A DNA stretch of 64,000 nucleotides, taken from Actinomycetota bacterium (GTDB taxonomy: Bacteria > Actinomycetota > Aquicultoria > Aquicultorales > JAMCWL01). Position numbers and translations under genes: made by a program. Under the pieces are notes generated by a model. That model did not search any database. It worked only from the letters and a program-made list of their open reading frames with translations, and was not told the DNA's origin. Below, one piece after another: positions 1 through 64,000 of this stretch (position 1 is the stretch's first letter; each line of letters opens with the position of its first letter). The stretch lies in NCBI GenBank assembly GCA_023481285.1, contig JAMCWL010000004.1:6115-70114 (forward strand), read 5' to 3'.

Positions 1-1
1 C

Positions 2-586
2 CGAAAGCCCTACTCGGTCATTCTCCTCGACGAGATCGAGAAGGCGCATCCCGACGTCTTCAATGTTCTTCTTCAGGTTTTGGATGACGGCAGGCTGACC
101 GATGGCAAAGGCCGGACGGTCGATTTCAAAAACACCATCCTGATCATGACATCCAATATCGGAAACCAGATCATGCAGGATCTCGTCGATGTCGCCAAGC
201 TAAAAGTGGAGGTCGAGGCGGCTCTAAAAGAGCGCTTCTCGCCCGAGTTCCTGAATAGAATCGACGAGGTCGTAATCTTCCGGCGCTTGGGCTTATCCGA
301 GATCGAAAAGGTAGTCGATATCCAGCTCGGACACTTGCGAGAAAGGCTCGCTGAGCACGGGATATCGGTTGAATTGACGGAGGCCGCCAAAGAGCTCCTC
401 GCCCTCGAGGGGTTCGACCCGACATACGGAGCCCGCCCGCTTAAACGGACGATACAGCGCCTGGTACAGGACCCGCTGGCAACCAAGCTCCTGTCGGGAG
501 AGATCTCGTCGGGATCGAAGGTCGTGGTCGACAGTGTGAATGATGAGTTAACATTCAAAGTCTCCACGTCGGTGGCGAGCGCGTAA
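2..586 (+). CDS. clpB: ClpB/Hsp100-type AAA+ chaperone, C-terminal fragment (5' end lies outside the window)
   Basis: Frame 2 is open from the window edge. Translation [45 protein letters not shown]...[11 protein letters not shown] matches the second AAA+ module and small C-terminal domain of Clp ATPases. Stop at 584-586. Confidence 0.9.
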
Positions 587-597
587 ACTCGTCAGAT

Positions 598-624
598 TAG
601 GCCGCCCTCGGGCGGCTTTTTTGT
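598..624 (+). terminator. Intrinsic terminator after clpB
   Basis: GC hairpin GGCCGCCC-TCG-GGCGGC followed by TTTTTTG, 12 nt after the stop codon. Confidence 0.65.
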
Positions 625-850
625 TAGTGGTGACGCTTTTCCGGGGAAGAACGCACCCTGGGAGATCCTGAGTGGTTTCCATCTGGCTTCGCACAATCTC
701 CGTAGAGTTTGACGTCCAATGGGCGCCGAGCAAGCAAGAGACTAACGGGGGTGGAAAAGCGAGCGGCCTACCATTATATTGTTTAGTAGGTCTGGCGCCA
801 GGTAGTCTGACGATTGGACAGCCGGCGCCAGGATAAAGGATGGGAAAAGT

Positions 851-1804
851 TTGAGCATAACGGTCGGCATACCTCAAGCGCTGCTTTATTATAAGTATTA
901 CCCGCTCTGGGAGGGCTTCCTCGGTGGGCTCGGGCTCGAAGTCGTCACGTCGCCGGCGACGAACAGGCGGATTCTTACCGCGGGCGTCGAAGCGGCGGAC
1001 AATGAAATTTGCTTGCCCGTGAAAGTCTTCTACGGCCACGTACTGAGCCTTAAAGAGAAGGTCGATCTGCTCTTTATCCCGAGAGTTGTGAGCGTCGAGG
1101 AGGATGCTTATACTTGCCCAAAGTTTCTCGGCTTGCCGGACATGATACGAGCCGTGGGGGATATGCCGGAAGTTCTCGATCCGATCTTCAACTTTCGTCT
1201 CGGGAGCCGCCGGGTTTCCAGAGACGTCTACTCTTTCGCCAAACGATTCACCAAGCATCCAGCAAAGGTTTGGAGAGCCTGGCGGCACGGGGTCGACGAA
1301 CAGAGGCGATACGTCGCCAAGCTCGAGTCAGGCTGGACTCCCGTCGAGGTCCTATCGGGTAAAGCACCCCCCGAAGCAAAGGGAGATATGACGATAGGGG
1401 TGGTCGGTCATCCGTACAATATCCACGACGAGTATGTGAGCATGAACCTCGTCAAACGGCTGCGCAAAATGGGCGCGCGGGTCGTCACGAGCGACATGCT
1501 TCCCCACCGGGTAGTCGAAGCCGAGGCCAACCGGCTGCCAAAAAAACTCTTTTGGACCTACGAGAAAGAGATCGTCGGGAGCGCCTTCTACTGGATGAGA
1601 TCGGGCACGGTCGATGGGATGATCTACATGCTCTCGTTCGCATGCGGACCGGACTCGCTCATCCAGGTTCTCCTGGAGCAAGAGGCAAAGCGCGAGGGGG
1701 CCCCCGCTCTGATGCCGCTCGTCATCGACGAGCACTCCGGCGAGGCGGGGCTCGTCACCCGGGTCGAAGCCTTTGTTGATATGCTTGCCTGGAGGTTGAA
1801 TTAG
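851..1804 (+). CDS. Acyl-CoA dehydratase activase-related protein (DUF2229-like)
   Basis: 317-aa ORF. GIPQALLYYKYYPLWEGFL...EICLPVK...TCPKFLGLPDM resembles the uncharacterised domain fused to BcrA/HgdC-type activases in other genomes. Abuts the next gene (TAG then ATG). Confidence 0.65.
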   Translation: MSITVGIPQALLYYKYYPLWEGFLGGLGLEVVTSPATNRRILTAGVEAADNEICLPVKVFYGHVLSLKEKVDLLFIPRVVSVEEDAYTCPKFLGLPDMIRAVGDMPEVLDPIFNFRLGSRRVSRDVYSFAKRFTKHPAKVWRAWRHGVDEQRRYVAKLESGWTPVEVLSGKAPPEAKGDMTIGVVGHPYNIHDEYVSMNLVKRLRKMGARVVTSDMLPHRVVEAEANRLPKKLFWTYEKEIVGSAFYWMRSGTVDGMIYMLSFACGPDSLIQVLLEQEAKREGAPALMPLVIDEHSGEAGLVTRVEAFVDMLAWRLN

Positions 1805-2908
1805 ATGCCGGTCACCTGGCCGCACCTAGGGAACCTTGAAATAGTGCTCAAGGACCTGATAACGGCGGCCGGGCAGCCCTATATCCTCCCCCCAAAAAAC
1901 ACGGCCCGCACACTGCAGCTCGGGCTCCGTCACTCCCCGGAGTTCGCCTGCCTTCCTCTCAAGATAACAATAGGTAACTTCATCGAAGCTCTCGAGGCGG
2001 GAGCGGATACGCTCATTATGGCGGGCGGAATCGGCCCCTGTCGCTTCGGCTACTACGCCCAAGTCCAGCGGGCCATCCTCAACGACCTTGGCTACGACTT
2101 TGAGATGATAGTCTTGGAGCCGCCGGCCATGGGCTGGAAGCTCTTCGTCGACACGCTGAAAAGAATCGCCCCCGGCAAGAGCCTCTGGGAGATCGCCAAG
2201 GCCATCAAATTGGCCTTTCGCAAGGGCAGGGCGATCGACGCGGTCGAGCGGGAGGTCCTCAAATACCGCGCTTACGAAAGGAAGAAGGGGGCGACGACAA
2301 AGGCATACCGAGCGGCTCTGAACGTGCTTGACGAGGCTCTCTTTGAGAAGGACGCCATCGACGAGGCTAAGGAAGAAGCGCTCGGCCTGGTCTATGGCGT
2401 TGAGAAGGACGTGGACAGACCGGTTCTCAAGATGGGCATCGTGGGCGAGTTCTACCTTCTTCTCGAGCCGTTTGTAAACTTCGACGTCGAGGAATACCTC
2501 GGTCACTCCGGAGTCTCGATCGAACGCTCCGTTTACGTCTCGGACTGGATCAGCCCGGGCAATAACAACATTATCGGCGGTATTTCCGAAGAGGAGATAA
2601 AGCGAGCGGCAGCTCCCTATCTCAACCACTTCGTCGGCGGGGAGGGGCAGGCGACCGTCGGTCATACCGTCATCTATGCCGGCCACGGCTTCGACGGCGT
2701 CATGCAGCTCTTCCCGTTCACCTGCATGCCCGACACGATCGCCAAAAGTATTCTGCCGAGGGTCGGCAGGGATTTCGACATTCCGATCCTGTCGCTGGTA
2801 ATTGACGAGCAGACGGGCAAAGCGGGCTTGATCACCAGGCTCGAGGCGTTTTTGGATCTTTTGTGGAGTCGACGGATGCAGCGCGAGAAGCGCCTCTTAA
2901 GCGTGTAG
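1805..2908 (+). CDS. Second activase-associated / 2-hydroxyacyl-CoA dehydratase-like protein
   Basis: 367-aa ORF directly after the previous stop. FACLPLKITIGNFIEAL...GPCRFGYYAQ...FTCMPD motifs parallel the upstream paralogue. Confidence 0.6.
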   Translation: MPVTWPHLGNLEIVLKDLITAAGQPYILPPKNTARTLQLGLRHSPEFACLPLKITIGNFIEALEAGADTLIMAGGIGPCRFGYYAQVQRAILNDLGYDFEMIVLEPPAMGWKLFVDTLKRIAPGKSLWEIAKAIKLAFRKGRAIDAVEREVLKYRAYERKKGATTKAYRAALNVLDEALFEKDAIDEAKEEALGLVYGVEKDVDRPVLKMGIVGEFYLLLEPFVNFDVEEYLGHSGVSIERSVYVSDWISPGNNNIIGGISEEEIKRAAAPYLNHFVGGEGQATVGHTVIYAGHGFDGVMQLFPFTCMPDTIAKSILPRVGRDFDIPILSLVIDEQTGKAGLITRLEAFLDLLWSRRMQREKRLLSV

Positions 2909-2997
2909 AGATTCTTGGCGCTCCTCTGTCTTATTTGGGAAGACAACCGTACGGCCATCCGGAACAGCACTTGGGCTTGTGACCGACAAGCGGAGGG

Positions 2998-3996
2998 ATG
3001 ATGAGGAAAGCAAATACAACCGGTATCCATTTGGGGATAGATGTCGGCTCGGTCTCGACCAACCTGGTCGCGCTGGGGGAAGATGAAGAAGTCCTCGCCT
3101 CCGTCTACCTGCGAACCCAGGGACAACCCATAGCGGCTGTCCAGAGAGGTTTGATTGAGCTTGAAGCACAACTGGAAGACGTCCCTCTTGAGGTGGGGAG
3201 CGTTGGCACCACCGGTTCCGCCAGGTACCTTTCGGGCGTGATCGTTGGAGCCGACATCGTCAAGAACGAGATTACCGCCCACGCGGTCGCGGCCTCATTT
3301 GTCGTCCCCGAGGTCAGGACGGTGCTCGAGATCGGAGGCCAGGATTCCAAGGTCATCCTTCTCAAGCAGGGCGTGGTCGTTGATTTTGCGATGAACACCG
3401 TCTGCGCCGCCGGCACCGGCTCCTTCCTAGACCACCAGGCTGCCAGGTTGGGGATTCCGATCGAGGATTTCGGCTCTCACGCTCTTAAAAGCAGCTCCGC
3501 CTGCCAGATTGCCGGGCGCTGCTCCGTCTTTGCGGAGTCGGACATGATTCACAAGCAGCAAATGGGCTATCGGGTGGAGGACATAATCTATGGCCTCTGC
3601 CAAGCGCTCGTCCGGAACTACCTCAACAACCTCGCCAAGGGGAAGGAGATAGTGGCGCCCGTCGTCTTCCAGGGCGGGGTCGCGGCAAACGCTGGCATGA
3701 AGAGATCTTTCGAGGACGCCCTCAAGACCGAGGTTATAGTTCCGAAGCACTACCACGTGATGGGGGCGATCGGAGCCGCACTCCTCGCTAAAGACTCCAT
3801 AGGGAACGGTGAGACGAAGTTCAAGGGATTCGGAGCGTCTTCAATCGACTATCGCACGTCGAGCTTTAACTGCAAGGGCTGTGCCAACAACTGCGAAATC
3901 GTCAAGATTGAGGTCGAAGGGACGGTTCTCGCCCGTTGGGGCGGTCGCTGTGGAAAGTGGGAGGTCCAAGAGGTCGAAGAAGAAGCGGCCGTCTAG
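2998..3996 (+). CDS. BadF/BadG/BcrA/BcrD-family ATPase (CoA-substrate-specific enzyme activase, HgdC-like)
   Basis: 332 aa. Actin-fold ATPase motifs GIDVGSVSTNLV, LEIGGQDSKVI, NTVCAAGTGSFLD. C-terminal Cys cluster CKGCANNCE. Confidence 0.85.
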   Translation: MMRKANTTGIHLGIDVGSVSTNLVALGEDEEVLASVYLRTQGQPIAAVQRGLIELEAQLEDVPLEVGSVGTTGSARYLSGVIVGADIVKNEITAHAVAASFVVPEVRTVLEIGGQDSKVILLKQGVVVDFAMNTVCAAGTGSFLDHQAARLGIPIEDFGSHALKSSSACQIAGRCSVFAESDMIHKQQMGYRVEDIIYGLCQALVRNYLNNLAKGKEIVAPVVFQGGVAANAGMKRSFEDALKTEVIVPKHYHVMGAIGAALLAKDSIGNGETKFKGFGASSIDYRTSSFNCKGCANNCEIVKIEVEGTVLARWGGRCGKWEVQEVEEEAAV

Positions 3997-4042
3997 AAAC
4001 TCGAGACTAGGAAACTAGAAACAAGAAAAGACACCAAGGCTA

Positions 4043-4441
4043 TTATTGTGCAGATGAATTGAGCTCTACCAGCGCTTCCCAGTCAATACTTCCATCAGCA
4101 TTGCAGAACTTCTCACCAAATTCCAGCGTAAACCTATTAAGCATCTTATTATAAGCTTCCTCGAACTCTTCATTTCTTTCTTTTGCCTGATGCCCCAATG
4201 GTTCAATGATTTCCGTAAAAAAACTCGAATCCCCTGAAATAAACTCCCAAAACCTTTGGCCACAGTATTTGACGTAGCCTGCCTCTTTATAAGGATGATC
4301 GTCGCGTCCGTAACAACATCCATTAACCGCCTCAACGTTTATCCTCGCGTTGCTCGTTCTTAAGACCTTTTTTGCGGTATTGAAGTTTCCGATATTATCT
4401 TCAACGTATTGAAATACATCACTTGGCGCTAAGGGTTTCAT
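4043..4441 (-). CDS. Hypothetical protein; candidate cognate restriction endonuclease of the adjacent methyltransferase
   Basis: ORF track 4043..4525. The likely start is the internal ATG (MKPLAPSDV...) at 4441, which overlaps the methylase stop by 23 nt. AT-rich like its neighbour. I recognise no motif, so the function is inferred from context only. Confidence 0.4.
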   Translation of the reverse strand: MKPLAPSDVFQYVEDNIGNFNTAKKVLRTSNARINVEAVNGCCYGRDDHPYKEAGYVKYCGQRFWEFISGDSSFFTEIIEPLGHQAKERNEEFEEAYNKMLNRFTLEFGEKFCNADGSIDWEALVELNSSAQ

Positions 4442-5279
4442 AAGATCCTTGATCTTCAAATAGATAGCAAGAGACGGGCTTGATCTCGCTCTCGACCATT
4501 CGATAATACTCGGGTAGAATCTCAATTCCTATCGAATTGCGCTTTAGTTCTTGTGCGGCTATTAGCGTTGTTCCTGAACCCATAAACGGGTCCAGAACTA
4601 CGTCGCCTTCCTGAGTGAATAGCTTAATGAACCATTTAGGCAGCTCTTTTGGGAATGCAGCGCTGTGGTTTTTATTACTGCATTCTGTTGCTAAATGGAC
4701 AACGTTAGTGGGATAAACCATATTTTTATCCAGCCAATTCGACACGTTTTTTCCAAACCCACTGCCGTTTCTAGCGTTATCTCGTATTTTATCTGTTTCG
4801 CTTAGATTCCTTAGCCTGCTCCTCGCCCAATCACCCATTGGTACCATGACAGTTTCCTGATACATATCAAATTTCTTCGACTTATTAAACTGTAGAAGCC
4901 TTTCCCAAGCGTCACGAAATCTGTTAGGCCATTTACCTGGATAGCAATTCTTTTTGTGCCAAATGAACTCTTCAGTCCAGAGCCACCCTTGTCTTCGCAT
5001 TCCAAGGATTAGCTCCATGACATAAGTGGACCTTTCTCCATCAACTACCTTTTCTTTTATATTTAAAACGAAAGTTCCAGTTGGCTTTAGCACCCTAAGC
5101 AATTGTTCGGAAATTGGTATAAACCATTCGACGTATTCTTCTGGCTTAATGCCGCCGTAAGTGTTCTTCCGGCTGTCCGCGTAGGGCGGGGAAGTGAAGA
5201 CTAGGTCGACTGAATTATCTTCCAATCGCTTCAACTTATCTTTGCAATCCCCGAGAATCAATTCGGCCTTGATCTCCAT
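4419..5279 (-). CDS. Beta-class N4-cytosine/N6-adenine DNA methyltransferase
   Basis: Motif IV FTSPPYADS lies N-terminal and motif I VLDPFMGSGTT lies C-terminal, the circularly permuted beta order. Start taken at MEIKAELILGDC (5279) rather than the track start at 5381. Confidence 0.85.
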   Translation of the reverse strand: MEIKAELILGDCKDKLKRLEDNSVDLVFTSPPYADSRKNTYGGIKPEEYVEWFIPISEQLLRVLKPTGTFVLNIKEKVVDGERSTYVMELILGMRRQGWLWTEEFIWHKKNCYPGKWPNRFRDAWERLLQFNKSKKFDMYQETVMVPMGDWARSRLRNLSETDKIRDNARNGSGFGKNVSNWLDKNMVYPTNVVHLATECSNKNHSAAFPKELPKWFIKLFTQEGDVVLDPFMGSGTTLIAAQELKRNSIGIEILPEYYRMVESEIKPVSCYLFEDQGSYETLSAK

Positions 5280-5628
5280 ATACACCCCATGGTTATACAA
5301 CATATTCTTTGCCACATAAAATCTGTTTGTCGAACATGCGTTTGCTTTATTAACTATAGCAAGAGCATTGATAAATGGCAAGAGCTCGACGAGGATCAGT
5401 CCTTATATATAAAAAGTTTCGGCAGTTCGCGGTTGACAGGGGAAACACGCGTACCTTAAAGCATTAATACGGCAATATCTAGACCTGCTCTAAGCTTGCA
5501 AGCAGCAGCCGCTCACCAGCGCTGGCAAACCGTCCAACTGCTTGTTAGAACCGCCGGCCCACGAGCCTTGACACCCACGCCTCAGGCGTGGATAAACAAT
5601 GTAACACGATTCTTTATTTGGAGCGGGA

Positions 5629-6465
5629 ATGTTCGAGATCCTTGGAAAAAGAGTTCTTCGACCGGACGTCTTCCTCGCACGGGTTTCCGCGCCGGCCATC
5701 GCCCGGCGAGCTAAACCGGGGCAGTTCGTCATCGTCCGCGCTCATGAGCAGGGGGAACGGATCCCGCTCTCGCTCGCGGACATCGACGTTAAAAATGGCA
5801 CCATCACCCTTATTTTCATGGTGGTCGGAAAGACCACACGAGACCTCGCCACTTTCGATGTCGGCGACGAGATCGAGGACGTCGTCGGGCCCCTCGGCAG
5901 ACCGACCGATATTGAACGGATCGGCCGGGTCGTCCTCGTCGGTGGCGGCTTCGGTGCGGCCCCTCTCTACCCAATCGGGCGAGCCTTTAAAGAGGCGGGA
6001 AATGAGGTTGTCGCGATCCTCGGCGCCCGCTCAGCCGACCTTCTGGTCTACGAGAAAGAGCTCGGCAGCGTCTCCGATCGCGTCCTCGTTACAACCGATG
6101 ACGGCTCGAAAGGCATTAAGGGCCTCGTGACGGACGCCCTTAAGGAAGTGCTTGACGGTGCCGGACTGGTTATGGCGGTCGGTCCCGCCATTATGATGAA
6201 ATTCATCTCTTTGGCCACGAAGCCCGCGGGCGTGAGGACGATCGTCTCCCTGAATCCTATTATGGTCGACGGGACGGGGATGTGCGGAGCCTGCCGCGTA
6301 TCCGTCGGCGGAGAGACCAAGTTCGGCTGCACCGATGGGCCGGACTTCGACGGTCACCTGGTCGACTGGGAGCTTTTGATGGCACGTCAGAGGACTTACT
6401 TGAGCGAAGAGAAACAGTCGCTCGAAGCGGCTTGCTCTTGCGGGGGTGGGGAAGTTGTCCGATAA
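5629..6465 (+). CDS. PyrK-like FAD/[2Fe-2S] oxidoreductase subunit (NfnA/SudB-type ferredoxin-NADP+ reductase small subunit)
   Basis: 278 aa. GQFVIVR...ERIPLS flavin-binding motif and C-terminal GTGMCGACRV [2Fe-2S] motif. Overlaps the partner gene. Confidence 0.8.
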   Translation: MFEILGKRVLRPDVFLARVSAPAIARRAKPGQFVIVRAHEQGERIPLSLADIDVKNGTITLIFMVVGKTTRDLATFDVGDEIEDVVGPLGRPTDIERIGRVVLVGGGFGAAPLYPIGRAFKEAGNEVVAILGARSADLLVYEKELGSVSDRVLVTTDDGSKGIKGLVTDALKEVLDGAGLVMAVGPAIMMKFISLATKPAGVRTIVSLNPIMVDGTGMCGACRVSVGGETKFGCTDGPDFDGHLVDWELLMARQRTYLSEEKQSLEAACSCGGGEVVR

Positions 6466-7846
6466 GCTTACGCGCACGCCGATGCTAGAGCAGGATGCCG
6501 CGGAAAGAATCACGAACTTCGACGAGGTCGCCCTTGGCTATACCGAAGAGCTCATGCTTAAGGAGGCCTCAAGATGCCTTCACTGCAAGGAGCCGACCTG
6601 CGTAGACGGCTGCCCGGTTAGCGTGCCCATCAAAGAGTTCATCGCCCTTCTCAAAGCAGGTGATTATGCGGGGGCGGCCGCCAAGATCAAGGAGAAGAAC
6701 GCCCTGCCGGCCGTCTGCGGTCGCGTCTGCCCGCAGGAGAGCCAGTGCGAGAAAGTTTGCGTCCTCGCCAAGAAGCAGGCCCCGGTCGCCATCGGCCGCC
6801 TGGAGCGCTTTGCCGCCGACTTTGAGCTGGCCAACGGCTTCGAAGAACCGGCAAAACCAGCACCTACCGGGAAGAAAGTCGCCATTATCGGCAGCGGGCC
6901 GGCGGGGCTGACCGCCGCGGCCGACCTTGCAAAGCGCGGCCACGCGGTCACCGTCTTCGAGGCGCTCCATAAGCCGGGAGGCGTTCTGGTCTACGGGATC
7001 CCAGAATTCCGTCTCCCGAAGCGCATCGTCGAAGCGGAGGTGGAGAATATAGAGGGGCTTGGCGTCGAGATCCGTTTCGATTCAGTGGCCGGTCGCCTCT
7101 TCACCATCGATGGCCTCTTTGAAGAGGGCTTTGAAGCGGTATTCATCGGGACGGGGGCGGGCCTGCCCATGTTTATGGGCATCCCGGGCGAGAACTTGAA
7201 CGGCGTTTACTCGGCCAACGAGTACCTGACGAGGACAAACCTCATGAAAGCCTATCTCTTCCCGGAGTACGACACGCCCATTAAACGGGCGAAAAGGGTC
7301 GCCGTCGTCGGGGGTGGAAACGTCGCGATGGATTCCGCCAGAACCGCCCTGCGCCTCGGGGCGGAGAAAGTCTACCTCATCTACCGGCGGAGCGAGGCGG
7401 AGATGCCGGCCAGGAAAGAAGAGCTCGATCACGCGAAAGAGGAGGGCATCGATTTCAGGTTCCTCACGAACCCCAAGCAAGTGCTCGGCGAAGAGGGCTG
7501 GGTTGCCGGTTTGGAATGCGTGGCTATGGAGCTCGGAGAACCGGACGAGTCGGGCCGCAGGAGACCGATCGAGGTGCCCGGTAGCGAGTTCACAATAGAG
7601 GTCGATGCGGTCATCATGGCCATCGGGACGAAGGCCAACCCGATCGTTCCCACGACGACCCCTGGACTTGATGTGACGTCGCGCGGCTACATCGCCGCTA
7701 ACGAAGAAACGGGCGCCACCTCGCGACCCGCCGTCTTTGCGGGGGGCGACATCGTTACCGGCAGCGCGACCGTCATCCTGGCGATGGGGGCCGGACGGAA
7801 GGCGGCGGACGCCATCCACGACTACCTGACGAACTCAAAACCATAA
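6446..7846 (+). CDS. GltD-like NAD(P)H oxidoreductase large subunit (NfnB/SudA / glutamate synthase small-chain family)
   Basis: 466 aa. CLHCKEPTCVDGCP and CGRVCPQESQCE Fe-S motifs, VAIIGSGPAGLTAA dinucleotide fold. GTG start overlaps the upstream gene by 20 nt. Confidence 0.85.
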   Translation: MGKLSDKLTRTPMLEQDAAERITNFDEVALGYTEELMLKEASRCLHCKEPTCVDGCPVSVPIKEFIALLKAGDYAGAAAKIKEKNALPAVCGRVCPQESQCEKVCVLAKKQAPVAIGRLERFAADFELANGFEEPAKPAPTGKKVAIIGSGPAGLTAAADLAKRGHAVTVFEALHKPGGVLVYGIPEFRLPKRIVEAEVENIEGLGVEIRFDSVAGRLFTIDGLFEEGFEAVFIGTGAGLPMFMGIPGENLNGVYSANEYLTRTNLMKAYLFPEYDTPIKRAKRVAVVGGGNVAMDSARTALRLGAEKVYLIYRRSEAEMPARKEELDHAKEEGIDFRFLTNPKQVLGEEGWVAGLECVAMELGEPDESGRRRPIEVPGSEFTIEVDAVIMAIGTKANPIVPTTTPGLDVTSRGYIAANEETGATSRPAVFAGGDIVTGSATVILAMGAGRKAADAIHDYLTNSKP

Positions 7847-7903
7847 CCACGATTCGAGCATTCGGATCCGGCCCGTGCCTCTATGCCTACCTGCACCGCC
7901 TTT

Positions 7904-8524
7904 TCAGCGCTTGGCCTTCCTGCGATAACGTCTTAGGATGTAAGTGATGACGGCGTACCCGATGGTGAGTAGCAGAAGGATGATCCCCAACAAGACGGAT
8001 GACCTTGTTAAGACGTTCAGCACCTGACTGATCTGGTTCGCAAAGTAGAAGCCGGCTATACCGAAAGCGCCGGCCCAGATCAGCGCCCCGAGATAGTCAT
8101 AGAAAACATACCTCTCCCAAGACATTGTTCCCGAGGCACCCGAGGTTATCGCCACCGTAAAGCGCCCGCCGGTGATAAACCTGCCGAAGGTCACGGCGTA
8201 AGGCCCCCGGCGATGGTAGAACGAGTCTATCTTCTCGAGCGTTCGTCTATCTATCGACAGCCAGTCCCTGAGCTTGGCAATGGCTTTACGTCCCCCAAAC
8301 CTGCCGATGAAGAAGATGACGCTATCCCCGAGGACCGCGCCCGCCGCCCCGACCAGGATCACGAAGGGCAAGAATATCTTACCGTGGAGGGCAAATGTGC
8401 CTGCAATCAAAATGAAGATTTCGCCGGGCACCGGAATGCCCATGTTTTCGAGGAAAGTCGCTACGAATATCGCGAGATACCCCCAGCGAGCGATGAAAGG
8501 CGAAAGCCGCTGAATCACGTTCAT
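7904..8524 (-). CDS. DedA-family membrane protein
   Basis: 206 aa. YLAIFVATFLENMGIPVPGE...GRF motif pattern and multiple TM helices typical of DedA/SNARE-associated proteins. Confidence 0.85.
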   Translation of the reverse strand: MNVIQRLSPFIARWGYLAIFVATFLENMGIPVPGEIFILIAGTFALHGKIFLPFVILVGAAGAVLGDSVIFFIGRFGGRKAIAKLRDWLSIDRRTLEKIDSFYHRRGPYAVTFGRFITGGRFTVAITSGASGTMSWERYVFYDYLGALIWAGAFGIAGFYFANQISQVLNVLTRSSVLLGIILLLLTIGYAVITYILRRYRRKAKR

Positions 8525-8654
8525 AAGGCTTCGATTCCTCTGTGGTCGTTAAACAACCAATATCTCTTCAGAAGATAGACCTGAGCGGCCGACTGTCGTT
8601 ACGACGCTGGAAGTGCTTGGCAAGCGGGAAGATACCGGAAGCCCATAACCTCCA

Positions 8655-8699
8655 ACGAAAAACAGGTCACCAACGGAGAGCCTGAGCTCCCGCGTGACC
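8655..8699 (-). terminator. Hairpin plus U-tract between the PHP and DedA genes (minus strand)
   Basis: The minus strand reads GGTCAC...GTGACC (stem ends 8699/8665) followed by TGTTTTTCG. Confidence 0.4.
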
Positions 8700-8877
8700 A
8701 ATTTCTTTTCCGCTCTTCGATTAAAATTCCCTGGAAAGCTCCGTTCAAACTAGCTAGGCTAGTCGAACCATCAGGCTGATGCTTGAGATGGAAAGGGAGC
8801 CGGCCTTGGAGTAAATAAGCGATAATTAAGGGGTTCTGGATTTCACAATCCGTCGTCGCTATAAAGCTTGAGGGAGA

Positions 8878-9684
8878 CTACCTCTCGTTTGAACCAAAAG
8901 CCTCACCAAGGCCCTGGACGGCTTTGGTAAGCTGCTCGTTGAAGAAGGCTCTTACGGCCGATTTCTCGGCCGTTCCGTTACGAAACTTTCGGGCTTGAAG
9001 CGCCATTCCGGGGATGACGCCGGCACTGACCAGGAGCTGCTTAAACCACGAAGAGATTTTTATAGGCGTCGTTTCATGCATCTCTATGCTGTGCCTCAGG
9101 TCGGCCGCCGTCTTGCCTTTAAAAGCAGTCGCTGCCGCACCGATTGATCGGGCGGTGTGTGCGTCGCTTCCACCCAGCCTCGCCAGACCCCCGAGTGGTC
9201 TAATCAACCATTTTGAAAGGAGGTTTGAATACCAGGTGGTAGGGTTGGCGTTCAGTTCCTCAAAGCCATCGAGGTCGAGAGAGCGAACGTTTTTAAAACC
9301 AATGCCCACGCCCCCAATCACGCTTATGGAGAGAGCGAAGGGATGCGGGGCGATCGCCAGCCCTCCCTGTTCATGAATGAGATCGATCGTCTTCTCAACC
9401 GACAAGCCTCGCTCGATCTCGTCGGTGAGGAAAAGCCCGATTATCTCGCCCGACCTGGTTGAAATTTCTTCGCCAACGACGATCTCGAAGCTATATCGGT
9501 CTTGAAGCGAGGCGGCGAGAGCCGACCCCTTGATAGTGTTATGGTCGGTGATCGCGATTACGTCGATGGACGTTTGCCATTCGACGTGATCAAGTATCCG
9601 CTTGATAGATGAGACGCCATCGCTGAAGCGCGAATGGATGTGAAGGTCAGCGTAACCGAAATCAGACGTAGACGCGTATCTCAT
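8878..9684 (-). CDS. PHP-domain metal-dependent phosphoesterase
   Basis: 268 aa. N-terminal DLHIHSRFSDG and AITDHNT His/Asp motifs of the PHP family. Confidence 0.8.
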   Translation of the reverse strand: MRYASTSDFGYADLHIHSRFSDGVSSIKRILDHVEWQTSIDVIAITDHNTIKGSALAASLQDRYSFEIVVGEEISTRSGEIIGLFLTDEIERGLSVEKTIDLIHEQGGLAIAPHPFALSISVIGGVGIGFKNVRSLDLDGFEELNANPTTWYSNLLSKWLIRPLGGLARLGGSDAHTARSIGAAATAFKGKTAADLRHSIEMHETTPIKISSWFKQLLVSAGVIPGMALQARKFRNGTAEKSAVRAFFNEQLTKAVQGLGEAFGSNER

Positions 9685-10843
9685 CTTTCTCCTCGATTAT
9701 TAGGTCTTTTATGAGAGAGCAGACTTCGGCGGAGGCCGAAGGGTTGGCAAAGCCGGCGATCGAATCGACAAGCTCCTGCCTCTTTGCGCTGGACGACATG
9801 AGCTCGCTAACCCGGCGAGAGATGTCGGAGGCGTCACATAGGAGGCCGTTCCCATTCCCACCCGGCGCTCTCCAGAGAAGATGATCGATGATCGACTGCT
9901 CCTGGCCGGGGAGCGCTCCTATAAAGAGAGTGGGCGTCTGAGAAGCAGCCGCCTCAACGAGGGTACTCGGACCGGACTTGGTTATCAGAAGATCGGCCGC
10001 TTTTAACCACTCGTCGACGTTCTCGACGAAGCCTAGGACCTTTGCCGATTCTTCGAAGCGGCGTTCGATCTTCTTTTTCAACTTTGAATTACGCCCGGTG
10101 AAGATGTATAACTCGAGTCCGGGCAGATCGGCAAGCTCCTTCACGGCTTGCTTGGACAAGCCGACGCCCTCTCCGCCCCCCATCATAAGGACGGTGAAGC
10201 TCTCTCTCCCTATGCCGAGCTTCCCGCGTAAGCCAACCAGATCGTCCGGCGGGATGAAGAAACTCCTTCGAGTCGGGAGCCCGGTCACGAAAACTTTTTC
10301 GCCAGGTATTCCCAACCCGACCAGCTCGTTACGGACGAATTCAGTCGGAGCGCAATAAATCGATGCCCGCCGTGAGAGCCAGGCGGGGTGGACTCGCGCC
10401 ATGTCCGTGACGACGACGGCGAATGGCACTCCCCTGTCCCAAGCGACCTCGCCAATCAGCTCGTTGACTAAAGGAATGACCGATAGAACTGCGGATGGAT
10501 TGAGCTCATCAAAAAGCTCCTCGACCCTGTCTTTCGTCCACAACCGGGTCAATCCCTCGATCGTTGAGAAACGATTGCCGCTCGATGTCGACTCAAAAAG
10601 CAAGTTCCAAAGCGCCGGTGAGCGACGAACTATCTGCCGGTGGGCATTGTTAATCAGCGAGAGCGGAAAGTCGAGAAGCTCTTCGAAAGCGTTGACCACC
10701 GTGAGATCGAACCCCAGGAGCGCCCCTTCAAAGCGCTCCTTCAGCGCCAGACCGACACTCTTATGCCCCCCACCGGCTTCGGCGGTCAGCATTAATATGC
10801 TGCGATTATTTGCCACAACTATTGCTCCAACCCCTAATATCAC
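9662..10843 (-). CDS. Glycosyltransferase family 28, MGDG-synthase-like (diacylglycerol glycosyltransferase)
   Basis: 393 aa. ILMLTAEAGGGHKSVGLAL N-terminal motif and a C-terminal GT-B fold (TKSGPSTLVEA). Start uncertain; an internal GTG near 10816 is possible. Confidence 0.75.
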   Translation of the reverse strand: MILGVGAIVVANNRSILMLTAEAGGGHKSVGLALKERFEGALLGFDLTVVNAFEELLDFPLSLINNAHRQIVRRSPALWNLLFESTSSGNRFSTIEGLTRLWTKDRVEELFDELNPSAVLSVIPLVNELIGEVAWDRGVPFAVVVTDMARVHPAWLSRRASIYCAPTEFVRNELVGLGIPGEKVFVTGLPTRRSFFIPPDDLVGLRGKLGIGRESFTVLMMGGGEGVGLSKQAVKELADLPGLELYIFTGRNSKLKKKIERRFEESAKVLGFVENVDEWLKAADLLITKSGPSTLVEAAASQTPTLFIGALPGQEQSIIDHLLWRAPGGNGNGLLCDASDISRRVSELMSSSAKRQELVDSIAGFANPSASAEVCSLIKDLIIEEKDEIRVYV

Positions 10844-11083
10844 GATGAGAAATGCAGGATCAGCACTCTTGCGCTTGCATAGTAACCTTGACGAAAAAAT
10901 TAGACTTCAACTTATGCAAACTTTAACACGTTACGGGCCTTTGTCAAAATACCGTATTTTCGAGCATCTGAAATCTAGTCGTGATAATGATGATTTCGAG
11001 TGCTTTTTCGTGAGGCAATTCGAGCTTGCGACCTGGTTGAAAACGCGTATAATAATGGTCGCGCGCAAAATGCGGAGAAAAGC

Positions 11084-11155
11084 GCGGGCATAGTTCAGTG
11101 GTAGAACGTCGGCTTCCCAAGCCGAAGATCGCGGGTTCGAGTCCCGTTGCCCGCT
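11084..11155 (+). tRNA. tRNA-Gly (anticodon CCC)
   Basis: Cloverleaf read by hand: acceptor GCGGGCA/TGCCCGC, anticodon stem TCGGC/GCCGA with loop TTCCCAA, T-loop GGGTTCGAGTCCC. Confidence 0.9.
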
Positions 11156-11163
11156 CCCAGCTC

Positions 11164-11201
11164 AGAGAGGGTATTGGAGTTTCCCAAGCCCTCTCTTTTT
11201 C
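11164..11201 (+). terminator. Intrinsic terminator after tRNA-Gly
   Basis: AGAGAGGG...CCCTCTCT stem followed by TTTTTCG. Confidence 0.6.
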
Positions 11202-11442
11202 GTCTCTGTCTACCATCTGTCTACCACTTCAAACCAAAAGCCCTCAAAAACGGCCTCAAATTTCGGCCCTATCTTCACCCTCACGGCGTTTTTCACCCTT
11301 CCCGTCCGTTGGATAGGCAAGCGAAGAGAAGGGCGTAGAAAGGCTCTCAGGGCTTCATCTAACACTTTTCTAACAGGGCCTCGGATTGGAAGGGAAAGAG
11401 CGCCTCCCGCCCGCTCCCCGCCTTTTGGCTTCACGTGCTTTT

Positions 11443-11640
11443 ATGATGCTCTGTGTCGATCATGACCGTTATGAGGCGCACGTCTGTGACGACGCCGGTG
11501 CGGTCTACGATGCCCTAGTCCAGGACGGCTATGAAGACGACGAGGGTAAGAGGCGCCTTTCCTGGCTGGCTAAGGAAGTCCTGGAAGAGCTTTCCGGGAA
11601 AGAAGAGGCGCTCAAGTCGATCCTCTTTGAAGAGATATAG
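11443..11640 (+). CDS. Small acidic hypothetical protein (about 65 aa)
   Basis: ORF track 11386..11640 with an internal ATG at 11443. Asp/Glu-rich, no recognisable motif, weak RBS. Followed by the hairpin at 11705-11738. Confidence 0.3.
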   Translation: MMLCVDHDRYEAHVCDDAGAVYDALVQDGYEDDEGKRRLSWLAKEVLEELSGKEEALKSILFEEI

Positions 11641-11704
11641 TACTATCCCCATACTGAGCGGCGCTTATAAACCAATATAGCGCTTTGTTTACCAGGGGAA
11701 ATAG

Positions 11705-11738
11705 AAAAGGCCGGGAAGGGATGACCACCCGGCCTTTT
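11705..11738. terminator. Bidirectional-looking GC hairpin
   Basis: AAAAGGCCGGG...CCCGGCCTTTT, with an A-run on one side and a T-run on the other. Confidence 0.5.
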
Positions 11739-11799
11739 CTTCATCCCAATCCTCTGAGTTTAAAGAATCACTTGTAATTGCCGATTCTTTGGGGTAGAT

Positions 11800-11877
11800 T
11801 AAAGCTACAAAGACCTAGTCCTGAATTGTCACCGTATGGTGCGCGTTCCTGGATAACTCCAGGATAGGGACTAGGTC
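11800..11877 (-). terminator. Nested stem-loop immediately after the DUF3800 gene
   Basis: Outer 10-bp stem GACCTAGTCC (11812-11821) pairs with GGACTAGGTC (11868-11877). Inner hairpin CCTGGA-TAAC-TCCAGG. The minus strand continues TTTGTAGCTTTA. Confidence 0.45.
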
Positions 11878-11888
11878 AGGTTGTTTTA

Positions 11889-12506
11889 TCAGACGAAACG
11901 CCATATATTCTCGATCCTTGGTTGTATTATCTTAAGGTAATCCTGGGCATCCTGCTTATCACCGTCACCAGCGCGTCTTATGCTACCTACTACCATATCA
12001 GCGAGCTGGATAAGATCGTCACGGTGTGATTCCCGAAATTGCACGTCGCTTATAATATCCGGGCCTAATTCGCGTCTCAGGTACACCTTGAGTTTACGCT
12101 TGACCTCTCGGCTACCGCGTCCGTCGAGGCGCAGTTTGGCTTTCGAGATAGTTCCTCCATGGTTTTTCAGCAGCGATTTTATGAAGAAGTTATAAAACGA
12201 TTCTTTTTGTTCTCGGAGCGTCTGGCTATAGATACAGCCCTTTTCAACGTAAATTGCGCGCACCCTGAAACCACAGCCGGCGACTCCGTCAAGGAAGCGC
12301 ATCCGAAAGGCGCGATTCATGCTATTGAAATGGAACTCAAATGCAGGGTGCAGCTTCATCTCTTGCCGTATTGCTTTAATCCGCTGATATGTCGCTTGCG
12401 CATCCTCTGCTGTATCGAAGATGACCGTAGCAACTGCGAAAGATTTGGTTGCGCCCTTGGCTACCTTAAAGCCGGGGTCTCCCGAATCGTCGAGAAAGAT
12501 CAACAT
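11889..12506 (-). CDS. DUF3800-family protein
   Basis: 205 aa. N-terminal MLIFLDDSGDPGF and the later DLIQLADMVVG pattern are characteristic of DUF3800. AT-richer than its surroundings. Confidence 0.75.
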   Translation of the reverse strand: MLIFLDDSGDPGFKVAKGATKSFAVATVIFDTAEDAQATYQRIKAIRQEMKLHPAFEFHFNSMNRAFRMRFLDGVAGCGFRVRAIYVEKGCIYSQTLREQKESFYNFFIKSLLKNHGGTISKAKLRLDGRGSREVKRKLKVYLRRELGPDIISDVQFRESHRDDLIQLADMVVGSIRRAGDGDKQDAQDYLKIIQPRIENIWRFV

Positions 12507-12523
12507 GGCGTAATTCTATCATG

Positions 12524-12557
12524 TGAAAGAAAAGGCCAGGCATAAAACCCGGCCTTT
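12524..12557 (-). terminator. Intrinsic terminator (minus strand) downstream of the 12.6-12.84 kb structured segment
   Basis: The minus strand reads AAAGGCCGGG-TTTTATG-CCTGGCCTTT followed by TCTTTC. Confidence 0.5.
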
Positions 12558-12595
12558 ACTTTGTCCAGAGACGATACCCCAGGCCAAGGGGCCAA

Positions 12596-12843
12596 GGGGG
12601 ACGTTGGTTGCCAGCGTTGCTTTATCTGCTTATCCAGTCGTTTAAGTCTACCGTCGCGGCTAGATCACGTCCCCGAAGGAGTAATCTCGAAACTGTTGAG
12701 CGGTGGATATTCAAGAGGCCGGCGGTTTGGGCGAAGGAGAGGCCGATCTGTGAAACCGCAAGGATAGCAAGCCTTAGTTGTCTTGACATAGGCTAAGTTT
12801 ACAGGGTTCAGCGTATGATTGCAGCTTGCGCAACCAACGTCCC
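12596..12843. ncRNA. Candidate structured non-coding element closed by a 15-bp perfect inverted repeat (class unknown)
   Basis: GGGGACGTTGGTTGC (12597-12611) is the exact reverse complement of GCAACCAACGTCCCC (12829-12843). Internal hairpins include GCGGTTT/AAACCGC (12722-12759) and TCTACCG/CGGCTAGA (about 12648-12665). There is no convincing ORF in the 350-bp gap. Confidence 0.3.
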
Positions 12844-12857
12844 CTCTCTCCCTCTCC

Positions 12858-13829
12858 CTAAAAAATGATTCTCCCGGCCCAGCCGACAAACATCAAAAAC
12901 CATCCTAGCCCGGTAGCGATAAGCCAGCAAGCGATAATGATGCCGAGTGCTGCGCTCCGGCCAAGCCATCGCTTTAGCATGGCATAGACAGGGAAATTTA
13001 CGACGGGAGCGCCAAGCATAAACGAGACGGCGCTTGCCAGCGGCACGCCCTTGGACAGCATCGTCTGGACGAGCGGTACGTCGGTCCCAACGGCAAGGAA
13101 GAGGGGGAACCCGCTAACGGCGGCGAGCGCCGGACTCCACCATTGACCGAGGAATGCCGTGAGCGTCTTCGGCGGGATGACGACCTCCAGCATAGCGGCC
13201 AAAACAAGGCTCAGAATGAGCCAGGGAAAGAGTATTCGTATGCTTAAACCTAGCAGTCGCAAGTAAGATCGCCAGGGATAAGTCTTCTCCCACTCCTCAG
13301 GATTCGGGCGGATATCGCAGTAGTCCGGCTCGCAGATGGAGAGCCAGTCGACCGGGGGGCTCAGCTTAAGCCCCTCTTGAAGCCGCGTATGGGCAAGAGT
13401 GCCGGCGACCACGCCGAAAATTATGACGGAGCCCAGCCTCAAAAGGGCGAACCTCCAGCCTAGAGAAAGGGTGAGGACTATCGCCGGCAGTGAAAGCGCC
13501 GATCCGGCGATGGCGAATGAAAGTGTCGGCAGCAGCCGACCGCCCATCCCCCTAAACCGCGCCGCCAGGGGAATCTTTCCGCCTGCCGACTGGGGAAGAA
13601 CGGCCGACGTGATAGAGGCGATGAGGGAGCCGGGAAGACCACCGGTCATAAAAACCTTGGACAGTCGATCTCTTGGGAAAAGTTCGTCAAAAGCAACGGC
13701 TGCACCCAGTGATATAATTAGCAGCGGCGCCAGAACGGCACCGTTCTTGCCAATATGTTCGAGGATGCGGATGAAATCCATGGAAGCGACCTCCATCGAG
13801 AGTGTAAGGTGTTTGGTCGCCATCATCAA
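12858..13829 (-). CDS. Multi-pass permease (UPF0718/ArsP-like predicted permease)
   Basis: 323-aa ORF, hydrophobic throughout with about 8 TM segments. Start probably the internal MDFIRILEH at about 13781. Confidence 0.65.
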   Translation of the reverse strand: MMMATKHLTLSMEVASMDFIRILEHIGKNGAVLAPLLIISLGAAVAFDELFPRDRLSKVFMTGGLPGSLIASITSAVLPQSAGGKIPLAARFRGMGGRLLPTLSFAIAGSALSLPAIVLTLSLGWRFALLRLGSVIIFGVVAGTLAHTRLQEGLKLSPPVDWLSICEPDYCDIRPNPEEWEKTYPWRSYLRLLGLSIRILFPWLILSLVLAAMLEVVIPPKTLTAFLGQWWSPALAAVSGFPLFLAVGTDVPLVQTMLSKGVPLASAVSFMLGAPVVNFPVYAMLKRWLGRSAALGIIIACWLIATGLGWFLMFVGWAGRIIF

Positions 13830-13838
13830 GGAGAGCTA

Positions 13839-14411
13839 TTGAAAGACGTCCTGCGAACCCGGAAGCTTGCCGAGAGAAACGCGCTCGAACAGGTCGTGCG
13901 GGTGGAAATGAGCGCCCTCGTAACCAACCGCTTGCTTGATTTAAAGGAGTTTAAGCTCTCAGGAGTCGTCATGGCCTACGCCTCATTTGGGAGCGAGGTT
14001 GAGACCCGGGTGCTGATAGACGCATCGCTGCGAGCAAGCAAGCGTGTGGTCCTACCCGTTGTTGAAAGAGAGCGGCGGCTTCTGCTTGGCGAGATATGGG
14101 ATACGTCCGAGCTCGTCCCGGGCGCTTTCGGCATCCCGGAACCGGCCAGGGAGGCGCTCAGCCTCGTCGAGCCGGAAGAGGTGGATTTGGCGATCGTTCC
14201 CGGGGTCGCTTTTGACTGTCGAGGATATCGCGTCGGGTACGGTGGTGGCTACTACGATCGATTCTTGAGACTACTCCGGAGCGACGTCCCGAGAGTGGCT
14301 CTTGCGTTCGACATGCAACTGGTCGACGCGGTGCCGGCCGGCGATCTCGACCTGCCGGTCGACATGATCATTACCGAGAGCCGGATCATTGCTTGCCAAA
14401 GCGGTCGGTAG
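13839..14411 (+). CDS. 5-formyltetrahydrofolate cyclo-ligase
   Basis: C-terminal GVAFDCRGYRVGYGGGYYDRFL signature. Start set to the TTG at 13839, preceded by AAGGAG. The track start at 13755 would overlap the convergent permease. Confidence 0.85.
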   Translation: MKDVLRTRKLAERNALEQVVRVEMSALVTNRLLDLKEFKLSGVVMAYASFGSEVETRVLIDASLRASKRVVLPVVERERRLLLGEIWDTSELVPGAFGIPEPAREALSLVEPEEVDLAIVPGVAFDCRGYRVGYGGGYYDRFLRLLRSDVPRVALAFDMQLVDAVPAGDLDLPVDMIITESRIIACQSGR

Positions 14412-16914
14412 GTTGCTTGAACTGCGGCACGAGGGGATAGAAGTCGAGGACCCTGCGTTCAGCGTCGGTCAAGCTGTCGTAGGCGGTTCGATAGAGCTTC
14501 TCGGCGACCTGGCGCCCGGTTACGCTTGAAATTAGGTCGACCTCCGTCCGCAAAACCTCCCTGAAAACCTCGATCTCTTGGCGGAAGTCAAGGTTGTCGT
14601 CAAAACCGATCTCTAAGCGACCGCCTGCCACCAGGACGTCAATGCCGGCGTTGACCATGAACTCGTTTAGCCTGGCCTCCAGGCTGCCGGTGACCCGGGG
14701 CCCGGCAAGCTCACCGTACCCCTCGATCAACAACTCCCCGATCTTAACAACCGTGCTTCGCACCCACCTCTTGCGGAGGTCGACGCTGGCGGACGGTGTT
14801 CCGGCGACCGCCTCCTTTTTGCCCTTGACCGCCCTGACGAATAATCCGATGAGATAAGGGTCGAATTGGGTTCCGGCACAGCGCTGCAATTCGGCGAGCG
14901 CTTCATCGACCGACCTCGCTCTCCGGTACGGGCGGTCAGAGATCATCGCGTCAAACGCGTCCGCGATGGCGAGGATTCGCGAAGTCAAGGGTATTTCGCC
15001 TTTCGACAGCCCGGCTGGATAACCCTTTCCATCATACCTCTCGTGGTGGTGGCGGACGACCGGGGTTATCGGCCAGGGGAAGGGAGCCGCGGAGAGGATG
15101 TTCGCACCGACCAGCGTGTGCTGCTGAATGGCCGATTGCTCTTCCTTGGAGAGCGTGCCCGGTTTGACCAGAATATCGTCTGAGACGCCTATCTTGCCGA
15201 TATCATGCAGATAAGCTGCGGTCTCCAGCGATTGTTTCTGGAGCTCTGAAAGGCCAAGTTCGCCAGCGAGGAGCATGGAATACCTCGCAACCTGTTCCGA
15301 ATGGCCGCGGGTATAAGGATCTTTGGCTTCGACCGCGTTCGCAAGAGCTTTTACCGTATTTACCGACGACTCCCGCAGGCCGTTAAAGAGCCTGACTTTT
15401 TCGACTGCGACCGCCGCCTCACCGCCGAGCGTGGAAAGAAGCCGTATCTCACCGCGGGAGAAACCCGGATTTTTGCGCGAGACCGCCATAATCCCGTTTG
15501 TACTGTCGCCAAGTCGAAGTGGGATGCAGGCGACATGGCCGAGGTTTGGATCGTCGTGCATCACGGGCGCGGATGATTTTTCAAGATCGGCGACGGCCAG
15601 ATCTCTGAGGACGGCTGCACGCTCCTCAGAATCGACGTGATTGAGGGCTCGCCAGGTCTCCGGCAAAAGGCCGATCCCGCCGTCGTTGGCCAGACCAATA
15701 TAGCAAGCCTCCGCCTTGGAAAGCTCGAGGGCCGGTGCTATCAGAGCATCCATGAGCTGTTCAAGGTTGGATGTCCGGCCGAACGCGGCGCTCACGTCGT
15801 GCAGGACTGAGAGCTCGTTGATGCGGTGGGTGAGCTCCTCGGCGCGCTGCTCGAGGCTATCAGCCATCTTGTTGAATATCTCCGCCAGGTCTCCTATCTC
15901 GTCGGCGCTTTGGACGGCGACGCGCTCACTTAAGTTCCCGGAGGCTATTGCTCTAGCGGCGTCGGCGACCTTTTCGAGCGGATTGCTTAAACGTTTGGAG
16001 ATTACATAGCCGATGAGCCCCATAACGATGACGACTAGAGTATTCAAGAGTATGGTATTCGTGACCACGTCCCGCTTCGCAGCATTTACCTCGATGTCGC
16101 TCGAGAGCAAGACGAAAGAGCCGATTACTTCGCCGTGAAGTTTGAGTGGGACCAAGATCATCCGCTGGGGATTGCCAGGGTCATCGGTGGTCGTGATCTC
16201 GTCCTTGTCTGCATCGGCGACTCTGCCGACGGCCCGGTCAACGTTGATAGCGCGCACTTGTTCGTTGGTTAGCGTACTCGCCGCCAGCTTTCCATCCAAG
16301 AAAAGCGCCAGGTCGTAATGGAGGTCTTCTTTTATCTCTTTCAAGATGGGGTTGACGTCGATTCCAACGAGAACCACCCCAATAACGCCTTGGGCCGAGC
16401 GGACGGGGTTGATTCCAACGAGCTGGAGCCCTCGTTTCGTCTCGACCAGATTGGCGCTGTTCATTTCGACTACGCCCTGCTTGAAAAGAGACCACTCGGA
16501 TATCGTAGCCTGGTTATTCAGCAGCCCGCCATTGCCCTCCAGAACCCGGCCGTTCCGATCGGCGACGGCAAAGGAATCGACGCTGAAAGAAGCTTTTATG
16601 GGTAAGAGCTCACGGAGTAGCCTATGCGGATCGCCGGCAGCCAGAGCGGCCGACACTTCTTTCCGGTCGGCCATAGCTTGAGAGCGGAGCCGGACCTCTC
16701 GTTCCTTCTCCCAGAAGAAATCCTGGACGGCGAGAGCGCCATCGCGCATGTGCTGGTTGGCCGCTTGCTCGATCTTTCCCGCGATCCAGTTTCTGGCTAT
16801 CGGCCCGGCGATCGAGGCCACGACGATGTTGAGCAGGGCGAAGGGTATGATTATCTTATACGCGAGCGGAACTCTTTTCTGGTACACTTTCAAGCCCCTA
16901 TTTTGCTGGAGCAA
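14386..16914 (-). CDS. Membrane sensor HAMP-GAF-HD-GYP protein (putative c-di-GMP phosphodiesterase)
   Basis: 842 aa: N-terminal TM, an extracytoplasmic domain of about 270 aa, a second TM, HAMP (AIASGNLSERVAV...IGDLAEIFNKM), GAF, and HD-GYP (YLHDIGK...HHERYDGKGYP), followed by about 140 aa of unassigned C-terminus. Confidence 0.85.
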   Translation of the reverse strand: MLQQNRGLKVYQKRVPLAYKIIIPFALLNIVVASIAGPIARNWIAGKIEQAANQHMRDGALAVQDFFWEKEREVRLRSQAMADRKEVSAALAAGDPHRLLRELLPIKASFSVDSFAVADRNGRVLEGNGGLLNNQATISEWSLFKQGVVEMNSANLVETKRGLQLVGINPVRSAQGVIGVVLVGIDVNPILKEIKEDLHYDLALFLDGKLAASTLTNEQVRAINVDRAVGRVADADKDEITTTDDPGNPQRMILVPLKLHGEVIGSFVLLSSDIEVNAAKRDVVTNTILLNTLVVIVMGLIGYVISKRLSNPLEKVADAARAIASGNLSERVAVQSADEIGDLAEIFNKMADSLEQRAEELTHRINELSVLHDVSAAFGRTSNLEQLMDALIAPALELSKAEACYIGLANDGGIGLLPETWRALNHVDSEERAAVLRDLAVADLEKSSAPVMHDDPNLGHVACIPLRLGDSTNGIMAVSRKNPGFSRGEIRLLSTLGGEAAVAVEKVRLFNGLRESSVNTVKALANAVEAKDPYTRGHSEQVARYSMLLAGELGLSELQKQSLETAAYLHDIGKIGVSDDILVKPGTLSKEEQSAIQQHTLVGANILSAAPFPWPITPVVRHHHERYDGKGYPAGLSKGEIPLTSRILAIADAFDAMISDRPYRRARSVDEALAELQRCAGTQFDPYLIGLFVRAVKGKKEAVAGTPSASVDLRKRWVRSTVVKIGELLIEGYGELAGPRVTGSLEARLNEFMVNAGIDVLVAGGRLEIGFDDNLDFRQEIEVFREVLRTEVDLISSVTGRQVAEKLYRTAYDSLTDAERRVLDFYPLVPQFKQPTDRFGKQ

Positions 16915-17752
16915 ACCCGTTGCGCAACATTAGCTCACGCCCCTCTTTCGCCGTTGCAAAGTCGATGAAAGACCTGGCGGCATCGGAGACTTTTTCCTTG
17001 GTCACAATTCCCAGAGGCCTGATGATCGGATACTTGGCGTCCATGATGTTCTGAACGCTGGGGGCCACGCCGTCCACGGCCACCAAATTTAATCCCAGCT
17101 TCTGGCTCACCGCTGAGCCCAGAGAGAGATAGCCGATACTTGAGGGGGTGTCTTTCAGGGAAGTGATCATGTCCTTCTCATAGTAGAGTATTACGGCCCT
17201 ATCGGTTGTCTTAAAGAACTCGGGAGATCCTAAAATATATTTTCGAAGGATCATTTTGGCCGACTCATCCTCGTTTCTGTCGAGGACGATAATCGCCCCG
17301 TCAGGACCCCCGACTTCTTTCCAATTCGATACTTCGCCGGAGTAGATACGCTTAAGAACGTCCTTCGATAGACTGGTGATCCGCGTATCGGGATGCGTAG
17401 CGACCGCCAGACCATCGTCAGAGAGGAGAGTGTAGGTGAGGCCCAATTCCTTCTCCTTTTGCGTCAGCTCGCGAGAGACCATTCCGATATCGAGAGTGCC
17501 GTTCGCCGCTCCCTCTATCCCCCCCTTCGAGTGAACGCTCGGCAGAAAAAAGAACTCGACTTCGGGATTTCTGCGGTGGTAATCGTCGGCCAATATCTTG
17601 ATGAGCGGATAGGCGGTGCCGGAACCGGAGATTCGCAGTTTGGTCACTTTGCCGGCGGGCGAGACTTCCGTCTTTGTCTTTGCACAGCCGGCAAGGCCGA
17701 TGATCGTGATTGCCATCACGACTGAGACCGTAATTAACCTTAACAGCCGCAT
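16898..17752 (-). CDS. PstS-like (PBP_like_2) substrate-binding lipoprotein
   Basis: Start set at MRLLRLITVSVVMAITIIGLAGC (lipobox LAGC) at 17752. ISGSGTAYPL motif of phosphate-type binding proteins. The 3' end overlaps the HD-GYP sensor start by 17 nt. Confidence 0.75.
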   Translation of the reverse strand: MRLLRLITVSVVMAITIIGLAGCAKTKTEVSPAGKVTKLRISGSGTAYPLIKILADDYHRRNPEVEFFFLPSVHSKGGIEGAANGTLDIGMVSRELTQKEKELGLTYTLLSDDGLAVATHPDTRITSLSKDVLKRIYSGEVSNWKEVGGPDGAIIVLDRNEDESAKMILRKYILGSPEFFKTTDRAVILYYEKDMITSLKDTPSSIGYLSLGSAVSQKLGLNLVAVDGVAPSVQNIMDAKYPIIRPLGIVTKEKVSDAARSFIDFATAKEGRELMLRNGFAPAK

Positions 17753-17816
17753 CTTACCCCCATTTGGTCTCCGAGAACTAGGAAATGATCGTAAGTCTAC
17801 CTGTCCGGCGCCGTCC

Positions 17817-18761
17817 TTAGCCGCTGACGAGCGAAGGCTGCCCGGCCTCGCACCGCTCAACAAGGCGCTGCCATTTATTGCTCACCAGACGCTGGTACTC
17901 TTCGAGAAGAGTCTCTTTCCCCGGCTTAAACAGGTGCTTGAACCGGCCCTGGAGCTTCAGCCACTCCGCTATGGGCTTAAGATCTTTTGGCTTAAAGCTC
18001 AGGCGCCAGACGCCGTCCTCCACCTCGAAGAGCGGCCAGTAGCCGGTCTGTACGGCGAGCTTTGCCAGCTCTATGGTCTTCTCATTTGGAAAACGCCAGC
18101 CTCGAGGACAGGGCGCCAGAACATTAAGAAAGGCCGGTCCGTCCACGGCGAAAGCCTTCTCTGCTTTCTCTACCAGGTCCTTCCAGTGAGAGACCGAGGC
18201 TTGTGCAACATAGGGCACGCAATGATCGGCGACTATCGCTGCGAGATCCTTCCGCCACTGCAGCTTGCCGGGTACCATCTTTCCAGCCGGAGAGGTCGTC
18301 GTCGACGCCCCGAACGGCGTCGCACTGGAGCGCTGGATGCCGGTGTTCATGTACGCTCCATTGTCATAACAGACGTAAACCATGTTATGACCGCGCTCCA
18401 TCGCCCCAGAGAGCGACTGGAGCCCGATATCGTACGTGCCGCCGTCTCCACCGAAGGCGACGAACTTGACATCTTTGTCTATCTTTCCCTTCCGCTTAAG
18501 AGCCCGGTAAGCGGCCTCGACGCCGGCGATGGTCGCCGCGGCGTTTTCGAAGGCGTTGTGGATGAAGGGTGTTTTCCAGGCGGAGTAAGGATAGGGCGTT
18601 GTCGATACCTCCAGGCAGCTCGTCGCCGAGCAGGCCACCACGGGCGCGTTGGCTCCCAGAAGCACCTGCCGGACGGCGATCGAGGCGCCACACCCGGCGC
18701 AGAGACGGTGCCCGCCGGTCAAGAGATCGGGCCTATGGGTTAGCTCTTTCAGAGATGCCAT
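17817..18761 (-). CDS. porB: 2-oxoacid (pyruvate):ferredoxin oxidoreductase beta subunit (TPP-binding)
   Basis: 314 aa. CAGCG...GGDGGTYDIG TPP-binding motifs. Last gene of the G-D-A-B order. Confidence 0.85.
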   Translation of the reverse strand: MASLKELTHRPDLLTGGHRLCAGCGASIAVRQVLLGANAPVVACSATSCLEVSTTPYPYSAWKTPFIHNAFENAAATIAGVEAAYRALKRKGKIDKDVKFVAFGGDGGTYDIGLQSLSGAMERGHNMVYVCYDNGAYMNTGIQRSSATPFGASTTTSPAGKMVPGKLQWRKDLAAIVADHCVPYVAQASVSHWKDLVEKAEKAFAVDGPAFLNVLAPCPRGWRFPNEKTIELAKLAVQTGYWPLFEVEDGVWRLSFKPKDLKPIAEWLKLQGRFKHLFKPGKETLLEEYQRLVSNKWQRLVERCEAGQPSLVSG

Positions 18762-18767
18762 CCGTAA

Positions 18768-19946
18768 CTACTCCTTTATTCCCAGATAAACAGGGCTCTT
18801 GATCGTTTCTCCACCCGCGACGTTGATGAGGTCCTCGACGACTCTCTCTATCTGAGTCGGACCGGTATCTCGACCTCCCAGACCGTAGATGTAGCCGACG
18901 ACCGCCGGCTTTTTATCCAAATCGTAGAGGGCCGACTTCGTTTCAGTATAGACGGGACCGCCCTCCGCCCCGAAGGAGTCGGAGCGGTCCATAACGCCAA
19001 CGGCCTTGAGATGTGATAGCGCCCGGGCGACGCCCCGCGCCGGGAAGGGCCTGAAGAGCCTTAATTTTAGAAGCCCCACCTTGACGCCTTTTTCGCGGAG
19101 AACATCCACTGCATATCGTGCAGTTCCGGCCGTCGATCCCAACACCACCATGCCCACTTCCGCATCATCCAGGCGGTAGGTTTCAAAGAAATCATACCTT
19201 CTACCGGAAATGGCGGCATAGGCATCGAATACCTCCTTGACAACCTGGCGGGCGGCATCCAGAGCGGCGCGGAGTTGCCTCTTCTGCTCAAAGTAGTAGG
19301 GCGGCAGCGAGAAGGAGCCGAGCGTTACCGGATTATCCAAATCGAGCAGCGGGTTAACGGGTCTATGCTCGCCGACGAACTCTCGCACGACGGCGTGGTC
19401 AAGGAGATCAAAGCGGTCGATCGCATGGGAGACGATGAAGCCATCCAGGAGAACCATGACCGGAAGGCGTACGCTTGGGTCCTCCGCGATCCTAATCGCC
19501 ATAATCGTGTTATCGTACGCTTCCTGAGCATTTTCCGAAAAGAGCTGGACCCAACCGGCGTCCCTAGCGCCCATCGAATCGGAGTGGTCGCAGTGTATAT
19601 TGATCGGGCCGGAAAGCGCCCTGTTAACATTGTGCATAACTATCGGGAGCCTCATCGCCGAGGCTATATAGAGCTGCTCCCACATATAGGCCAGGCCCTG
19701 TGAAGAGGTCGCCGTCATGACGCGAGAGCCCGCAGCCGACGCGCCGATGCAGGCGCTCATCGCTGAATGCTCCGACTCGACATTTATGTATTCCGTATCG
19801 ACCTCGCCGTTGGCGACGTAATTGGCGAATTCTTCCACTATGGTCGTCTGCGGGGTGATCGGGTAAGCGGCGACGACATCCGGGTTTATCTGCTTCATCG
19901 CGTAAGCGCAGCCGATATTACCTGTCATGGCTACCGTTCTTGCCAT
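18768..19946 (-). CDS. porA: 2-oxoacid (pyruvate):ferredoxin oxidoreductase alpha subunit
   Basis: 392 aa. N-terminal MTGNIGCAYAMKQINPDVVAAYPITPQT is typical of POR alpha. Confidence 0.85.
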   Translation of the reverse strand: MARTVAMTGNIGCAYAMKQINPDVVAAYPITPQTTIVEEFANYVANGEVDTEYINVESEHSAMSACIGASAAGSRVMTATSSQGLAYMWEQLYIASAMRLPIVMHNVNRALSGPINIHCDHSDSMGARDAGWVQLFSENAQEAYDNTIMAIRIAEDPSVRLPVMVLLDGFIVSHAIDRFDLLDHAVVREFVGEHRPVNPLLDLDNPVTLGSFSLPPYYFEQKRQLRAALDAARQVVKEVFDAYAAISGRRYDFFETYRLDDAEVGMVVLGSTAGTARYAVDVLREKGVKVGLLKLRLFRPFPARGVARALSHLKAVGVMDRSDSFGAEGGPVYTETKSALYDLDKKPAVVGYIYGLGGRDTGPTQIERVVEDLINVAGGETIKSPVYLGIKE

Positions 19947-20263
19947 CAGCGATCCTCCTCCTGAGCCGATTGCTCATCAACCATGGCTATCGCTTTGAGC
20001 GCGCAGACTTCGGAACATATGCCGCACCCCTTGCAGTGATCGAGGTCGAAACCGGCGAATTTCTCATCCTCGACGATCACGGCGGTATCAGGGCAGAATA
20101 TCCAGCACTGCAGGCAGTTGTTGCACTTGCCTTCGAGAGTAGGTCTTAGAGTGCGCCAGCCACCGGTCTTGTAGTATTGCGCGTTCCCGGCTTCCAAAAT
20201 GGCCGCTCCGGCGGGATGTTCGCACCACTTCCATCCCTCGGCGCCCTCGATGTTCCACTTCAT
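19946..20263 (-). CDS. porD: 2-oxoacid:ferredoxin oxidoreductase delta subunit (2x[4Fe-4S] ferredoxin)
   Basis: 105 aa with CNNCLQCWIFCP and CKGCGICSEVC clusters. Overlaps the porA start by 1 nt. Confidence 0.8.
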   Translation of the reverse strand: MKWNIEGAEGWKWCEHPAGAAILEAGNAQYYKTGGWRTLRPTLEGKCNNCLQCWIFCPDTAVIVEDEKFAGFDLDHCKGCGICSEVCALKAIAMVDEQSAQEEDR

Positions 20264-20265
20264 AG

Positions 20266-20838
20266 CTATTCTCCTTTAGCCTCCTCGTACGCTTGCTCGA
20301 GCGCCCTTACGTTCCCTTCTATCACGTCCGACGCGAACTTCTTCCCAAAGCTGGCCTGCAGATGGGACCTGATATCCTCTAATCTCATCAATGCGGTCGC
20401 CTTGGCAAGCGCCCCCAGCATCGGCGTATTAGGAATCGGCTTGCCGATCGTATCAAGGGCTATTTGCGTGGCGGGTACCGTAAAGACGCTCCTTCCGACG
20501 AGGCCCATCGAGGCGCGAATCTCCGCCGGAGAGGCATCCGTATTGATGATCAAGATGCCTTCATCCGCAAGACCGACCGTCACATCGATCGATTTTAAGA
20601 GGGTCGGGTCGAGGACGACGACTATATCCGGATTGGTGATGCTTGACTTTATGTAGATGGGATCGCCGCTTATGCGGGTGAATGCTTGTATAGGCGCTCC
20701 CATGCGCTCGGGGCCGTACTCTGGAAAGGCCTGGAAATACTTGCCCTGGGAAAGCGCCGCCTCAGCCAGGAGTTTTGCGGCTGTGACTGCCCCCTGGCCT
20801 CCCCGAGCGTGCCAGCGAACTTCCGTTAACTTCTCCAC
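20266..20838 (-). CDS. porG: 2-oxoacid:ferredoxin oxidoreductase gamma subunit
   Basis: 190 aa. RWHARGGQGAVTAAKLLAEA motif of POR gamma. Confidence 0.8.
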   Translation of the reverse strand: MEKLTEVRWHARGGQGAVTAAKLLAEAALSQGKYFQAFPEYGPERMGAPIQAFTRISGDPIYIKSSITNPDIVVVLDPTLLKSIDVTVGLADEGILIINTDASPAEIRASMGLVGRSVFTVPATQIALDTIGKPIPNTPMLGALAKATALMRLEDIRSHLQASFGKKFASDVIEGNVRALEQAYEEAKGE

Positions 20839-20936
20839 CTGACACCTCCAAGTGCAAAATCTGCAAACAAGAAGCTTCCAATAGAGCTTGCAACAGCCTG
20901 AAGCGACAGACGGGCCTCGGCAGTCCTTACATTTTG

Positions 20937-21533
20937 CTACATTTCACGCCGTCCTTCAAGCGCCTTTCCGAGCGTTACCTCGTCGGCATACTCGAGATCT
21001 CCGCCGACCGGCAATCCGCTCGCTATGCGCGTAACCTTCACGCCGAGCGGCTTAGTGAGCCTGGCGATATACATCGCGGTTGCCTCTCCCTCGATATTGG
21101 GATTGGTCGCTATGAGGATCTCGGCGACGCCCCCCTCCAATCTGGCGAGAAGCTCTTTAACCCTGATGTCTTCGGGGCCCACCCCATCGATCGGCGATAT
21201 CGCCCCCTGCAGAACATGGTAAAGGCCGTGAAATCCTCCCGTTCGCTCGAGGGCGACGATATCCCGTGCCTCCTCGACCACGCAGATAATGCTCCTATCC
21301 CGCTGCAGATCGGTGCAAATATCACATCGCTCGTTGACGGAGACGTTAAAGCAATCGGTACAAAACCGCACCTTTTCTTTGACCTCTGTTATTGCTATAG
21401 CCAGACGCTTAGCTTCCTCGGATGACGCTTTTAGAAGATAAAAAGCGAGCCGCTGGGCGCTCTTCGGGCCGATGCCGGGGAGCTTTGCGAGTTCATCGAC
21501 GAGAGCCGCGAGCGGACTTGCGTAGTAGGACAT
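20937..21533 (-). CDS. recR: Recombination protein RecR
   Basis: 198 aa. [14 protein letters not shown] HhH, C4 zinc finger CxxC...CxxC, and Toprim domain. Confidence 0.95.
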
Positions 21534-21656
21534 TCTAAAAAGTTCACCGCTTTCTTGATATGACTGGCGAGGGAGCGCTTGATAAATAGATTTATTGCCG
21601 TAAGCTTAGATCAATATCCCGCCACGTCGACAAATGGGCACGCTATCGGCGTGCCC

Positions 21657-21968
21657 CTACAGGCCTGGCAGGCCCATGCCACCGGTAAGGCGACCCAGCT
21701 TTTTGGCGGCAAGCTCCTGCGCCTCGCGCATCACCTCGTTCACTGCCGCTATTATCGTCTCCTCCAACATCTCAACGTCTTCCGGATCAACCGCCGACGG
21801 ATCTATCTTCAATTCAACCAGCTGCTGTTTGCCGGAGGCGACTACCTTGACCGCGCCTCCCCCCGCTGATGCCTCAACCCTCTCGTCTTCCAGCTCCTTT
21901 TCAACTTTGGCCATCTCGGCCTGCATCTGCTGGAACTGCTTCATCATCTTGCCGTAATCGCCCTTCAT
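21657..21968 (-). CDS. ybaB: Nucleoid-associated protein YbaB/EbfC
   Basis: 103 aa. MMKQFQQMQAEMAKVEKEL...GGGAVKV pattern. Overlaps the dnaX stop. Confidence 0.9.
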   Translation of the reverse strand: MKGDYGKMMKQFQQMQAEMAKVEKELEDERVEASAGGGAVKVVASGKQQLVELKIDPSAVDPEDVEMLEETIIAAVNEVMREAQELAAKKLGRLTGGMGLPGL

Positions 21969-23638
21969 TCATCCTCCTCAAGAACGGATGGTTCTCCGGA
22001 ATAAACCGTGGATTCCCCAACTATCTTAGCATCAAATTCATCGGCGACAAACCCGACTACCTCCTCGATTGAGAGCATTTTGGATTCGTCCGCCTTGCTC
22101 TTAAGAGGTTTTCCGGCTTGGCAGTCAAGCGAAATATCAATGCCGACGATCGCTTTTACCGCTTCAATAACATTGGCGGCATACTCTCCCTCCACCTTCT
22201 CCCGGTGGAAGCTCGCCCATGGTCCAAACTCGAGAACCAGCCGGCCACCCTCGAGAGATATCGGTTTTGACTCGATCAGGCATGCTCGAGCGGCGGGCTT
22301 CTTTTTCCTCAGTCGTTCAAGGATAGCATCCCAGGCTTGGGTGACCTTCACAAGCGCTTCATCCCCGGCCAGCTCCGGTATCTCCCTTACAACCGCCTCT
22401 TTCGCCTCTTTCGTAATGCAGGACTCAGCTTGAGGCTCAAGTTGGACCCCGCTCGATTCGCGGATGGCTTCGCCGCCCGCCATAGCAGCCTCCACCCGTT
22501 CTAGCCGGTATAAAATTCCATCCAGCGAGATATCCATTCCCGGCTTTGCCAGCTTGACTATCGTCATCTCAAGCACAAGGCGCGCTTCCGGGCCGCGAGC
22601 TCTCTCATACGCGTCTCCGAAAGCCTCAAGGAACGCGATGGTCCTCGATGGCCTCACCCTTCCCGCCTGCTCTTTTACCTTCTCAAGATCATCTCCCACG
22701 AGATCGGAGAGCGCCATCCCGGGCTCCCCAGTGTTCTGCAGAATAAAGAGCTGCCGCAGGTGATCAACGACTTCGGCGATAAAGCTCCTTGCGTCCCGAC
22801 CGCTTTCCGAAAGCTCCCGGACGAGACGGAAAGCATCTGCAGCCCGATCGCTATTTAGCTGATCGACGAAGTCGATAAGGACATCAAGCTCAACCGCACC
22901 CAGCAGGCGAGTCGCGTCGGAAGCCTCTATTTTTTTGCCGCCGGTAAAGCCGACGAGCTGCTCCAGCGCGCCGAGAGCGTCTCGCACGCTGCCCTGCGCT
23001 CGGCGGGCGATCAGCGAAAGAGCTTCGTCGGAGATCTTGATCTTCTCCTCCGCTGAAACCCTCTTCAGGTGCTCGACTAGAAGCCCGATTGGGATTCGGT
23101 GGAAGTCAAAGCGCTGGCACCTGGAGAGAACGGTGGGTAGAACCCGGTGCGGCTCGGTCGTTGCCAGGACGAAGATGACATGTTCGGGGGGCTCTTCAAG
23201 CGTCTTTAGGAGGGCGTTGAATGAGTGCGTGGAGAGCATGTGCACCTCGTCTATGATATAGACTTTCCGGCGATCGCCGGCGGGGGCGAGGCGGACTCCC
23301 TTCAGCACCTCCTGGGTCTCATCAACCTGTCGATAGGAGGCCGCATCGACTTCGACCACGTCGAGGGAGGCGCCTTCGGCTATCTCGGTGCATGAACGAC
23401 ACTTGCCGCAGGGCTCAACAGTGGGCCCTTTTTCGCAATTCAATGCCTTGGCAAGTATACGAGCGGTAGAGGTTTTGCCCGTTCCCCTTGGGCCGCAAAA
23501 GAGATAGGCGTGAGCGACCCGGCCTCCCGCCACAGCATTGGCGAGGGTCCTGGAGACGTGCTCTTGTCCGATTATCGCGCTGAAGGTTTGCGGTCTCCAG
23601 CGCCTGTAGAGCGCTTCATGGTGGATAGAGTCGGCCAT
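21965..23638 (-). CDS. dnaX: DNA polymerase III subunit gamma/tau
   Basis: LYRRWRPQTF, GPRGTGKTS Walker A, zinc module CGKCRSC, SRCQRF sensor. Start taken at MADSIHHEAL (23638); the track starts at 23671. Confidence 0.9.
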   Translation of the reverse strand: MADSIHHEALYRRWRPQTFSAIIGQEHVSRTLANAVAGGRVAHAYLFCGPRGTGKTSTARILAKALNCEKGPTVEPCGKCRSCTEIAEGASLDVVEVDAASYRQVDETQEVLKGVRLAPAGDRRKVYIIDEVHMLSTHSFNALLKTLEEPPEHVIFVLATTEPHRVLPTVLSRCQRFDFHRIPIGLLVEHLKRVSAEEKIKISDEALSLIARRAQGSVRDALGALEQLVGFTGGKKIEASDATRLLGAVELDVLIDFVDQLNSDRAADAFRLVRELSESGRDARSFIAEVVDHLRQLFILQNTGEPGMALSDLVGDDLEKVKEQAGRVRPSRTIAFLEAFGDAYERARGPEARLVLEMTIVKLAKPGMDISLDGILYRLERVEAAMAGGEAIRESSGVQLEPQAESCITKEAKEAVVREIPELAGDEALVKVTQAWDAILERLRKKKPAARACLIESKPISLEGGRLVLEFGPWASFHREKVEGEYAANVIEAVKAIVGIDISLDCQAGKPLKSKADESKMLSIEEVVGFVADEFDAKIVGESTVYSGEPSVLEEDE

Positions 23639-23837
23639 CGGTTCTCCAAGGTAGTGCGACGGGTCGTGCAATTCACCGGTGCGGGCGTAAGCTACCCCGC
23701 AGGAAAGTACTGGTTGGTAGCTATGCCGATCTCTTTTTATTATAGCCCACGCGTAAGATGCGAGGAAGTATTCGAACGTCCGAGAGCGTGCGCACTTTTA
23801 GCAGTTCCCGTGGTTTCGTGGGCAGGAGACGAGGGCG

Positions 23838-23992
23838 GAGCATTAGACATTAGAGCATTAGATTCGCATTAGAGCTGGTGCACGGGTTAAAGCGCTACCA
23901 TTAACATCGTTAGCGGGTAGTTCTAATGTCTAATGTCCAATGTTCTAATGCTCTGTGACAAAAGGCCATCCTTGAGGGTGGCCTTTTGTCAC
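23838..23992 (-). repeat. Repeat module copy 1: perfect hairpin plus inverted arms of tandem GCATTAGA-like units
   Basis: Left arm GAGCATTAGACATTAGAGCATTAGATTCGCATTAGAGC (23838-23875). Right arm GTTCTAATGTCTAATGTCCAATGTTCTAATGCTC (23920-23953). Then a 14-17-bp hairpin GTGACAAAAGGCCA...TGGCCTTTTGTCAC (23955-23992) abutting the SRP RNA 3' end. Confidence 0.7.
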
Positions 23993-23993
23993 G

Positions 23994-24270
23994 ACCGTGC
24001 ACCCGCCGTTGACAACGCCGCTCCGGGCGCTACCGAGCAGCCAACTCCAGCCAAGCCACCCCGCGGCACACGAAATGGCTCGCTTACCGCTGCTTCCTTC
24101 CGGACCTGACGGGGTTCACGAGTTTTCGTTGCGCGGGACCCGACCTTCAACGCCGCTTACGCGACAACCGACCCCACAGCGACGGGCCGCGGGCGGGAAT
24201 TCAGCCCCGCTATAGCGGATTGCAGGTACAGGGCACCGCTACCTCCCCGCCTAGCACGGTCAACGACGAG
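23994..24270 (-). ncRNA. ffs: Signal recognition particle RNA, long (Bacillus-type, Alu-domain-containing) form
   Basis: The minus strand contains the helix-8 hallmark CAGGTCCGGAAGGAAGCAGC and a 5' region CCGTGCTAGGCGGGGAGGTAGCGGTGCCCTGTACCTGCAATCCGCT that closely matches the B. subtilis scRNA as I recall it. The 3' end GGTGCACGGT also matches. Upstream of dnaX as in Bacillus. Ends are approximate (about 10 nt). Confidence 0.85.
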
Positions 24271-24329
24271 TATAAGGCGAGGGGAAATCGAAGTCAATTG
24301 GATAAGCTATCGCCCGCTTGCAAGCTAGG

Positions 24330-25886
24330 CTATCTAAGATCTCCGATGCAAAGCGAGTCCTGGTCGCTGTAATCCTGCCGAATCAATGAGATTGTGACCG
24401 CTCGCGACGAGGCGTCCACTAAGTACTTCTCCCCCCAAGAGCGACCGAGGACGGCCTCTCCCTCTTCGTCGGCGATCAAGAGGAGAACGCGTGCGACCTC
24501 GGGATCGAACTTTTCTCCCTTGCCTCGCTCAATCTCCGAGCGGGCCGCGTCAAACGAGAGCGCAGAGCGGTATGGTCGGTCGGAGGTCATAGCGTCGAAC
24601 GCGTCGGCGACGGCAAGGATGCGAGCGCCGTGCGTTATCGACTCCCTGGCAAGCCCATTCGGGTAGCCGCCGCCGTCCCAGCGCTCATGGTGGTGCTTGA
24701 CCAGCGGAACGAGAACGTTGAGCGGGCGGATGGGGCTCAGGATTTCTGCGCCTTGGAGCGGATGCTTATATACCTCGGCAAACTCGCTGTCCGAGAGCGG
24801 TCCGGGCTTTAGCAGGATACTCTCGGGTAGACCGATCTTCCCGATGTCATGAAGAAGACCCGCCTGCTGGACGATATTGACGAAGGTGCCCCTCAAACCA
24901 AGTCGTTTCGCGATCGCCACGGCGAGTTTGGCGACTTTCTCCGAGTGACCCCGCGTGTAAAAATCTTTTGCCTCGATGGCCAGAATCAGCGCCCTGACCG
25001 TCGAGAGGTAGAAGTCATGAAGGCTCTCGTAGAGCCCGGCGTTTTCTATGGCGACGGCTACCTCGCCCGCGAGTATGGAGAGAATCTCGATGTCGCCGAC
25101 CTCAAAATTCCTCTCGCTAACCGCCCGGCTGACCGAAAGTGCGCCTATCGGGTTGCCGCCAACCAGTAGTGGCAAAGAAGCAACCGAGCCAATACCGAGG
25201 CTTTCAAGAACCGGTAAGTGCTCGTCACCTCCGTGTCCAGGAATTAGAATGGGCATTCTGCGTTTAAGCGTCTCTCTGCCGATCTTCGTGAAGGTCTTTG
25301 CGCCCTCCGCCGTTCTGCGACCGCCTTTGGACGCCTTGAGAACCAGGTTATCCCCGCTTTCAATCAAAGCCAAGCAAGCCGAAACGGCGCCAGCGCTCCG
25401 TTTGAGGACGCTGACGATGTTTTGTATGAGCTCATCGAGCGTGAGATCAATGAGCAGGGTTCGCCTCATCTCGGCAAGGGGCAGCAAAGCCTTCAGGCGA
25501 ATATTCTCTTTAAGCGCCCGGCTGTTTTGAAGAGAGTTCTCGACGGTTTCGACGAGCTCATCTGCCGTAAACGGTTTCAGGAGGAAACCCTGCGTTCCCT
25601 GTTTGAGACAGTCTATGACCATATCGATCGTCCCATAGCCCGTGATGATGATGGCTGGTAGGTCGGGGTGCTTAGCCCTCAGCTTTTTTAGGAGATCGAG
25701 CCCCGTCCCGTCCGGCATCTTCATATCCGTGACCAATAAGTCGCACTCCTCATTACCGGCCGCGGTCAGAGCCCCGGTAAAGCTATCCGCCGCCGCGACC
25801 TGGTAACCGCTCGCGGACAGGGTGCGCTGGCAGAGCTCGACTATGTGCTCCTCGTCATCGACGAGGAGAATCCTCTCTTTATCCAA
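24330..25886 (-). CDS. Response regulator with REC-GAF-HD-GYP architecture
   Basis: 518 aa. REC (ILLVDDEE...LLVTDMKMPDG), central GAF, HD-GYP (LLHDIGK...HHERWDGGGYP). Start overlaps the kinase stop by 8 nt. Confidence 0.85.
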   Translation of the reverse strand: MDKERILLVDDEEHIVELCQRTLSASGYQVAAADSFTGALTAAGNEECDLLVTDMKMPDGTGLDLLKKLRAKHPDLPAIIITGYGTIDMVIDCLKQGTQGFLLKPFTADELVETVENSLQNSRALKENIRLKALLPLAEMRRTLLIDLTLDELIQNIVSVLKRSAGAVSACLALIESGDNLVLKASKGGRRTAEGAKTFTKIGRETLKRRMPILIPGHGGDEHLPVLESLGIGSVASLPLLVGGNPIGALSVSRAVSERNFEVGDIEILSILAGEVAVAIENAGLYESLHDFYLSTVRALILAIEAKDFYTRGHSEKVAKLAVAIAKRLGLRGTFVNIVQQAGLLHDIGKIGLPESILLKPGPLSDSEFAEVYKHPLQGAEILSPIRPLNVLVPLVKHHHERWDGGGYPNGLARESITHGARILAVADAFDAMTSDRPYRSALSFDAARSEIERGKGEKFDPEVARVLLLIADEEGEAVLGRSWGEKYLVDASSRAVTISLIRQDYSDQDSLCIGDLR

Positions 25887-28404
25887 GGGACATCGCCTTC
25901 TCCGCCGCCGGGAGCTTCACCGCGAAAGTGCTGCCTTCCCCTTGCTTGCTTTCAACCGCAATCAGCCCCCCATGCGCCTCGATGATCCTATAGGAGACAG
26001 AGAGCCCCAACCCGGTACCTTTCTCGTCCTTGGTTGAGAAGAATGGCTCGAAGACGCGGTCGAGGTGATCGGGTGAAATGCCGGCGCCGGTGTCGCTGAA
26101 CGAGACGACGACGCCGTCCGGTGTTGAGCTCGTGTGAACCGTAAGGATTCCGCCATCCGGCATCGCATGCAAAGCGTTGTTGATCAGGTTTATGAAGACC
26201 TGCTTGATCTGGTTGGCGTCGACCTTGACGGGCGGAATCTCTGGATCGTATCCCTCGACTATCTCGATATTCGAGACCTGCGCCAGCCTTCTAACCAGCG
26301 TGAGAGTCTCGCCAACCAGCTCCCGTACATCGATCTCGGTGGGGCGGAGCGGCGTCTGTCTAGCAAAATCAAGCAGATGGCGAACTATGGAGCGAGCACG
26401 AATCGCTTCCGCTTCAATGATCTTCAGATCCTGCTTGACCTCTGAAGAAAGCTCTTGTTTTTTAAGCAAGAAAGAGGCGTAGCCGAGCACGCTCGTCAAC
26501 GGGTTGTTTATCTCATGAGCTATATTTGCGGCAAGCTCGCCGACCGCCGCCAGCTTGGTGGATTGGACGAGCTGGCTCTCAAGCTTCTTCTGTTCGGTAA
26601 TGTCGTGGGCGTATTCCACAACACCTGAAACGCCGCCGTCGGGATCGAAAACTGGGAACGCCCAAATCTGAAACGTTCGACTCCCGTGAAGCACCCTCTC
26701 GTCAAACGCCGGTTTTCCTGAGAGGATGGCGACGTGTGACGGGCAGTTGGCACAGGGCTCAAAGCGGTTGTAGTAAGTCTCGTAGCAGCGTCTGCCAATA
26801 AGCTCGGAGGGCTGTAATCCGGTCAACTTGGCCACCGCCTTGTTAACCCTCATAATCGTAAGGCTGCGATCGTAGATGGAGAGCGGGTCGACGATCGCAT
26901 CGAATGTCTCCTCCCATTCCCTCTTTCCCCTGGCAACCTGTTCGAAAAGGCGAGCGCTCTCAAGTGCAACGGCCGCCTGATTGGCGAATGCGGAAAGCAG
27001 GGTTCTCTCCTCTTCGGAGAATTCGTAAATCTCAGACTTGTAGACGCTCAAAACCCCAATTGTCTTCTCCCGGATCTTTAAAGGCATGAAAATTGCGGAG
27101 CGTATTCCGAGGCTTATAGCTACTTTGGCCTGCTTATTCTCGGGTATTTGTAGATCCGGGACTACAACAGCCGTCCCTTCGAAAGCCGGCTTCGACAAAA
27201 ACGATGCGCCCAGATCGAATCGCATCTTGACGATGTCTTTTGCGGCAACGCCTATCGCCGTTGGATAGTAAACGCTGTCACCATCTATCATGCCGATGGC
27301 TGCCGAGCATCCAGCCAGCGAATTCATGGCCTCGGATACTATCGCCTCTAGCACTTCGTCCAAGTCAAGACTGGAGACGATGGTTCCGATCATCCTGTGA
27401 AGCTTGCTCATGTCATCCGCGCGCCTGGTCGCCTCATCAAAAAGCCGGGCATTTTCCAGATTTTTCCTCTCAACCTCCTCTTGAATTCTCTTTTTCTCGG
27501 TGATATTGCGGGCTATGCCCTGAACCCCAACCGGCTTGCCATCCTGCACGGCAAGCCTCAAACTGACCTCAAAAAAGGCGAGCGACCCATCTTTCTTAAC
27601 AATCGCCATCTCATACGGTTCAGATGGCTTAGGGCTCGCTATAGCCCGTAAGAACCTGCGTCGCTCCGACTTCTCGCTGTCCTCCGGAAGCAACCTGGCG
27701 ATCTCCATCGGGAGATCCTCCTCCAGATAGCCGGTAAAATCGAGCGCGGCGGCGTTGGCTGAAATGATGTTCCCGGAAAGGTCCAGGGTAAAAATGAGAT
27801 CGGTCGCGTTCTCGACGAGACCTCGATACCACCGCTCGGAGTCCTGGAGCCTGCCGAGGTAGATGGCGATGAGCGTCGCTGAGAGAAAGTAGAGGGCCGT
27901 CTGTGAGGCAATCCTTAGAGCGGCCGCCGTCAGGGGCGCATTGCTGATAGCCTCGCCGGGACCGTACGCATGCTTTCCCAATAAACCGAAATGCTCAAGA
28001 AGAATCACCGCTGAATATAAGAGGGAGCTGATCGCGGCGGCGATAAAGCCGGTCGGCCTGCGGTCGACCAAAGATACGGCGACTATGATGACGAGAAAGA
28101 ACCAGGCAAATGGGCTGTCGATACCGCCGGTAAAATGCACGAGGGCGGCGATCACGATCGCATCAAGAATAATCTGCCCGTAGAGCAGGAGTTTGCCCTG
28201 GTGCAGCTTATACCACCCGTCGAAAACCAGGTTTGAAGCCGCCCCCATAAGCAGCGCCAGAAAAAGCGTCCACGGATATGGAGTGCCAGCGACCCTCGCA
28301 ACCAGGAGAAGAGCGAGCAAGGTTCCGGATGCGGCCCACCGCACCCTCGATGCGTATAGCAATGAAGCGCTTCCTTTACTGCTTTTTCTAGGGCTCAACG
28401 TCAT
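25879..28404 (-). CDS. Membrane-anchored PAS-GAF-PAS sensor histidine kinase
   Basis: N-terminal multi-TM block, H-box HEINNPLTSV, HATPase_c (DTGAGI...GTGLGLS). Start set at MTLSPRK (28404, GAGGGG RBS); the track starts at 28506. Confidence 0.85.
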   Translation of the reverse strand: MTLSPRKSSKGSASLLYASRVRWAASGTLLALLLVARVAGTPYPWTLFLALLMGAASNLVFDGWYKLHQGKLLLYGQIILDAIVIAALVHFTGGIDSPFAWFFLVIIVAVSLVDRRPTGFIAAAISSLLYSAVILLEHFGLLGKHAYGPGEAISNAPLTAAALRIASQTALYFLSATLIAIYLGRLQDSERWYRGLVENATDLIFTLDLSGNIISANAAALDFTGYLEEDLPMEIARLLPEDSEKSERRRFLRAIASPKPSEPYEMAIVKKDGSLAFFEVSLRLAVQDGKPVGVQGIARNITEKKRIQEEVERKNLENARLFDEATRRADDMSKLHRMIGTIVSSLDLDEVLEAIVSEAMNSLAGCSAAIGMIDGDSVYYPTAIGVAAKDIVKMRFDLGASFLSKPAFEGTAVVVPDLQIPENKQAKVAISLGIRSAIFMPLKIREKTIGVLSVYKSEIYEFSEEERTLLSAFANQAAVALESARLFEQVARGKREWEETFDAIVDPLSIYDRSLTIMRVNKAVAKLTGLQPSELIGRRCYETYYNRFEPCANCPSHVAILSGKPAFDERVLHGSRTFQIWAFPVFDPDGGVSGVVEYAHDITEQKKLESQLVQSTKLAAVGELAANIAHEINNPLTSVLGYASFLLKKQELSSEVKQDLKIIEAEAIRARSIVRHLLDFARQTPLRPTEIDVRELVGETLTLVRRLAQVSNIEIVEGYDPEIPPVKVDANQIKQVFINLINNALHAMPDGGILTVHTSSTPDGVVVSFSDTGAGISPDHLDRVFEPFFSTKDEKGTGLGLSVSYRIIEAHGGLIAVESKQGEGSTFAVKLPAAEKAMSLG

Positions 28405-28623
28405 ACCCCTCGACGAGTGCTTAACTAATAGTTTATCGGCAATTAAAAACCCGGCCTTTAAGAAGACGGAGCTTGGCAACAAAGCTTCCGCCAGATCACA
28501 GCGCAAAAATCATCATAAAACGAATGGTGAGCACCCGGTTGAATCTTGACCGTTCGTTTTCTAAATGCTAATGATTTCCCGCTTCGCTTGCCTATTCCGG
28601 TTTGTTTGGTAAAGAATAGTTCT

Positions 28624-29094
28624 GTGAGAAGCAGAGAAGAAGACGAGCGGTTCATGCGCATAGCGCTCGACGAGGCCAGCAGCGCCGCAGAAGCAGGAGA
28701 TGTTCCAGTTGGCGCCGTCGTTGTCTGCGACGGAGAAATTGTTGCGCGCGCCAAGAATGAGAGGGAGGCCCGGCAGAGCCCGGTCGCCCACGCGGAAATC
28801 ATCGCGCTCGAAGAGGCGTCTAGAAGGCTCGGTCGCTGGCGGCTTTCGGGCTGTACGATCTACGTGACCAAAGAGCCTTGCCCGATGTGCGCCGGCGCGA
28901 TTTTCCAGGCTCGAATGGACCGCCTGGTGTACGGGCCGGACGACCCAAAAGGCGGAGCCGCCGGCAGCCTTTACAACATCGTCGATGACCCTCGCCTGAA
29001 TCATCAGGCTGAAGTCATATCAGGTGTTCTCGCCGACGAAGCTGCGGCTCTACTCCGTAATTTCTTCAGGAAAAGACGAGGAGAGGAAGGTTAA
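28624..29094 (+). CDS. tadA: tRNA-specific adenosine deaminase
   Basis: HAEIIALE and PCPMCAGA zinc-binding motifs of CDA-fold TadA. Start placed at the GTG at 28624 to give a typical length of about 156 aa; the track starts at 28546. Confidence 0.9.
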   Translation: MRSREEDERFMRIALDEASSAAEAGDVPVGAVVVCDGEIVARAKNEREARQSPVAHAEIIALEEASRRLGRWRLSGCTIYVTKEPCPMCAGAIFQARMDRLVYGPDDPKGGAAGSLYNIVDDPRLNHQAEVISGVLADEAAALLRNFFRKRRGEEG

Positions 29095-29165
29095 GCCCGT
29101 CTCTGAGACGCCCTCATCGATAGTGAATATCGACAATAAATATTCTTAGACGGGACGTAATTCGC

Positions 29166-29171
29166 TATAAT
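29166..29171 (+). promoter_or_regulatory. Consensus -10 box (TATAAT) upstream of tRNA-Ser(CGA)
   Basis: TATAAT lies 15 nt upstream of the mature tRNA 5' end. The -35 is weak. Confidence 0.4.
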
Positions 29172-29185
29172 AATGCGGTGTGCCC

Positions 29186-29275
29186 GGAGGGGTGCTGGAG
29201 TGGTTGAACAGGGCGGTCTCGAAAACCGTTAAGCCCGCAAGGGCTTCGAGGGTTCGAATCCCTCTCCCTCCGCCA
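29186..29275 (+). tRNA. tRNA-Ser (anticodon CGA), CCA encoded
   Basis: Acceptor GGAGGGG/TCCCTCC, anticodon loop CTCGAAA, long variable arm, T-loop GGGTTCGAATCCC, terminal GCCA. Confidence 0.9.
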
Positions 29276-29308
29276 GTTGTTGACAAGGGCACTAAGTGTC
29301 CTCATATC

Positions 29309-29397
29309 GGAGGGATGCAGGAGCGGCTGAACTGGCACGACTGGAAATCGTGTAGGGGGCTTCAACCCCCTCGAGGGTTCGAATCCCTCTCCCTCCG
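29309..29397 (+). tRNA. tRNA-Ser (anticodon GGA)
   Basis: Acceptor GGAGGGA/TCCCTCC, anticodon stem CACGA/TCGTG with loop CTGGAAA, long variable arm, T-loop GGGTTCGAATCCC. No encoded CCA. Confidence 0.9.
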
Positions 29398-29546
29398 CAA
29401 AATGGCCCATTAAGGGCCATTTTGCGGAGCATTAGAGCATTAGACATTAGAACACTAGAGCTCATGAGGGTCTAGAGAGCTAAAAGACTTTCAATCGGGC
29501 ACCGGTTGCTCTAATGCGAATCTAATGCTCTAATGATCTAATGCTC
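29395..29546 (+). repeat. Repeat module copy 2: perfect hairpin plus inverted arms of tandem GCATTAGA-like units
   Basis: A 14-bp perfect hairpin CCGCAAAATGGCCC-ATTAA-GGGCCATTTTGCGG (29395-29427) overlaps the tRNA 3' end. Arms are GAGCATTAGAGCATTAGACATTAGAACACTAGAGC (29427-29461) and GCTCTAATGCGAATCTAATGCTCTAATGATCTAATGCTC (29508-29546). Confidence 0.7.
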
Positions 29547-29780
29547 TCCCACATTGGAACATCGTAGCGGCATGGCGATGCCTTGCCCGCGGGCAGGCCG
29601 GCGGCTCGCCCCTACTAGAACCACACAAAAGGAAATCGAGTTCCCATCAAAACAGATGGCAGGAAGATCGCGCCGCTTCCATCTGTCTTTTTGCAGAGCC
29701 TGAATGTTGGGGCCATGACCAACGGACTTATCTTGACAGATCGGGGCGATATGCGATGATTAGAGGGTATTTTTAGGTCC

Positions 29781-29874
29781 GGAGAGATGGCCGAGTGGCT
29801 GAAGGCACTCGCCTGCTAAGCGAGTAAGGGGGCTTAAACTCCCTTCGAGGGTTCGAATCCCTCTCTCTCCGCCA
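29781..29874 (+). tRNA. tRNA-Ser (anticodon GCU), CCA encoded
   Basis: Acceptor GGAGAGA/TCTCTCC, anticodon stem CTCGC/GCGAG with loop CTGCTAA, long variable arm, T-loop GGGTTCGAATCCC, terminal GCCA. Confidence 0.9.
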
Positions 29875-30380
29875 GTTGTTGACAAGGGTACTAAGTATCC
29901 TCATGTCGCAGGTGGGATTCGAACCCTCAGGGGGGCATACTCATGGGGGGAAGGATTCCCTCATGATCTGTTCTATTGAAGCAGGGCGGGCTTGGGTGCG
30001 TGATGAGATAACAGTGAGAGCGATGCCCGCGCGCCGCATTTGCTGCCGAACCGCCGCTCGCGACGTCAATCATACTGCGGCCCGCGCCGCCGCGCGCACA
30101 GGCGGTCACGCTGCCGCAACCGTCCACGTTGCCGGTCATGCCCCTCAGGCCGCCCACTACGCCGTTGCGCCGAAGCCGCAAATGTTGTTAGGGAAAGTGC
30201 GTGGCAATATCTGCACCTTCCGGAACATCTTCGTTCAATAAATAGTGTTCGCCGCCCGGTGTAATAACCCGAAAATCGCCTTCTGGTGCCTGCTGTTCAT
30301 CAAAATCCCCATTGACACCAGGTCAAATGTGGTAAATAACATGTAATACAAATTATTATAAAGTAATAAAGGAGGTGGTC

Positions 30381-30635
30381 GTGTTGGCCAGAGCTAGTAA
30401 AGTATTAACGGTATCTCTGCCCCAGGAGATGTTCAAGAAGGCAGAGAAGATTGCAAGAGAAGAAAACCGGACCAGAAGCGAGCTTTTTAGAGAAGCTTTG
30501 CGTCAGTATATTTCTACCCGTGAAAGATGGCAGAGCGTAAGAGCTCGGGGAGCAAGAACGGCAGAAGAGCTGGGCATTAGATCAGAGGAAGATATCGAGC
30601 GCTTGATTCAGGAATTTAGAAGCGAACATAAATAG
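30381..30635 (+). CDS. Ribbon-helix-helix (CopG/MetJ-type) antitoxin
   Basis: AAAGGAGG RBS. KVLTVSLPQEMFKKAEKIAREENRTRSELFREALRQYI is a typical RHH beta-strand plus two helices. The stop abuts the PIN start (TAGATG). Confidence 0.75.
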   Translation: MLARASKVLTVSLPQEMFKKAEKIAREENRTRSELFREALRQYISTRERWQSVRARGARTAEELGIRSEEDIERLIQEFRSEHK

Positions 30636-31042
30636 ATGATAAAGGTCGTTCTTGATACCAACGTCTATATTTCAGCCATTGCAATCGGCGGAAAGCCGGA
30701 AGAGATTATCGATCTGGCTCGCGAGGGTCTAGTCGAGGTCTATATCTCCAAACCCATCTTAAGAGAGATCGAAAGAATCCTTGAGACAAAATTCAAATGG
30801 TCCAAGGACGAGATCGGGGAAGCCACCTGGAGCTTGTCGCCATCACCAGACTTACCAACCCGGAGATAACCCTTTCGGTTGTCGAAGGTGAGCCCGATAA
30901 CCGTATCTTGGAATGCGCCATCCAGGCACGAGTTGACTTCCTAGTCTCTGGAGATACCAAGCATCTCCAGCCACTAAAAGAATACGAAGGGATAACGATT
31001 TTAGGCCCGGCGGCATTTCTTGATGAAATCGAAATAGATTAG
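30636..31042 (+). pseudogene. PIN-domain toxin, interrupted by a frameshift
   Basis: The N-terminal half MIKVVLDTNVYISAI...ILREIERIL (track 30636..30869) and the C-terminal half ...EPDNRILECAIQARVDFLVSGDTKHL (track 30797..31042) lie in two frames that overlap around 30800-30850. Joined, they give a PIN_3-like protein of about 135 aa. Confidence 0.65.
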
Positions 31043-31191
31043 TCTAATCGCTGCTCTTCGGAGTCCAGTGACTACATGCTTAGCTTCTCTACCTGCTGTA
31101 ATGCTGCTATAATATTGTTCGAATAGACTCCGCGGAACATCCAAGCCAAGTCTCGCGGCGAAATGCTCCCCCATGAAAGGGTCAGGCCTTC

Positions 31192-31833
31192 CTACCTCAC
31201 AGTCAGGGCCTTGCTTACATCCGCTTCGCTGAAGGGACCGCCAGAGCTCCATCCCGTGCGGTTGCGGTAGTCCATAAGCTGGCCGGTGCTGAAGTACTTG
31301 ATCTCCGGCCGGTCGAGGTTGTCGTTGTTGAAGTCGAAGCTTACCGAGCCCCCTCGCCCGATTGAGAGGCGCTTCTTCCAAAACCGCGCCAGCCAAACCC
31401 GCTTGGTGATGGTGTAATCCGACGCGCCGCCTGTCTTGACGCTGTTGAGGTCGGCAACGATGAGTTCGGCGCCACCGTCTTGGACCGCGAGGTTAAAGCG
31501 CCCCTGGTCGTCGGTCTGCTTCTCGATGATGATCTTGTCCCCGCGGACGACGAGGACGCGAGCTCCGACTACCGGGTAATATCCGACGGGATCTCTCCAT
31601 TTGACGCGGCCGGTGATGGTCCCTTCTCCGGGGAATGATCTGTAGGCGGCTAGAGCGATAGCGAACAGCGCGATGACGCCGGCGATTATGCGAACGCGCT
31701 TATCCGTGGTTTTTAAGAGCGTCCCCAGGAACTTCTTTATATCGGGCAAAAGTCTGTCCTCCATTTCAGCCCCGCAATGGGGACAGTTGACTACGCCCTC
31801 ACCGGTTTCGGAGTCACAGACCGCACACTTCAA
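31192..31833 (-). CDS. Zinc-ribbon / single-TM / beta-sandwich (carboxypeptidase-regulatory-like) protein
   Basis: 213 aa. N-terminal CAVC...CPHC ribbon, TM IIAGVIALFAIALAAY, then GTITGRVKW...ARVLVV...TDDQGRFNL typical of CarboxypepD_reg-like folds. Confidence 0.5.
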   Translation of the reverse strand: MKCAVCDSETGEGVVNCPHCGAEMEDRLLPDIKKFLGTLLKTTDKRVRIIAGVIALFAIALAAYRSFPGEGTITGRVKWRDPVGYYPVVGARVLVVRGDKIIIEKQTDDQGRFNLAVQDGGAELIVADLNSVKTGGASDYTITKRVWLARFWKKRLSIGRGGSVSFDFNNDNLDRPEIKYFSTGQLMDYRNRTGWSSGGPFSEADVSKALTVR

Positions 31834-31975
31834 GGTATCCCCAGAGATTAGCGCGCGTAAGGCGGGTTTATAGATAAAAAGTGCCAGTTACTGACCGATT
31901 AGTCAAGAGGTAGCCAGCCGATGTGGCTCTGAGCAGACAGTTCGGTTGCGGGTCAAGGCGGGCGGTCAGGAGCGG

Positions 31976-32004
31976 TTGACGCGCTTTCGTGTAGCATTTA
32001 CTAT
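31976..32004 (+). promoter_or_regulatory. Sigma-70-type promoter for tRNA-Arg
   Basis: TTGACG (31976-31981), a 17-nt spacer, then TACTAT (31999-32004), about 27 nt upstream of the tRNA. Confidence 0.45.
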
Positions 32005-32030
32005 AAAAATCTCTTTAAAAGGTGAAAAAC

Positions 32031-32104
32031 GCGCCCGTAGCTCAGCTGGATAGAGTAACGGACTACGAATCCGGTGGTCGGGGGTTCGAATCCCTCCGGG
32101 CGCG
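32031..32104 (+). tRNA. tRNA-Arg (anticodon ACG)
   Basis: Acceptor GCGCCCG/CGGGCGC, anticodon loop CTACGAA, T-loop GGGTTCGAATCCC. Followed by the hairpin GCGCAAAAAAAGG...CCCTTTTTGCGC. Confidence 0.9.
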
Positions 32105-32188
32105 CAAAAAAAGGCGTCGTAATGCCCTTTTTGCGCGCAAGCATTCGAGCAGTCGACATTCGAACATTTGAACTATGTCTCGCTCCGA

Positions 32189-32545
32189 TCAGCCCTTCCT
32201 TTTCAGCTCATCGACGACGCGCTCGATCGCGTCCAACTCGTCGAGATTTAGGTATTCAAGCTTTTTAACCAAGCGGGAATAAGTGCTCTTATCCTCTTTA
32301 ACTTGCTCGATGTCGGCGGTTGGCTTACCCGGCTGGTAGAGAAAGTATTCGGGGGGAACTCCGTAGTAACGGCAGAAGACAGCCATCTCCTCCGGCGTCA
32401 TATCGGTCTCTCCACGCTCGAGACGGGAGAGCCGGTTCTGTGACATCGGCACACCCATAGCTCTTATGTCCGAGGCTACAATCTCCTGTTTCTTGGGCTG
32501 CCTGGCTTTTCTGAGCTGAAGCCCGACCCACTCTCTGGTTGCCAT
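32189..32545 (-). CDS. XRE-family helix-turn-helix regulator
   Basis: 118 aa. VPMSQNRLSRLERGETDMTPEEMAVFCRYYGV is an HTH_3-like pattern. Confidence 0.7.
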   Translation of the reverse strand: MATREWVGLQLRKARQPKKQEIVASDIRAMGVPMSQNRLSRLERGETDMTPEEMAVFCRYYGVPPEYFLYQPGKPTADIEQVKEDKSTYSRLVKKLEYLNLDELDAIERVVDELKRKG

Positions 32546-32557
32546 AACAACAGAATA

Positions 32558-32599
32558 GCAATTTTTAAAAACACTTTCTAAAACAGTTTTAAAAATTGC
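32558..32599. promoter_or_regulatory. Perfect 13-bp inverted repeat operator candidate in a divergent promoter region
   Basis: GCAATTTTTAAAA (32558-32570) and TTTTAAAAATTGC (32587-32599), between the XRE gene and the divergent 32669 ORF. A TATAAT lies about 32620. Confidence 0.5.
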
Positions 32600-32668
32600 A
32601 ATCGCTTACTCGTTTTTGTATTATAATATTCAATACAGTAGTGCAATATTGATACTGGTATAGCGCTT

Positions 32669-32926
32669 ATGAGAAAAAAAGCGGTCAGAAAAACAGCGAA
32701 GATGCGGTTGATAGAAGAGAGATTCGGTCGTCCTGTTGAGGCCTTGCTTAGAGATCTCTACCGGACTCAGACTATGAAGCAGATAACCGAGCACCTTAAG
32801 AAATCGGGCGTAGGGGTGAGCGTCGGTACCTTGTCCATCTGGTTCTTAAAGCTGGGGATCGAAACCCGGAGATGGACCCACCCGGAAGAGTTTGAGGAGG
32901 GAGGAGCAGGTAAAAATGATCGGTAG
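32669..32926 (+). CDS. Small putative DNA-binding protein
   Basis: 85 aa. MKQITEHLKKSGVGVSVGTLSIWFLKLG looks like an HTH. Divergent from the XRE gene. Confidence 0.45.
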   Translation: MRKKAVRKTAKMRLIEERFGRPVEALLRDLYRTQTMKQITEHLKKSGVGVSVGTLSIWFLKLGIETRRWTHPEEFEEGGAGKNDR

Positions 32927-33524
32927 GCTGCATGGCGCTCTACTCAAAAGCGGGACGCTCATTCCTCCAGGGGCACTTCGCCCTTCAAGAGAGATGAGGA
33001 TGTGGAACGAGCACCTCACGATGGCCGTAAGTGTATTCTTGTCATTTATGGAGCACGGAGTAGGGCAGCTCGGGGCCGAGAGTAGCACCAGCAAATCGCT
33101 GTCAAAGGGAGAAATCGCCCTCTTTGTCGTTAATGAGTATGGTCTTGGCAAGAATGCTGACAAGATTGACGTCCTCAAGCAGCGGAGCTTGAAGGGCCTC
33201 GGTAGGGTGGACGTCAGTCGAAGTCGAAGTACGGATGATAGGCTGGCGGACATGGCTATATCACTCGAAGCTCTCCACTCAAACCGTCTCTGGCGCTGGC
33301 TCGTGGTTCAGATAGCCTCTTCTCTGCAGACAGGGGGTATCTTTATTATCAAGGAACCTTTCAGGCCGAGTTGGGTTCCATGGATCGTTCGCATCCACCC
33401 TGGCTCAACAAGGGATTTTACATGGCAAGCGTTCGTCGACCACTGCTCTGACTCAGGCCTTGAACTGATAGCCTTCCAGCGGCTCTGCTTGGCGAGAGAA
33501 GCCGTCTTCATCCGCCGGAGATAG
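32916..33524 (+). CDS. Hypothetical protein (C-terminal part faintly resembles a class I SAM-methyltransferase fold)
   Basis: ATG at 32916 follows GGAGGAGCAGG. TGGIFIIKEP...SGLELIAF resembles the post-motif region of methyltransferases, but no GxGxG motif is seen. Confidence 0.35.
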   Translation: MIGRLHGALLKSGTLIPPGALRPSREMRMWNEHLTMAVSVFLSFMEHGVGQLGAESSTSKSLSKGEIALFVVNEYGLGKNADKIDVLKQRSLKGLGRVDVSRSRSTDDRLADMAISLEALHSNRLWRWLVVQIASSLQTGGIFIIKEPFRPSWVPWIVRIHPGSTRDFTWQAFVDHCSDSGLELIAFQRLCLAREAVFIRRR

Positions 33525-33639
33525 AGACTGCTCGTTTTTTTTCGCATTTCAAAAATCCTTGTTTTGCTAGGCAGCCGGCCGATCGGCGAGTTTTTCACTC
33601 CGGGTCGACGGGGATACTCTTCCTGGTAGGAGGGATGAG

Positions 33640-34038
33640 GTGGAGTTGCCGGAAAGAGACGGGGAAGAAGAGAGGATATTGCACTCCCTTGATGAGAGCG
33701 AGTGTATGAGAGAGGGTGATACCATATACTGCCGCGAGGGCGGAAAAATCGAGACTTATCCGCTGGAAGAGGGGCGGGGATCGATAAGCGAAACGTCCGT
33801 CGTCGGCTTCATCCTTGGAGTGCTGGGGGTTCTCCTCTTGCCCCTTCCGTTCATCGGCATCTCGTCGGCCATTCTGGCCATCGTCTTCAGCGGGGTTGGA
33901 ATCTACCAATCGAGGGGCGGCATACGCCGCGGCTTCGCCATCGCCCTCTCGGGGTTCATCCTCGGGGTCATCGGCATCGTCGCATTCGTCGTTTTAATGG
34001 CCAGGATCCTCGCGCTTGGCGGTTCGAGATTGTACTAA
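33640..34038 (+). CDS. Small membrane protein (DUF4190-like, two Gly-rich TM helices)
   Basis: 132 aa. Acidic N-terminus, then VVGFILGVLGVLLLPLPFIGISSAILAIVFSGVG and FAIALSGFILGVIGIVAFVVL. Start uncertain. Confidence 0.45.
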   Translation: MELPERDGEEERILHSLDESECMREGDTIYCREGGKIETYPLEEGRGSISETSVVGFILGVLGVLLLPLPFIGISSAILAIVFSGVGIYQSRGGIRRGFAIALSGFILGVIGIVAFVVLMARILALGGSRLY

Positions 34039-34133
34039 GGTTCTTACTAAGAGCCATTTTGCACGTTGACGGGGTTAATTAAAGGTATGGACAAGCGCCA
34101 AAGCAATTAGGCGGGTGCAAACCGAAGGTTTTG

Positions 34134-34218
34134 CGGAGGGAGAGGGATTCGAACCCCCGGACCCTTGCGGGTCAACGGTTTTCAAGACCGCCGCATTCGT
34201 CCGCTCTGCCATCCCTCC
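34134..34218 (-). tRNA. tRNA-Ser (anticodon UGA)
   Basis: Minus strand: acceptor GGAGGGA/TCCCTCC, anticodon loop CTTGAAA, long variable arm, T-loop GGGTTCGAATCCC. Confidence 0.9.
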
Positions 34219-34279
34219 GAAAAAACCGGGCTCACGACGAGCCCGGCTCCTCTAATTTACCACGCCACGGCTTTGGCCG

Positions 34280-35554
34280 CTAGCCGATCACGTCCGCTCT
34301 CATATAAGGGCGAAGCACCTCCGGCACGATGACCCGGCCATCGGCCGTCTGATAGTTCTCAAGGATCGCGGCGACGGTCCGCCCGATCGCCAAACCGGAG
34401 CCGTTAAGCGTGTGGGCGAAGGCCAGCTTGCCGGTGCTCCCATCTCTGAAGCGTATATTCGCCCTTCTGGCCTGGAAGTCCTCGAAGTTCGAGCAGGACG
34501 AAATCTCCTTGTACCCTCCGAATCCAGGCAGCCAGACCTCGAGATCGTAAGTTTTGGCCGATGAGAACCCTAGGTCGCCTGTGGACAGCGCCACGACGCG
34601 ATAATGCAGGTTTAAGCGCCTTAGAACCTCCTCAGCATCTGCCGTTAGCGACTCAAGCTCTTCGTAGGAGATATCGGGTGTTACTACTTTAACGAGCTCG
34701 ACCTTGTTGAATTGGTGCTGGCGAATGATTCCCCGGGTCTCCTTGCCGTAGGCGCCCGCCTCGCTCCTGAAGCAAGGGGTGTAGGCGCAGTACTTGAGCG
34801 GCAAGACGGCCTCTTCGAGCACTTCGTCCCGGTGGATGTTTGTAACCGGCACTTCGGCTGTGGGGATAAGATAAAGATTCTCGCCTTCCACCCTAAATAG
34901 GTCGGGTCCGAATTTCGGCAACTGCCCCGTCCCATATAAGCTCTCTGCGTTTACAAGAATCGGCGGAAAAACCTCGGTATATCCATGCTCACCCGTATGC
35001 AGGTCGAGCATGAAGTTGATGAGCGCTCTCTCAAGCCTAGCGCCGAGACCGAGGTAAAGAACGAAGCGAGAGCGGGCAATCTTGGCGGCCCGCTCGAAAT
35101 CGAGTATTTCGAGCGCCGGACCGACATCCCAATGAGCCTTCGGCTCGAAATCGAATTCCGGGGCCTCACCCCAATCGCGAACGACGACGTTCGCCGATTC
35201 GTCAGGCCCGACGGGCACGCTCTCGTGAGGAACGTTCGGCATCTCCAGCATGAGAGATTCGAGCATAGCCTCGACCTCCGAGACCCTCCCGTCTATTGCT
35301 TTGATCTCCGCGCCGAGCTCCCGCATCGCGAGCACCTCGTCTTCCGCTCCATTCCCCCGTTTCTTTTTCCCGGCGATCCTCTGCGAGGTGACGTTGCGCC
35401 GGTGCTTCATCTCTTCCACCTCGGCAAGCAAGCGCCTTCTCTCCCTCTCGAGTTCGACGAACCTATCGAGATCGATCTTGGCGTTTCGGTTTGCCATCGC
35501 CGCCGCCAATTCATCAACGTGCTCGCGCGCCCATTTAATATCAAGCATCGGCAT
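34280..35554 (-). CDS. serS: Seryl-tRNA synthetase
   Basis: 424 aa. N-terminal coiled coil [10 protein letters not shown]..., class II motifs ([15 protein letters not shown]). Confidence 0.95.
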
Positions 35555-36377
35555 GGTTTGCCCTGGGATAGCTTCCCAGGACCTTGACCTCCCTTATGCG
35601 ATAGCGAAGGAACTTCAGAGCCGTCTCGACGCTTCGGTCCGTGATATGCCCCTCGATATCGATGAAGAAGCAATAATCGCCGAGCGCTTTCCGGGTCGGT
35701 CTCGACTGTATCTTCGTCAGGTTGATGTTTTCGTAAGCGAACTCATTCAATATCTGAAGGAGTGCGCCGGGATGGTCCTCTTTTATGAAGCAGACTATCG
35801 ATGTCTTGTCTTTGCCGCTAGCGGGCGGCGTCTCCTTGCCGACGATGACGAAGCGCGTCTTGTTCTCCTCGAAATCGGCGATGTCCGGGTCGATGATCGA
35901 AAGGTCGTAAAGCTCGGCGGCAAGTCCCGGTCCAATCGCCACCGAGCTGCCGTTCTCCTCGGCCACTTGTTTAACCGCCTCGGCGGTGGAGCTCGCCGCA
36001 ATGACCGGAACTCCGGCCAGCTTCTTCGCAAGGTAAAGACGGCACTGGGCGGTTGCCTGTGGGTGCGAGACGACTCTCGCTACATCCGCTAAGGCTAGCC
36101 CTCGCCTACCGATCAGGTTGTGAACTATCGGTATGACTATCTCTTTTTCAACGGAAAGGTCTGTCTCGAAGGCGAGAACATCGAGAGTGGCGTTGACGGA
36201 GCCTTCGATCGAGTTTTCGATAGGCACGATACCCTTTTCAACCTCTCCCCGCTCGACGGCGTGAAGAACGTCGGCCTCCGTCGGGTACGGAACGAGGCCT
36301 TGCTCATCAACCGAGACGGAAGCCAAAAGGGCTTCCTCTGTGAAGGTCCCCCGGGGACCCAAGAAACCTATTCGCAA
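35541..36377 (-). CDS. pheA: Prephenate dehydratase
   Basis: [15 protein letters not shown]-terminus, TRF, and a C-terminal ACT domain (ESRP motif IQSRPT). Start set at the TTG at 36377 after AGGTGG. The 3' end overlaps the serS start by 14 nt. Confidence 0.9.
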
Positions 36378-36387
36378 GAGAGACCAC

Positions 36388-36858
36388 CTATTCCATCGCG
36401 AGCTTGATCGCCTGAAACTCCTCGTCCGTGAGATTGTAGGGCGAGCTTCCTTTTTCAACCAGCTTGGCATAACTCCGGCTCTCGTGCCGGCCGTTTATCG
36501 TCGATAAGACCACACCGCTGCCGGCCGCGTCAAGAAGGGCTACCGAGAAGGATAATCGTCCAGCCGAATCGTCGAAGGCGTCGAAGCGAACCACGCCGAC
36601 CCCTTGCACCGCTCCTGTAAGACCCTTGGCGAGCGCCACCTGGCCATCTCTCAGGGCAGCGACTTCGCTCTTTGTCTCGACGTAAAGCCGGTTGAGCTCA
36701 TCGATCGCGCTCGCGACATCACTATCCTTACTTAAGGCCTTTACCGTTCTGTGTTTGGAGCCCAAGTTCCGAACGCGTACTGATAAGAAGACGACCCAGA
36801 GGGAGAGAAAACCGCTCAGGGCCAGGGAGGACAGTATTATGGCTTTCTCGGTTGGCAC
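36388..36858 (-). CDS. DUF4446-family membrane-anchored protein
   Basis: Start set at the GTG at 36858 (GGAGGGAAGG RBS), giving 156 aa with one N-terminal TM. The track's long N-terminal extension overlaps larC antisense and is discarded. Confidence 0.65.
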   Translation of the reverse strand: MPTEKAIILSSLALSGFLSLWVVFLSVRVRNLGSKHRTVKALSKDSDVASAIDELNRLYVETKSEVAALRDGQVALAKGLTGAVQGVGVVRFDAFDDSAGRLSFSVALLDAAGSGVVLSTINGRHESRSYAKLVEKGSSPYNLTDEEFQAIKLAME

Positions 36859-36972
36859 CCTTCCCTCCGCTCCTTCCAGGTCAAACCAAAATATCGCTTT
36901 GCATCTCCGATCAATTGACAAATAATTATACCTTAAGAAGCGACTTTTTTGCACGAGACAGGGGACCGACCG

Positions 36973-38142
36973 ATGGGCATGGCATATTTCGACTGTTTTT
37001 CCGGTATATCCGGCGATATGACCGTCGGCGCCCTCATCGACCTCGGTGCCCCTCTGGATAGAATCGAGCGCGAGCTTGCCAAAATCGCCCTTCCAGCCTT
37101 TGAAATCATGGCGGAGCCCGTAACGAGGGGCGCCATCGCGGCCACCAGGTTTACCGTTCGCGCCGAAGAAAAGGGGATCGTCCGAACCTGGACGAACATT
37201 CGCGAGCTCGTCGAGGAGAGCGAGCTGGATGACGATGTCAAAGCGAGGGCCATCGATATATTCCGAAGGTTGGCCGAGGCCGAAGCGAAAGTGCACCGCA
37301 AGACGCTGGAGACGGTCCACTTTCACGAAGTCGGCGCGACCGACGCGATAGTCGACGTCGTCTCGGCGAGCGTCGCCCTTAAAGCTCTTGGAATCGAGGA
37401 GGTGCGCTCATCGCCCGTAGCGACCGGGTTTGGCGTCGTCAAAACTGAGCATGGCCTAATTCCCCTGCCGGCGCCGGCTGTGGCGGAGATACTAGTCGGC
37501 GCTCCACTTTACTCGGCAAATGTCCAGGCGGAACTCGTAACCCCGACGGGCGCCGCAATACTTGCTTCGGCGACAACTTCATTTGGCGAGATGCCGATGG
37601 TGGAGCTGGAAGGCGTGGGCTACGGGGCCGGCGCGCGGGAGCTCGACCTCCCGAACGTTTTACGTGTTTTCTTAGGAAAGCTCGTATCACCGCTCGAAGA
37701 GGTCTCTCTCGTCGAAACGACCCTCGATACAGCCGACGGAGAGCTCCTCTCGTTCATGATGGAACGGCTTTTCGAAGCCGGGGCGGTCGACGCCTGGTTC
37801 ACACCGGTTTACATGAAAAAGGGAAGGCCGGGGGTGATCGTATCCGCGCTGACGTCCTCGGGGAAAGAGGAGGCGTTGGCCTCGGCGATGCTCGACGAAG
37901 GTTCAACACTTGGCGTTCGCTACTCAAGAAGCCGCCGGATAGTGGCCCAGAGGGAAGTCATCATGGTAAAGACCGCGTGGGGAGACGCTCGGGTCAAGGC
38001 CGGTCGCTACCGGGGCAAGATCATTTCAACGCGGCCGGAGTTCGACGATTGCCGGGCGATCGCCCTTAAAAGCGGATTGCCCCTTGATCGCGTGAGGCGT
38101 CTCGTCACCGACGAGGCGCGTAAATCTCTGGGGCTGACGTAG
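36973..38142 (+). CDS. larC: Nickel-pincer cofactor biosynthesis protein LarC (DUF111)
   Basis: MAYFDCFSGISGDM...HFHEVGATDAIVD signature of LarC. Confidence 0.85.
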   Translation: MGMAYFDCFSGISGDMTVGALIDLGAPLDRIERELAKIALPAFEIMAEPVTRGAIAATRFTVRAEEKGIVRTWTNIRELVEESELDDDVKARAIDIFRRLAEAEAKVHRKTLETVHFHEVGATDAIVDVVSASVALKALGIEEVRSSPVATGFGVVKTEHGLIPLPAPAVAEILVGAPLYSANVQAELVTPTGAAILASATTSFGEMPMVELEGVGYGAGARELDLPNVLRVFLGKLVSPLEEVSLVETTLDTADGELLSFMMERLFEAGAVDAWFTPVYMKKGRPGVIVSALTSSGKEEALASAMLDEGSTLGVRYSRSRRIVAQREVIMVKTAWGDARVKAGRYRGKIISTRPEFDDCRAIALKSGLPLDRVRRLVTDEARKSLGLT

Positions 38143-38854
38143 GAACGGCCAGATGATAGATGCGATACGGCCTGCCCAGAAGCGGCATGGCGACGTTCCT
38201 TACCGGAATTCCCCCGGCGGTTCTCGATATCTCCGAACCGTGGTGCGCGTGTCCGTGTATGACAAGGTCGGCGCCATAGCGGTCGATCGGCTCGGCGAGA
38301 ATCGACGTGCCGAGAAAGGGATATATCTCGAGAGGTTCTCCCTGCAGCGTCTCTCTGACGGGTGAGTAGTGAAGCACCACGACCTTGAAGTCGGTCTCTA
38401 GGGACTCGAGCCCCTCGCCGATTTTTGCGGCTTCGAACGACGCCTCGCGATACATGTTCTTGAAAATCTGCTCGCCGAAATCGGGTATCGTTCGCATGCC
38501 AAAACCGCCGCCAAACCCCTTGGTGCCCGTCAGGCCTACCGTTAGGCCATTGATTGAGAGCTCGATCGCTCCACCATCGAGGATGATTACACCATAACCG
38601 GCCAGGAGCATGGCGAAATTGCCCTCGTTGCCATCGTGAAAATCGTGGTTGCCGAGGACGGCGACGATAGGGACGTCAACGGTTGAAAGTTCGCGCAGCA
38701 AGACGGCGGCCTCTCCTAAACGCCCGTGCTGAGTAAGATCGCCGGTCAGGATGAGCATATCCGCCTCCTCATTGACCCGGTTTAAGGCGGGCTTGATCAT
38801 TCCCGCCGATATTTCCTGCATGTGGAGATCTCCGACTGCGGCAATCCGGACCAC
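38105..38854 (-). CDS. Calcineurin-like metallophosphoesterase
   Basis: 249 aa. GDLH, GDLTQHG, GNHD, and GHAHH motifs in canonical order. Confidence 0.8.
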   Translation of the reverse strand: MVRIAAVGDLHMQEISAGMIKPALNRVNEEADMLILTGDLTQHGRLGEAAVLLRELSTVDVPIVAVLGNHDFHDGNEGNFAMLLAGYGVIILDGGAIELSINGLTVGLTGTKGFGGGFGMRTIPDFGEQIFKNMYREASFEAAKIGEGLESLETDFKVVVLHYSPVRETLQGEPLEIYPFLGTSILAEPIDRYGADLVIHGHAHHGSEISRTAGGIPVRNVAMPLLGRPYRIYHLAVPTSAPEIYAPRR

Positions 38855-39211
38855 GCTACACCGCCTCTCTTTGTGCAGCTATTTTACCCGCGCGATAAGG
38901 CTGAAGCCTGGGGGCGATATAACACTTGGAACAACGGCTTGATCTTCTCGCTGGTGGCTGATATGAATTCTCGTACTATACTTGGTAGCAGCTATGCAGC
39001 GCGGCCCTTTGTGAAGCGACTCCCGTCTCTACATCAAGAAGATGGCGCGGAAACATTCTAAAAAACTAAGCCGCCAAAAGTGCCCTTTATTTTGGTGGAG
39101 CAGATAGGACGCAACTTGAACCGGGATTTGCTGGATAAACTAGTAAAGCATGTCGCTGAGCTGAAATTACCCTAAGCGAGAGGCAGATTTTTCGCCTTTT
39201 AAGCCTCTTGA

Positions 39212-39361
39212 ATTCAGGACATTATTCGGGACATTTTTTCGATATTCAGGACATTTAGCAGGTAAATCGCTACGTCTTTGTTATCAAGAAAACGGTAAAA
39301 AAGACTAATTCCAACAATATTCAGGACATTATTCGGGACATTTTTGCCGGATTCAGGACAT
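39212..39361. repeat. Six copies of the 11-mer ATTC[A/G]GGACAT in two near-identical 43-bp blocks
   Basis: Copies start at 39212, 39224, 39244 (block A) and at 39319, 39331, 39351 (block B). Start-to-start spacing is 12 and 20 nt in both blocks. Confidence 0.8.
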
Positions 39362-39387
39362 TCACCTGCTCAAGGTATAAGTTGCGG

Positions 39388-40776
39388 CTATTCCGAAGCC
39401 CTATATTGTATGTTCCTGCTGCCACCTGTTTTTTGAACAAATTCGGTTCCGGTCAACAAAGTTAAGTCCCTCGTGGCCGTCTTGCTTGTTACTCCAAAGA
39501 GTTCCCGATAAGTTTTGTTAGTCAAAACTTTCCTCTCATTAACCATAAGCGCCAGCGCCTTGACTTGCCGCTCATTGAGCCCGAGCGCTTTCAGGTCGGT
39601 TACTCCTTCTTCCGGTACTAGATCAAGAATATGGTCGCCTGGACCATAGAAGGTGATTATAAAGTGCTCGGCTTTTTCCTGAATCTTGGGTACTCTTAGG
39701 CCGTGGCCTTTCATCCAATTCTTCATCTTGGTAATGCCCGTGCCATACTCTTCCATCTCATCGATATCATGGAAGCGCTCACAAAGGATATCGTTTCTCG
39801 GCCGGTGCTTTCCTTCGAGATTCTTGATGTCAATCCCTTCTGGTAGACCGCCCGGGCTTTGGACTTCTACCCGATCATCAAAGATCATGACTTGGGTGGA
39901 ACCAGACATTCTATAGTCTCGATGAACGAGGGCATTGACCATCGCTTCCCTTAGGGCTTTATACGGGTATTCGTAGATTGATGTGCCTCTAAAGCCAACT
40001 ACCTTGTGGGCTCTTCGAGTGTTTCTTCTGATGAACCTCTCGGCCTCATCAAGCATCTCGGGCAATGTACCTTCAAGCTCTGCTCTGTCGATAAACTCGA
40101 GTCTGGTTGTCCCCTTAAAACGGGCCATCTTGAGCTGGCTTCTCGAAAGAAACTGTTGTGGTTCCTTGCCGAAAAACAAAATCCCTGCCCAGGTGGGAAC
40201 TAAATCACCCGTCAAGCAATTGAGATTTATAAGGATTTGCTCGATGCTGGCTTTTGGAATAGATAAATTCCTGACCTCAGCCCTTCTTTTTAAAAACCAA
40301 TCGACTTTTTCTCTATCGATGTCGTCAGAAGTTGCATCTTCTACTGGCGCTATATCAAAAGCTGGCATATTTTTCCTAAATAGCCTTTTTAATTCTTCGC
40401 GTTTCATTTGGACGGTGGTCTTGCCTACTCGCTTATATGGCTTGCCGAATGCCATATACGGCTGGCTGGTGCCTTTACCGACTTTTACCGTCACCAATGT
40501 CTTTCCGTCGATCGTAACAAGGTCAATACTGGGATAGATTTGAGGCTCCGTATTGCCCACTATCTTATTCGACATTTGCTCGACGTTGTTCTGGCCGATA
40601 TCAATTCCGACTAAAGAGCCATTGTTCCCGACGCCGAAGATAACAATACCGCCGTTTGCATTGGCAAAAGCAACTAAAGTTTGAATCGCTCGGTCAATTT
40701 CGGCAAAGGAGCGCTTGAATTCAACTTTTTCGCTCTCGCCCTCTTTAACTACTCTGAGCAGCTCTTTTTTATCCAT
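39388..40776 (-). CDS. AlbA_2 (Schlafen-type) domain / HATPase_c_4 / C-terminal wHTH protein (COG2865-like putative regulator)
   Basis: 462 aa. N-terminal ESEKVEFKRSF...LVAFANANGGIVIFGV (AlbA_2), central ALREAMVNALVHRDY (HATPase_c_4), C-terminal HTH LTNKTYRELFGVTSKTATRDL. Confidence 0.8.
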   Translation of the reverse strand: MDKKELLRVVKEGESEKVEFKRSFAEIDRAIQTLVAFANANGGIVIFGVGNNGSLVGIDIGQNNVEQMSNKIVGNTEPQIYPSIDLVTIDGKTLVTVKVGKGTSQPYMAFGKPYKRVGKTTVQMKREELKRLFRKNMPAFDIAPVEDATSDDIDREKVDWFLKRRAEVRNLSIPKASIEQILINLNCLTGDLVPTWAGILFFGKEPQQFLSRSQLKMARFKGTTRLEFIDRAELEGTLPEMLDEAERFIRRNTRRAHKVVGFRGTSIYEYPYKALREAMVNALVHRDYRMSGSTQVMIFDDRVEVQSPGGLPEGIDIKNLEGKHRPRNDILCERFHDIDEMEEYGTGITKMKNWMKGHGLRVPKIQEKAEHFIITFYGPGDHILDLVPEEGVTDLKALGLNERQVKALALMVNERKVLTNKTYRELFGVTSKTATRDLTLLTGTEFVQKTGGSRNIQYRASE

Positions 40777-40931
40777 AATTAAATTCTAGCCTGAATCAGT
40801 GGTTGGTACAATATGAAAAGGCTGGTTGAGGGCGTCGAAAAAAGAACTCGGGAAATCAACGAAATCCCATTGGGCAATGCTTATTTACTAAGTCCAAGGT
40901 TGTTTGCCTGTTCTTTTTTATCTTGAGATAT

Positions 40932-42233
40932 TTAATCGAACGCATGAAAGATGACGTCGAATATCGCCCTCAAACCTTGCCAATCGGCAGCAATCATTTC
41001 CGACTGAGAGGTTCTACAGCGCTTTAGCTTTTTCTGGAGCGCTTCATGAATCGTTTCCTTATGCATCACCTCGCCTTGATATTTGTTCAACTTCTCCACG
41101 AAACCTTTCCATTGGACCGGGAACTTGCCATCACCATTAGTTAAAACATCCTCACCCAAATAAAGTTCTATGCTAGCGGCACGGCCATTAACATCAAGTT
41201 CTACACGACCTCCTGGGCCGATTGTGGGATAGCTCTTGAGTAAATCGAGATTTGGATAATTGCAAATAGAGATGTTCGACGGCAGTTTAATTGCAGTTAG
41301 GGAACGTCTTGCATCAAACGCCGCAGCATCGTTATCAAAGATGGCAATTATTCGATTTGTAATTCCAGCAGCGGCAAATGCCTTAACAATCGCAACAAGA
41401 CTGCCAGCACCGCCTTGAGATCGAAAGGAAGCGATATCTAGAAACGAATAATATTCGGCTAGGTGAGGATAAAGCAACGCAAGGCCCTCCCTTAAAATCT
41501 CCACGTCGGTAGAACCTTCTGTAAGAATTATTCGCAACGAGTTCTCTGTGTGTCTCTCTGTTAAGGACTCGATGGATTTCCGACATACTGGTTCGTCTTC
41601 GACATAATAGCCAGCGTGAACCACCTCAGTAATGTCCTGAACAACTTCAGAGTTTGGTGCTGCCAATTCACAAGCCAAGCGCAATAACGAACGGATGTCC
41701 GAAGCAAAAAATCCAAGCTCAAAGTCTTCATGCTCGTCATCTAAAACTATGTATTTTGTCAGAGGATCTAGCTGATTCTCGTCTTCTTTTTCAAGGAACC
41801 AAAATACCAGCTTGTCGTCCATTACTTTTCTGAGACCTTCCGCATACTCGTCAAAGGTCAGCTTTTTAACGAACTTCCACTCATCAACAAACCAATCCAA
41901 TTCTTGATTTTCTTCTGCCCCATGCTGCAACTCCTCAAGCTTTTGCGCACGAATCGCTTTGAAATCTTCTTTTATTCGCCGAATAGTAAAACCCATGATA
42001 TTGAGACGATCAATGACTTTTGTAGTATCGCTCTGGTATACCACGGCTCTTTCGTGAGTCTCGCGGTCTGGCTCCTTTGGTTCACCCCATATAACAGGAT
42101 TTCTCTCTGATAGCTTCCGATCGAAAATGCACTTGTCCGACTCTCGAAAAATAGTCATCGCTTCAGGAACAACCGTGCTCTTTGTTAGAAGCACCGGGTA
42201 ACCTGCTATCGAAAGTTCAGTATACGATCCCAT
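40932..42233 (-). CDS. Toprim-domain protein with HEPN/Toprim-associated-like N-terminal domain (putative nuclease effector)
   Basis: 433 aa. N-terminus MGSYTELSIAGYPVLLTKS...IFRESDK. Toprim Glu in RIILTEGSTD (E239) and DxD in IAIFDNDAAAFD (D300/D302). Confidence 0.6.
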   Translation of the reverse strand: MGSYTELSIAGYPVLLTKSTVVPEAMTIFRESDKCIFDRKLSERNPVIWGEPKEPDRETHERAVVYQSDTTKVIDRLNIMGFTIRRIKEDFKAIRAQKLEELQHGAEENQELDWFVDEWKFVKKLTFDEYAEGLRKVMDDKLVFWFLEKEDENQLDPLTKYIVLDDEHEDFELGFFASDIRSLLRLACELAAPNSEVVQDITEVVHAGYYVEDEPVCRKSIESLTERHTENSLRIILTEGSTDVEILREGLALLYPHLAEYYSFLDIASFRSQGGAGSLVAIVKAFAAAGITNRIIAIFDNDAAAFDARRSLTAIKLPSNISICNYPNLDLLKSYPTIGPGGRVELDVNGRAASIELYLGEDVLTNGDGKFPVQWKGFVEKLNKYQGEVMHKETIHEALQKKLKRCRTSQSEMIAADWQGLRAIFDVIFHAFD

Positions 42234-42265
42234 GGCATCACCATCTCTAACACGCGTTTCATTAT

Positions 42266-43141
42266 TTAGATGGAAACCTTCTGCAGCGTTTTGGATATTT
42301 CATCAAGTGCTTCCTCGACCATATCAAGATATGTTTCAGCTTTCAGTGCTCCGAGGCACCAAGTAAAAATCGACAGGAAATCAATCTTTGTCTTATTTGT
42401 CGAAAAAATATCAAGAAGAAGAGGGAGAAAGCAGTCGTTCCGGGTGCGACCAACAGCATGAACAAACTCTATGGGGTAAGCAAGAGCAATTTCAGAAACC
42501 AACGCTAGCTCGCTGTTTGCTTCAAGCAATGCTTGGATAACCCTAGCGCGCCAATACTCCTCATCAAGTTCTTCGAGGATTCTTTCGATCGGTAACCTTA
42601 ATAACGCATCAGGATTTCGGGCTATAAGTTGAAGGTATTCTTGGTCGCCGTGCTCTTGGTAGAGCACCCAGAGATGGCACCCTAGACTAGGCGTTACTCC
42701 TGCTTTCTTGAATGCATCGAAGGCCATCTGGCGGCGGGCCTTTCTTGTGTGAGTAAAAAATGGCCCTGCAATATCTTCAGCAAATTCCGCATCCAGACGT
42801 TTGAGAATTCGACTCGCATACCTGTCGATTTGCGCCTTGCTTTTCGATGGAAAAGTCTCGGCTCTTTCCAATAGCGACTTTAATGCTGGTGCAAGCAATG
42901 ATTGCTCTTCTTTGGTAAGGCTTAGCTGACATAGACAGTCGACTATTTGGGCAGCGTTTTGAGTGCGTTCTAGCTCGCGAAGATTCCAAACTAGATCAGT
43001 AAAGGGCATACATCGAACTCGAGCCATATTGAGAGCATTGTAGATTTGGGGAGCCACAGACTCGAAGTGCAGTCGTTCAAATTCTTTGTCACCTAAGTCG
43101 GCGCGTAGCCTAATTTCAAGCTCGTGACTAAGCGTCATCAA
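42266..43141 (-). CDS. Hypothetical all-alpha protein, partner of the Toprim gene
   Basis: 291 aa, helix-rich by composition, with no motif I recognise. AGGAGG RBS at 43150-43155. 32-nt gap to the downstream gene. Confidence 0.55.
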   Translation of the reverse strand: MMTLSHELEIRLRADLGDKEFERLHFESVAPQIYNALNMARVRCMPFTDLVWNLRELERTQNAAQIVDCLCQLSLTKEEQSLLAPALKSLLERAETFPSKSKAQIDRYASRILKRLDAEFAEDIAGPFFTHTRKARRQMAFDAFKKAGVTPSLGCHLWVLYQEHGDQEYLQLIARNPDALLRLPIERILEELDEEYWRARVIQALLEANSELALVSEIALAYPIEFVHAVGRTRNDCFLPLLLDIFSTNKTKIDFLSIFTWCLGALKAETYLDMVEEALDEISKTLQKVSI

Positions 43142-43174
43142 AGCACTCGCCTCCTGAGCGCCAGTACAATCATC

Positions 43175-43183
43175 ATTATACCA
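43175..43183 (-). promoter_or_regulatory. Extended -10 promoter (TGgTATAAT) for the two-gene module
   Basis: The minus strand reads TGGTATAAT about 34 nt upstream of the start codon. The -35 is weak. Confidence 0.5.
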
Positions 43184-43304
43184 ACCGCTTGCCCATGATC
43201 TATTTAGGTAATATGCTTGATACTAGCATTGTTTTCCCCAAGGAGGCGATCGATTTGGCAGTGAAGGATCAGGAAATCAGCGACAAGGAATTCAGCACCG
43301 ATTT

Positions 43305-43322
43305 CTATCCAATATTGGATAG
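43305..43322. promoter_or_regulatory. Perfect 18-bp palindrome CTATCCAATATTGGATAG
   Basis: Exact palindrome 21 nt from the tRNA-Leu 3' end and upstream of the module promoter. Confidence 0.5.
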
Positions 43323-43342
43323 AAGTTCAAGTAAGATGCAAC

Positions 43343-43429
43343 TGGTGGGCGAGGGGGGACTTGAACCCCCATGGGCTTAAGCCCACTAGGTCCTGAACCT
43401 AGCGCGTCTGCCGATTCCGCCACTCGCCC
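43343..43429 (-). tRNA. tRNA-Leu (anticodon CAG), CCA encoded
   Basis: Minus strand: acceptor GGGCGAG/CTCGCCC, anticodon stem CTAGG/CCTAG with loop TTCAGGA, long variable arm, T-loop GGGTTCAAGTCCC, terminal ACCA. Confidence 0.9.
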
Positions 43430-43566
43430 GTGATATGCGGGATTATAACACGTTTAAGTCCACCGCGTAATCGAAGTTGATGTTGTAATGCACCGCTTGG
43501 CCTTTTCTCTTATAATTATCGTATTGCTTGCCCTGGTCGCGCCGGGGCGCAGGAGGTCTTTCGAAA

Positions 43567-44319
43567 ATGAGCCTGATTAGGGAGCTCGAGCGCCGCTTCG
43601 AAACGATTCTTGAGGGCTTTTTCGCCCGCCAGTTCAGATCCGGCGTACAGCCGATCGAGGTTGCGAAGAAGCTCGCTCGTGAGATGGACGACAATCGCAC
43701 GGTTAGCGTGAGCAAGATCTACGCACCGAATACGTACATCGTCCTGGTGAGCCCGGCCGATGCTGAAAGGCTCTTGCCCTTCAAGGCCAAGTTATGCGAG
43801 GAATTCTCCGACTTTTTGACCGCCCACGCACAGCGCGAAAGTTACGCGATTATCGGGCGCCCGACCGTCGAGATCGAGGCCGGAGAAGGGCTGGGCCTGG
43901 GCGTCTTCAAAATCGAAAGCTCCCTTGTCGACCGCACCGAAGAAGGTGATCGACACGTCGAAAAGGAAGATTCAAAAAGCGAGCCCGATCTCCCGGTCGA
44001 CGGAACCAGGGTAATGAAAGCTCTCCGCCCGGAAGCAACGCTCCAGTTTCCGGATGCCAAAAAGGTTTATCCTCTCTCCGCGGAGCGAACGACGATCGGC
44101 CGCGCCGCGGCGAATGACGTCGTCATCCCGGACCAGAGTGTCTCCAGGCGCCATGCCGAAATCGTTCGGATGGGTAACGAGCGGATTCTCCGAGATCTGA
44201 GCAGCCGCAACGGAACATTTCTGAACGGCCACAAAGTCTACGAGCACACCCTAAAAAGCGGCGATAAAATCAGGATCGGTCTCACCACCCTGATTTTCCG
44301 GAGAGAGCCCGGTGTTTAA
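43567..44319 (+). CDS. fhaA: FhaA-like protein (DUF3662 N-domain plus C-terminal FHA)
   Basis: MSLIRELERRFETILEGFFARQFRSGVQPIEVAKKL (DUF3662) and FHA core TIGRAAANDVVIPDQSVSRRHAEI...NGTFLNG. AGGAGG RBS before 43567. Confidence 0.85.
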   Translation: MSLIRELERRFETILEGFFARQFRSGVQPIEVAKKLAREMDDNRTVSVSKIYAPNTYIVLVSPADAERLLPFKAKLCEEFSDFLTAHAQRESYAIIGRPTVEIEAGEGLGLGVFKIESSLVDRTEEGDRHVEKEDSKSEPDLPVDGTRVMKALRPEATLQFPDAKKVYPLSAERTTIGRAAANDVVIPDQSVSRRHAEIVRMGNERILRDLSSRNGTFLNGHKVYEHTLKSGDKIRIGLTTLIFRREPGV

Positions 44320-44719
44320 TATCGCGATCACCACACTGAAGTTCACTTTGCTCGTCGGCTTATACACCTTCCTCTTTGTGGTCCTGCGAACGATCTACCT
44401 GGATATGGCCGTGGAGAGGCGGGCTTTCGCCCCGCGCCTCATCGGTCTGAAGGGTGCGGCAGCAAGGGGGTCAAACTTTCCTCTCTCTGGAGAGAGCATC
44501 GTCATAGGGCGTGAGGTCGACGGGGGACTCTCGCTTCCCGATCCTTACATCTCCAACCGCCATGTCAGGTTGTTTACAGAGGGCAACGGCTATGCTATCG
44601 AGGACCTCGGGAGCACCAACGGGGCCTATTTGAACGGCCGTCGCCTGACCGATGTTGAGAAGTTGAAGTCCGGCGACCGCATCAGGCTGGGCGAAACGAT
44701 CTTTCAATATATGGAGTGA
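44312..44719 (+). CDS. fhaB: FhaB/FipA-like membrane-anchored FHA-domain protein
   Basis: 135 aa. N-terminal TM, then FHA core VIGREVDGGLSLPDPYISNRHVRL...NGAYLNG. Overlaps its neighbours. Confidence 0.8.
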   Translation: MFNIAITTLKFTLLVGLYTFLFVVLRTIYLDMAVERRAFAPRLIGLKGAAARGSNFPLSGESIVIGREVDGGLSLPDPYISNRHVRLFTEGNGYAIEDLGSTNGAYLNGRRLTDVEKLKSGDRIRLGETIFQYME

Positions 44720-45753
44720 GGATGCGCTACTCGGCAGCGACGGATATCGGCGGACGCCGATCGGTTAATGAAGATTCTTTTCTGGCGGATGGGCGCATCT
44801 TCGCCGTCGCGGACGGCATGGGCGGGCACCTTGCCGGGGAGGTGGCAAGCAATATAGCGGTCGATTGCTTGCGTGACATCGGGGCGTCACGCAGTTTAGA
44901 AAGGGCCCTGATCGACCGATTTGGAAGGGCAAATGAGATCATTTTCGACCGCGCCCGCTCCAATAAGGAAAGGCAGGGGATGGGGACGACCCTTACCGCC
45001 TGTGTCGCCGAGGGAAGGCGCCTCTACATCGCCCATGTCGGCGATTCCCGACTTTACCGGCTGAGGGCCGGTCGACTAAGGCAATTAACGAAAGATCATT
45101 CCCTAGTCGCTCAGATGATCGAAAGGGGGCACCTTAAGCCGGAGGAGGCCGCCGACCATCCACAGCGAAGCGTCATCACGAGAGCCCTGGGAGCCTCCGC
45201 CGAAATAAGAGTCGACGTCAAGGTCAAAGAGATGCTCCGTGGAGATCGCTATCTACTCGCCACGGATGGGCTGGCGATAGCGGCGACCGACGAAGAGGTC
45301 GCCTCGATAATCGCATCCGAAGAAGAGCTCGATTCGATCGCGGCAAAGCTCATAGCCTTAGCGAACTCGCGAGGCGGCGCGGACAACGTGACGGTGGTCG
45401 TCTTTGAGCCGGGATCCCTGCCGGCCGCTCCTCGGGTGGGTCGCATCACTAAAGCGATCGGGGCATTCCTGGCGGTCGCTATCTTGGCCATCGGCAGCTC
45501 GATGGCTTGGCGCTATCTTTCAAGTGGTTTTTATCTAGGAGAGTACGGTGGCCGGGTCGCCGTCTATCGAGGTGTTCCGGGTAGCTTCGCCGGCTTTAGC
45601 TTAAGAACCCTCATCAAAGAGACGGATGTGAAAATAGATGGGCTTCCCGCCCCGAACCGGGAGCGCCTTTCAAGGGGCATGCCGGTAAAGAGCCTTAAAG
45701 ATGCGGAAAGGGCGGTTGAGGATCTCGCCACCCTCACCCGGGAGAAGCGATGA
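44716..45753 (+). CDS. pstP: PP2C-family Ser/Thr phosphatase with a C-terminal TM segment
   Basis: NEDSF, VADGMGGH, DGL motifs. TM AIGAFLAVAILAIGSSMAW. Confidence 0.9.
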   Translation: MRMRYSAATDIGGRRSVNEDSFLADGRIFAVADGMGGHLAGEVASNIAVDCLRDIGASRSLERALIDRFGRANEIIFDRARSNKERQGMGTTLTACVAEGRRLYIAHVGDSRLYRLRAGRLRQLTKDHSLVAQMIERGHLKPEEAADHPQRSVITRALGASAEIRVDVKVKEMLRGDRYLLATDGLAIAATDEEVASIIASEEELDSIAAKLIALANSRGGADNVTVVVFEPGSLPAAPRVGRITKAIGAFLAVAILAIGSSMAWRYLSSGFYLGEYGGRVAVYRGVPGSFAGFSLRTLIKETDVKIDGLPAPNRERLSRGMPVKSLKDAERAVEDLATLTREKR

Positions 45754-47006
45754 GCCGCAGGCGCGAGTTGCTCGCCCTCATCGTCGCGTTAGCCATAAAC
45801 GCCCTCGCCTTTCTCCTTATCGGACTCGGGAAGAGGGGGGCCGTCGATATCGCCGGACTTCGCCTGGCTGTCTATCTGGCCATGATTTTTGTCGCGCTGC
45901 ATTTGGTCATCAAGTGGCGCGTACCCGAAGCCGAACAGGTCTTCTTGCCGGTCGTCGCCCTGCTCTCCGGCCTGGGTGCGGCCGCCGTTTACCGGATAGA
46001 TCCAGCCCTCGGCCGGGCGCAGGTCGTCTGGGTGGCCATCGGGGCCACGGCCGCCGTTCTCGCGATAATCCTGATCCGCCGCTATGTCGAGCTCAAGAGG
46101 TACAAATACACCTTCGCCCTGGCGGGTCTGGCGCTCCTTCTTGCGCCGATTTTTCTCGGTCGTGACCATTACGGGGCCAAACTCTGGCTTCAACTGGGTC
46201 CCCTCTCCTTCCAACCGGCGGAACTTGCGAAGGTGTTCATGGTCGTCTTTTTCGCCGCTTACCTTGAAGAGAAGAGAGAGCTCCTCTCCGTCTCGACAAA
46301 GCGGTTCATGGGGGTATGGATCCCCGAGATAAAGCATCTAGGCCCCCTCGTCATGATGTGGGTCGTCTCCTTGGCCGTGCTTGTCTTCGAGCGCGACCTC
46401 GGGACCTCCCTTCTTTTCTTCGGCGCTTTCTTGATTATGCTCTACGTCGCGACCGGCAGGCCGGTCTATACGCTTATCGGTTCGCTCCTTTTTCTGGCGG
46501 GCGCGGCGGCGGCCTATTCTCTCTTCTGGCACGTAAAGGTCCGAGTCGATATCTGGCTCAACCCCTGGGTGGATCCTAAAGGGGTCGGCTACCAGCTTAT
46601 CCAGTCGCTCATAGCGATCTCCTCCGGCGGGCTCACCGGGGCGGGGCTTGGCCGAGGCTACCCCGATTTTATCCCGGCCGTCCATACCGACTTTATCTTC
46701 TCGGCCATCGCCGAGGAGCTTGGCCTGGTCGGCGCTTTGGCCATCCTGCTCGCCTACATTATCCTCATGGCCCGCGGCTTTAAGACGGCGCTGGCGTCTA
46801 GCGAGGATTTCGGTAAGCTCCTTGCAGCCGGCCTCACCGGCGTCTTCGCTCTCCAGGCGGCCATTATCATCGCCGGCATCAGCCGGGTAATCCCGTTGAC
46901 CGGCATCACGCTGCCTTTTGTGAGCTACGGTGGAAGCTCCATTCTTGCCAATTTCATTCTTGTCTCCGTCATAGTTGAAATCTCTTCGTCGAGGAGGCCC
47001 GCGTGA
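45750..47006 (+). CDS. rodA: SEDS-family peptidoglycan glycosyltransferase (FtsW/RodA)
   Basis: 418 aa polytopic protein. LQPAELAK, PEIKHLG...TDFIFSAIAEELG motifs. Confidence 0.9.
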   Translation: MSRRRELLALIVALAINALAFLLIGLGKRGAVDIAGLRLAVYLAMIFVALHLVIKWRVPEAEQVFLPVVALLSGLGAAAVYRIDPALGRAQVVWVAIGATAAVLAIILIRRYVELKRYKYTFALAGLALLLAPIFLGRDHYGAKLWLQLGPLSFQPAELAKVFMVVFFAAYLEEKRELLSVSTKRFMGVWIPEIKHLGPLVMMWVVSLAVLVFERDLGTSLLFFGAFLIMLYVATGRPVYTLIGSLLFLAGAAAAYSLFWHVKVRVDIWLNPWVDPKGVGYQLIQSLIAISSGGLTGAGLGRGYPDFIPAVHTDFIFSAIAEELGLVGALAILLAYIILMARGFKTALASSEDFGKLLAAGLTGVFALQAAIIIAGISRVIPLTGITLPFVSYGGSSILANFILVSVIVEISSSRRPA

Positions 47007-48394
47007 ACGAGCGTATTCGCCGAATGACGGCGCTCCTGGCGGGCCTCTTCGTCATTCTCGCCGGACAACTCGCCTATCTGCAGGTCGTCGCAGCGAACCG
47101 GCTCGTCGCAGACGAAAACAATGGGAGAGCGCTAGTCCAAGAGCGGCGCTTTAGGCGCGGCGCGATCTTGTCCGCCGAAGGCCATGTCGTCGCGGAGAGC
47201 CGCGCAAGCAGTGATGGCTTCGACCGCCGCTACCCCCTTGGCGATCTCTTTGCAAACGTCGCTGGCTTTTCGAGTGACCGCTATGGCCGGAGCGGGATAG
47301 AGTTGTCGGCCAACGAGTACTTGATGACCAGATTGAGAGCTTCCTCTCTTCGCGAGTATATAAACCAGCTAGCCGGCGGTGAACTCGCCGGCGATGACAT
47401 CTACCTGACCGTTTCGGAGCGCTTGCAGGAGATCGCGACGAGAGCGCTCGGGAAGCGAAAGGGCGCCGTCGTCGCTCTCGATCCGGAGACTGGCGATCTG
47501 CTCGCCCTTGTCAGCTACCCCACTTATGATTCCAATAAGATCGATTCCGCTTTTGCATCGCTCCGGAGCGACCCGGACGCTCCTCTGATCAACCGGGCAA
47601 CCCAGGGGCTCTATCCGCCGGGGTCGACATTCAAGATCGTTACCGCCGCCGCCGCTCTCGAAAAAGGAGTCGCCACACCCGGTTCAATCTACGATGGGCC
47701 AGCCGAGCTCTATGTCTCCGGCGGCAAGGTGGTGAACTTCGACAGCCAGGAGCTCGGGAGAATGACGCTTGATAAGGCGTTTGCGGGCTCCGTCAATACG
47801 GTTTTCGCAAAGATAGGCCTCGACGTAGGCGACGATCTCGTGGGCTACGCTCAGCGCTTTGGCTTCGGCCAAGCACTCCCCATCAGACTGCCAGCCTCCA
47901 CAAGCAGGATCCCGTCGCCGGGCGAAATGGACAAGTTAGCGCTTGCCTGGACGTCCGTTGGGCAGGCCCAGCTCGAAGCGACCCCCATGCAAATGGCCCT
48001 CGTCGCTTCGGGGATCGCGAACAAGGGCAAGATAATGGCCCCGCGCCTCATCCGCGAAGCTAGGAGCCCCGAGGGGGCCGTTCGGGAGAGGTTCGCGCCA
48101 ACTCTCTGGCGCCAGGCCGTCTCGGAGAAGACGGCAAAGACCCTCACCACCCTCATGGCTGACGCCGTGGAGGGGGGAACCGGGCGGGCGGCGAGGATTC
48201 CGGGCGTTAAGGTTGCCGGCAAAACTGGGACTGCGGAGACGGCATCGGGGGCTCCCCACGCCTGGTTCGTCGGATTCGCCCCGGCCGACTCGGCAAAAAT
48301 AGCCGTCGCGGTCATTGTCGAGAACGGAGGGCTCGGCGGGAAGACCGCGGCGCCCGTCGCCCGGCAGGTAATCGAGGCCGCCCTCGCCAAATAA
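47003..48394 (+). CDS. pbpA: Class B penicillin-binding protein (transpeptidase)
   Basis: 463 aa. STFK active-site motif (GSTFKIVTAAAAL), SVN, KTGTA. Confidence 0.9.
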   Translation: MNERIRRMTALLAGLFVILAGQLAYLQVVAANRLVADENNGRALVQERRFRRGAILSAEGHVVAESRASSDGFDRRYPLGDLFANVAGFSSDRYGRSGIELSANEYLMTRLRASSLREYINQLAGGELAGDDIYLTVSERLQEIATRALGKRKGAVVALDPETGDLLALVSYPTYDSNKIDSAFASLRSDPDAPLINRATQGLYPPGSTFKIVTAAAALEKGVATPGSIYDGPAELYVSGGKVVNFDSQELGRMTLDKAFAGSVNTVFAKIGLDVGDDLVGYAQRFGFGQALPIRLPASTSRIPSPGEMDKLALAWTSVGQAQLEATPMQMALVASGIANKGKIMAPRLIREARSPEGAVRERFAPTLWRQAVSEKTAKTLTTLMADAVEGGTGRAARIPGVKVAGKTGTAETASGAPHAWFVGFAPADSAKIAVAVIVENGGLGGKTAAPVARQVIEAALAK

Positions 48395-48454
48395 GAGAGT
48401 GGCTCGTCGCGGACGGTAGATGTCAAAACATGTTAAACTAGAGAGCGAAGAGCA

Positions 48455-50272
48455 ATGGAAGGAAAGATTTTTCAGGATAGATACCGGTTGATAGAGCGAA
48501 TCGGCTCAGGCGGGATGGCCGACGTCTACAAGGCGGAGGATACCGTGCTTTCGAGGACGGTGGCCTTAAAGGTCCTCTACCGCAGTCTGGCCGAAGACCC
48601 CGACTTCGTCGAGCGCTTCCGCCGCGAAGCTAAATCGGCGGCCTCCCTATCTCACCCGAACATCGTCGCGATCTACGATTGGGGCGCCCAAGACTCAACC
48701 TACTTCATCGTTATGGAATATATCGACGGAGAGACGGTCAAAGACCGGGTTCGCCGCGGGGGGGCTCTCCTCCAATCCGAAGCCATTCGCATCGCCAAAG
48801 ATGTCGCCGCGGCTCTCGCCTACGCCCATAAGAAGGGCGTCATCCATCGAGACGTCAAACCCCATAACATCATCTTGACGCTGGAAGGCGAGGTCAAAGT
48901 AACCGACTTTGGCATAGCGAGGGCCGGCACCTCGACGATAACCCAGACCGGCTCAATCCTTGGAACCGCCCACTACATATCGCCCGAGCAGGCCAGAGGA
49001 GAGGAGGTCGGTCAGGCCTCCGATATCTACTCCCTCGGCGTCGTCCTTTACGAGATGCTCACCGGTCATGTCCCGTTCGACGGCGAGAATCCGGTCTCGG
49101 TCGCCCTGAAGCAGATAGAGGAGCGGCCGTTGCTCCCCTCGCTGGTCAACCGGGAGATCACGGTCGATATAGAAAAGGTCGTCATGAAATGTATGGCGAA
49201 AGACCCGTCCTTGCGGTACCAGAACGCCGACGGGATGAGAGACGACCTTTCGAGAGTGGAGGCCGGCTCACCGGTGGCCGCACCGCCAGCCGAGACGACG
49301 ATGGTCATAGCCCAACCCAACCTTAAAAAGCCCAAAGAGAAGAGGAGGCGGGTCGTCGCGATCACCCTGGTCGCGCTCTTTCTCCTGGCGGCGGCATTCG
49401 GGATCGGGTTAGCCATCTTCAGCGTTACAAAACCCCCGCCCGAAGAGAAAATTACTGTTCCAAGAATCACCAGCCTCACCCTTGACCAGGCAAAAGCGAT
49501 TCTCTCAGGCCGTAAGCTTAAGGTGAAGAAGAAGGGCGAGGAGTACTCGGATACGGTTCCCGAGGGTCAGGTCATCAAGCAAAATCCAGCCGACGGCTCT
49601 TCAGTCAAGGAGGGAGATACTATCTCCATCGTCCTCAGTCTTGGGAAGCCCATGATCACCGCGCCCAATGTCGTCGGTGAGACGTCGGACAACGCGACGT
49701 CCAAGCTTATGAAGGCCGGTTTCGAGCCGTCCGGCAATAACGCGTACGAGTATTCGGATAAGATCGGCGTCGGACGGGTCATCTCTCAATTTCCCGAACC
49801 GGGCGAGCCCGTCAGAAAGGGGAGCGCCTTTACGCTGAGAATAAGCAAGGGGCCCGAGACCGTTCAGATCCCCGACGTCTACAACAAGCCGGCCACCGAG
49901 GCGACGGCCACGCTAGATCAAGCCGGATTGAAGGTCACGATAAATGAGGAGTTTAACGACAGCATCGCCGCGGGCGTTGTCATCCGGACGACGCCGCCGG
50001 CCGGAACCCCCGTGAACAAGGGTTCGAAAGTGACCGTCGTCGTCAGCAAGGGCCCGGAGCTCATCGCCGTGCCCCGCGTCATCGGCAAGGGTGAGGCCGA
50101 GGCCAAGACAATTCTGCAGCAAGCGGGCCTTACACCACAAGTCCAGTACATTCCGGGTGCGGCTCAACCGGGGACGGTCTTCGGGCAAGCGCCGAAGGAT
50201 GGCGAGCTCGTTAAGAGGGATACGCTCGTTATCATCTACGTTGGGCAGCCGACGGGGTCCCCGGGGACCTAG
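48455..50272 (+). CDS. pknB: Ser/Thr protein kinase with four extracellular PASTA repeats
   Basis: Hanks kinase motifs (GSGGMADVYKA, HRDVKPHN, DFGIA, SPEQ), a TM near residue 300, then four PASTA-like repeats of about 65 aa. Confidence 0.9.
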   Translation: MEGKIFQDRYRLIERIGSGGMADVYKAEDTVLSRTVALKVLYRSLAEDPDFVERFRREAKSAASLSHPNIVAIYDWGAQDSTYFIVMEYIDGETVKDRVRRGGALLQSEAIRIAKDVAAALAYAHKKGVIHRDVKPHNIILTLEGEVKVTDFGIARAGTSTITQTGSILGTAHYISPEQARGEEVGQASDIYSLGVVLYEMLTGHVPFDGENPVSVALKQIEERPLLPSLVNREITVDIEKVVMKCMAKDPSLRYQNADGMRDDLSRVEAGSPVAAPPAETTMVIAQPNLKKPKEKRRRVVAITLVALFLLAAAFGIGLAIFSVTKPPPEEKITVPRITSLTLDQAKAILSGRKLKVKKKGEEYSDTVPEGQVIKQNPADGSSVKEGDTISIVLSLGKPMITAPNVVGETSDNATSKLMKAGFEPSGNNAYEYSDKIGVGRVISQFPEPGEPVRKGSAFTLRISKGPETVQIPDVYNKPATEATATLDQAGLKVTINEEFNDSIAAGVVIRTTPPAGTPVNKGSKVTVVVSKGPELIAVPRVIGKGEAEAKTILQQAGLTPQVQYIPGAAQPGTVFGQAPKDGELVKRDTLVIIYVGQPTGSPGT

Positions 50273-50302
50273 TCCACTCGGGCGGTTCGCGAACCGCCCC
50301 TA

Positions 50303-50824
50303 CTAATAATTCACCGCCTTGATTTCATAGAATGACTTTGGGTGTAGGCAGGCCGGGCAGACCTCGGGCGCCTCGGTACCCTCGTAGATGAAGCCGCAGT
50401 TCCGGCAGAGCCACTTTACGGGCGTCCCCCGCCGAAAGACCTTTGCTTCTTTAATGTTGGCCAGAAGGGCCTTGAACCTCTCTTCGTGTGCCTGCTCGAT
50501 CGTCGCCACCCTTTGGAAGAAATCGGCGATCTCGTCGAGACCCTCTTCCCTTGCCGTCCTCTCGAACTCCGGGTACATCTCCGTCCACTCACCATGCTCG
50601 CCGTCGACGGCCGCCTCGAGGTTCGTCCTGGTATCGCCAAGCTCCTTAAGAAACGTGAGCGCTATCTTCGCATGCTCCTTCTCGTTTTCGGCCGTCTCCC
50701 GGAAGATGGCCGCGATCTGCTCGTACCCCTCCCTTCTGGCGATGCTCGCGAAGTAGGTGTACTTATTGCGGGCCTGGCTTTCGCCGGCAAACGCCTTGCG
50801 TAGATTCTCGCGCGTCTTTTCCAC
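50303..50824 (-). CDS. rbr: Rubrerythrin
   Basis: Di-iron ExxH motifs (FAGESQARNKY, EKEHAK, EQAHEERF) and a C-terminal rubredoxin-like CRNCG...CPAC. Start set at the GTG at 50824, 5 nt after GGAGGAGG. Confidence 0.9.
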   Translation of the reverse strand: MEKTRENLRKAFAGESQARNKYTYFASIARREGYEQIAAIFRETAENEKEHAKIALTFLKELGDTRTNLEAAVDGEHGEWTEMYPEFERTAREEGLDEIADFFQRVATIEQAHEERFKALLANIKEAKVFRRGTPVKWLCRNCGFIYEGTEAPEVCPACLHPKSFYEIKAVNY

Positions 50825-50928
50825 CAAAGCCTCCTCCGTTCTTAAAGGTAACAAAACCAATTATAGCATCGCACCACCCGTCGGCGTTTGTTTATCGCCA
50901 TCAAAAGCGGGAAAAAATTAAATCTAAT

Positions 50929-50941
50929 GCAACTAAGTTGC
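50929..50941. promoter_or_regulatory. Palindromic Fur-family box candidate
   Basis: GCAACT-A-AGTTGC is a perfect 6-1-6 palindrome inside an AT-rich imperfect larger palindrome, 17 nt upstream of the Fur-family gene. Confidence 0.45.
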
Positions 50942-50957
50942 GATAAGATAAATAGTT

Positions 50958-51392
50958 ATGAAGCGCAGTTTTTACGACGGCATTATTAGGGACTTGAAAG
51001 ATCAGGGTTTTCGCCTGACCAAAGTACGCATGGCAATCATTGAGGAGCTTGACCGCGCAAAAAAACCGCTTTCCGCGGGTGAGCTTATCGGATTATTGAA
51101 AAAGCGCGGTCTTGGCCCGCACAAGACCTCGGTCTACCGCGAGATTGCCTTCATGCTCGAGCAAGAGATCATCAATAGGCTTTCCTTTGGAGAGCGACAG
51201 GACAGATTTGAGCTCGCGGCGCTCGAGCATCACCATCACGCGATCTGTAAAGTCTGCGGGGAGATCGAAGATATCGCATGCAGCGAGGGGATTCGGCAGA
51301 TAGAAGAGATGCTTGGCAAGCAAAAATTCAAGGTGAGCGGTCACCTCATTGAATTCTTCGGGCTTTGTACGAGCTGCCAACAGAGCAGTTGA
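50958..51392 (+). CDS. Fur-family metalloregulator (Zur-like by context)
   Basis: 144 aa. wHTH, HHHHAICxxCG...CxxC metal sites. First gene of the metal ABC importer operon. Confidence 0.85.
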   Translation: MKRSFYDGIIRDLKDQGFRLTKVRMAIIEELDRAKKPLSAGELIGLLKKRGLGPHKTSVYREIAFMLEQEIINRLSFGERQDRFELAALEHHHHAICKVCGEIEDIACSEGIRQIEEMLGKQKFKVSGHLIEFFGLCTSCQQSS

Positions 51393-51396
51393 AAGG

Positions 51397-52341
51397 ATGC
51401 AAGAGGAGCGGGGTTTGAATAAGCGTTTCTTTGTGGCGGCGGGGATTTTAGTAGCCGCAATCGTATTCGCCGGTATTGTCTTCGCCAACCTATCCAAAAA
51501 GGGTTCGGAAGAAAAGGTTGCGGTCGCCGCCAGCTTCTATACGCTGGCCGAGTTTGCGCGCCAGGTCGGCGGCGACAAGGTCACCGTGAAAACGGTCACC
51601 CCGGCCGGCGTCGAACCCCATGATTTTGAGCCCTCTCCGAAAGATATCGTTTCGCTACAGAAGTCAAAGGTATTCATCTACTCGGGGACCGGCTTCGAGC
51701 CTTGGGCCGATAAAGTGCTGCCCGATTTAAGGGACGTCGCCGTCGTCAACGCGAGCAAGAGCATCTCTTTGCTGAAAGCCGTTCCCGAGGAAGATGAGGC
51801 CGAGAAAGAAAAGGCGGTGACCGATGGGCACTTTTACCTAGACCCCGCGCTCGCACAGCAGGTAGTTAGAAACATCGCCGAAAAGCTCGGCGGGGTCGAC
51901 CCAAGCGGCAAAAGCTTCTATGAGAAAAACGCCGGCGCATACATCGAAAAGCTAGCCATGCTCGACAAGGAGTTCCAAGAAGGCCTTAAGAGCCGCCGGA
52001 GAAACGAGATTATCACTTCGCACACAGCCTTCGCCTACCTCGCAAAGCGCTATAACTTCCGCCAGGTCCCGATCGCCGGCCTGGCGGAGGAGGAGCCTTC
52101 TCCGGCAAAGCTTGCCGAGGTTGCGAAGTTCGCCAGGGATAACAAGGTCAAGTACGTCTTTTTCGAAACTCTGACAAGCCCCAGGTTATCCGAGACCGTC
52201 GCCAAGGAAATCGGCGCAAAAACGCTCGTTCTAAACCCGCTTGAGGGTCTCACGCCGGAAGAGCAAAGGGAAGGAAAGAATTATATGAGCGTGATGCGAG
52301 AGAACTTGAAGAATTTGCGCGTCGCATTGGAGGGCGAGTAA
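51397..52341 (+). CDS. Metal (Zn/Mn) ABC transporter substrate-binding protein, ZnuA/TroA family
   Basis: Signal anchor FFVAAGILVAAIVFAG, EPHDFEPSP motif, an acidic/His loop, YFETL. Start at MQEERG (51397). Confidence 0.85.
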   Translation: MQEERGLNKRFFVAAGILVAAIVFAGIVFANLSKKGSEEKVAVAASFYTLAEFARQVGGDKVTVKTVTPAGVEPHDFEPSPKDIVSLQKSKVFIYSGTGFEPWADKVLPDLRDVAVVNASKSISLLKAVPEEDEAEKEKAVTDGHFYLDPALAQQVVRNIAEKLGGVDPSGKSFYEKNAGAYIEKLAMLDKEFQEGLKSRRRNEIITSHTAFAYLAKRYNFRQVPIAGLAEEEPSPAKLAEVAKFARDNKVKYVFFETLTSPRLSETVAKEIGAKTLVLNPLEGLTPEEQREGKNYMSVMRENLKNLRVALEGE

Positions 52342-52345
52342 GAAC

Positions 52346-53095
52346 ATGGCGATAATCGAGCTTGACGAGATAAGTTTCAGCTATAGTGGCGAGCCGGTAT
52401 TGCATGACATCAGCTTCGCCATCGAAAAAGGGGCGTACGCCGGCGTAATCGGCCCTAACGGTGGCGGGAAAACGACCCTTCTGCATGTAATCTTAGGGCT
52501 TCGTTCGCCGAATTCCGGCTCGGTGAAGCTGTTTGGGGGCGATATCGCCGCCTTTAAAGATTGGACGAAAATAGGCTACCTGCCGCAGCGGGCGGCGCAC
52601 ATCGACGGGCGCTTTCCAATCACGGCTTATGAGGTGGTGAGCCATGGTCGGGTTGCCAAAGCCGGCCTCTTCAGGCGGTTTTCGGCGGCCGACCATGAAG
52701 CGATCGATCATGCGCTTGAAATAAGCGACGTCTCCCACCTTGTAAACAGGCTGATCTCCGATCTCTCCGGCGGCGAGAGGCAGCGCGTCTTCATCGCGCG
52801 CGCTCTGTCAAGCGAACCCGAAGTCTTGATCTTAGACGAGCCCGCGGCGGGCGTCGACGTGGGTTCTCAGAGCAAGTTCTACGGGTTTTTGCAGGAGCTT
52901 AATAAGAAGCACGGGATAACCATCGTTTTTGTCTCGCACGATCTCGACATTATCGCGCATGAGGCAAGCCAGCTCATCTGCATCAACCGAAGCCTCGTAT
53001 GCGAGGGGCCGGTGAGTCTCATCTTTCACGAAAAAAGGGCCGTCTTGGAGAGCATTTACGGTGAGAGCGTCAGGCTCATGCTCAACGAGAAATAA
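52346..53095 (+). CDS. Metal ABC transporter ATP-binding protein
   Basis: Walker A GPNGGGKTT, signature LSGGERQR, Walker B ILDEP. Confidence 0.9.
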   Translation: MAIIELDEISFSYSGEPVLHDISFAIEKGAYAGVIGPNGGGKTTLLHVILGLRSPNSGSVKLFGGDIAAFKDWTKIGYLPQRAAHIDGRFPITAYEVVSHGRVAKAGLFRRFSAADHEAIDHALEISDVSHLVNRLISDLSGGERQRVFIARALSSEPEVLILDEPAAGVDVGSQSKFYGFLQELNKKHGITIVFVSHDLDIIAHEASQLICINRSLVCEGPVSLIFHEKRAVLESIYGESVRLMLNEK

Positions 53096-53105
53096 GGGGG
53101 CGAAG

Positions 53106-53903
53106 ATGCCAGAGATTTTCAACTACGATTTCATGATTCGCGCCTTTATGGTGGGAGCGCTTGTAGGCATTATCGCCCCGGTCATAGGCATGTTTCTGAT
53201 CGTCAAGCGTTACTCGCTTTTCGCCGATACGTTGGCGCACGTTTCACTTCTCGGTGTTGCCGTAAGCGTCCTTGCCGGCACACAGCCCGTCGCATCGGCG
53301 GTTGCGCTTGCCGCCCTCGGCGCAATCGGAATCGACCGGCTGCAGGCGCGAACGAAAGTCTACGGGGAGTCGGTACTGGCGCTCTTCTTGTCGGGCAGTC
53401 TCGCCGTTGCAACCGTTCTATTCGGCCTTTCCCGGGGCTTCAACGCAAATCTCTTGAACCTTTTGTTCGGCAGCATCGCCACGGTTCAGCCTTTGGATCT
53501 CTATTTTGTGGCGGCATTGGGCGTAGTGGTGCTATCGCTTGCCTACTTGCTTTTCAAGGAGTTTTTCTTCATCTCCTTTGACGAAGAGGCCGCCAAGGTA
53601 AGCGGTCTTAAGGTTGAGCGACTTAATCTCGTCTTAATGGTGCTGGCGGCGATAACGGTATCGCTCTCTATCAGAATCGTGGGAGTGCTTCTTATCGGCG
53701 CTCTGATGGTCATACCCGGACTAACCGCCATGCAGTTCAAGAAAAGCTTCAAAGCAACCATACTGCTGGCGGTTGTTTTTTCGCTGCTCTCAGTGATCCT
53801 GGGCCTTTTTCTCTCGTTTTACGCGGGGCTTGCAAGCGGCGGCATCATCGTTGTCATCGCGCTTGCGTTCTTTGTGCTCAGCCTCCTCTTCAAGGAAAAA
53901 TAG
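53106..53903 (+). CDS. Metal ABC transporter permease (ABC-3 family)
   Basis: Start at MPEIFNYDFM after GGGGG RBS. About 8 TM helices typical of ZnuB/TroC. Confidence 0.85.
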   Translation: MPEIFNYDFMIRAFMVGALVGIIAPVIGMFLIVKRYSLFADTLAHVSLLGVAVSVLAGTQPVASAVALAALGAIGIDRLQARTKVYGESVLALFLSGSLAVATVLFGLSRGFNANLLNLLFGSIATVQPLDLYFVAALGVVVLSLAYLLFKEFFFISFDEEAAKVSGLKVERLNLVLMVLAAITVSLSIRIVGVLLIGALMVIPGLTAMQFKKSFKATILLAVVFSLLSVILGLFLSFYAGLASGGIIVVIALAFFVLSLLFKEK

Positions 53904-53930
53904 CTTTGAGCCTTGAGCTATTTATGAGTT

Positions 53931-55133
53931 CTAGGCGATCCGCCGCCGTATGGTCGCCGCCGAGAGGACGACCATCAGTAGAGCAAAACCGATCAGGAAA
54001 GCGATCTCGAACGAGACCTCGCCCAAAGAGTACCCCTTGATCATGATGCCCTTAAGCGCGTTGTTCGCGTGGGTGAGCGGCATCACTTCCGCCAGCCACC
54101 GAAAGTACTTGGGCATCTCCTCGACGGACATGACGATCCCGGAGAGCAAGGCCTGAGGGATGATGACGATCGGGATAAACTGGATCACCTGCAGCTCGTT
54201 CGCGGCGAATGAAGAGAAGAATATCCCCATGTTCACCCCGACGAGCGTGAGCAAAAACTCGACGAGAAAGACTGCGCCGATGTTGCCGATGTAGTGCACT
54301 TTAAGCGCGTAGACTGTATAGAGCATGATTATTGCGACCTGGATCGTCGCGAAAACGATGAAGCCGAGCTGGTAACCGAGGATAATCTCCAAACGGCTGG
54401 CCGGGGAGGACATCAAGCGCTCTATCGTTCCCTGACCCCTCTCCCTTAAGAAAGACACGGAGGTCAAGAGAAAGACGAAGAAGAAGGCGAAGAAGGCGAT
54501 GAACGCCGGGGCGAAGTAGTCGAGGGCATCGAAGTTGTCGCCACCATATCGATAGCCGACATCGATCGACAGCTTGCTGTCGCTCTTACCCTGACTTGCG
54601 AGCGCTTTTTGAACTTTGGCGATCGCGCCCTGGGCCCTCGATGGGTTGGAGCCGTCAACAACGATCGTCGCTTTAGGGCTACCGCCAGACAGCAGCTCTT
54701 TGCTGAAATTGGCTGGAAACTTTAGGACGGCAACCGACTGCCCATCCCGCAGCAGAGAGGGGATCTCCTTCTCGCGCACGACGGTGACGGTCAAATCGCC
54801 GTCGGCTTTGAGAGCGTCTATCGCGCGATCCGACACCTTAACAGGCTTGGGTTTTGGTCTTTCGCCTGGCGCCTTGTTGCCGAGAGCCGGTGGAGACATC
54901 CCCGGAATAACGGGCGGGGGCACTGCGGGTTTAGCGGCGGCCGAGGCCGGTGGAGCAAACGGCTTGTCCTCGTCGACCAGTCCGATCTTAAATGTTGTTT
55001 TGGTCGTTAAAAGAGGTCCCAGTAGCGAGATGACCACTATTGGGACGAAGAAGAGGAGCGTCAGCGTCCGCTTGTCATGTCCAAACTGGCGGATGATGCG
55101 TTGGGCTATCGCTAAGATCCTGGTGCCGCTCAT
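53931..55133 (-). CDS. ABC-2-type exporter permease
   Basis: 400 aa. N-terminal TM, a large Pro/Ala-rich extracytoplasmic insert, and a C-terminal 5-TM ABC-2 core. Confidence 0.8.
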   Translation of the reverse strand: MSGTRILAIAQRIIRQFGHDKRTLTLLFFVPIVVISLLGPLLTTKTTFKIGLVDEDKPFAPPASAAAKPAVPPPVIPGMSPPALGNKAPGERPKPKPVKVSDRAIDALKADGDLTVTVVREKEIPSLLRDGQSVAVLKFPANFSKELLSGGSPKATIVVDGSNPSRAQGAIAKVQKALASQGKSDSKLSIDVGYRYGGDNFDALDYFAPAFIAFFAFFFVFLLTSVSFLRERGQGTIERLMSSPASRLEIILGYQLGFIVFATIQVAIIMLYTVYALKVHYIGNIGAVFLVEFLLTLVGVNMGIFFSSFAANELQVIQFIPIVIIPQALLSGIVMSVEEMPKYFRWLAEVMPLTHANNALKGIMIKGYSLGEVSFEIAFLIGFALLMVVLSAATIRRRIA

Positions 55134-55882
55134 GCCAATCCCGCCTTCTCGTTATCGAGACCGTCTCTCTCGAGGGCGAGAAAGGCCTCCTCCAGCTTCG
55201 TCTCGGAGGTCGCAGAGAGGATTTCGGAGAGCGACCCCTCGATTAGGAGCCTGCCCCTTCGCAAGAGGCCCAGTCTGTCGCAGCGCTCCGCCTCGTCCAT
55301 GACGTGGCTCGAGACGATGATCGTTACGCCCTCGGAATTTAAGCGCTTAAAGTGGTCCCAAAACGCCCTCCTGAGCGACGGGTCGACGCCGACCGTCGGC
55401 TCGTCGAGAAAGATCAGCTTCGGCGCATGGACAAGAGAGCAAGCAAGAGAAACCCGCTGCTTCATGCCGCCCGAAAGCGACGAGACGAGCGAATCCTGCT
55501 TGCCCGTCATTTCGACGAGCTCCAATACCTCGTCTATCCTCTGCTTTCGCTCGCCCTTCTTCTCGAGACCAAAGACCTTGGCGAAGAACTCAAGATTCTC
55601 CGCCACCGAGAGGTCCTGGTATAAGGCTGGCAATTGGGTCATGTAGCCGATCTCTCGAGCGTTGCCAGACGACCCGGGCCGCCTACCCAGAACGATCGCC
55701 TCTCCTGCTGTTGGGGAAGCGATGCCGACCAGGATGCGGATGAGGGTCGTTTTGCCCGCTCCGTTTGGCCCCAAAAGCCCGTAGGTTATCCCTGAAGGCA
55801 CTTCGAGCGAGAGCCCGTCGAGAGCGCGCACCCCCTTAAACTCCTTGACCAACTCCTTCGCCATAGCAACAGACTCCATCAC
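55130..55882 (-). CDS. ABC transporter ATP-binding protein
   Basis: Walker A GPNGAGKTT, LSGGMKQR, IFLDEP. Overlaps both neighbours by 4 nt. Confidence 0.9.
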   Translation of the reverse strand: MMESVAMAKELVKEFKGVRALDGLSLEVPSGITYGLLGPNGAGKTTLIRILVGIASPTAGEAIVLGRRPGSSGNAREIGYMTQLPALYQDLSVAENLEFFAKVFGLEKKGERKQRIDEVLELVEMTGKQDSLVSSLSGGMKQRVSLACSLVHAPKLIFLDEPTVGVDPSLRRAFWDHFKRLNSEGVTIIVSSHVMDEAERCDRLGLLRRGRLLIEGSLSEILSATSETKLEEAFLALERDGLDNEKAGLA

Positions 55883-56307
55883 AACGCCCCCTCTATCTTC
55901 TTTAAAATCGCCGCCAACTGCTCCTTTTCATCGTCGGTGAGCGTGGAGACAATGGCCTGCCATCTCCCCTTGATCGCCGAGACCACCTGCGCGACAACTT
56001 CTTCCCCTTTTTGGCCGAGCGCAACGCTAACCTTCCGCCTGTCTTCAAGGCTGCTTTTCCTGGCGACGATGGCCCTCTTCTCCAGCCTATCGACGACTCC
56101 TGTCATCGTGGGAGCTGAGACCTTTAGGTGTGATGCGAGCTCCGCCATCGCGAGCTCTCCCTTGTCCGCCAGGGTAATGAGGACTAGCGTCTGGGTGAGC
56201 GTAAACACCTCCGCCGCTTCCCCGATTATCAGCGGGGACTGCTCGCTCGCGATGATCTTCGGAATAGTTCTCGTTATTTGCCTGACTAAGCTATCCGTCT
56301 TGTCCAT
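55879..56307 (-). CDS. MarR-family transcriptional regulator
   Basis: 142 aa. wHTH LAMAELASHLKVSAPTMTGVVDRLEKRAIVAR. First gene of the exporter operon. Confidence 0.85.
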   Translation of the reverse strand: MDKTDSLVRQITRTIPKIIASEQSPLIIGEAAEVFTLTQTLVLITLADKGELAMAELASHLKVSAPTMTGVVDRLEKRAIVARKSSLEDRRKVSVALGQKGEEVVAQVVSAIKGRWQAIVSTLTDDEKEQLAAILKKIEGAL

Positions 56308-56474
56308 AAGAAGGGGTCCTATTCTTGCTTAATTAGCTTGCTTAAAAATTAGCCTAGCAAATCATTATTGTCAATAATTTCCTAAGACTTCGATGAAATG
56401 GAGGTCTTTCTCCCGCCTTTCCCTTGCCAAACCTATAAGATATGGCTAAAGGTAAGACCTGGTGGTAGACTGGT

Positions 56475-57008
56475 ATGGAGGGAAAGATGAGCACCAGCAT
56501 AGTCACCATGGCAAGCGTACTAACCGCTGCCGCGACCGTTCTAACCGCATTTGCGTTCTTTTATGCCGCCTTCGTCACCCGTAAGCAGCTAAGGATAATG
56601 CACGCCCAACACGTGAGAGAAGCGGCGGATAAGGCTTTTGAAGAGTTTGACTCGGACAGCGTGCGCGCCGCTCGCGCCTATATTTTCAACTCCGATCTTC
56701 CAACGGATGTCGATGCGCTTACGGGCGCGCAACTTGAAGCGGTCGAGAAGGTGGGACTCGTCATCGAGAGAATGGGCTTTCTTGTCGAGACGGGGCTGAT
56801 AAACCCACCGGAACTAGTGTTCACGAGGCTATGCGGCGCCATCTTAAGGTGCGACGCCAAGATAGGGCCCTACCTGGAGCAGGAGCGAGTCAGGAGAAAC
56901 GACCCCGAGCACTTCTCTTACTATGAGAAGCTGGTCGAGCGCGCCTGGCAGTACTGGCGCAGCAAGCACGGCGAAGAGTTGCCCGCAAGCTTCACGCGAA
57001 AGCTCTAG
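56475..57008 (+). CDS. Hypothetical N-terminally membrane-anchored protein (DUF4760-like)
   Basis: 177 aa with one TM followed by a helical domain. The family assignment is tentative. Confidence 0.45.
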   Translation: MEGKMSTSIVTMASVLTAAATVLTAFAFFYAAFVTRKQLRIMHAQHVREAADKAFEEFDSDSVRAARAYIFNSDLPTDVDALTGAQLEAVEKVGLVIERMGFLVETGLINPPELVFTRLCGAILRCDAKIGPYLEQERVRRNDPEHFSYYEKLVERAWQYWRSKHGEELPASFTRKL

Positions 57009-57140
57009 CGCCGACGACCATCGAGAGCATCCGCATCAACAGTGCATAAAGAATCAACATTCTAAGGTGATGAGAGCTTAAGCTAGAAACACCATAGGAA
57101 AAAGCTTATCCAATCCAAGTCCTTGCATTAAAATCATTTC

Positions 57141-59282
57141 ATGCGCACGCTTCTCAAAACCTACTTCGGCTATGATAAATTTCGCCCGCTGCAAGAAGAG
57201 ATCGTCGCGAGCGTTCTCGCGAAGCGGGACTGCTTGGTTTTAATGCCGACAGGCGGCGGAAAGTCGCTCTGCTATCAATTGCCGGCTTTGAAGTTCGACG
57301 GTCTCACCCTGGTCGTCTCACCGCTGATCTCCCTGATGAAAGATCAGGTGGACGCACTTCAAGCGAATGGCGTCGCGGCGGACTTCATCAACAGCTCGCT
57401 AACGCAGACTGAGATCAATCGCGCGATGGTGCGGGTCCGGCAAGAGCGGACCAAGATTCTTTACCTCGCGCCCGAGCGCGTCGCCGTCCCCGACTTTCAA
57501 GCCTTCTTGTCGGCGCTCAAGGTGAGCCTCATCGCCATCGACGAGGCGCACTGTATTTCGGAATGGGGCCATGACTTCCGCCCCGAGTACCGCAACCTAA
57601 AAACGCTTCGGCGCGACTTTCCGGACGCGCCGGTCATAGCCCTTACCGCGACCGCCACGAGAAGAGTGCGCGAGGACATTATCGCTCAGCTTGAGCTTAA
57701 AGAGGCGCAAACCTTCATTTCCAGCTTCAATCGGCCAAACCTTACCTACCTCGTCCGTCCCAAAAGAAACGCTTTTAACGCGCTACTCGCGTTGCTTCAT
57801 AAACATCAAAATGAGCCAACGATCATTTACTGCGTCTCTCGAAAGGGGACCGAGGAGCTTGCCGCCGACTTGCGAGCGAACAACTTTAACGCCATGGCGT
57901 ACCACGCCGGACTCGCTAACGACGTGCGCAAAGAGACCCAGGAGAAGTTTATCCGCGACGAAGTGCCGATCGTCGTGGCGACGATCGCTTTTGGGATGGG
58001 CATCGACAAGCCCGACGTCCGCTTGATCGTCCACTATGACATGCCAAGAACGCTCGAGGGCTACTACCAGGAAACCGGGCGCGCTGGGCGCGATGGCCTG
58101 CCCAGCGAGTGCGTCCTCTTCTATTCTTACGGCGATAAGATCAAGCACGACTTCTTCATAGACCAGATCGAGGACCCCTCGGAGCGGAATAGGGCGGGCG
58201 ACAAGCTGGCGCAGGTGATCGAGTATTGCGAGTGGCAGGATTGCCGCCGCGCGTATTTGCTGAAGTACTTCGGCGAAGAGTGGGAGAGGCAAGATTGCGG
58301 CGGCTGTGACGTCTGCCTTACGCCCAGGGCGGAATTTGACGCCACCGAGATCGCCCAGAAAATTCTCTCCGCCGTCGTTAGGACGGGGGAGCGATTCGGC
58401 GCCGGCTATGTCATCAACGTCCTGCGCGGGGCGAATGACAAGAAGATCCGCGAACGCGGGCACGAAGGGCTCTCAGTCTTCGGCATCGTTCAAGATTTCA
58501 CCATTGATGAGCTGGTACAGCTCATCAATGTTTTGCTGGCAAGAAAATTGCTCGTTAAAAATGGGCACCGGTATCCAACGCTCGGCTTAACCGAGGCCGG
58601 ACGAAGCTGGCTTAAGCTGCGCGAAAGAATTATCCTGCCCCGACCGGCACGTGGCGTCGAGCAGCGCGCGGCTAAAACCGCCGGAGAGATCGATTTTGAC
58701 CGCGAACTATTTGAGAAGTTGCGGGTTTTGCGCAAAACCCTAGCTGACGAGAGGGGCGTGCCGCCGTTCGTGATCTTCGGCGACGCCTCCCTGCAAGAGA
58801 TGGCCGCCTATTTTCCTCAAAGACCGGAAAGTCTTTCTGAAATCTTCGGCGTGGGGGCCGAAAAATTGGCGCATTTCGGGGAAGCATTTCTAGCCGTAAT
58901 TCGCCGACACACGCTCGAGCTGGGCCTGGAAGAGCAAGTCGCCCCCGCCCGACGGCCGGCCAAGAATCGTACGGTGAATCGCTCGGGCGCCACTTACGAC
59001 GAGACCAAGAAGCTCGTCTTACAAAAACTCTCCCTGGCGGAGATCGCCGAGAGGCGCGGGCTGGCCGAGGAGACTATCATCAGTCACCTGGAAAGATTGG
59101 TCGAGTTCGGCGCCGAACTGGACCTCGACTATTTGAAGCCGCCGCCGGAACGCTTGGTGGAAATAAAGGCGGCCTTTGAACAGTCCGGTGGTCACTTCTT
59201 AACCCCCGTGCGAGCCATCCTCGGCCAGGAGTTTTCCTTTGCTGAGCTGAGACTGGTCCGCCTTTTTCTTGCAGATTCGTAA
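57141..59282 (+). CDS. recQ: ATP-dependent DNA helicase RecQ with C-terminal HRDC and extra HTH domain
   Basis: FGYDKFRPLQEE, PTGGGKSLCYQLPA, DEAHCISEWGHDFRPEY, Zn-binding CxxxxC...CDxC, HRDC (LFEKLRVLRKTLADERGVPPFVIF). Confidence 0.95.
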   Translation: MRTLLKTYFGYDKFRPLQEEIVASVLAKRDCLVLMPTGGGKSLCYQLPALKFDGLTLVVSPLISLMKDQVDALQANGVAADFINSSLTQTEINRAMVRVRQERTKILYLAPERVAVPDFQAFLSALKVSLIAIDEAHCISEWGHDFRPEYRNLKTLRRDFPDAPVIALTATATRRVREDIIAQLELKEAQTFISSFNRPNLTYLVRPKRNAFNALLALLHKHQNEPTIIYCVSRKGTEELAADLRANNFNAMAYHAGLANDVRKETQEKFIRDEVPIVVATIAFGMGIDKPDVRLIVHYDMPRTLEGYYQETGRAGRDGLPSECVLFYSYGDKIKHDFFIDQIEDPSERNRAGDKLAQVIEYCEWQDCRRAYLLKYFGEEWERQDCGGCDVCLTPRAEFDATEIAQKILSAVVRTGERFGAGYVINVLRGANDKKIRERGHEGLSVFGIVQDFTIDELVQLINVLLARKLLVKNGHRYPTLGLTEAGRSWLKLRERIILPRPARGVEQRAAKTAGEIDFDRELFEKLRVLRKTLADERGVPPFVIFGDASLQEMAAYFPQRPESLSEIFGVGAEKLAHFGEAFLAVIRRHTLELGLEEQVAPARRPAKNRTVNRSGATYDETKKLVLQKLSLAEIAERRGLAEETIISHLERLVEFGAELDLDYLKPPPERLVEIKAAFEQSGGHFLTPVRAILGQEFSFAELRLVRLFLADS

Positions 59283-59350
59283 GGTGTGGCCGCGCCGCTC
59301 CTTAGCATCCCCTGTCAAATATAGGGCGGTGGAATGGGAAAGATGGCTGT

Positions 59351-59998
59351 ATGAAGGCCAAAAACGCAGCCCGCAAGATCAGAGAATTGATCGAGAAGTA
59401 CGGCGGCAGGTTCTCAACCGAGCTTGGAATCGATCTTCGGTCGATAAAGCCCGACGAGATATTCAAGTGGTTCATGGCTTCCCTCTTATTCGGGGCGAGA
59501 ATCAGCCAGGAAATCGCCGTAAGAACTTACAGAAAGTTCGAAAGGGCCGGGATAACGAGTCCGCGGGCGATTATTTCGGCCGGATGGAGCGGCATGATCC
59601 CCGTCCTCGGGGCGGGGGGCTACGCCAGGTACGATAATCGCACGGCCAACAAGCTTCTCGGCGTGACCGAAAAACTCCTGAAAGAATATGGCGGAAACAT
59701 GCTTAATCTCATAGAAGAATCCAGGACACCAAGAGAGCTCGAAATGCGCCTGCGCGCCTTCAAAGGCGTCGGGGAAGTGACGGCCAACATATTCTTACGA
59801 GAGCTTCGAGGCGTCTTCCCCCAGGCGGACCCAGCATTAAGCAAGCGAGCTTTTGCGGCCGCGAGAGAACTTGGTTTTGCTCAAAGCGACGACCCCGCCA
59901 TGACGCTCCGCGAACTAAAAGCCCTGTGGAAACAGGCAGAGATCACCGAGTACGACTTCACGGACTTCGAAGCTGCGCTCGTCCGCTACGCTAGGTAG
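59351..59998 (+). CDS. HhH-GPD-superfamily-like protein (putative DNA glycosylase fold)
   Basis: 215 aa. FKGVGEVTANIFLRELR resembles the helix-hairpin-helix motif. No Fe-S Cys cluster. Confidence 0.5.
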   Translation: MKAKNAARKIRELIEKYGGRFSTELGIDLRSIKPDEIFKWFMASLLFGARISQEIAVRTYRKFERAGITSPRAIISAGWSGMIPVLGAGGYARYDNRTANKLLGVTEKLLKEYGGNMLNLIEESRTPRELEMRLRAFKGVGEVTANIFLRELRGVFPQADPALSKRAFAAARELGFAQSDDPAMTLRELKALWKQAEITEYDFTDFEAALVRYAR

Positions 59999-60137
59999 AC
60001 GTCGGAAAAGCTCAGCATCACCCTTTAGGGGTGAAGAAAGCAAGCTCCCGATGTATTAATATGCTACCATCGCCACGACTTACTGGACCGCAAGAGCTTT
60101 TGACAATGGCCAATAATGCTAAGGAGGCTGTGAGCGC

Positions 60138-60842
60138 ATGTCCGACCAGAATAAAGAGATGGCTTCTGAAGGGAAAATGCCAAAAAAGCGCAGGATGGGC
60201 AAGGTCGTGCTGGGTATTCTCGGAGTTTTAGTTTTAGCATTGACGGTGGGGACTTTCTTGGGCGTCGTGCCGGTGCTCTCGGGATTGGCAGGCACGGCAA
60301 AGCCAAAGGATCTAGGAGTCCGCTACTCCGAAAAAGACTTCAACACGGCGCTTGCCAAAACTCCCCTAAAGCTCAAGAACAAGATCGATGGTCCGATCGA
60401 AGGCACCGAAATGGTCTACACTGGCCAGGCGCTGATCGACGCAACATTCACGGAAGCCGAGCTCTCCGCATTGCTCTCTTACAATCATAGCTCTCGCTTC
60501 CCAGTCAGCCAGGTCCAGGTGCGCCTCCTCGGAGGAAATCGCGCCGAGGCGTCCGGCATGGTCACATATAAGGGTATAAAGTATCCGGTTTATGTATCGG
60601 GGAGCGCTTCACTGACAAGCGGCAAGTCCGTAACCGGCTCAGTGAGCGCAGCCCAGGTTTCGGGAATCTCGGTGCCGGTAAATTATTGGCCGCAAGCAGA
60701 AAATTACGTAATCAACCTGGTAAATCGAAGGCTGGCGCGCATGGACGGGTTGAATATTCAAAAAGTGGAGCTCTCCGAGGGCAAAGCCCGCGTCGTGGGG
60801 ACGATGCCCGCCGAAGCGAAGCGCGTGCGAGTGAACCGGTGA
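60138..60842 (+). CDS. Hypothetical single-TM extracytoplasmic protein
   Basis: 234 aa. Basic N-terminus, TM VVLGILGVLVLALTVGTFLGVV. No recognised domain. Confidence 0.45.
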   Translation: MSDQNKEMASEGKMPKKRRMGKVVLGILGVLVLALTVGTFLGVVPVLSGLAGTAKPKDLGVRYSEKDFNTALAKTPLKLKNKIDGPIEGTEMVYTGQALIDATFTEAELSALLSYNHSSRFPVSQVQVRLLGGNRAEASGMVTYKGIKYPVYVSGSASLTSGKSVTGSVSAAQVSGISVPVNYWPQAENYVINLVNRRLARMDGLNIQKVELSEGKARVVGTMPAEAKRVRVNR

Positions 60843-61474
60843 GAGCGATAAAACCCGGTCCTTTCGACCTCTTTATTCTCGTCAACTTCGCGCTACTCCT
60901 GATGATGACCGGGATCGTTTATTATGCCGCGGAGTGGGAGTTCGGCCTTTACGCAGCGGTGTTTATCGGGGCCGGGTTCCTGCTCTGGCGAGTTTTAAGG
61001 AAGTACTCCTACCCGATGTGGCTCTTCCTGGCGCTCGAGGTGGGCATACTGGCTCACTTCGCGGGTGGCCTGATTCACTTCGGGCCGCACAACACACGGC
61101 TCTACGGACATTACTTCATCGGTCTCCGGTTCGACAAGTACGTTCACCTCTACAACTCCCTGGTCGGCTCGGTGGCGCTCAGGCATCTGTTCAGGCAAGT
61201 AGGGCTGTCCCTTCGACGGATGGAATCCTTTATAGTCATCGCGGTTGTGCTGGGGATAGGCGCGTTGATAGAGATCGTCGAATACCTCGCCGTAACAACC
61301 ATGCCTTCAACGGGTGTAGGCGACTACGCCAACAACATGCAGGACCTGATATTTAACTTGGCGGGTGGCTCGCTTGGAATGCTCTTGGTGAATCGCCTCG
61401 CGAGGACTCGATTGATCGATGCGCCCGGTGAAGACCGAGAAGCGGCCGGTCCATCAGGTTCAAACGAACTCTAA
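60839..61474 (+). CDS. Polytopic membrane protein (DUF2238-like, tentative)
   Basis: The GTG at 60839 overlaps the upstream stop (GTGA). About 6 TM helices. The track's longer 60686 start is discarded. Confidence 0.5.
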   Translation: MRAIKPGPFDLFILVNFALLLMMTGIVYYAAEWEFGLYAAVFIGAGFLLWRVLRKYSYPMWLFLALEVGILAHFAGGLIHFGPHNTRLYGHYFIGLRFDKYVHLYNSLVGSVALRHLFRQVGLSLRRMESFIVIAVVLGIGALIEIVEYLAVTTMPSTGVGDYANNMQDLIFNLAGGSLGMLLVNRLARTRLIDAPGEDREAAGPSGSNEL

Positions 61475-61751
61475 CGAACTCCAGCTTCCCAAATAGCGAA
61501 AGACCTTCGATGAGACGCGGTCGGAGGTGAAGGACGGCGGCGGCCTCTGGAATCCTGCGGCGACATTAAAGACGGATTATCGCTTGTGCTTCTAGTGAGA
61601 ATGTGGTAGGATTCAAAAGATACTATAGAACTTAATTTAGCCGCGTTTACTGCCTGCTGAGCTGTCCTCGTCATTTCGAGACCTTTCAGATTAGACTACG
61701 CCTAAAGCAAAGTTCTCGGTTCCAGCATATACGCACAAAAAGGAGTAGTAC

Positions 61752-62978
61752 ATGGCATTTAGATGCTTAGGGCTTAAGCCCGCCCTCGTTGAGGGAGTGA
61801 CGGCTATGGGTTATACAGAGCCAACTCCGGTTCAGGGGCAGGCAATTCCGCACGCTTTGGAGGGACGGGATATCGTCGGACGTGCGCAGACGGGTACCGG
61901 CAAGACGGCGGCCTTTGTCCTGCCGACGCTTCAGCGGATAAGCTGTAGTAATGGTATAAAAGCGCTCATCGTTACGCCGACTCGCGAGCTTGCGGTGCAG
62001 ATTGAAGAGGTCGCACGAGGATGTGCGCGCTTCACCAACCACAAGGTGGCGGCCGTCTTCGGTGGCGCACCCTACCTGCAACAGCAGCGGAGAGTTCGGG
62101 GCGGTGTCGACATGCTAGTGGCAACGCCAGGCCGTCTGCTTGACATGATGCGGCGGAATGATCTACGACTATCGGAAATTGAAGTGTTTATTCTCGATGA
62201 AGCCGATCGCATGCTCGATATGGGGTTCTTGCCGGACATCAAGCGGATCATTCAAGCGCTGCCGAAGAAGCGCCAGAACCTCCTATTCTCAGCGACGATG
62301 ACGCCGGGTGTGCTTAGCGTTATCGCTGGCACACTTGATAACCCCGTTTCGATCGAGATCGGTCACCGCTCCGTGCCGGTCGAGGCGATCGAGCAATCGG
62401 TATATCCGGTAAACGGACTACAGAAATCAGACCTGCTTATCGAGCTTTTGCGCTGGAATAACCTGCACCGGGTTCTTGTCTTCACCAGAACGAAGCGTCG
62501 GGCAGACCGGCTATGTCGTACACTTACGCGCTCGGGGATCGGTGCCACGACGATTCATTCAGATCGCAGTCAAGCACAGCGGCAAGCGGCGCTTGCCGGC
62601 TTTAAAGCGGGTCGCCACCGCGTCCTCGTCGCCACCGATATCGTGGCGCGCGGTATCGATGTAGACGCTATATCGCATGTCATCAACTATGATATACCTA
62701 CCAGCCCCGAAGACTACTTGCACCGCATCGGGCGTACGGCTCGTGCAAGTGCCCGCGGTACGGCCATCAGCTTTCTCACCACCGAAGAGGTCACCGATTT
62801 TCGTGCCATCGAGACGTTCATCGGGCAAACGCTCATCTGTAAAGATATTCCGGGCTTTGCGTATGCTACCCGTTACGTCCCGAGCCCGAGCCGGGTGGCC
62901 AGAGTTGCAGTTGCGCCAAGGCTAGCATACGATGGCGGTGCGAGGCGCAGTACAAAGCGGCGGACGAAAAGACGTTAA
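61752..62978 (+). CDS. DEAD-box ATP-dependent RNA helicase
   Basis: Q-motif, AQTGTGKT, PTRELA, DEAD (ILDEADRM), SAT, HRIGRTAR. Basic C-tail. Confidence 0.9.
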   Translation: MAFRCLGLKPALVEGVTAMGYTEPTPVQGQAIPHALEGRDIVGRAQTGTGKTAAFVLPTLQRISCSNGIKALIVTPTRELAVQIEEVARGCARFTNHKVAAVFGGAPYLQQQRRVRGGVDMLVATPGRLLDMMRRNDLRLSEIEVFILDEADRMLDMGFLPDIKRIIQALPKKRQNLLFSATMTPGVLSVIAGTLDNPVSIEIGHRSVPVEAIEQSVYPVNGLQKSDLLIELLRWNNLHRVLVFTRTKRRADRLCRTLTRSGIGATTIHSDRSQAQRQAALAGFKAGRHRVLVATDIVARGIDVDAISHVINYDIPTSPEDYLHRIGRTARASARGTAISFLTTEEVTDFRAIETFIGQTLICKDIPGFAYATRYVPSPSRVARVAVAPRLAYDGGARRSTKRRTKRR

Positions 62979-63020
62979 CAGTGCGACGGTCCGGGGAACC
63001 GGAGAAAGGAGATACACGGC

Positions 63021-63344
63021 ATGAAACTGTATGTGGGGAATCTCTCCTACGAAACGACCGAGGATACCCTGAGGAATGCCTTCAGCCAGCACGGGGCGAT
63101 TGACTCAGTAAGCCTCATAGTCGACAGGGACACCGGTCGCAGTAAGGGCTTTGCCTTTGTCGAGATGGCGAACGACGATGAAGCGAAGGCGGCGATCGAG
63201 GCACTCAACGGCTCTGAGGTCGATGGAAGAATTATCAAGGTGAGCGAAGCACGGCCCCAGGAGCGCCGAGGTGGGGGCCGCGGTTTCGGTGGTGGCCGAG
63301 GTCGCGGGGGTGGCGGAGGCCGAGGTTACGGAAGCCGCTATTAG
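63021..63344 (+). CDS. RRM-type RNA-binding protein with Gly/Arg-rich tail
   Basis: RNP2 LYVGNL, RNP1 KGFAFVEM, C-terminal RGG repeats. Confidence 0.9.
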   Translation: MKLYVGNLSYETTEDTLRNAFSQHGAIDSVSLIVDRDTGRSKGFAFVEMANDDEAKAAIEALNGSEVDGRIIKVSEARPQERRGGGRGFGGGRGRGGGGGRGYGSRY

Positions 63345-63408
63345 CGCAATAACGCCACGGATTGGAATAGCACTTGCACCTCGGGTTTTGTGGCAGGAGG
63401 TGATTGTA

Positions 63409-63732
63409 TTGGCAACGGGAACGGTGAAATGGTTTAACGTTAATAAAGGATATGGATTTATCGGGCGTGAAAACGGCGCCGACCTATTTATCCATCAAAG
63501 GGCGATCGACAGTAAGGACCAGGGGCCATTAGCAGAGGGGGACATCGTTGAGTTTAACGTGACCTCCGGCCCGAAGGGAGAAAGTGCATCCAACGTTAGG
63601 GTTGTGCAAAAACTGAAGCCGTCAGGTGGGTCGGCGTTAAAGCTCCAATCTCTTGATGAGAAGATCAAAACCCTAAGAAAAACGAGCAAGGAAAAACAGT
63701 CAGATCTCTCTAACCGATTAAAAAGGCGCTAA
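63409..63732 (+). CDS. Cold-shock-domain protein with a basic C-terminal extension of about 40 aa
   Basis: GTVKWFNVNKGYGFI (RNP1) and LFIHQRAI (RNP2-like). Start set at the TTG at 63409 after GGAGGTG. The extension is KLKPSGG...KEKQSDLSNRLKRR. Confidence 0.85.
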   Translation: MATGTVKWFNVNKGYGFIGRENGADLFIHQRAIDSKDQGPLAEGDIVEFNVTSGPKGESASNVRVVQKLKPSGGSALKLQSLDEKIKTLRKTSKEKQSDLSNRLKRR

Positions 63733-64000
63733 ATAATGAACGAACAAGAGATAGAGGGCTCCTTATGAGGGGCCCTTTGTTTATTCATCCTAAGCTCAAG
63801 TCCGGCTTAGAATGAGCAGGCTTTGTCCCGGCGCTCCTAAACAATCTCCCTGGGGATCATTCTGAGCGCTAAGATGACGAGAGACGGACAATAATAACAT
63901 CACTCGATAGCTCTCCCAGCGGCCTTCATGCCTGGCCCGCGACCGTGCGTCGTGCTACTCTCAAGACCGAAGCATCATGACCATGGACCTTGAATTAGTG

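Follow-up and report, generated by a model that had tools for sequence, protein, structure and literature searches.

The low-GC islet that abuts a tRNA-Leu gene in the analysed DNA (the window, a 64,000-nt stretch of an Actinomycetota contig) is best read, with a probability of roughly 0.65, as three independently distributed conflict-type genes, of which gene B alone is the functional unit, a predicted abortive-infection or defence nuclease. Gene A, directly upstream of B, had been joined with it into a two-gene module in an earlier note on this DNA; the adjacency occurs in this genome only, among the 84 loci with a B homologue and the 39 loci with an A homologue that were surveyed. The features are listed below by position in the window.

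38950-43342, no strand assigned: low-GC islet of ∼4.4 kb that abuts the 3' end of tRNA-Leu and holds three unrelated cargo genes
39212-39362, plus strand: six exact copies of ATTCRGGACATT, arranged as two triplets with 107 nt between them, in non-coding DNA at the far end of the islet
39388-40776, minus strand: gene C (462 aa), predicted Schlafen/AlbA_2, HATPase_c_4, and C-terminal wHTH domains (Pfam, PHROG)
40932-41243, minus strand: gene B residues 331-433 and stop codon, a conserved β-hairpin and helical C-terminal extension of the predicted nuclease domain
41244-41540, minus strand: gene B residues ∼232-330, predicted OLD-like Toprim core (invariant residues, hhalign, model)
41583-42233, minus strand: gene B residues 1-217, predicted HEPN/Toprim-NTD1 (PF18871), α+β (Pfam)
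42266-43138, minus strand: gene A (290 aa), predicted all-helical HEAT-repeat solenoid (AlphaFold, Foldseek, Pfam HEAT_2 in relatives)
43150-43155, minus strand: AGGAGG, putative ribosome-binding site (sequence reading), with spacings of 11 nt to the ATG at 43138 and 8 nt to the TTG at 43141
43175-43183, minus strand: TGGTATAAT, extended -10-like motif upstream of gene A (sequence reading; motif match only)
43343-43429, minus strand: tRNA-Leu(CAG) (ARAGORN; Rfam tRNA, 56.4 bits), its 3' end forming the islet border

The two minus-strand ORFs of 291 aa (42266-43141, gene A) and 433 aa (40932-42233, gene B) are separated by 32 nt (42234-42265), as had been described. Both are real genes, judged by the homologues found for each. 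For gene A, the ATG at 43138 is the more likely start, since it yields the 290 aa of a 100%-identical database protein (P0121). The promoter claimed for the pair stood in part: TGGTATAAT and AGGAGG are present, but the -35 region is poor and a consensus promoter scan omits the site, and the predicted promoter of gene A is a motif match only. No terminator-like site was seen between A and B. Gene B is probably co-transcribed with A in the window because the 32-nt gap leaves no room for a promoter of its own, and a local functional link between the two genes may therefore exist. The GC content of the islet (38950-43342) is 0.448 versus 0.555 and 0.585 in the flanks, which bears out the AT-richer block that had been noticed to begin at the 3' end of tRNA-Leu(CAG); the block is wider than A and B together and also contains gene C. 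The data support the view that the islet was acquired horizontally at a tRNA gene; it is read as a small islet of defence type whose three cargo genes are independent of one another. No integrase gene was found in the islet, no second copy of the tRNA 3' end (an attachment site) was found at its far border, an Rfam scan of the islet returned no non-coding RNA besides the tRNA, and the spacer between B and C showed no significant structure (z = -0.28). The copies of ATTCRGGACATT at the distal end compare with 0.58 expected by chance, and 0 of 100 shuffles reached 7 matches.

Genes A and B are not a conserved two-gene system. In profile searches at a permissive threshold (E ≤ 10), A-like ORFs were present at 0 of the 84 B loci and B-like ORFs at 0 of the 39 A loci, and the nearest relatives of B (68% identity) and A (54% identity) were each unpaired and had other neighbours. 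The synteny test had been set beforehand, and its outcome does not support the two-gene module, whether as an effector nuclease with a sensor or inhibitor partner or as a type II TA pair.

The partner, which the earlier note had been unable to match to any family, is predicted by modelling to be a HEAT-repeat solenoid. The AlphaFold model of A (pLDDT 93.2) consists of 18 short helices, and Foldseek matched it to HEAT/ARM solenoids such as YibA and, with a probability of 1.0 and E values of at least 0.012, CAND1, importin-α, and the PP2A A subunit. A Pfam search of A itself gave no HEAT match, and HEAT_2 was matched by 24 of 74 relatives (best E = 1.5e-5). Like Escherichia coli YibA (PDB 1oyz), A is predicted to be an all-helical HEAT-type solenoid of ∼280 aa (TM-score 0.40 on target), but neither the sequence nor the fold comparison gave a significant E value, and the A family has invariant motifs of its own, YWRxRV and YPxEFxxAVGR. 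Ten close relatives of A were found, and an exhaustive profile search gave 308 representatives (∼300 clusters at 50% identity); the metagenome locus scan was run with a 23-sequence subset, the 74-sequence alignment being too diverse. No conserved partner of any kind was detected at the 39 loci with an A homologue. An arrangement of A with a variable downstream effector was also considered and dropped: about half of the A relatives are followed by a convergent gene, and the genes upstream vary just as much.

These properties bear on whether A and B might still form a lineage-specific two-component system of recent recruitment, in which the HEAT-repeat protein inhibits, scaffolds, or senses for the Toprim nuclease. 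ARM/HEAT domains act as autoinhibitors in effectors, SARM1 among them, and the SARM1 ARM domain was also among the fold matches of A. The close spacing and shared direction of the two genes, with a single promoter-like motif and ribosome-binding site upstream of A, are consistent with such a system, as is the presence of A relatives among conflict-system genes (AAA_15/21, DUF4276, TOTE primase, SLATT_4, TIR_2, and RhuM). However, B-family genes stand without A in every other genome, the two families did not co-occur at any of the 84 and 39 loci, and some A relatives lie between dnaB and alr, a housekeeping context. We regard a two-component system of this kind as distinctly unlikely, and recruitment of the HEAT-repeat protein in this actinobacterial lineage as a co-transcribed regulator as the less likely course. 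The preferred reading is that A would share a promoter with B here by chance, with no conserved partnership.

Gene C is predicted to have the pSlfn-HisKinase-HTH architecture, a listed class of prokaryotic Schlafen (pSlfn) defence proteins (PMC13056530), and to be unrelated to A and B. Pfam returned SLFN_AlbA_2 (E = 4.5e-24), HATPase_c_4 (E = 4.1e-20), and weak wHTH matches, and the protein matched PHROG 12156 with E = 3.6e-75. Gene C probably has its own promoter. A role for it as the ATPase that B would otherwise lack was considered and rejected, since no other A or B locus contains a C-like gene.

The N-terminal resemblance of B to HEPN/Toprim N-terminal domain 1, which had been suggested earlier, was confirmed. 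PF18871 matched residues 1-217 of B, aligned to model positions 1-217 of 223, with E = 1.2e-20 and a score of 74.8 bits (cut-off 25), all 49 of the relatives searched also matched it, and residues R76 and L77 were invariant in 130 of 130 relatives. In the structural model, mixed strands and helices extend over residues 1-206 with the Toprim domain C-terminal to them; Foldseek gave no significant PDB match for this putative regulatory domain. On sequence grounds, B is assigned as a full-length PF18871 member that carries a predicted OLD-like Toprim core. The earlier failure to see a HEPN Rx4-6H motif also held: B has none, and in the alignment of 130 relatives the motif never occurs in more than 30 at any one column. 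The family owes the "HEPN" in its name to alternative fusion partners, the PF18871-type domain (∼240 aa, α+β) being fused C-terminally to HEPN, TOPRIM, or Mrr nucleases (PMC3710099).

The Toprim signatures were found where they had been placed, with E239 encoded at 41517-41519 and D300/D302 at 41328-41336. E239, G240, D243, D300, and D302 were invariant in 130 of 130 relatives, down to ∼30% identity, and E356, Y358, and K392 were invariant in the C-terminal extension. In the model (pLDDT 89.7), the secondary structure follows the Toprim order of strands and helices (β-E-α-β-α-β-DxD-α-β), with E239 after strand 234-237 and D300-N-D302 after strand 295-299. Alignment of the C-terminal domain with an OLD profile by hhalign gave P = 3e-5 and a probability of 73% over 68 columns, motif to motif, whereas three controls gave 0.37 to 0.8. 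The OLD/GajA-like profile comprised 11 sequences; a homologue search with the C-terminal fragment of P2 Old yielded fragments only, and 10 plasmid OLD proteins were collected instead.

Some of the results would also fit an E...DxD pattern on a generic Rossmann-like fold of different activity, in which case the Toprim assignment would be wrong and B no nuclease. Pfam OLD-like_TOPRIM scored 13.5 bits on B, below the gathering score of 23.2, and was matched, at sub-threshold scores, in 30 of 49 relatives; a search with the family consensus did not raise the Toprim score. Foldseek gave no match at E ≤ 0.001 against PDB and BFVD; the matches of best probability were primase Toprim domains at E values of at least 0.08, with receiver, TIR, and PTS folds mixed in, and a sequence search of the PDB with the B family profile or with the C-terminal half alone returned nothing meaningful. 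Set against these are the hhalign score, which surpassed the controls by a factor of ∼10^4, the exact retention of the catalytic residues, the recurrence of only four Pfam families, all of the Toprim clan, and an independent expert assignment (PMC3710099). A mistaken assignment is highly improbable. The C-terminal half of B as an OLD-type Toprim domain is supported by the combined evidence, chiefly the profile alignment and the invariant residues, although B passed no individual curated cut-off; nuclease activity is predicted from it.

The proposed system had been called undescribed, a term that does not hold for B. Proteins with HEPN/Toprim-NTD1 fused to TOPRIM (PF18871) were predicted as Abi-like nucleases in a computational analysis (Anantharaman, Makarova, Burroughs, Koonin & Aravind 2013, Biol Direct 8:15, PMC3710099) and already carry the NCBI name "HEPN/Toprim-associated domain-containing protein." They share with B the N-terminal domain, the predicted Toprim fusion, a length of ∼430 aa, and an occurrence as stand-alone genes in defence or mobile contexts. 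No architectural difference separates them, and B is unusual only in the HEAT gene 32 nt upstream. We conclude that B is an additional member of the family described in 2013, not a novel type. PADLOC gave no match for B, as had been anticipated for a system without a name, and PADLOC v2 holds no model for the PF18871-Toprim family; no experimental study of any member was found in the available literature.

When clustered at 90% identity, the homologues of B make up at least 1119 clusters, spread patchily over many phyla, and B is predicted to belong to a widespread single-gene family of defence nucleases. The 450 neighbouring ORFs at the 84 B loci fell into 402 clusters, with no partner recurring across lineages. 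Pooling the neighbours brought up integrases, IS elements, RM methylases, Lamassu, AbiJ/Abi_2, Fic, and RhuM, along with a share of housekeeping genes; the survey had no matched control, and enrichment in defence islands is qualitative only. In the window, the low GC of the islet and the pSlfn architecture of the adjacent gene C also fit a mobile and defence setting for B. Homologues were present on 49 plasmids, 15 of them conjugative, where gaps of 300 to 1200 nt lie upstream of the annotated copies and TA genes, IS elements, and a group II intron occur among the neighbours. B homologues are almost absent from phage genomes.

The plasmid copies and their neighbours, the rarity in phage genomes, the housekeeping genes nearby, and the missing PADLOC model could be expected if B were a nuclease that serves mobile elements, selfishly or for their maintenance (as an addiction toxin or in inter-element competition), or a niche DNA- or RNA-processing enzyme, with its place in the island due to hitch-hiking. 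Yet no conserved antitoxin-like small gene adjoins B at the 84 loci, the patchy spread across phyla speaks against a housekeeping role, and Lamassu, RM, AbiJ, and Abi_2 genes are among the neighbours. Exchange of the N-terminal domain between HEPN, Toprim, and Mrr nucleases (PMC3710099) is typical of sensor-effector immune proteins and likewise argues against a non-immune function, which we consider unlikely. Defence by B is what the family context suggests.

Comparison with known Toprim systems points to an effector that would act without an ATPase. The OLD nucleases (P2 Old, class 1/2 OLD, and Gabija GajA) have a Toprim core with the catalytic Glu and DxD, to which that of B is predicted to be homologous, and like B occur in anti-phage or abortive contexts, but the similarity to B covers only ∼68 columns, and they carry an N-terminal ABC ATPase (AAA_15/AAA_21) where B has PF18871 and no P-loop. 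P2 Old run with the same tools showed AAA_15/AAA_21, whereas B had no ATPase Pfam match; a Walker A motif is absent from both A and B. The absence of an ABC/AAA ATPase beside B, already remarked on, was confirmed for the islet and extended to the 84 B loci, where no ATPase neighbour is conserved. GajA requires the helicase GajB, and none is conserved beside B. The Toprim protein of PARIS, AriB (DUF4435), resembles B as an ATPase-less polypeptide and is an immune effector and tRNase, but it depends on being held and released by AriA, an ABC ATPase (AAA_15) encoded by a separate gene next to it, whereas B has no linked ATPase gene; B has its own 217-aa N-terminal domain and gave no PADLOC match to AriB. 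In the RT-Toprim fusion of Retron Eco2 and other effector fusions, as in B, a sensing or regulatory module and a Toprim nuclease share a single polypeptide; the module of Retron Eco2 is a reverse transcriptase with msDNA, whereas that of B is a protein domain.

In the preferred reading, with B as a stand-alone effector, the OLD-like Toprim domain would cut nucleic acid with metal ions bound at E239 and D300/D302, and by analogy with defence Toprims, the candidate substrate is DNA (as for GajA) or tRNA (as for AriB and P2 Old). The N-terminal α+β domain may act as the sensor, holding the nuclease off until an infection cue is sensed, and B would do so without an ATPase partner. In other proteins, HEPN RNases or an Mrr-type DNase take the place of the Toprim nuclease behind this domain. 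More tentatively, the NTD1-Toprim family as a whole may be a single-polypeptide immune nuclease without an ATPase, whose sensor domain is exchangeable between Toprim, HEPN, and Mrr effectors.

The analysis removes a false lead, the "new two-gene system," for which there is no conserved unit. The B family has been predicted as Abi-like since 2013, and the result will be unsurprising to specialists in defence-system genomics. The PF18871-Toprim family is nevertheless large, and Foldseek against the PDB found no solved relative of it. If the proposal is true, the family, B included, would be the first Toprim defence effector under a built-in protein sensor domain, as opposed to an ABC ATPase or a reverse transcriptase. 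At stake is whether a sensor domain fused to a Toprim nuclease can gate it in place of an ATPase, and which cue such a domain would sense.

The two adjacent minus-strand ORFs described in the earlier note, genes A and B, are present and lie 32 nt apart in the ORF listing. The low-GC block that had been placed at the 3' end of tRNA-Leu(CAG) was likewise recovered (GC 0.448 across 38950-43342 versus 0.555 and 0.585 in the flanks), but this islet reaches beyond the two genes of the note, with a third gene on the minus strand, gene C (39388-40776); no integrase or att-like repeat was found in it. The features are as follows.

42266-43141, minus strand: gene A ORF, 291 aa (ORF listing of the window)
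40932-42233, minus strand: gene B ORF, 433 aa (ORF listing of the window)
43183-43175, minus strand: extended -10-like motif TGGTATAAT (read from sequence)
43155-43150, minus strand: AGGAGG (read from sequence)
43343-43429, minus strand: tRNA-Leu(CAG)
39212-39362, plus strand: 12-mer ATTCRGGACATT, present in six exact copies in non-coding DNA at the islet's distal end, shortly after the gene C stop codon

Gene A most likely starts at the ATG at 43138, giving 290 aa, as in a 100% identical database protein (P0121). Both upstream signals noted earlier, TGGTATAAT and AGGAGG, are in place, but with a poor -35 region and no entry in the consensus promoter scan output, the promoter is a motif match only. 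The ATTCRGGACATT copies are arranged as two A-G-A triplets 107 nt apart (0.58 expected by chance) and could be protein-binding sites or a mobile-element end. The right flank of the islet (43528-47006, plus strand) holds what we take, from the translations and background knowledge, to be a conserved actinobacterial FHA-FHA-PP2C phosphatase-FtsW/RodA cluster, and tRNA genes for Ser and Arg are clustered at 29186-34218 in the left part of the window. Gene C encodes SLFN_AlbA_2, HATPase_c_4, and wHTH domains (Pfam), an architecture that at the sequence level matches the pSlfn-HisKinase-HTH class, reported as the second commonest among the Schlafen proteins of prokaryotic anti-phage defence (PMC13056530). 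A TAGAAT box 6 nt ahead of its ATG suggests that gene C has its own leaderless transcript. No gene C homologue was found beside A or B in the other A and B loci.

The earlier note had proposed that A and B form a two-gene defence module. No A-like ORF was detected within 6 kb of B homologues at any of 84 loci (tblastn, and profile HMMs at E ≤ 10 and E ≤ 1), and none of 39 A-family loci carried a B-like ORF (profiles, E ≤ 10). Nor are the closest relatives paired: P0002 (68% identity to B) and P0122 (54% to A) each lie beside other genes. Across these loci the two genes are not syntenic, the outcome that the earlier note had named as a refutation; a conserved A+B module is not supported, and among the loci surveyed only this genome has the pairing. 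A is probably co-transcribed with B by accident of islet assembly; that the two instead form a lineage-specific functional pair, as their spacing might invite, is quite improbable given these counts.

The AlphaFold model of A is all-helical (18 helices, pLDDT 93.2), and its Foldseek matches are HEAT/ARM solenoids (CAND1, importin-alpha, PP2A A subunit, YibA, and the SARM1 ARM domain; high probability, E ≥ 0.012). HEAT_2 (Pfam) was matched by 24 of 74 relatives, and the family has conserved motifs of its own, YWRxRV and YPxEFxxAVGR. A has 10 close relatives, and an exhaustive profile search recovered 308 representatives of its family. No conserved partner emerged from 150 neighbours (114 clusters), which include conflict-type (AAA_15/21, DUF4276, TOTE primase, SMODS+SLATT_4, TIR_2, RhuM, AAA_13) and housekeeping genes (dnaB, alr, AhpC). 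At four loci (L101, L102, L107, and L111) the gene lies between the replicative helicase gene dnaB and the alanine racemase gene alr, which places it in the core genome, whereas other members have defence-like surroundings. Four related metagenomic contigs (L120-L123, ∼2355-3189) carry the A-family gene as adjacent 166-aa and 106-aa ORFs, a split that probably reflects either a pseudogene with a frameshift or an error in assembly.

Residues 1-217 of B match PF18871, "HEPN/Toprim N-terminal domain 1" (NTD1; 74.8 bits versus a cut-off of 25, E = 1.2e-20), bearing out the resemblance pointed out in the earlier note. The direct Pfam match to OLD-like_TOPRIM is marginal (E = 0.11, residues 234-302), so the Toprim assignment was tested in four other ways. 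Of 49 relatives searched against Pfam, 30 match OLD-like_TOPRIM below threshold and others match Toprim, Toprim_2, or Toprim_3; recurrent matches to any further enzyme family were absent. In an alignment of 130 sequences, down to ∼30% identity, E239, G240, D243, D300, and D302 are invariant, as are R76, L77, P256, F264, G274, P327, Y335, E356, Y358, and K392; the codons of E239 and D300/D302 lie where the earlier note had placed them. The AlphaFold model (pLDDT 89.7, pTM 0.87) follows the Toprim order: strand 234-237, E239, helix, strand 262-265, helix, strand 295-299, DxD, helix, strand 321-325. Hhalign of the C-terminal domain against a Toprim-region profile of P2 Old and ten plasmid OLD/GajA-like proteins gave P = 3e-5 (probability 73%, 68 columns) with coinciding catalytic motifs, and three negative-control comparisons gave P = 0.37-0.8. 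Foldseek against PDB and BFVD yielded no significant match, its top-probability local matches being primase Toprim domains, and profile searches of PDB sequences returned nothing; the whole-protein architecture is without a solved relative in these searches. We conclude from alignment and model that B has a predicted OLD-like Toprim core, although no single curated threshold was passed, and a mistaken assignment is very unlikely. B lacks a Walker A motif and, as previously noted, a conserved Rx4-6H motif. A MAG labelled "Actinobacteria bacterium" is the source of a 100% identical database protein.

Homologues of B form at least 1119 clusters, almost all with a length of ∼430 aa. The 84 loci derive from 80 species-representative genomes (Proteobacteria, Acidobacteriota, Chloroflexota, Bacillota, Actinomycetota, Planctomycetota, CPR, and one archaeal MAG) and four more. 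Full-length homologues in a Methanobacteriaceae MAG (L033) and several Patescibacteria/CPR genomes (L037, L041, L046, L059, and L077) indicate that NTD1-Toprim has spread horizontally very widely. Homologues were found on 49 plasmids, including 15 conjugative ones, and almost never in phage genomes; annotated plasmid copies stand alone, with upstream intergenic regions of 300-1200 nt. Apart from one family, neighbouring ORFs (450, in 402 clusters) recur only between near-identical genomes. The sole family shared by distant lineages is AbiJ-like, has Abi_C (HEPN) at its C-terminus, and is encoded 1-3 genes upstream of the NTD1-Toprim gene in 3 of ∼75 non-redundant loci (L028, L040, and L078; Desulfobacteraceae, Fuerstiella, and Dehalococcoidia). 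A qualitative survey of 145 pooled ORFs from 69 loci, without a matched control, found integrases, IS21 IstB, Type II/III methylases, ResIII, Lamassu LmuA/B, AbiJ/Abi_2, Fic, RhuM, and PADLOC candidate systems, and likewise ordinary metabolic genes. With plasmid carriage and metabolic neighbours on one side and Abi-type and Lamassu genes on the other, we regard mobile-element maintenance or a non-immune nuclease role for B as unlikely. In one lineage (L006-L008, 9442-12266), a small ORF, a PfkB/nucleoside 2-deoxyribosyltransferase fusion, and QueC come after the B homologue, with Ogg-like, D12 methyltransferase, NUDIX, and dGTPase-like HD genes nearby; the set resembles a defence cluster acting through nucleotide or DNA modification.

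We favor, at a probability of about 0.65, B alone as the functional unit. Its N-terminal domain, as sensor or regulator, would gate a C-terminal OLD-like Toprim nuclease, predicted to be metal-dependent and to act on DNA or tRNA without an ATPase, which would lead to a response of the abortive-infection type. The conserved cluster E356/Y358/K392, part of the C-terminal extension, may supply the rest of the active site. NTD1 was defined as an alpha+beta domain of ∼240 aa, fused to two HEPN families, a TOPRIM nuclease, or an Mrr-type REase, in fusions discussed as Abi-like (Anantharaman et al. 2013, PMC3710099). In the literature searched, no other paper used the term HEPN/Toprim-NTD1, no experimental study of the NTD1-Toprim architecture was found, and a broader search returned only ATPase- or RT-linked Toprim defence systems; PADLOC v2, the named-system check, and NCBIfam hold no model for B. 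Because the fusion is described in PMC3710099 and NCBI names such products "HEPN/Toprim-associated domain-containing protein," the architecture is known computationally. The original observation is confirmed and its interpretation partly supported: the domain calls are right, but neither the module nor its novelty holds. B adds a member to a computationally described family and is a reasonable candidate for experimental validation rather than a surprise.
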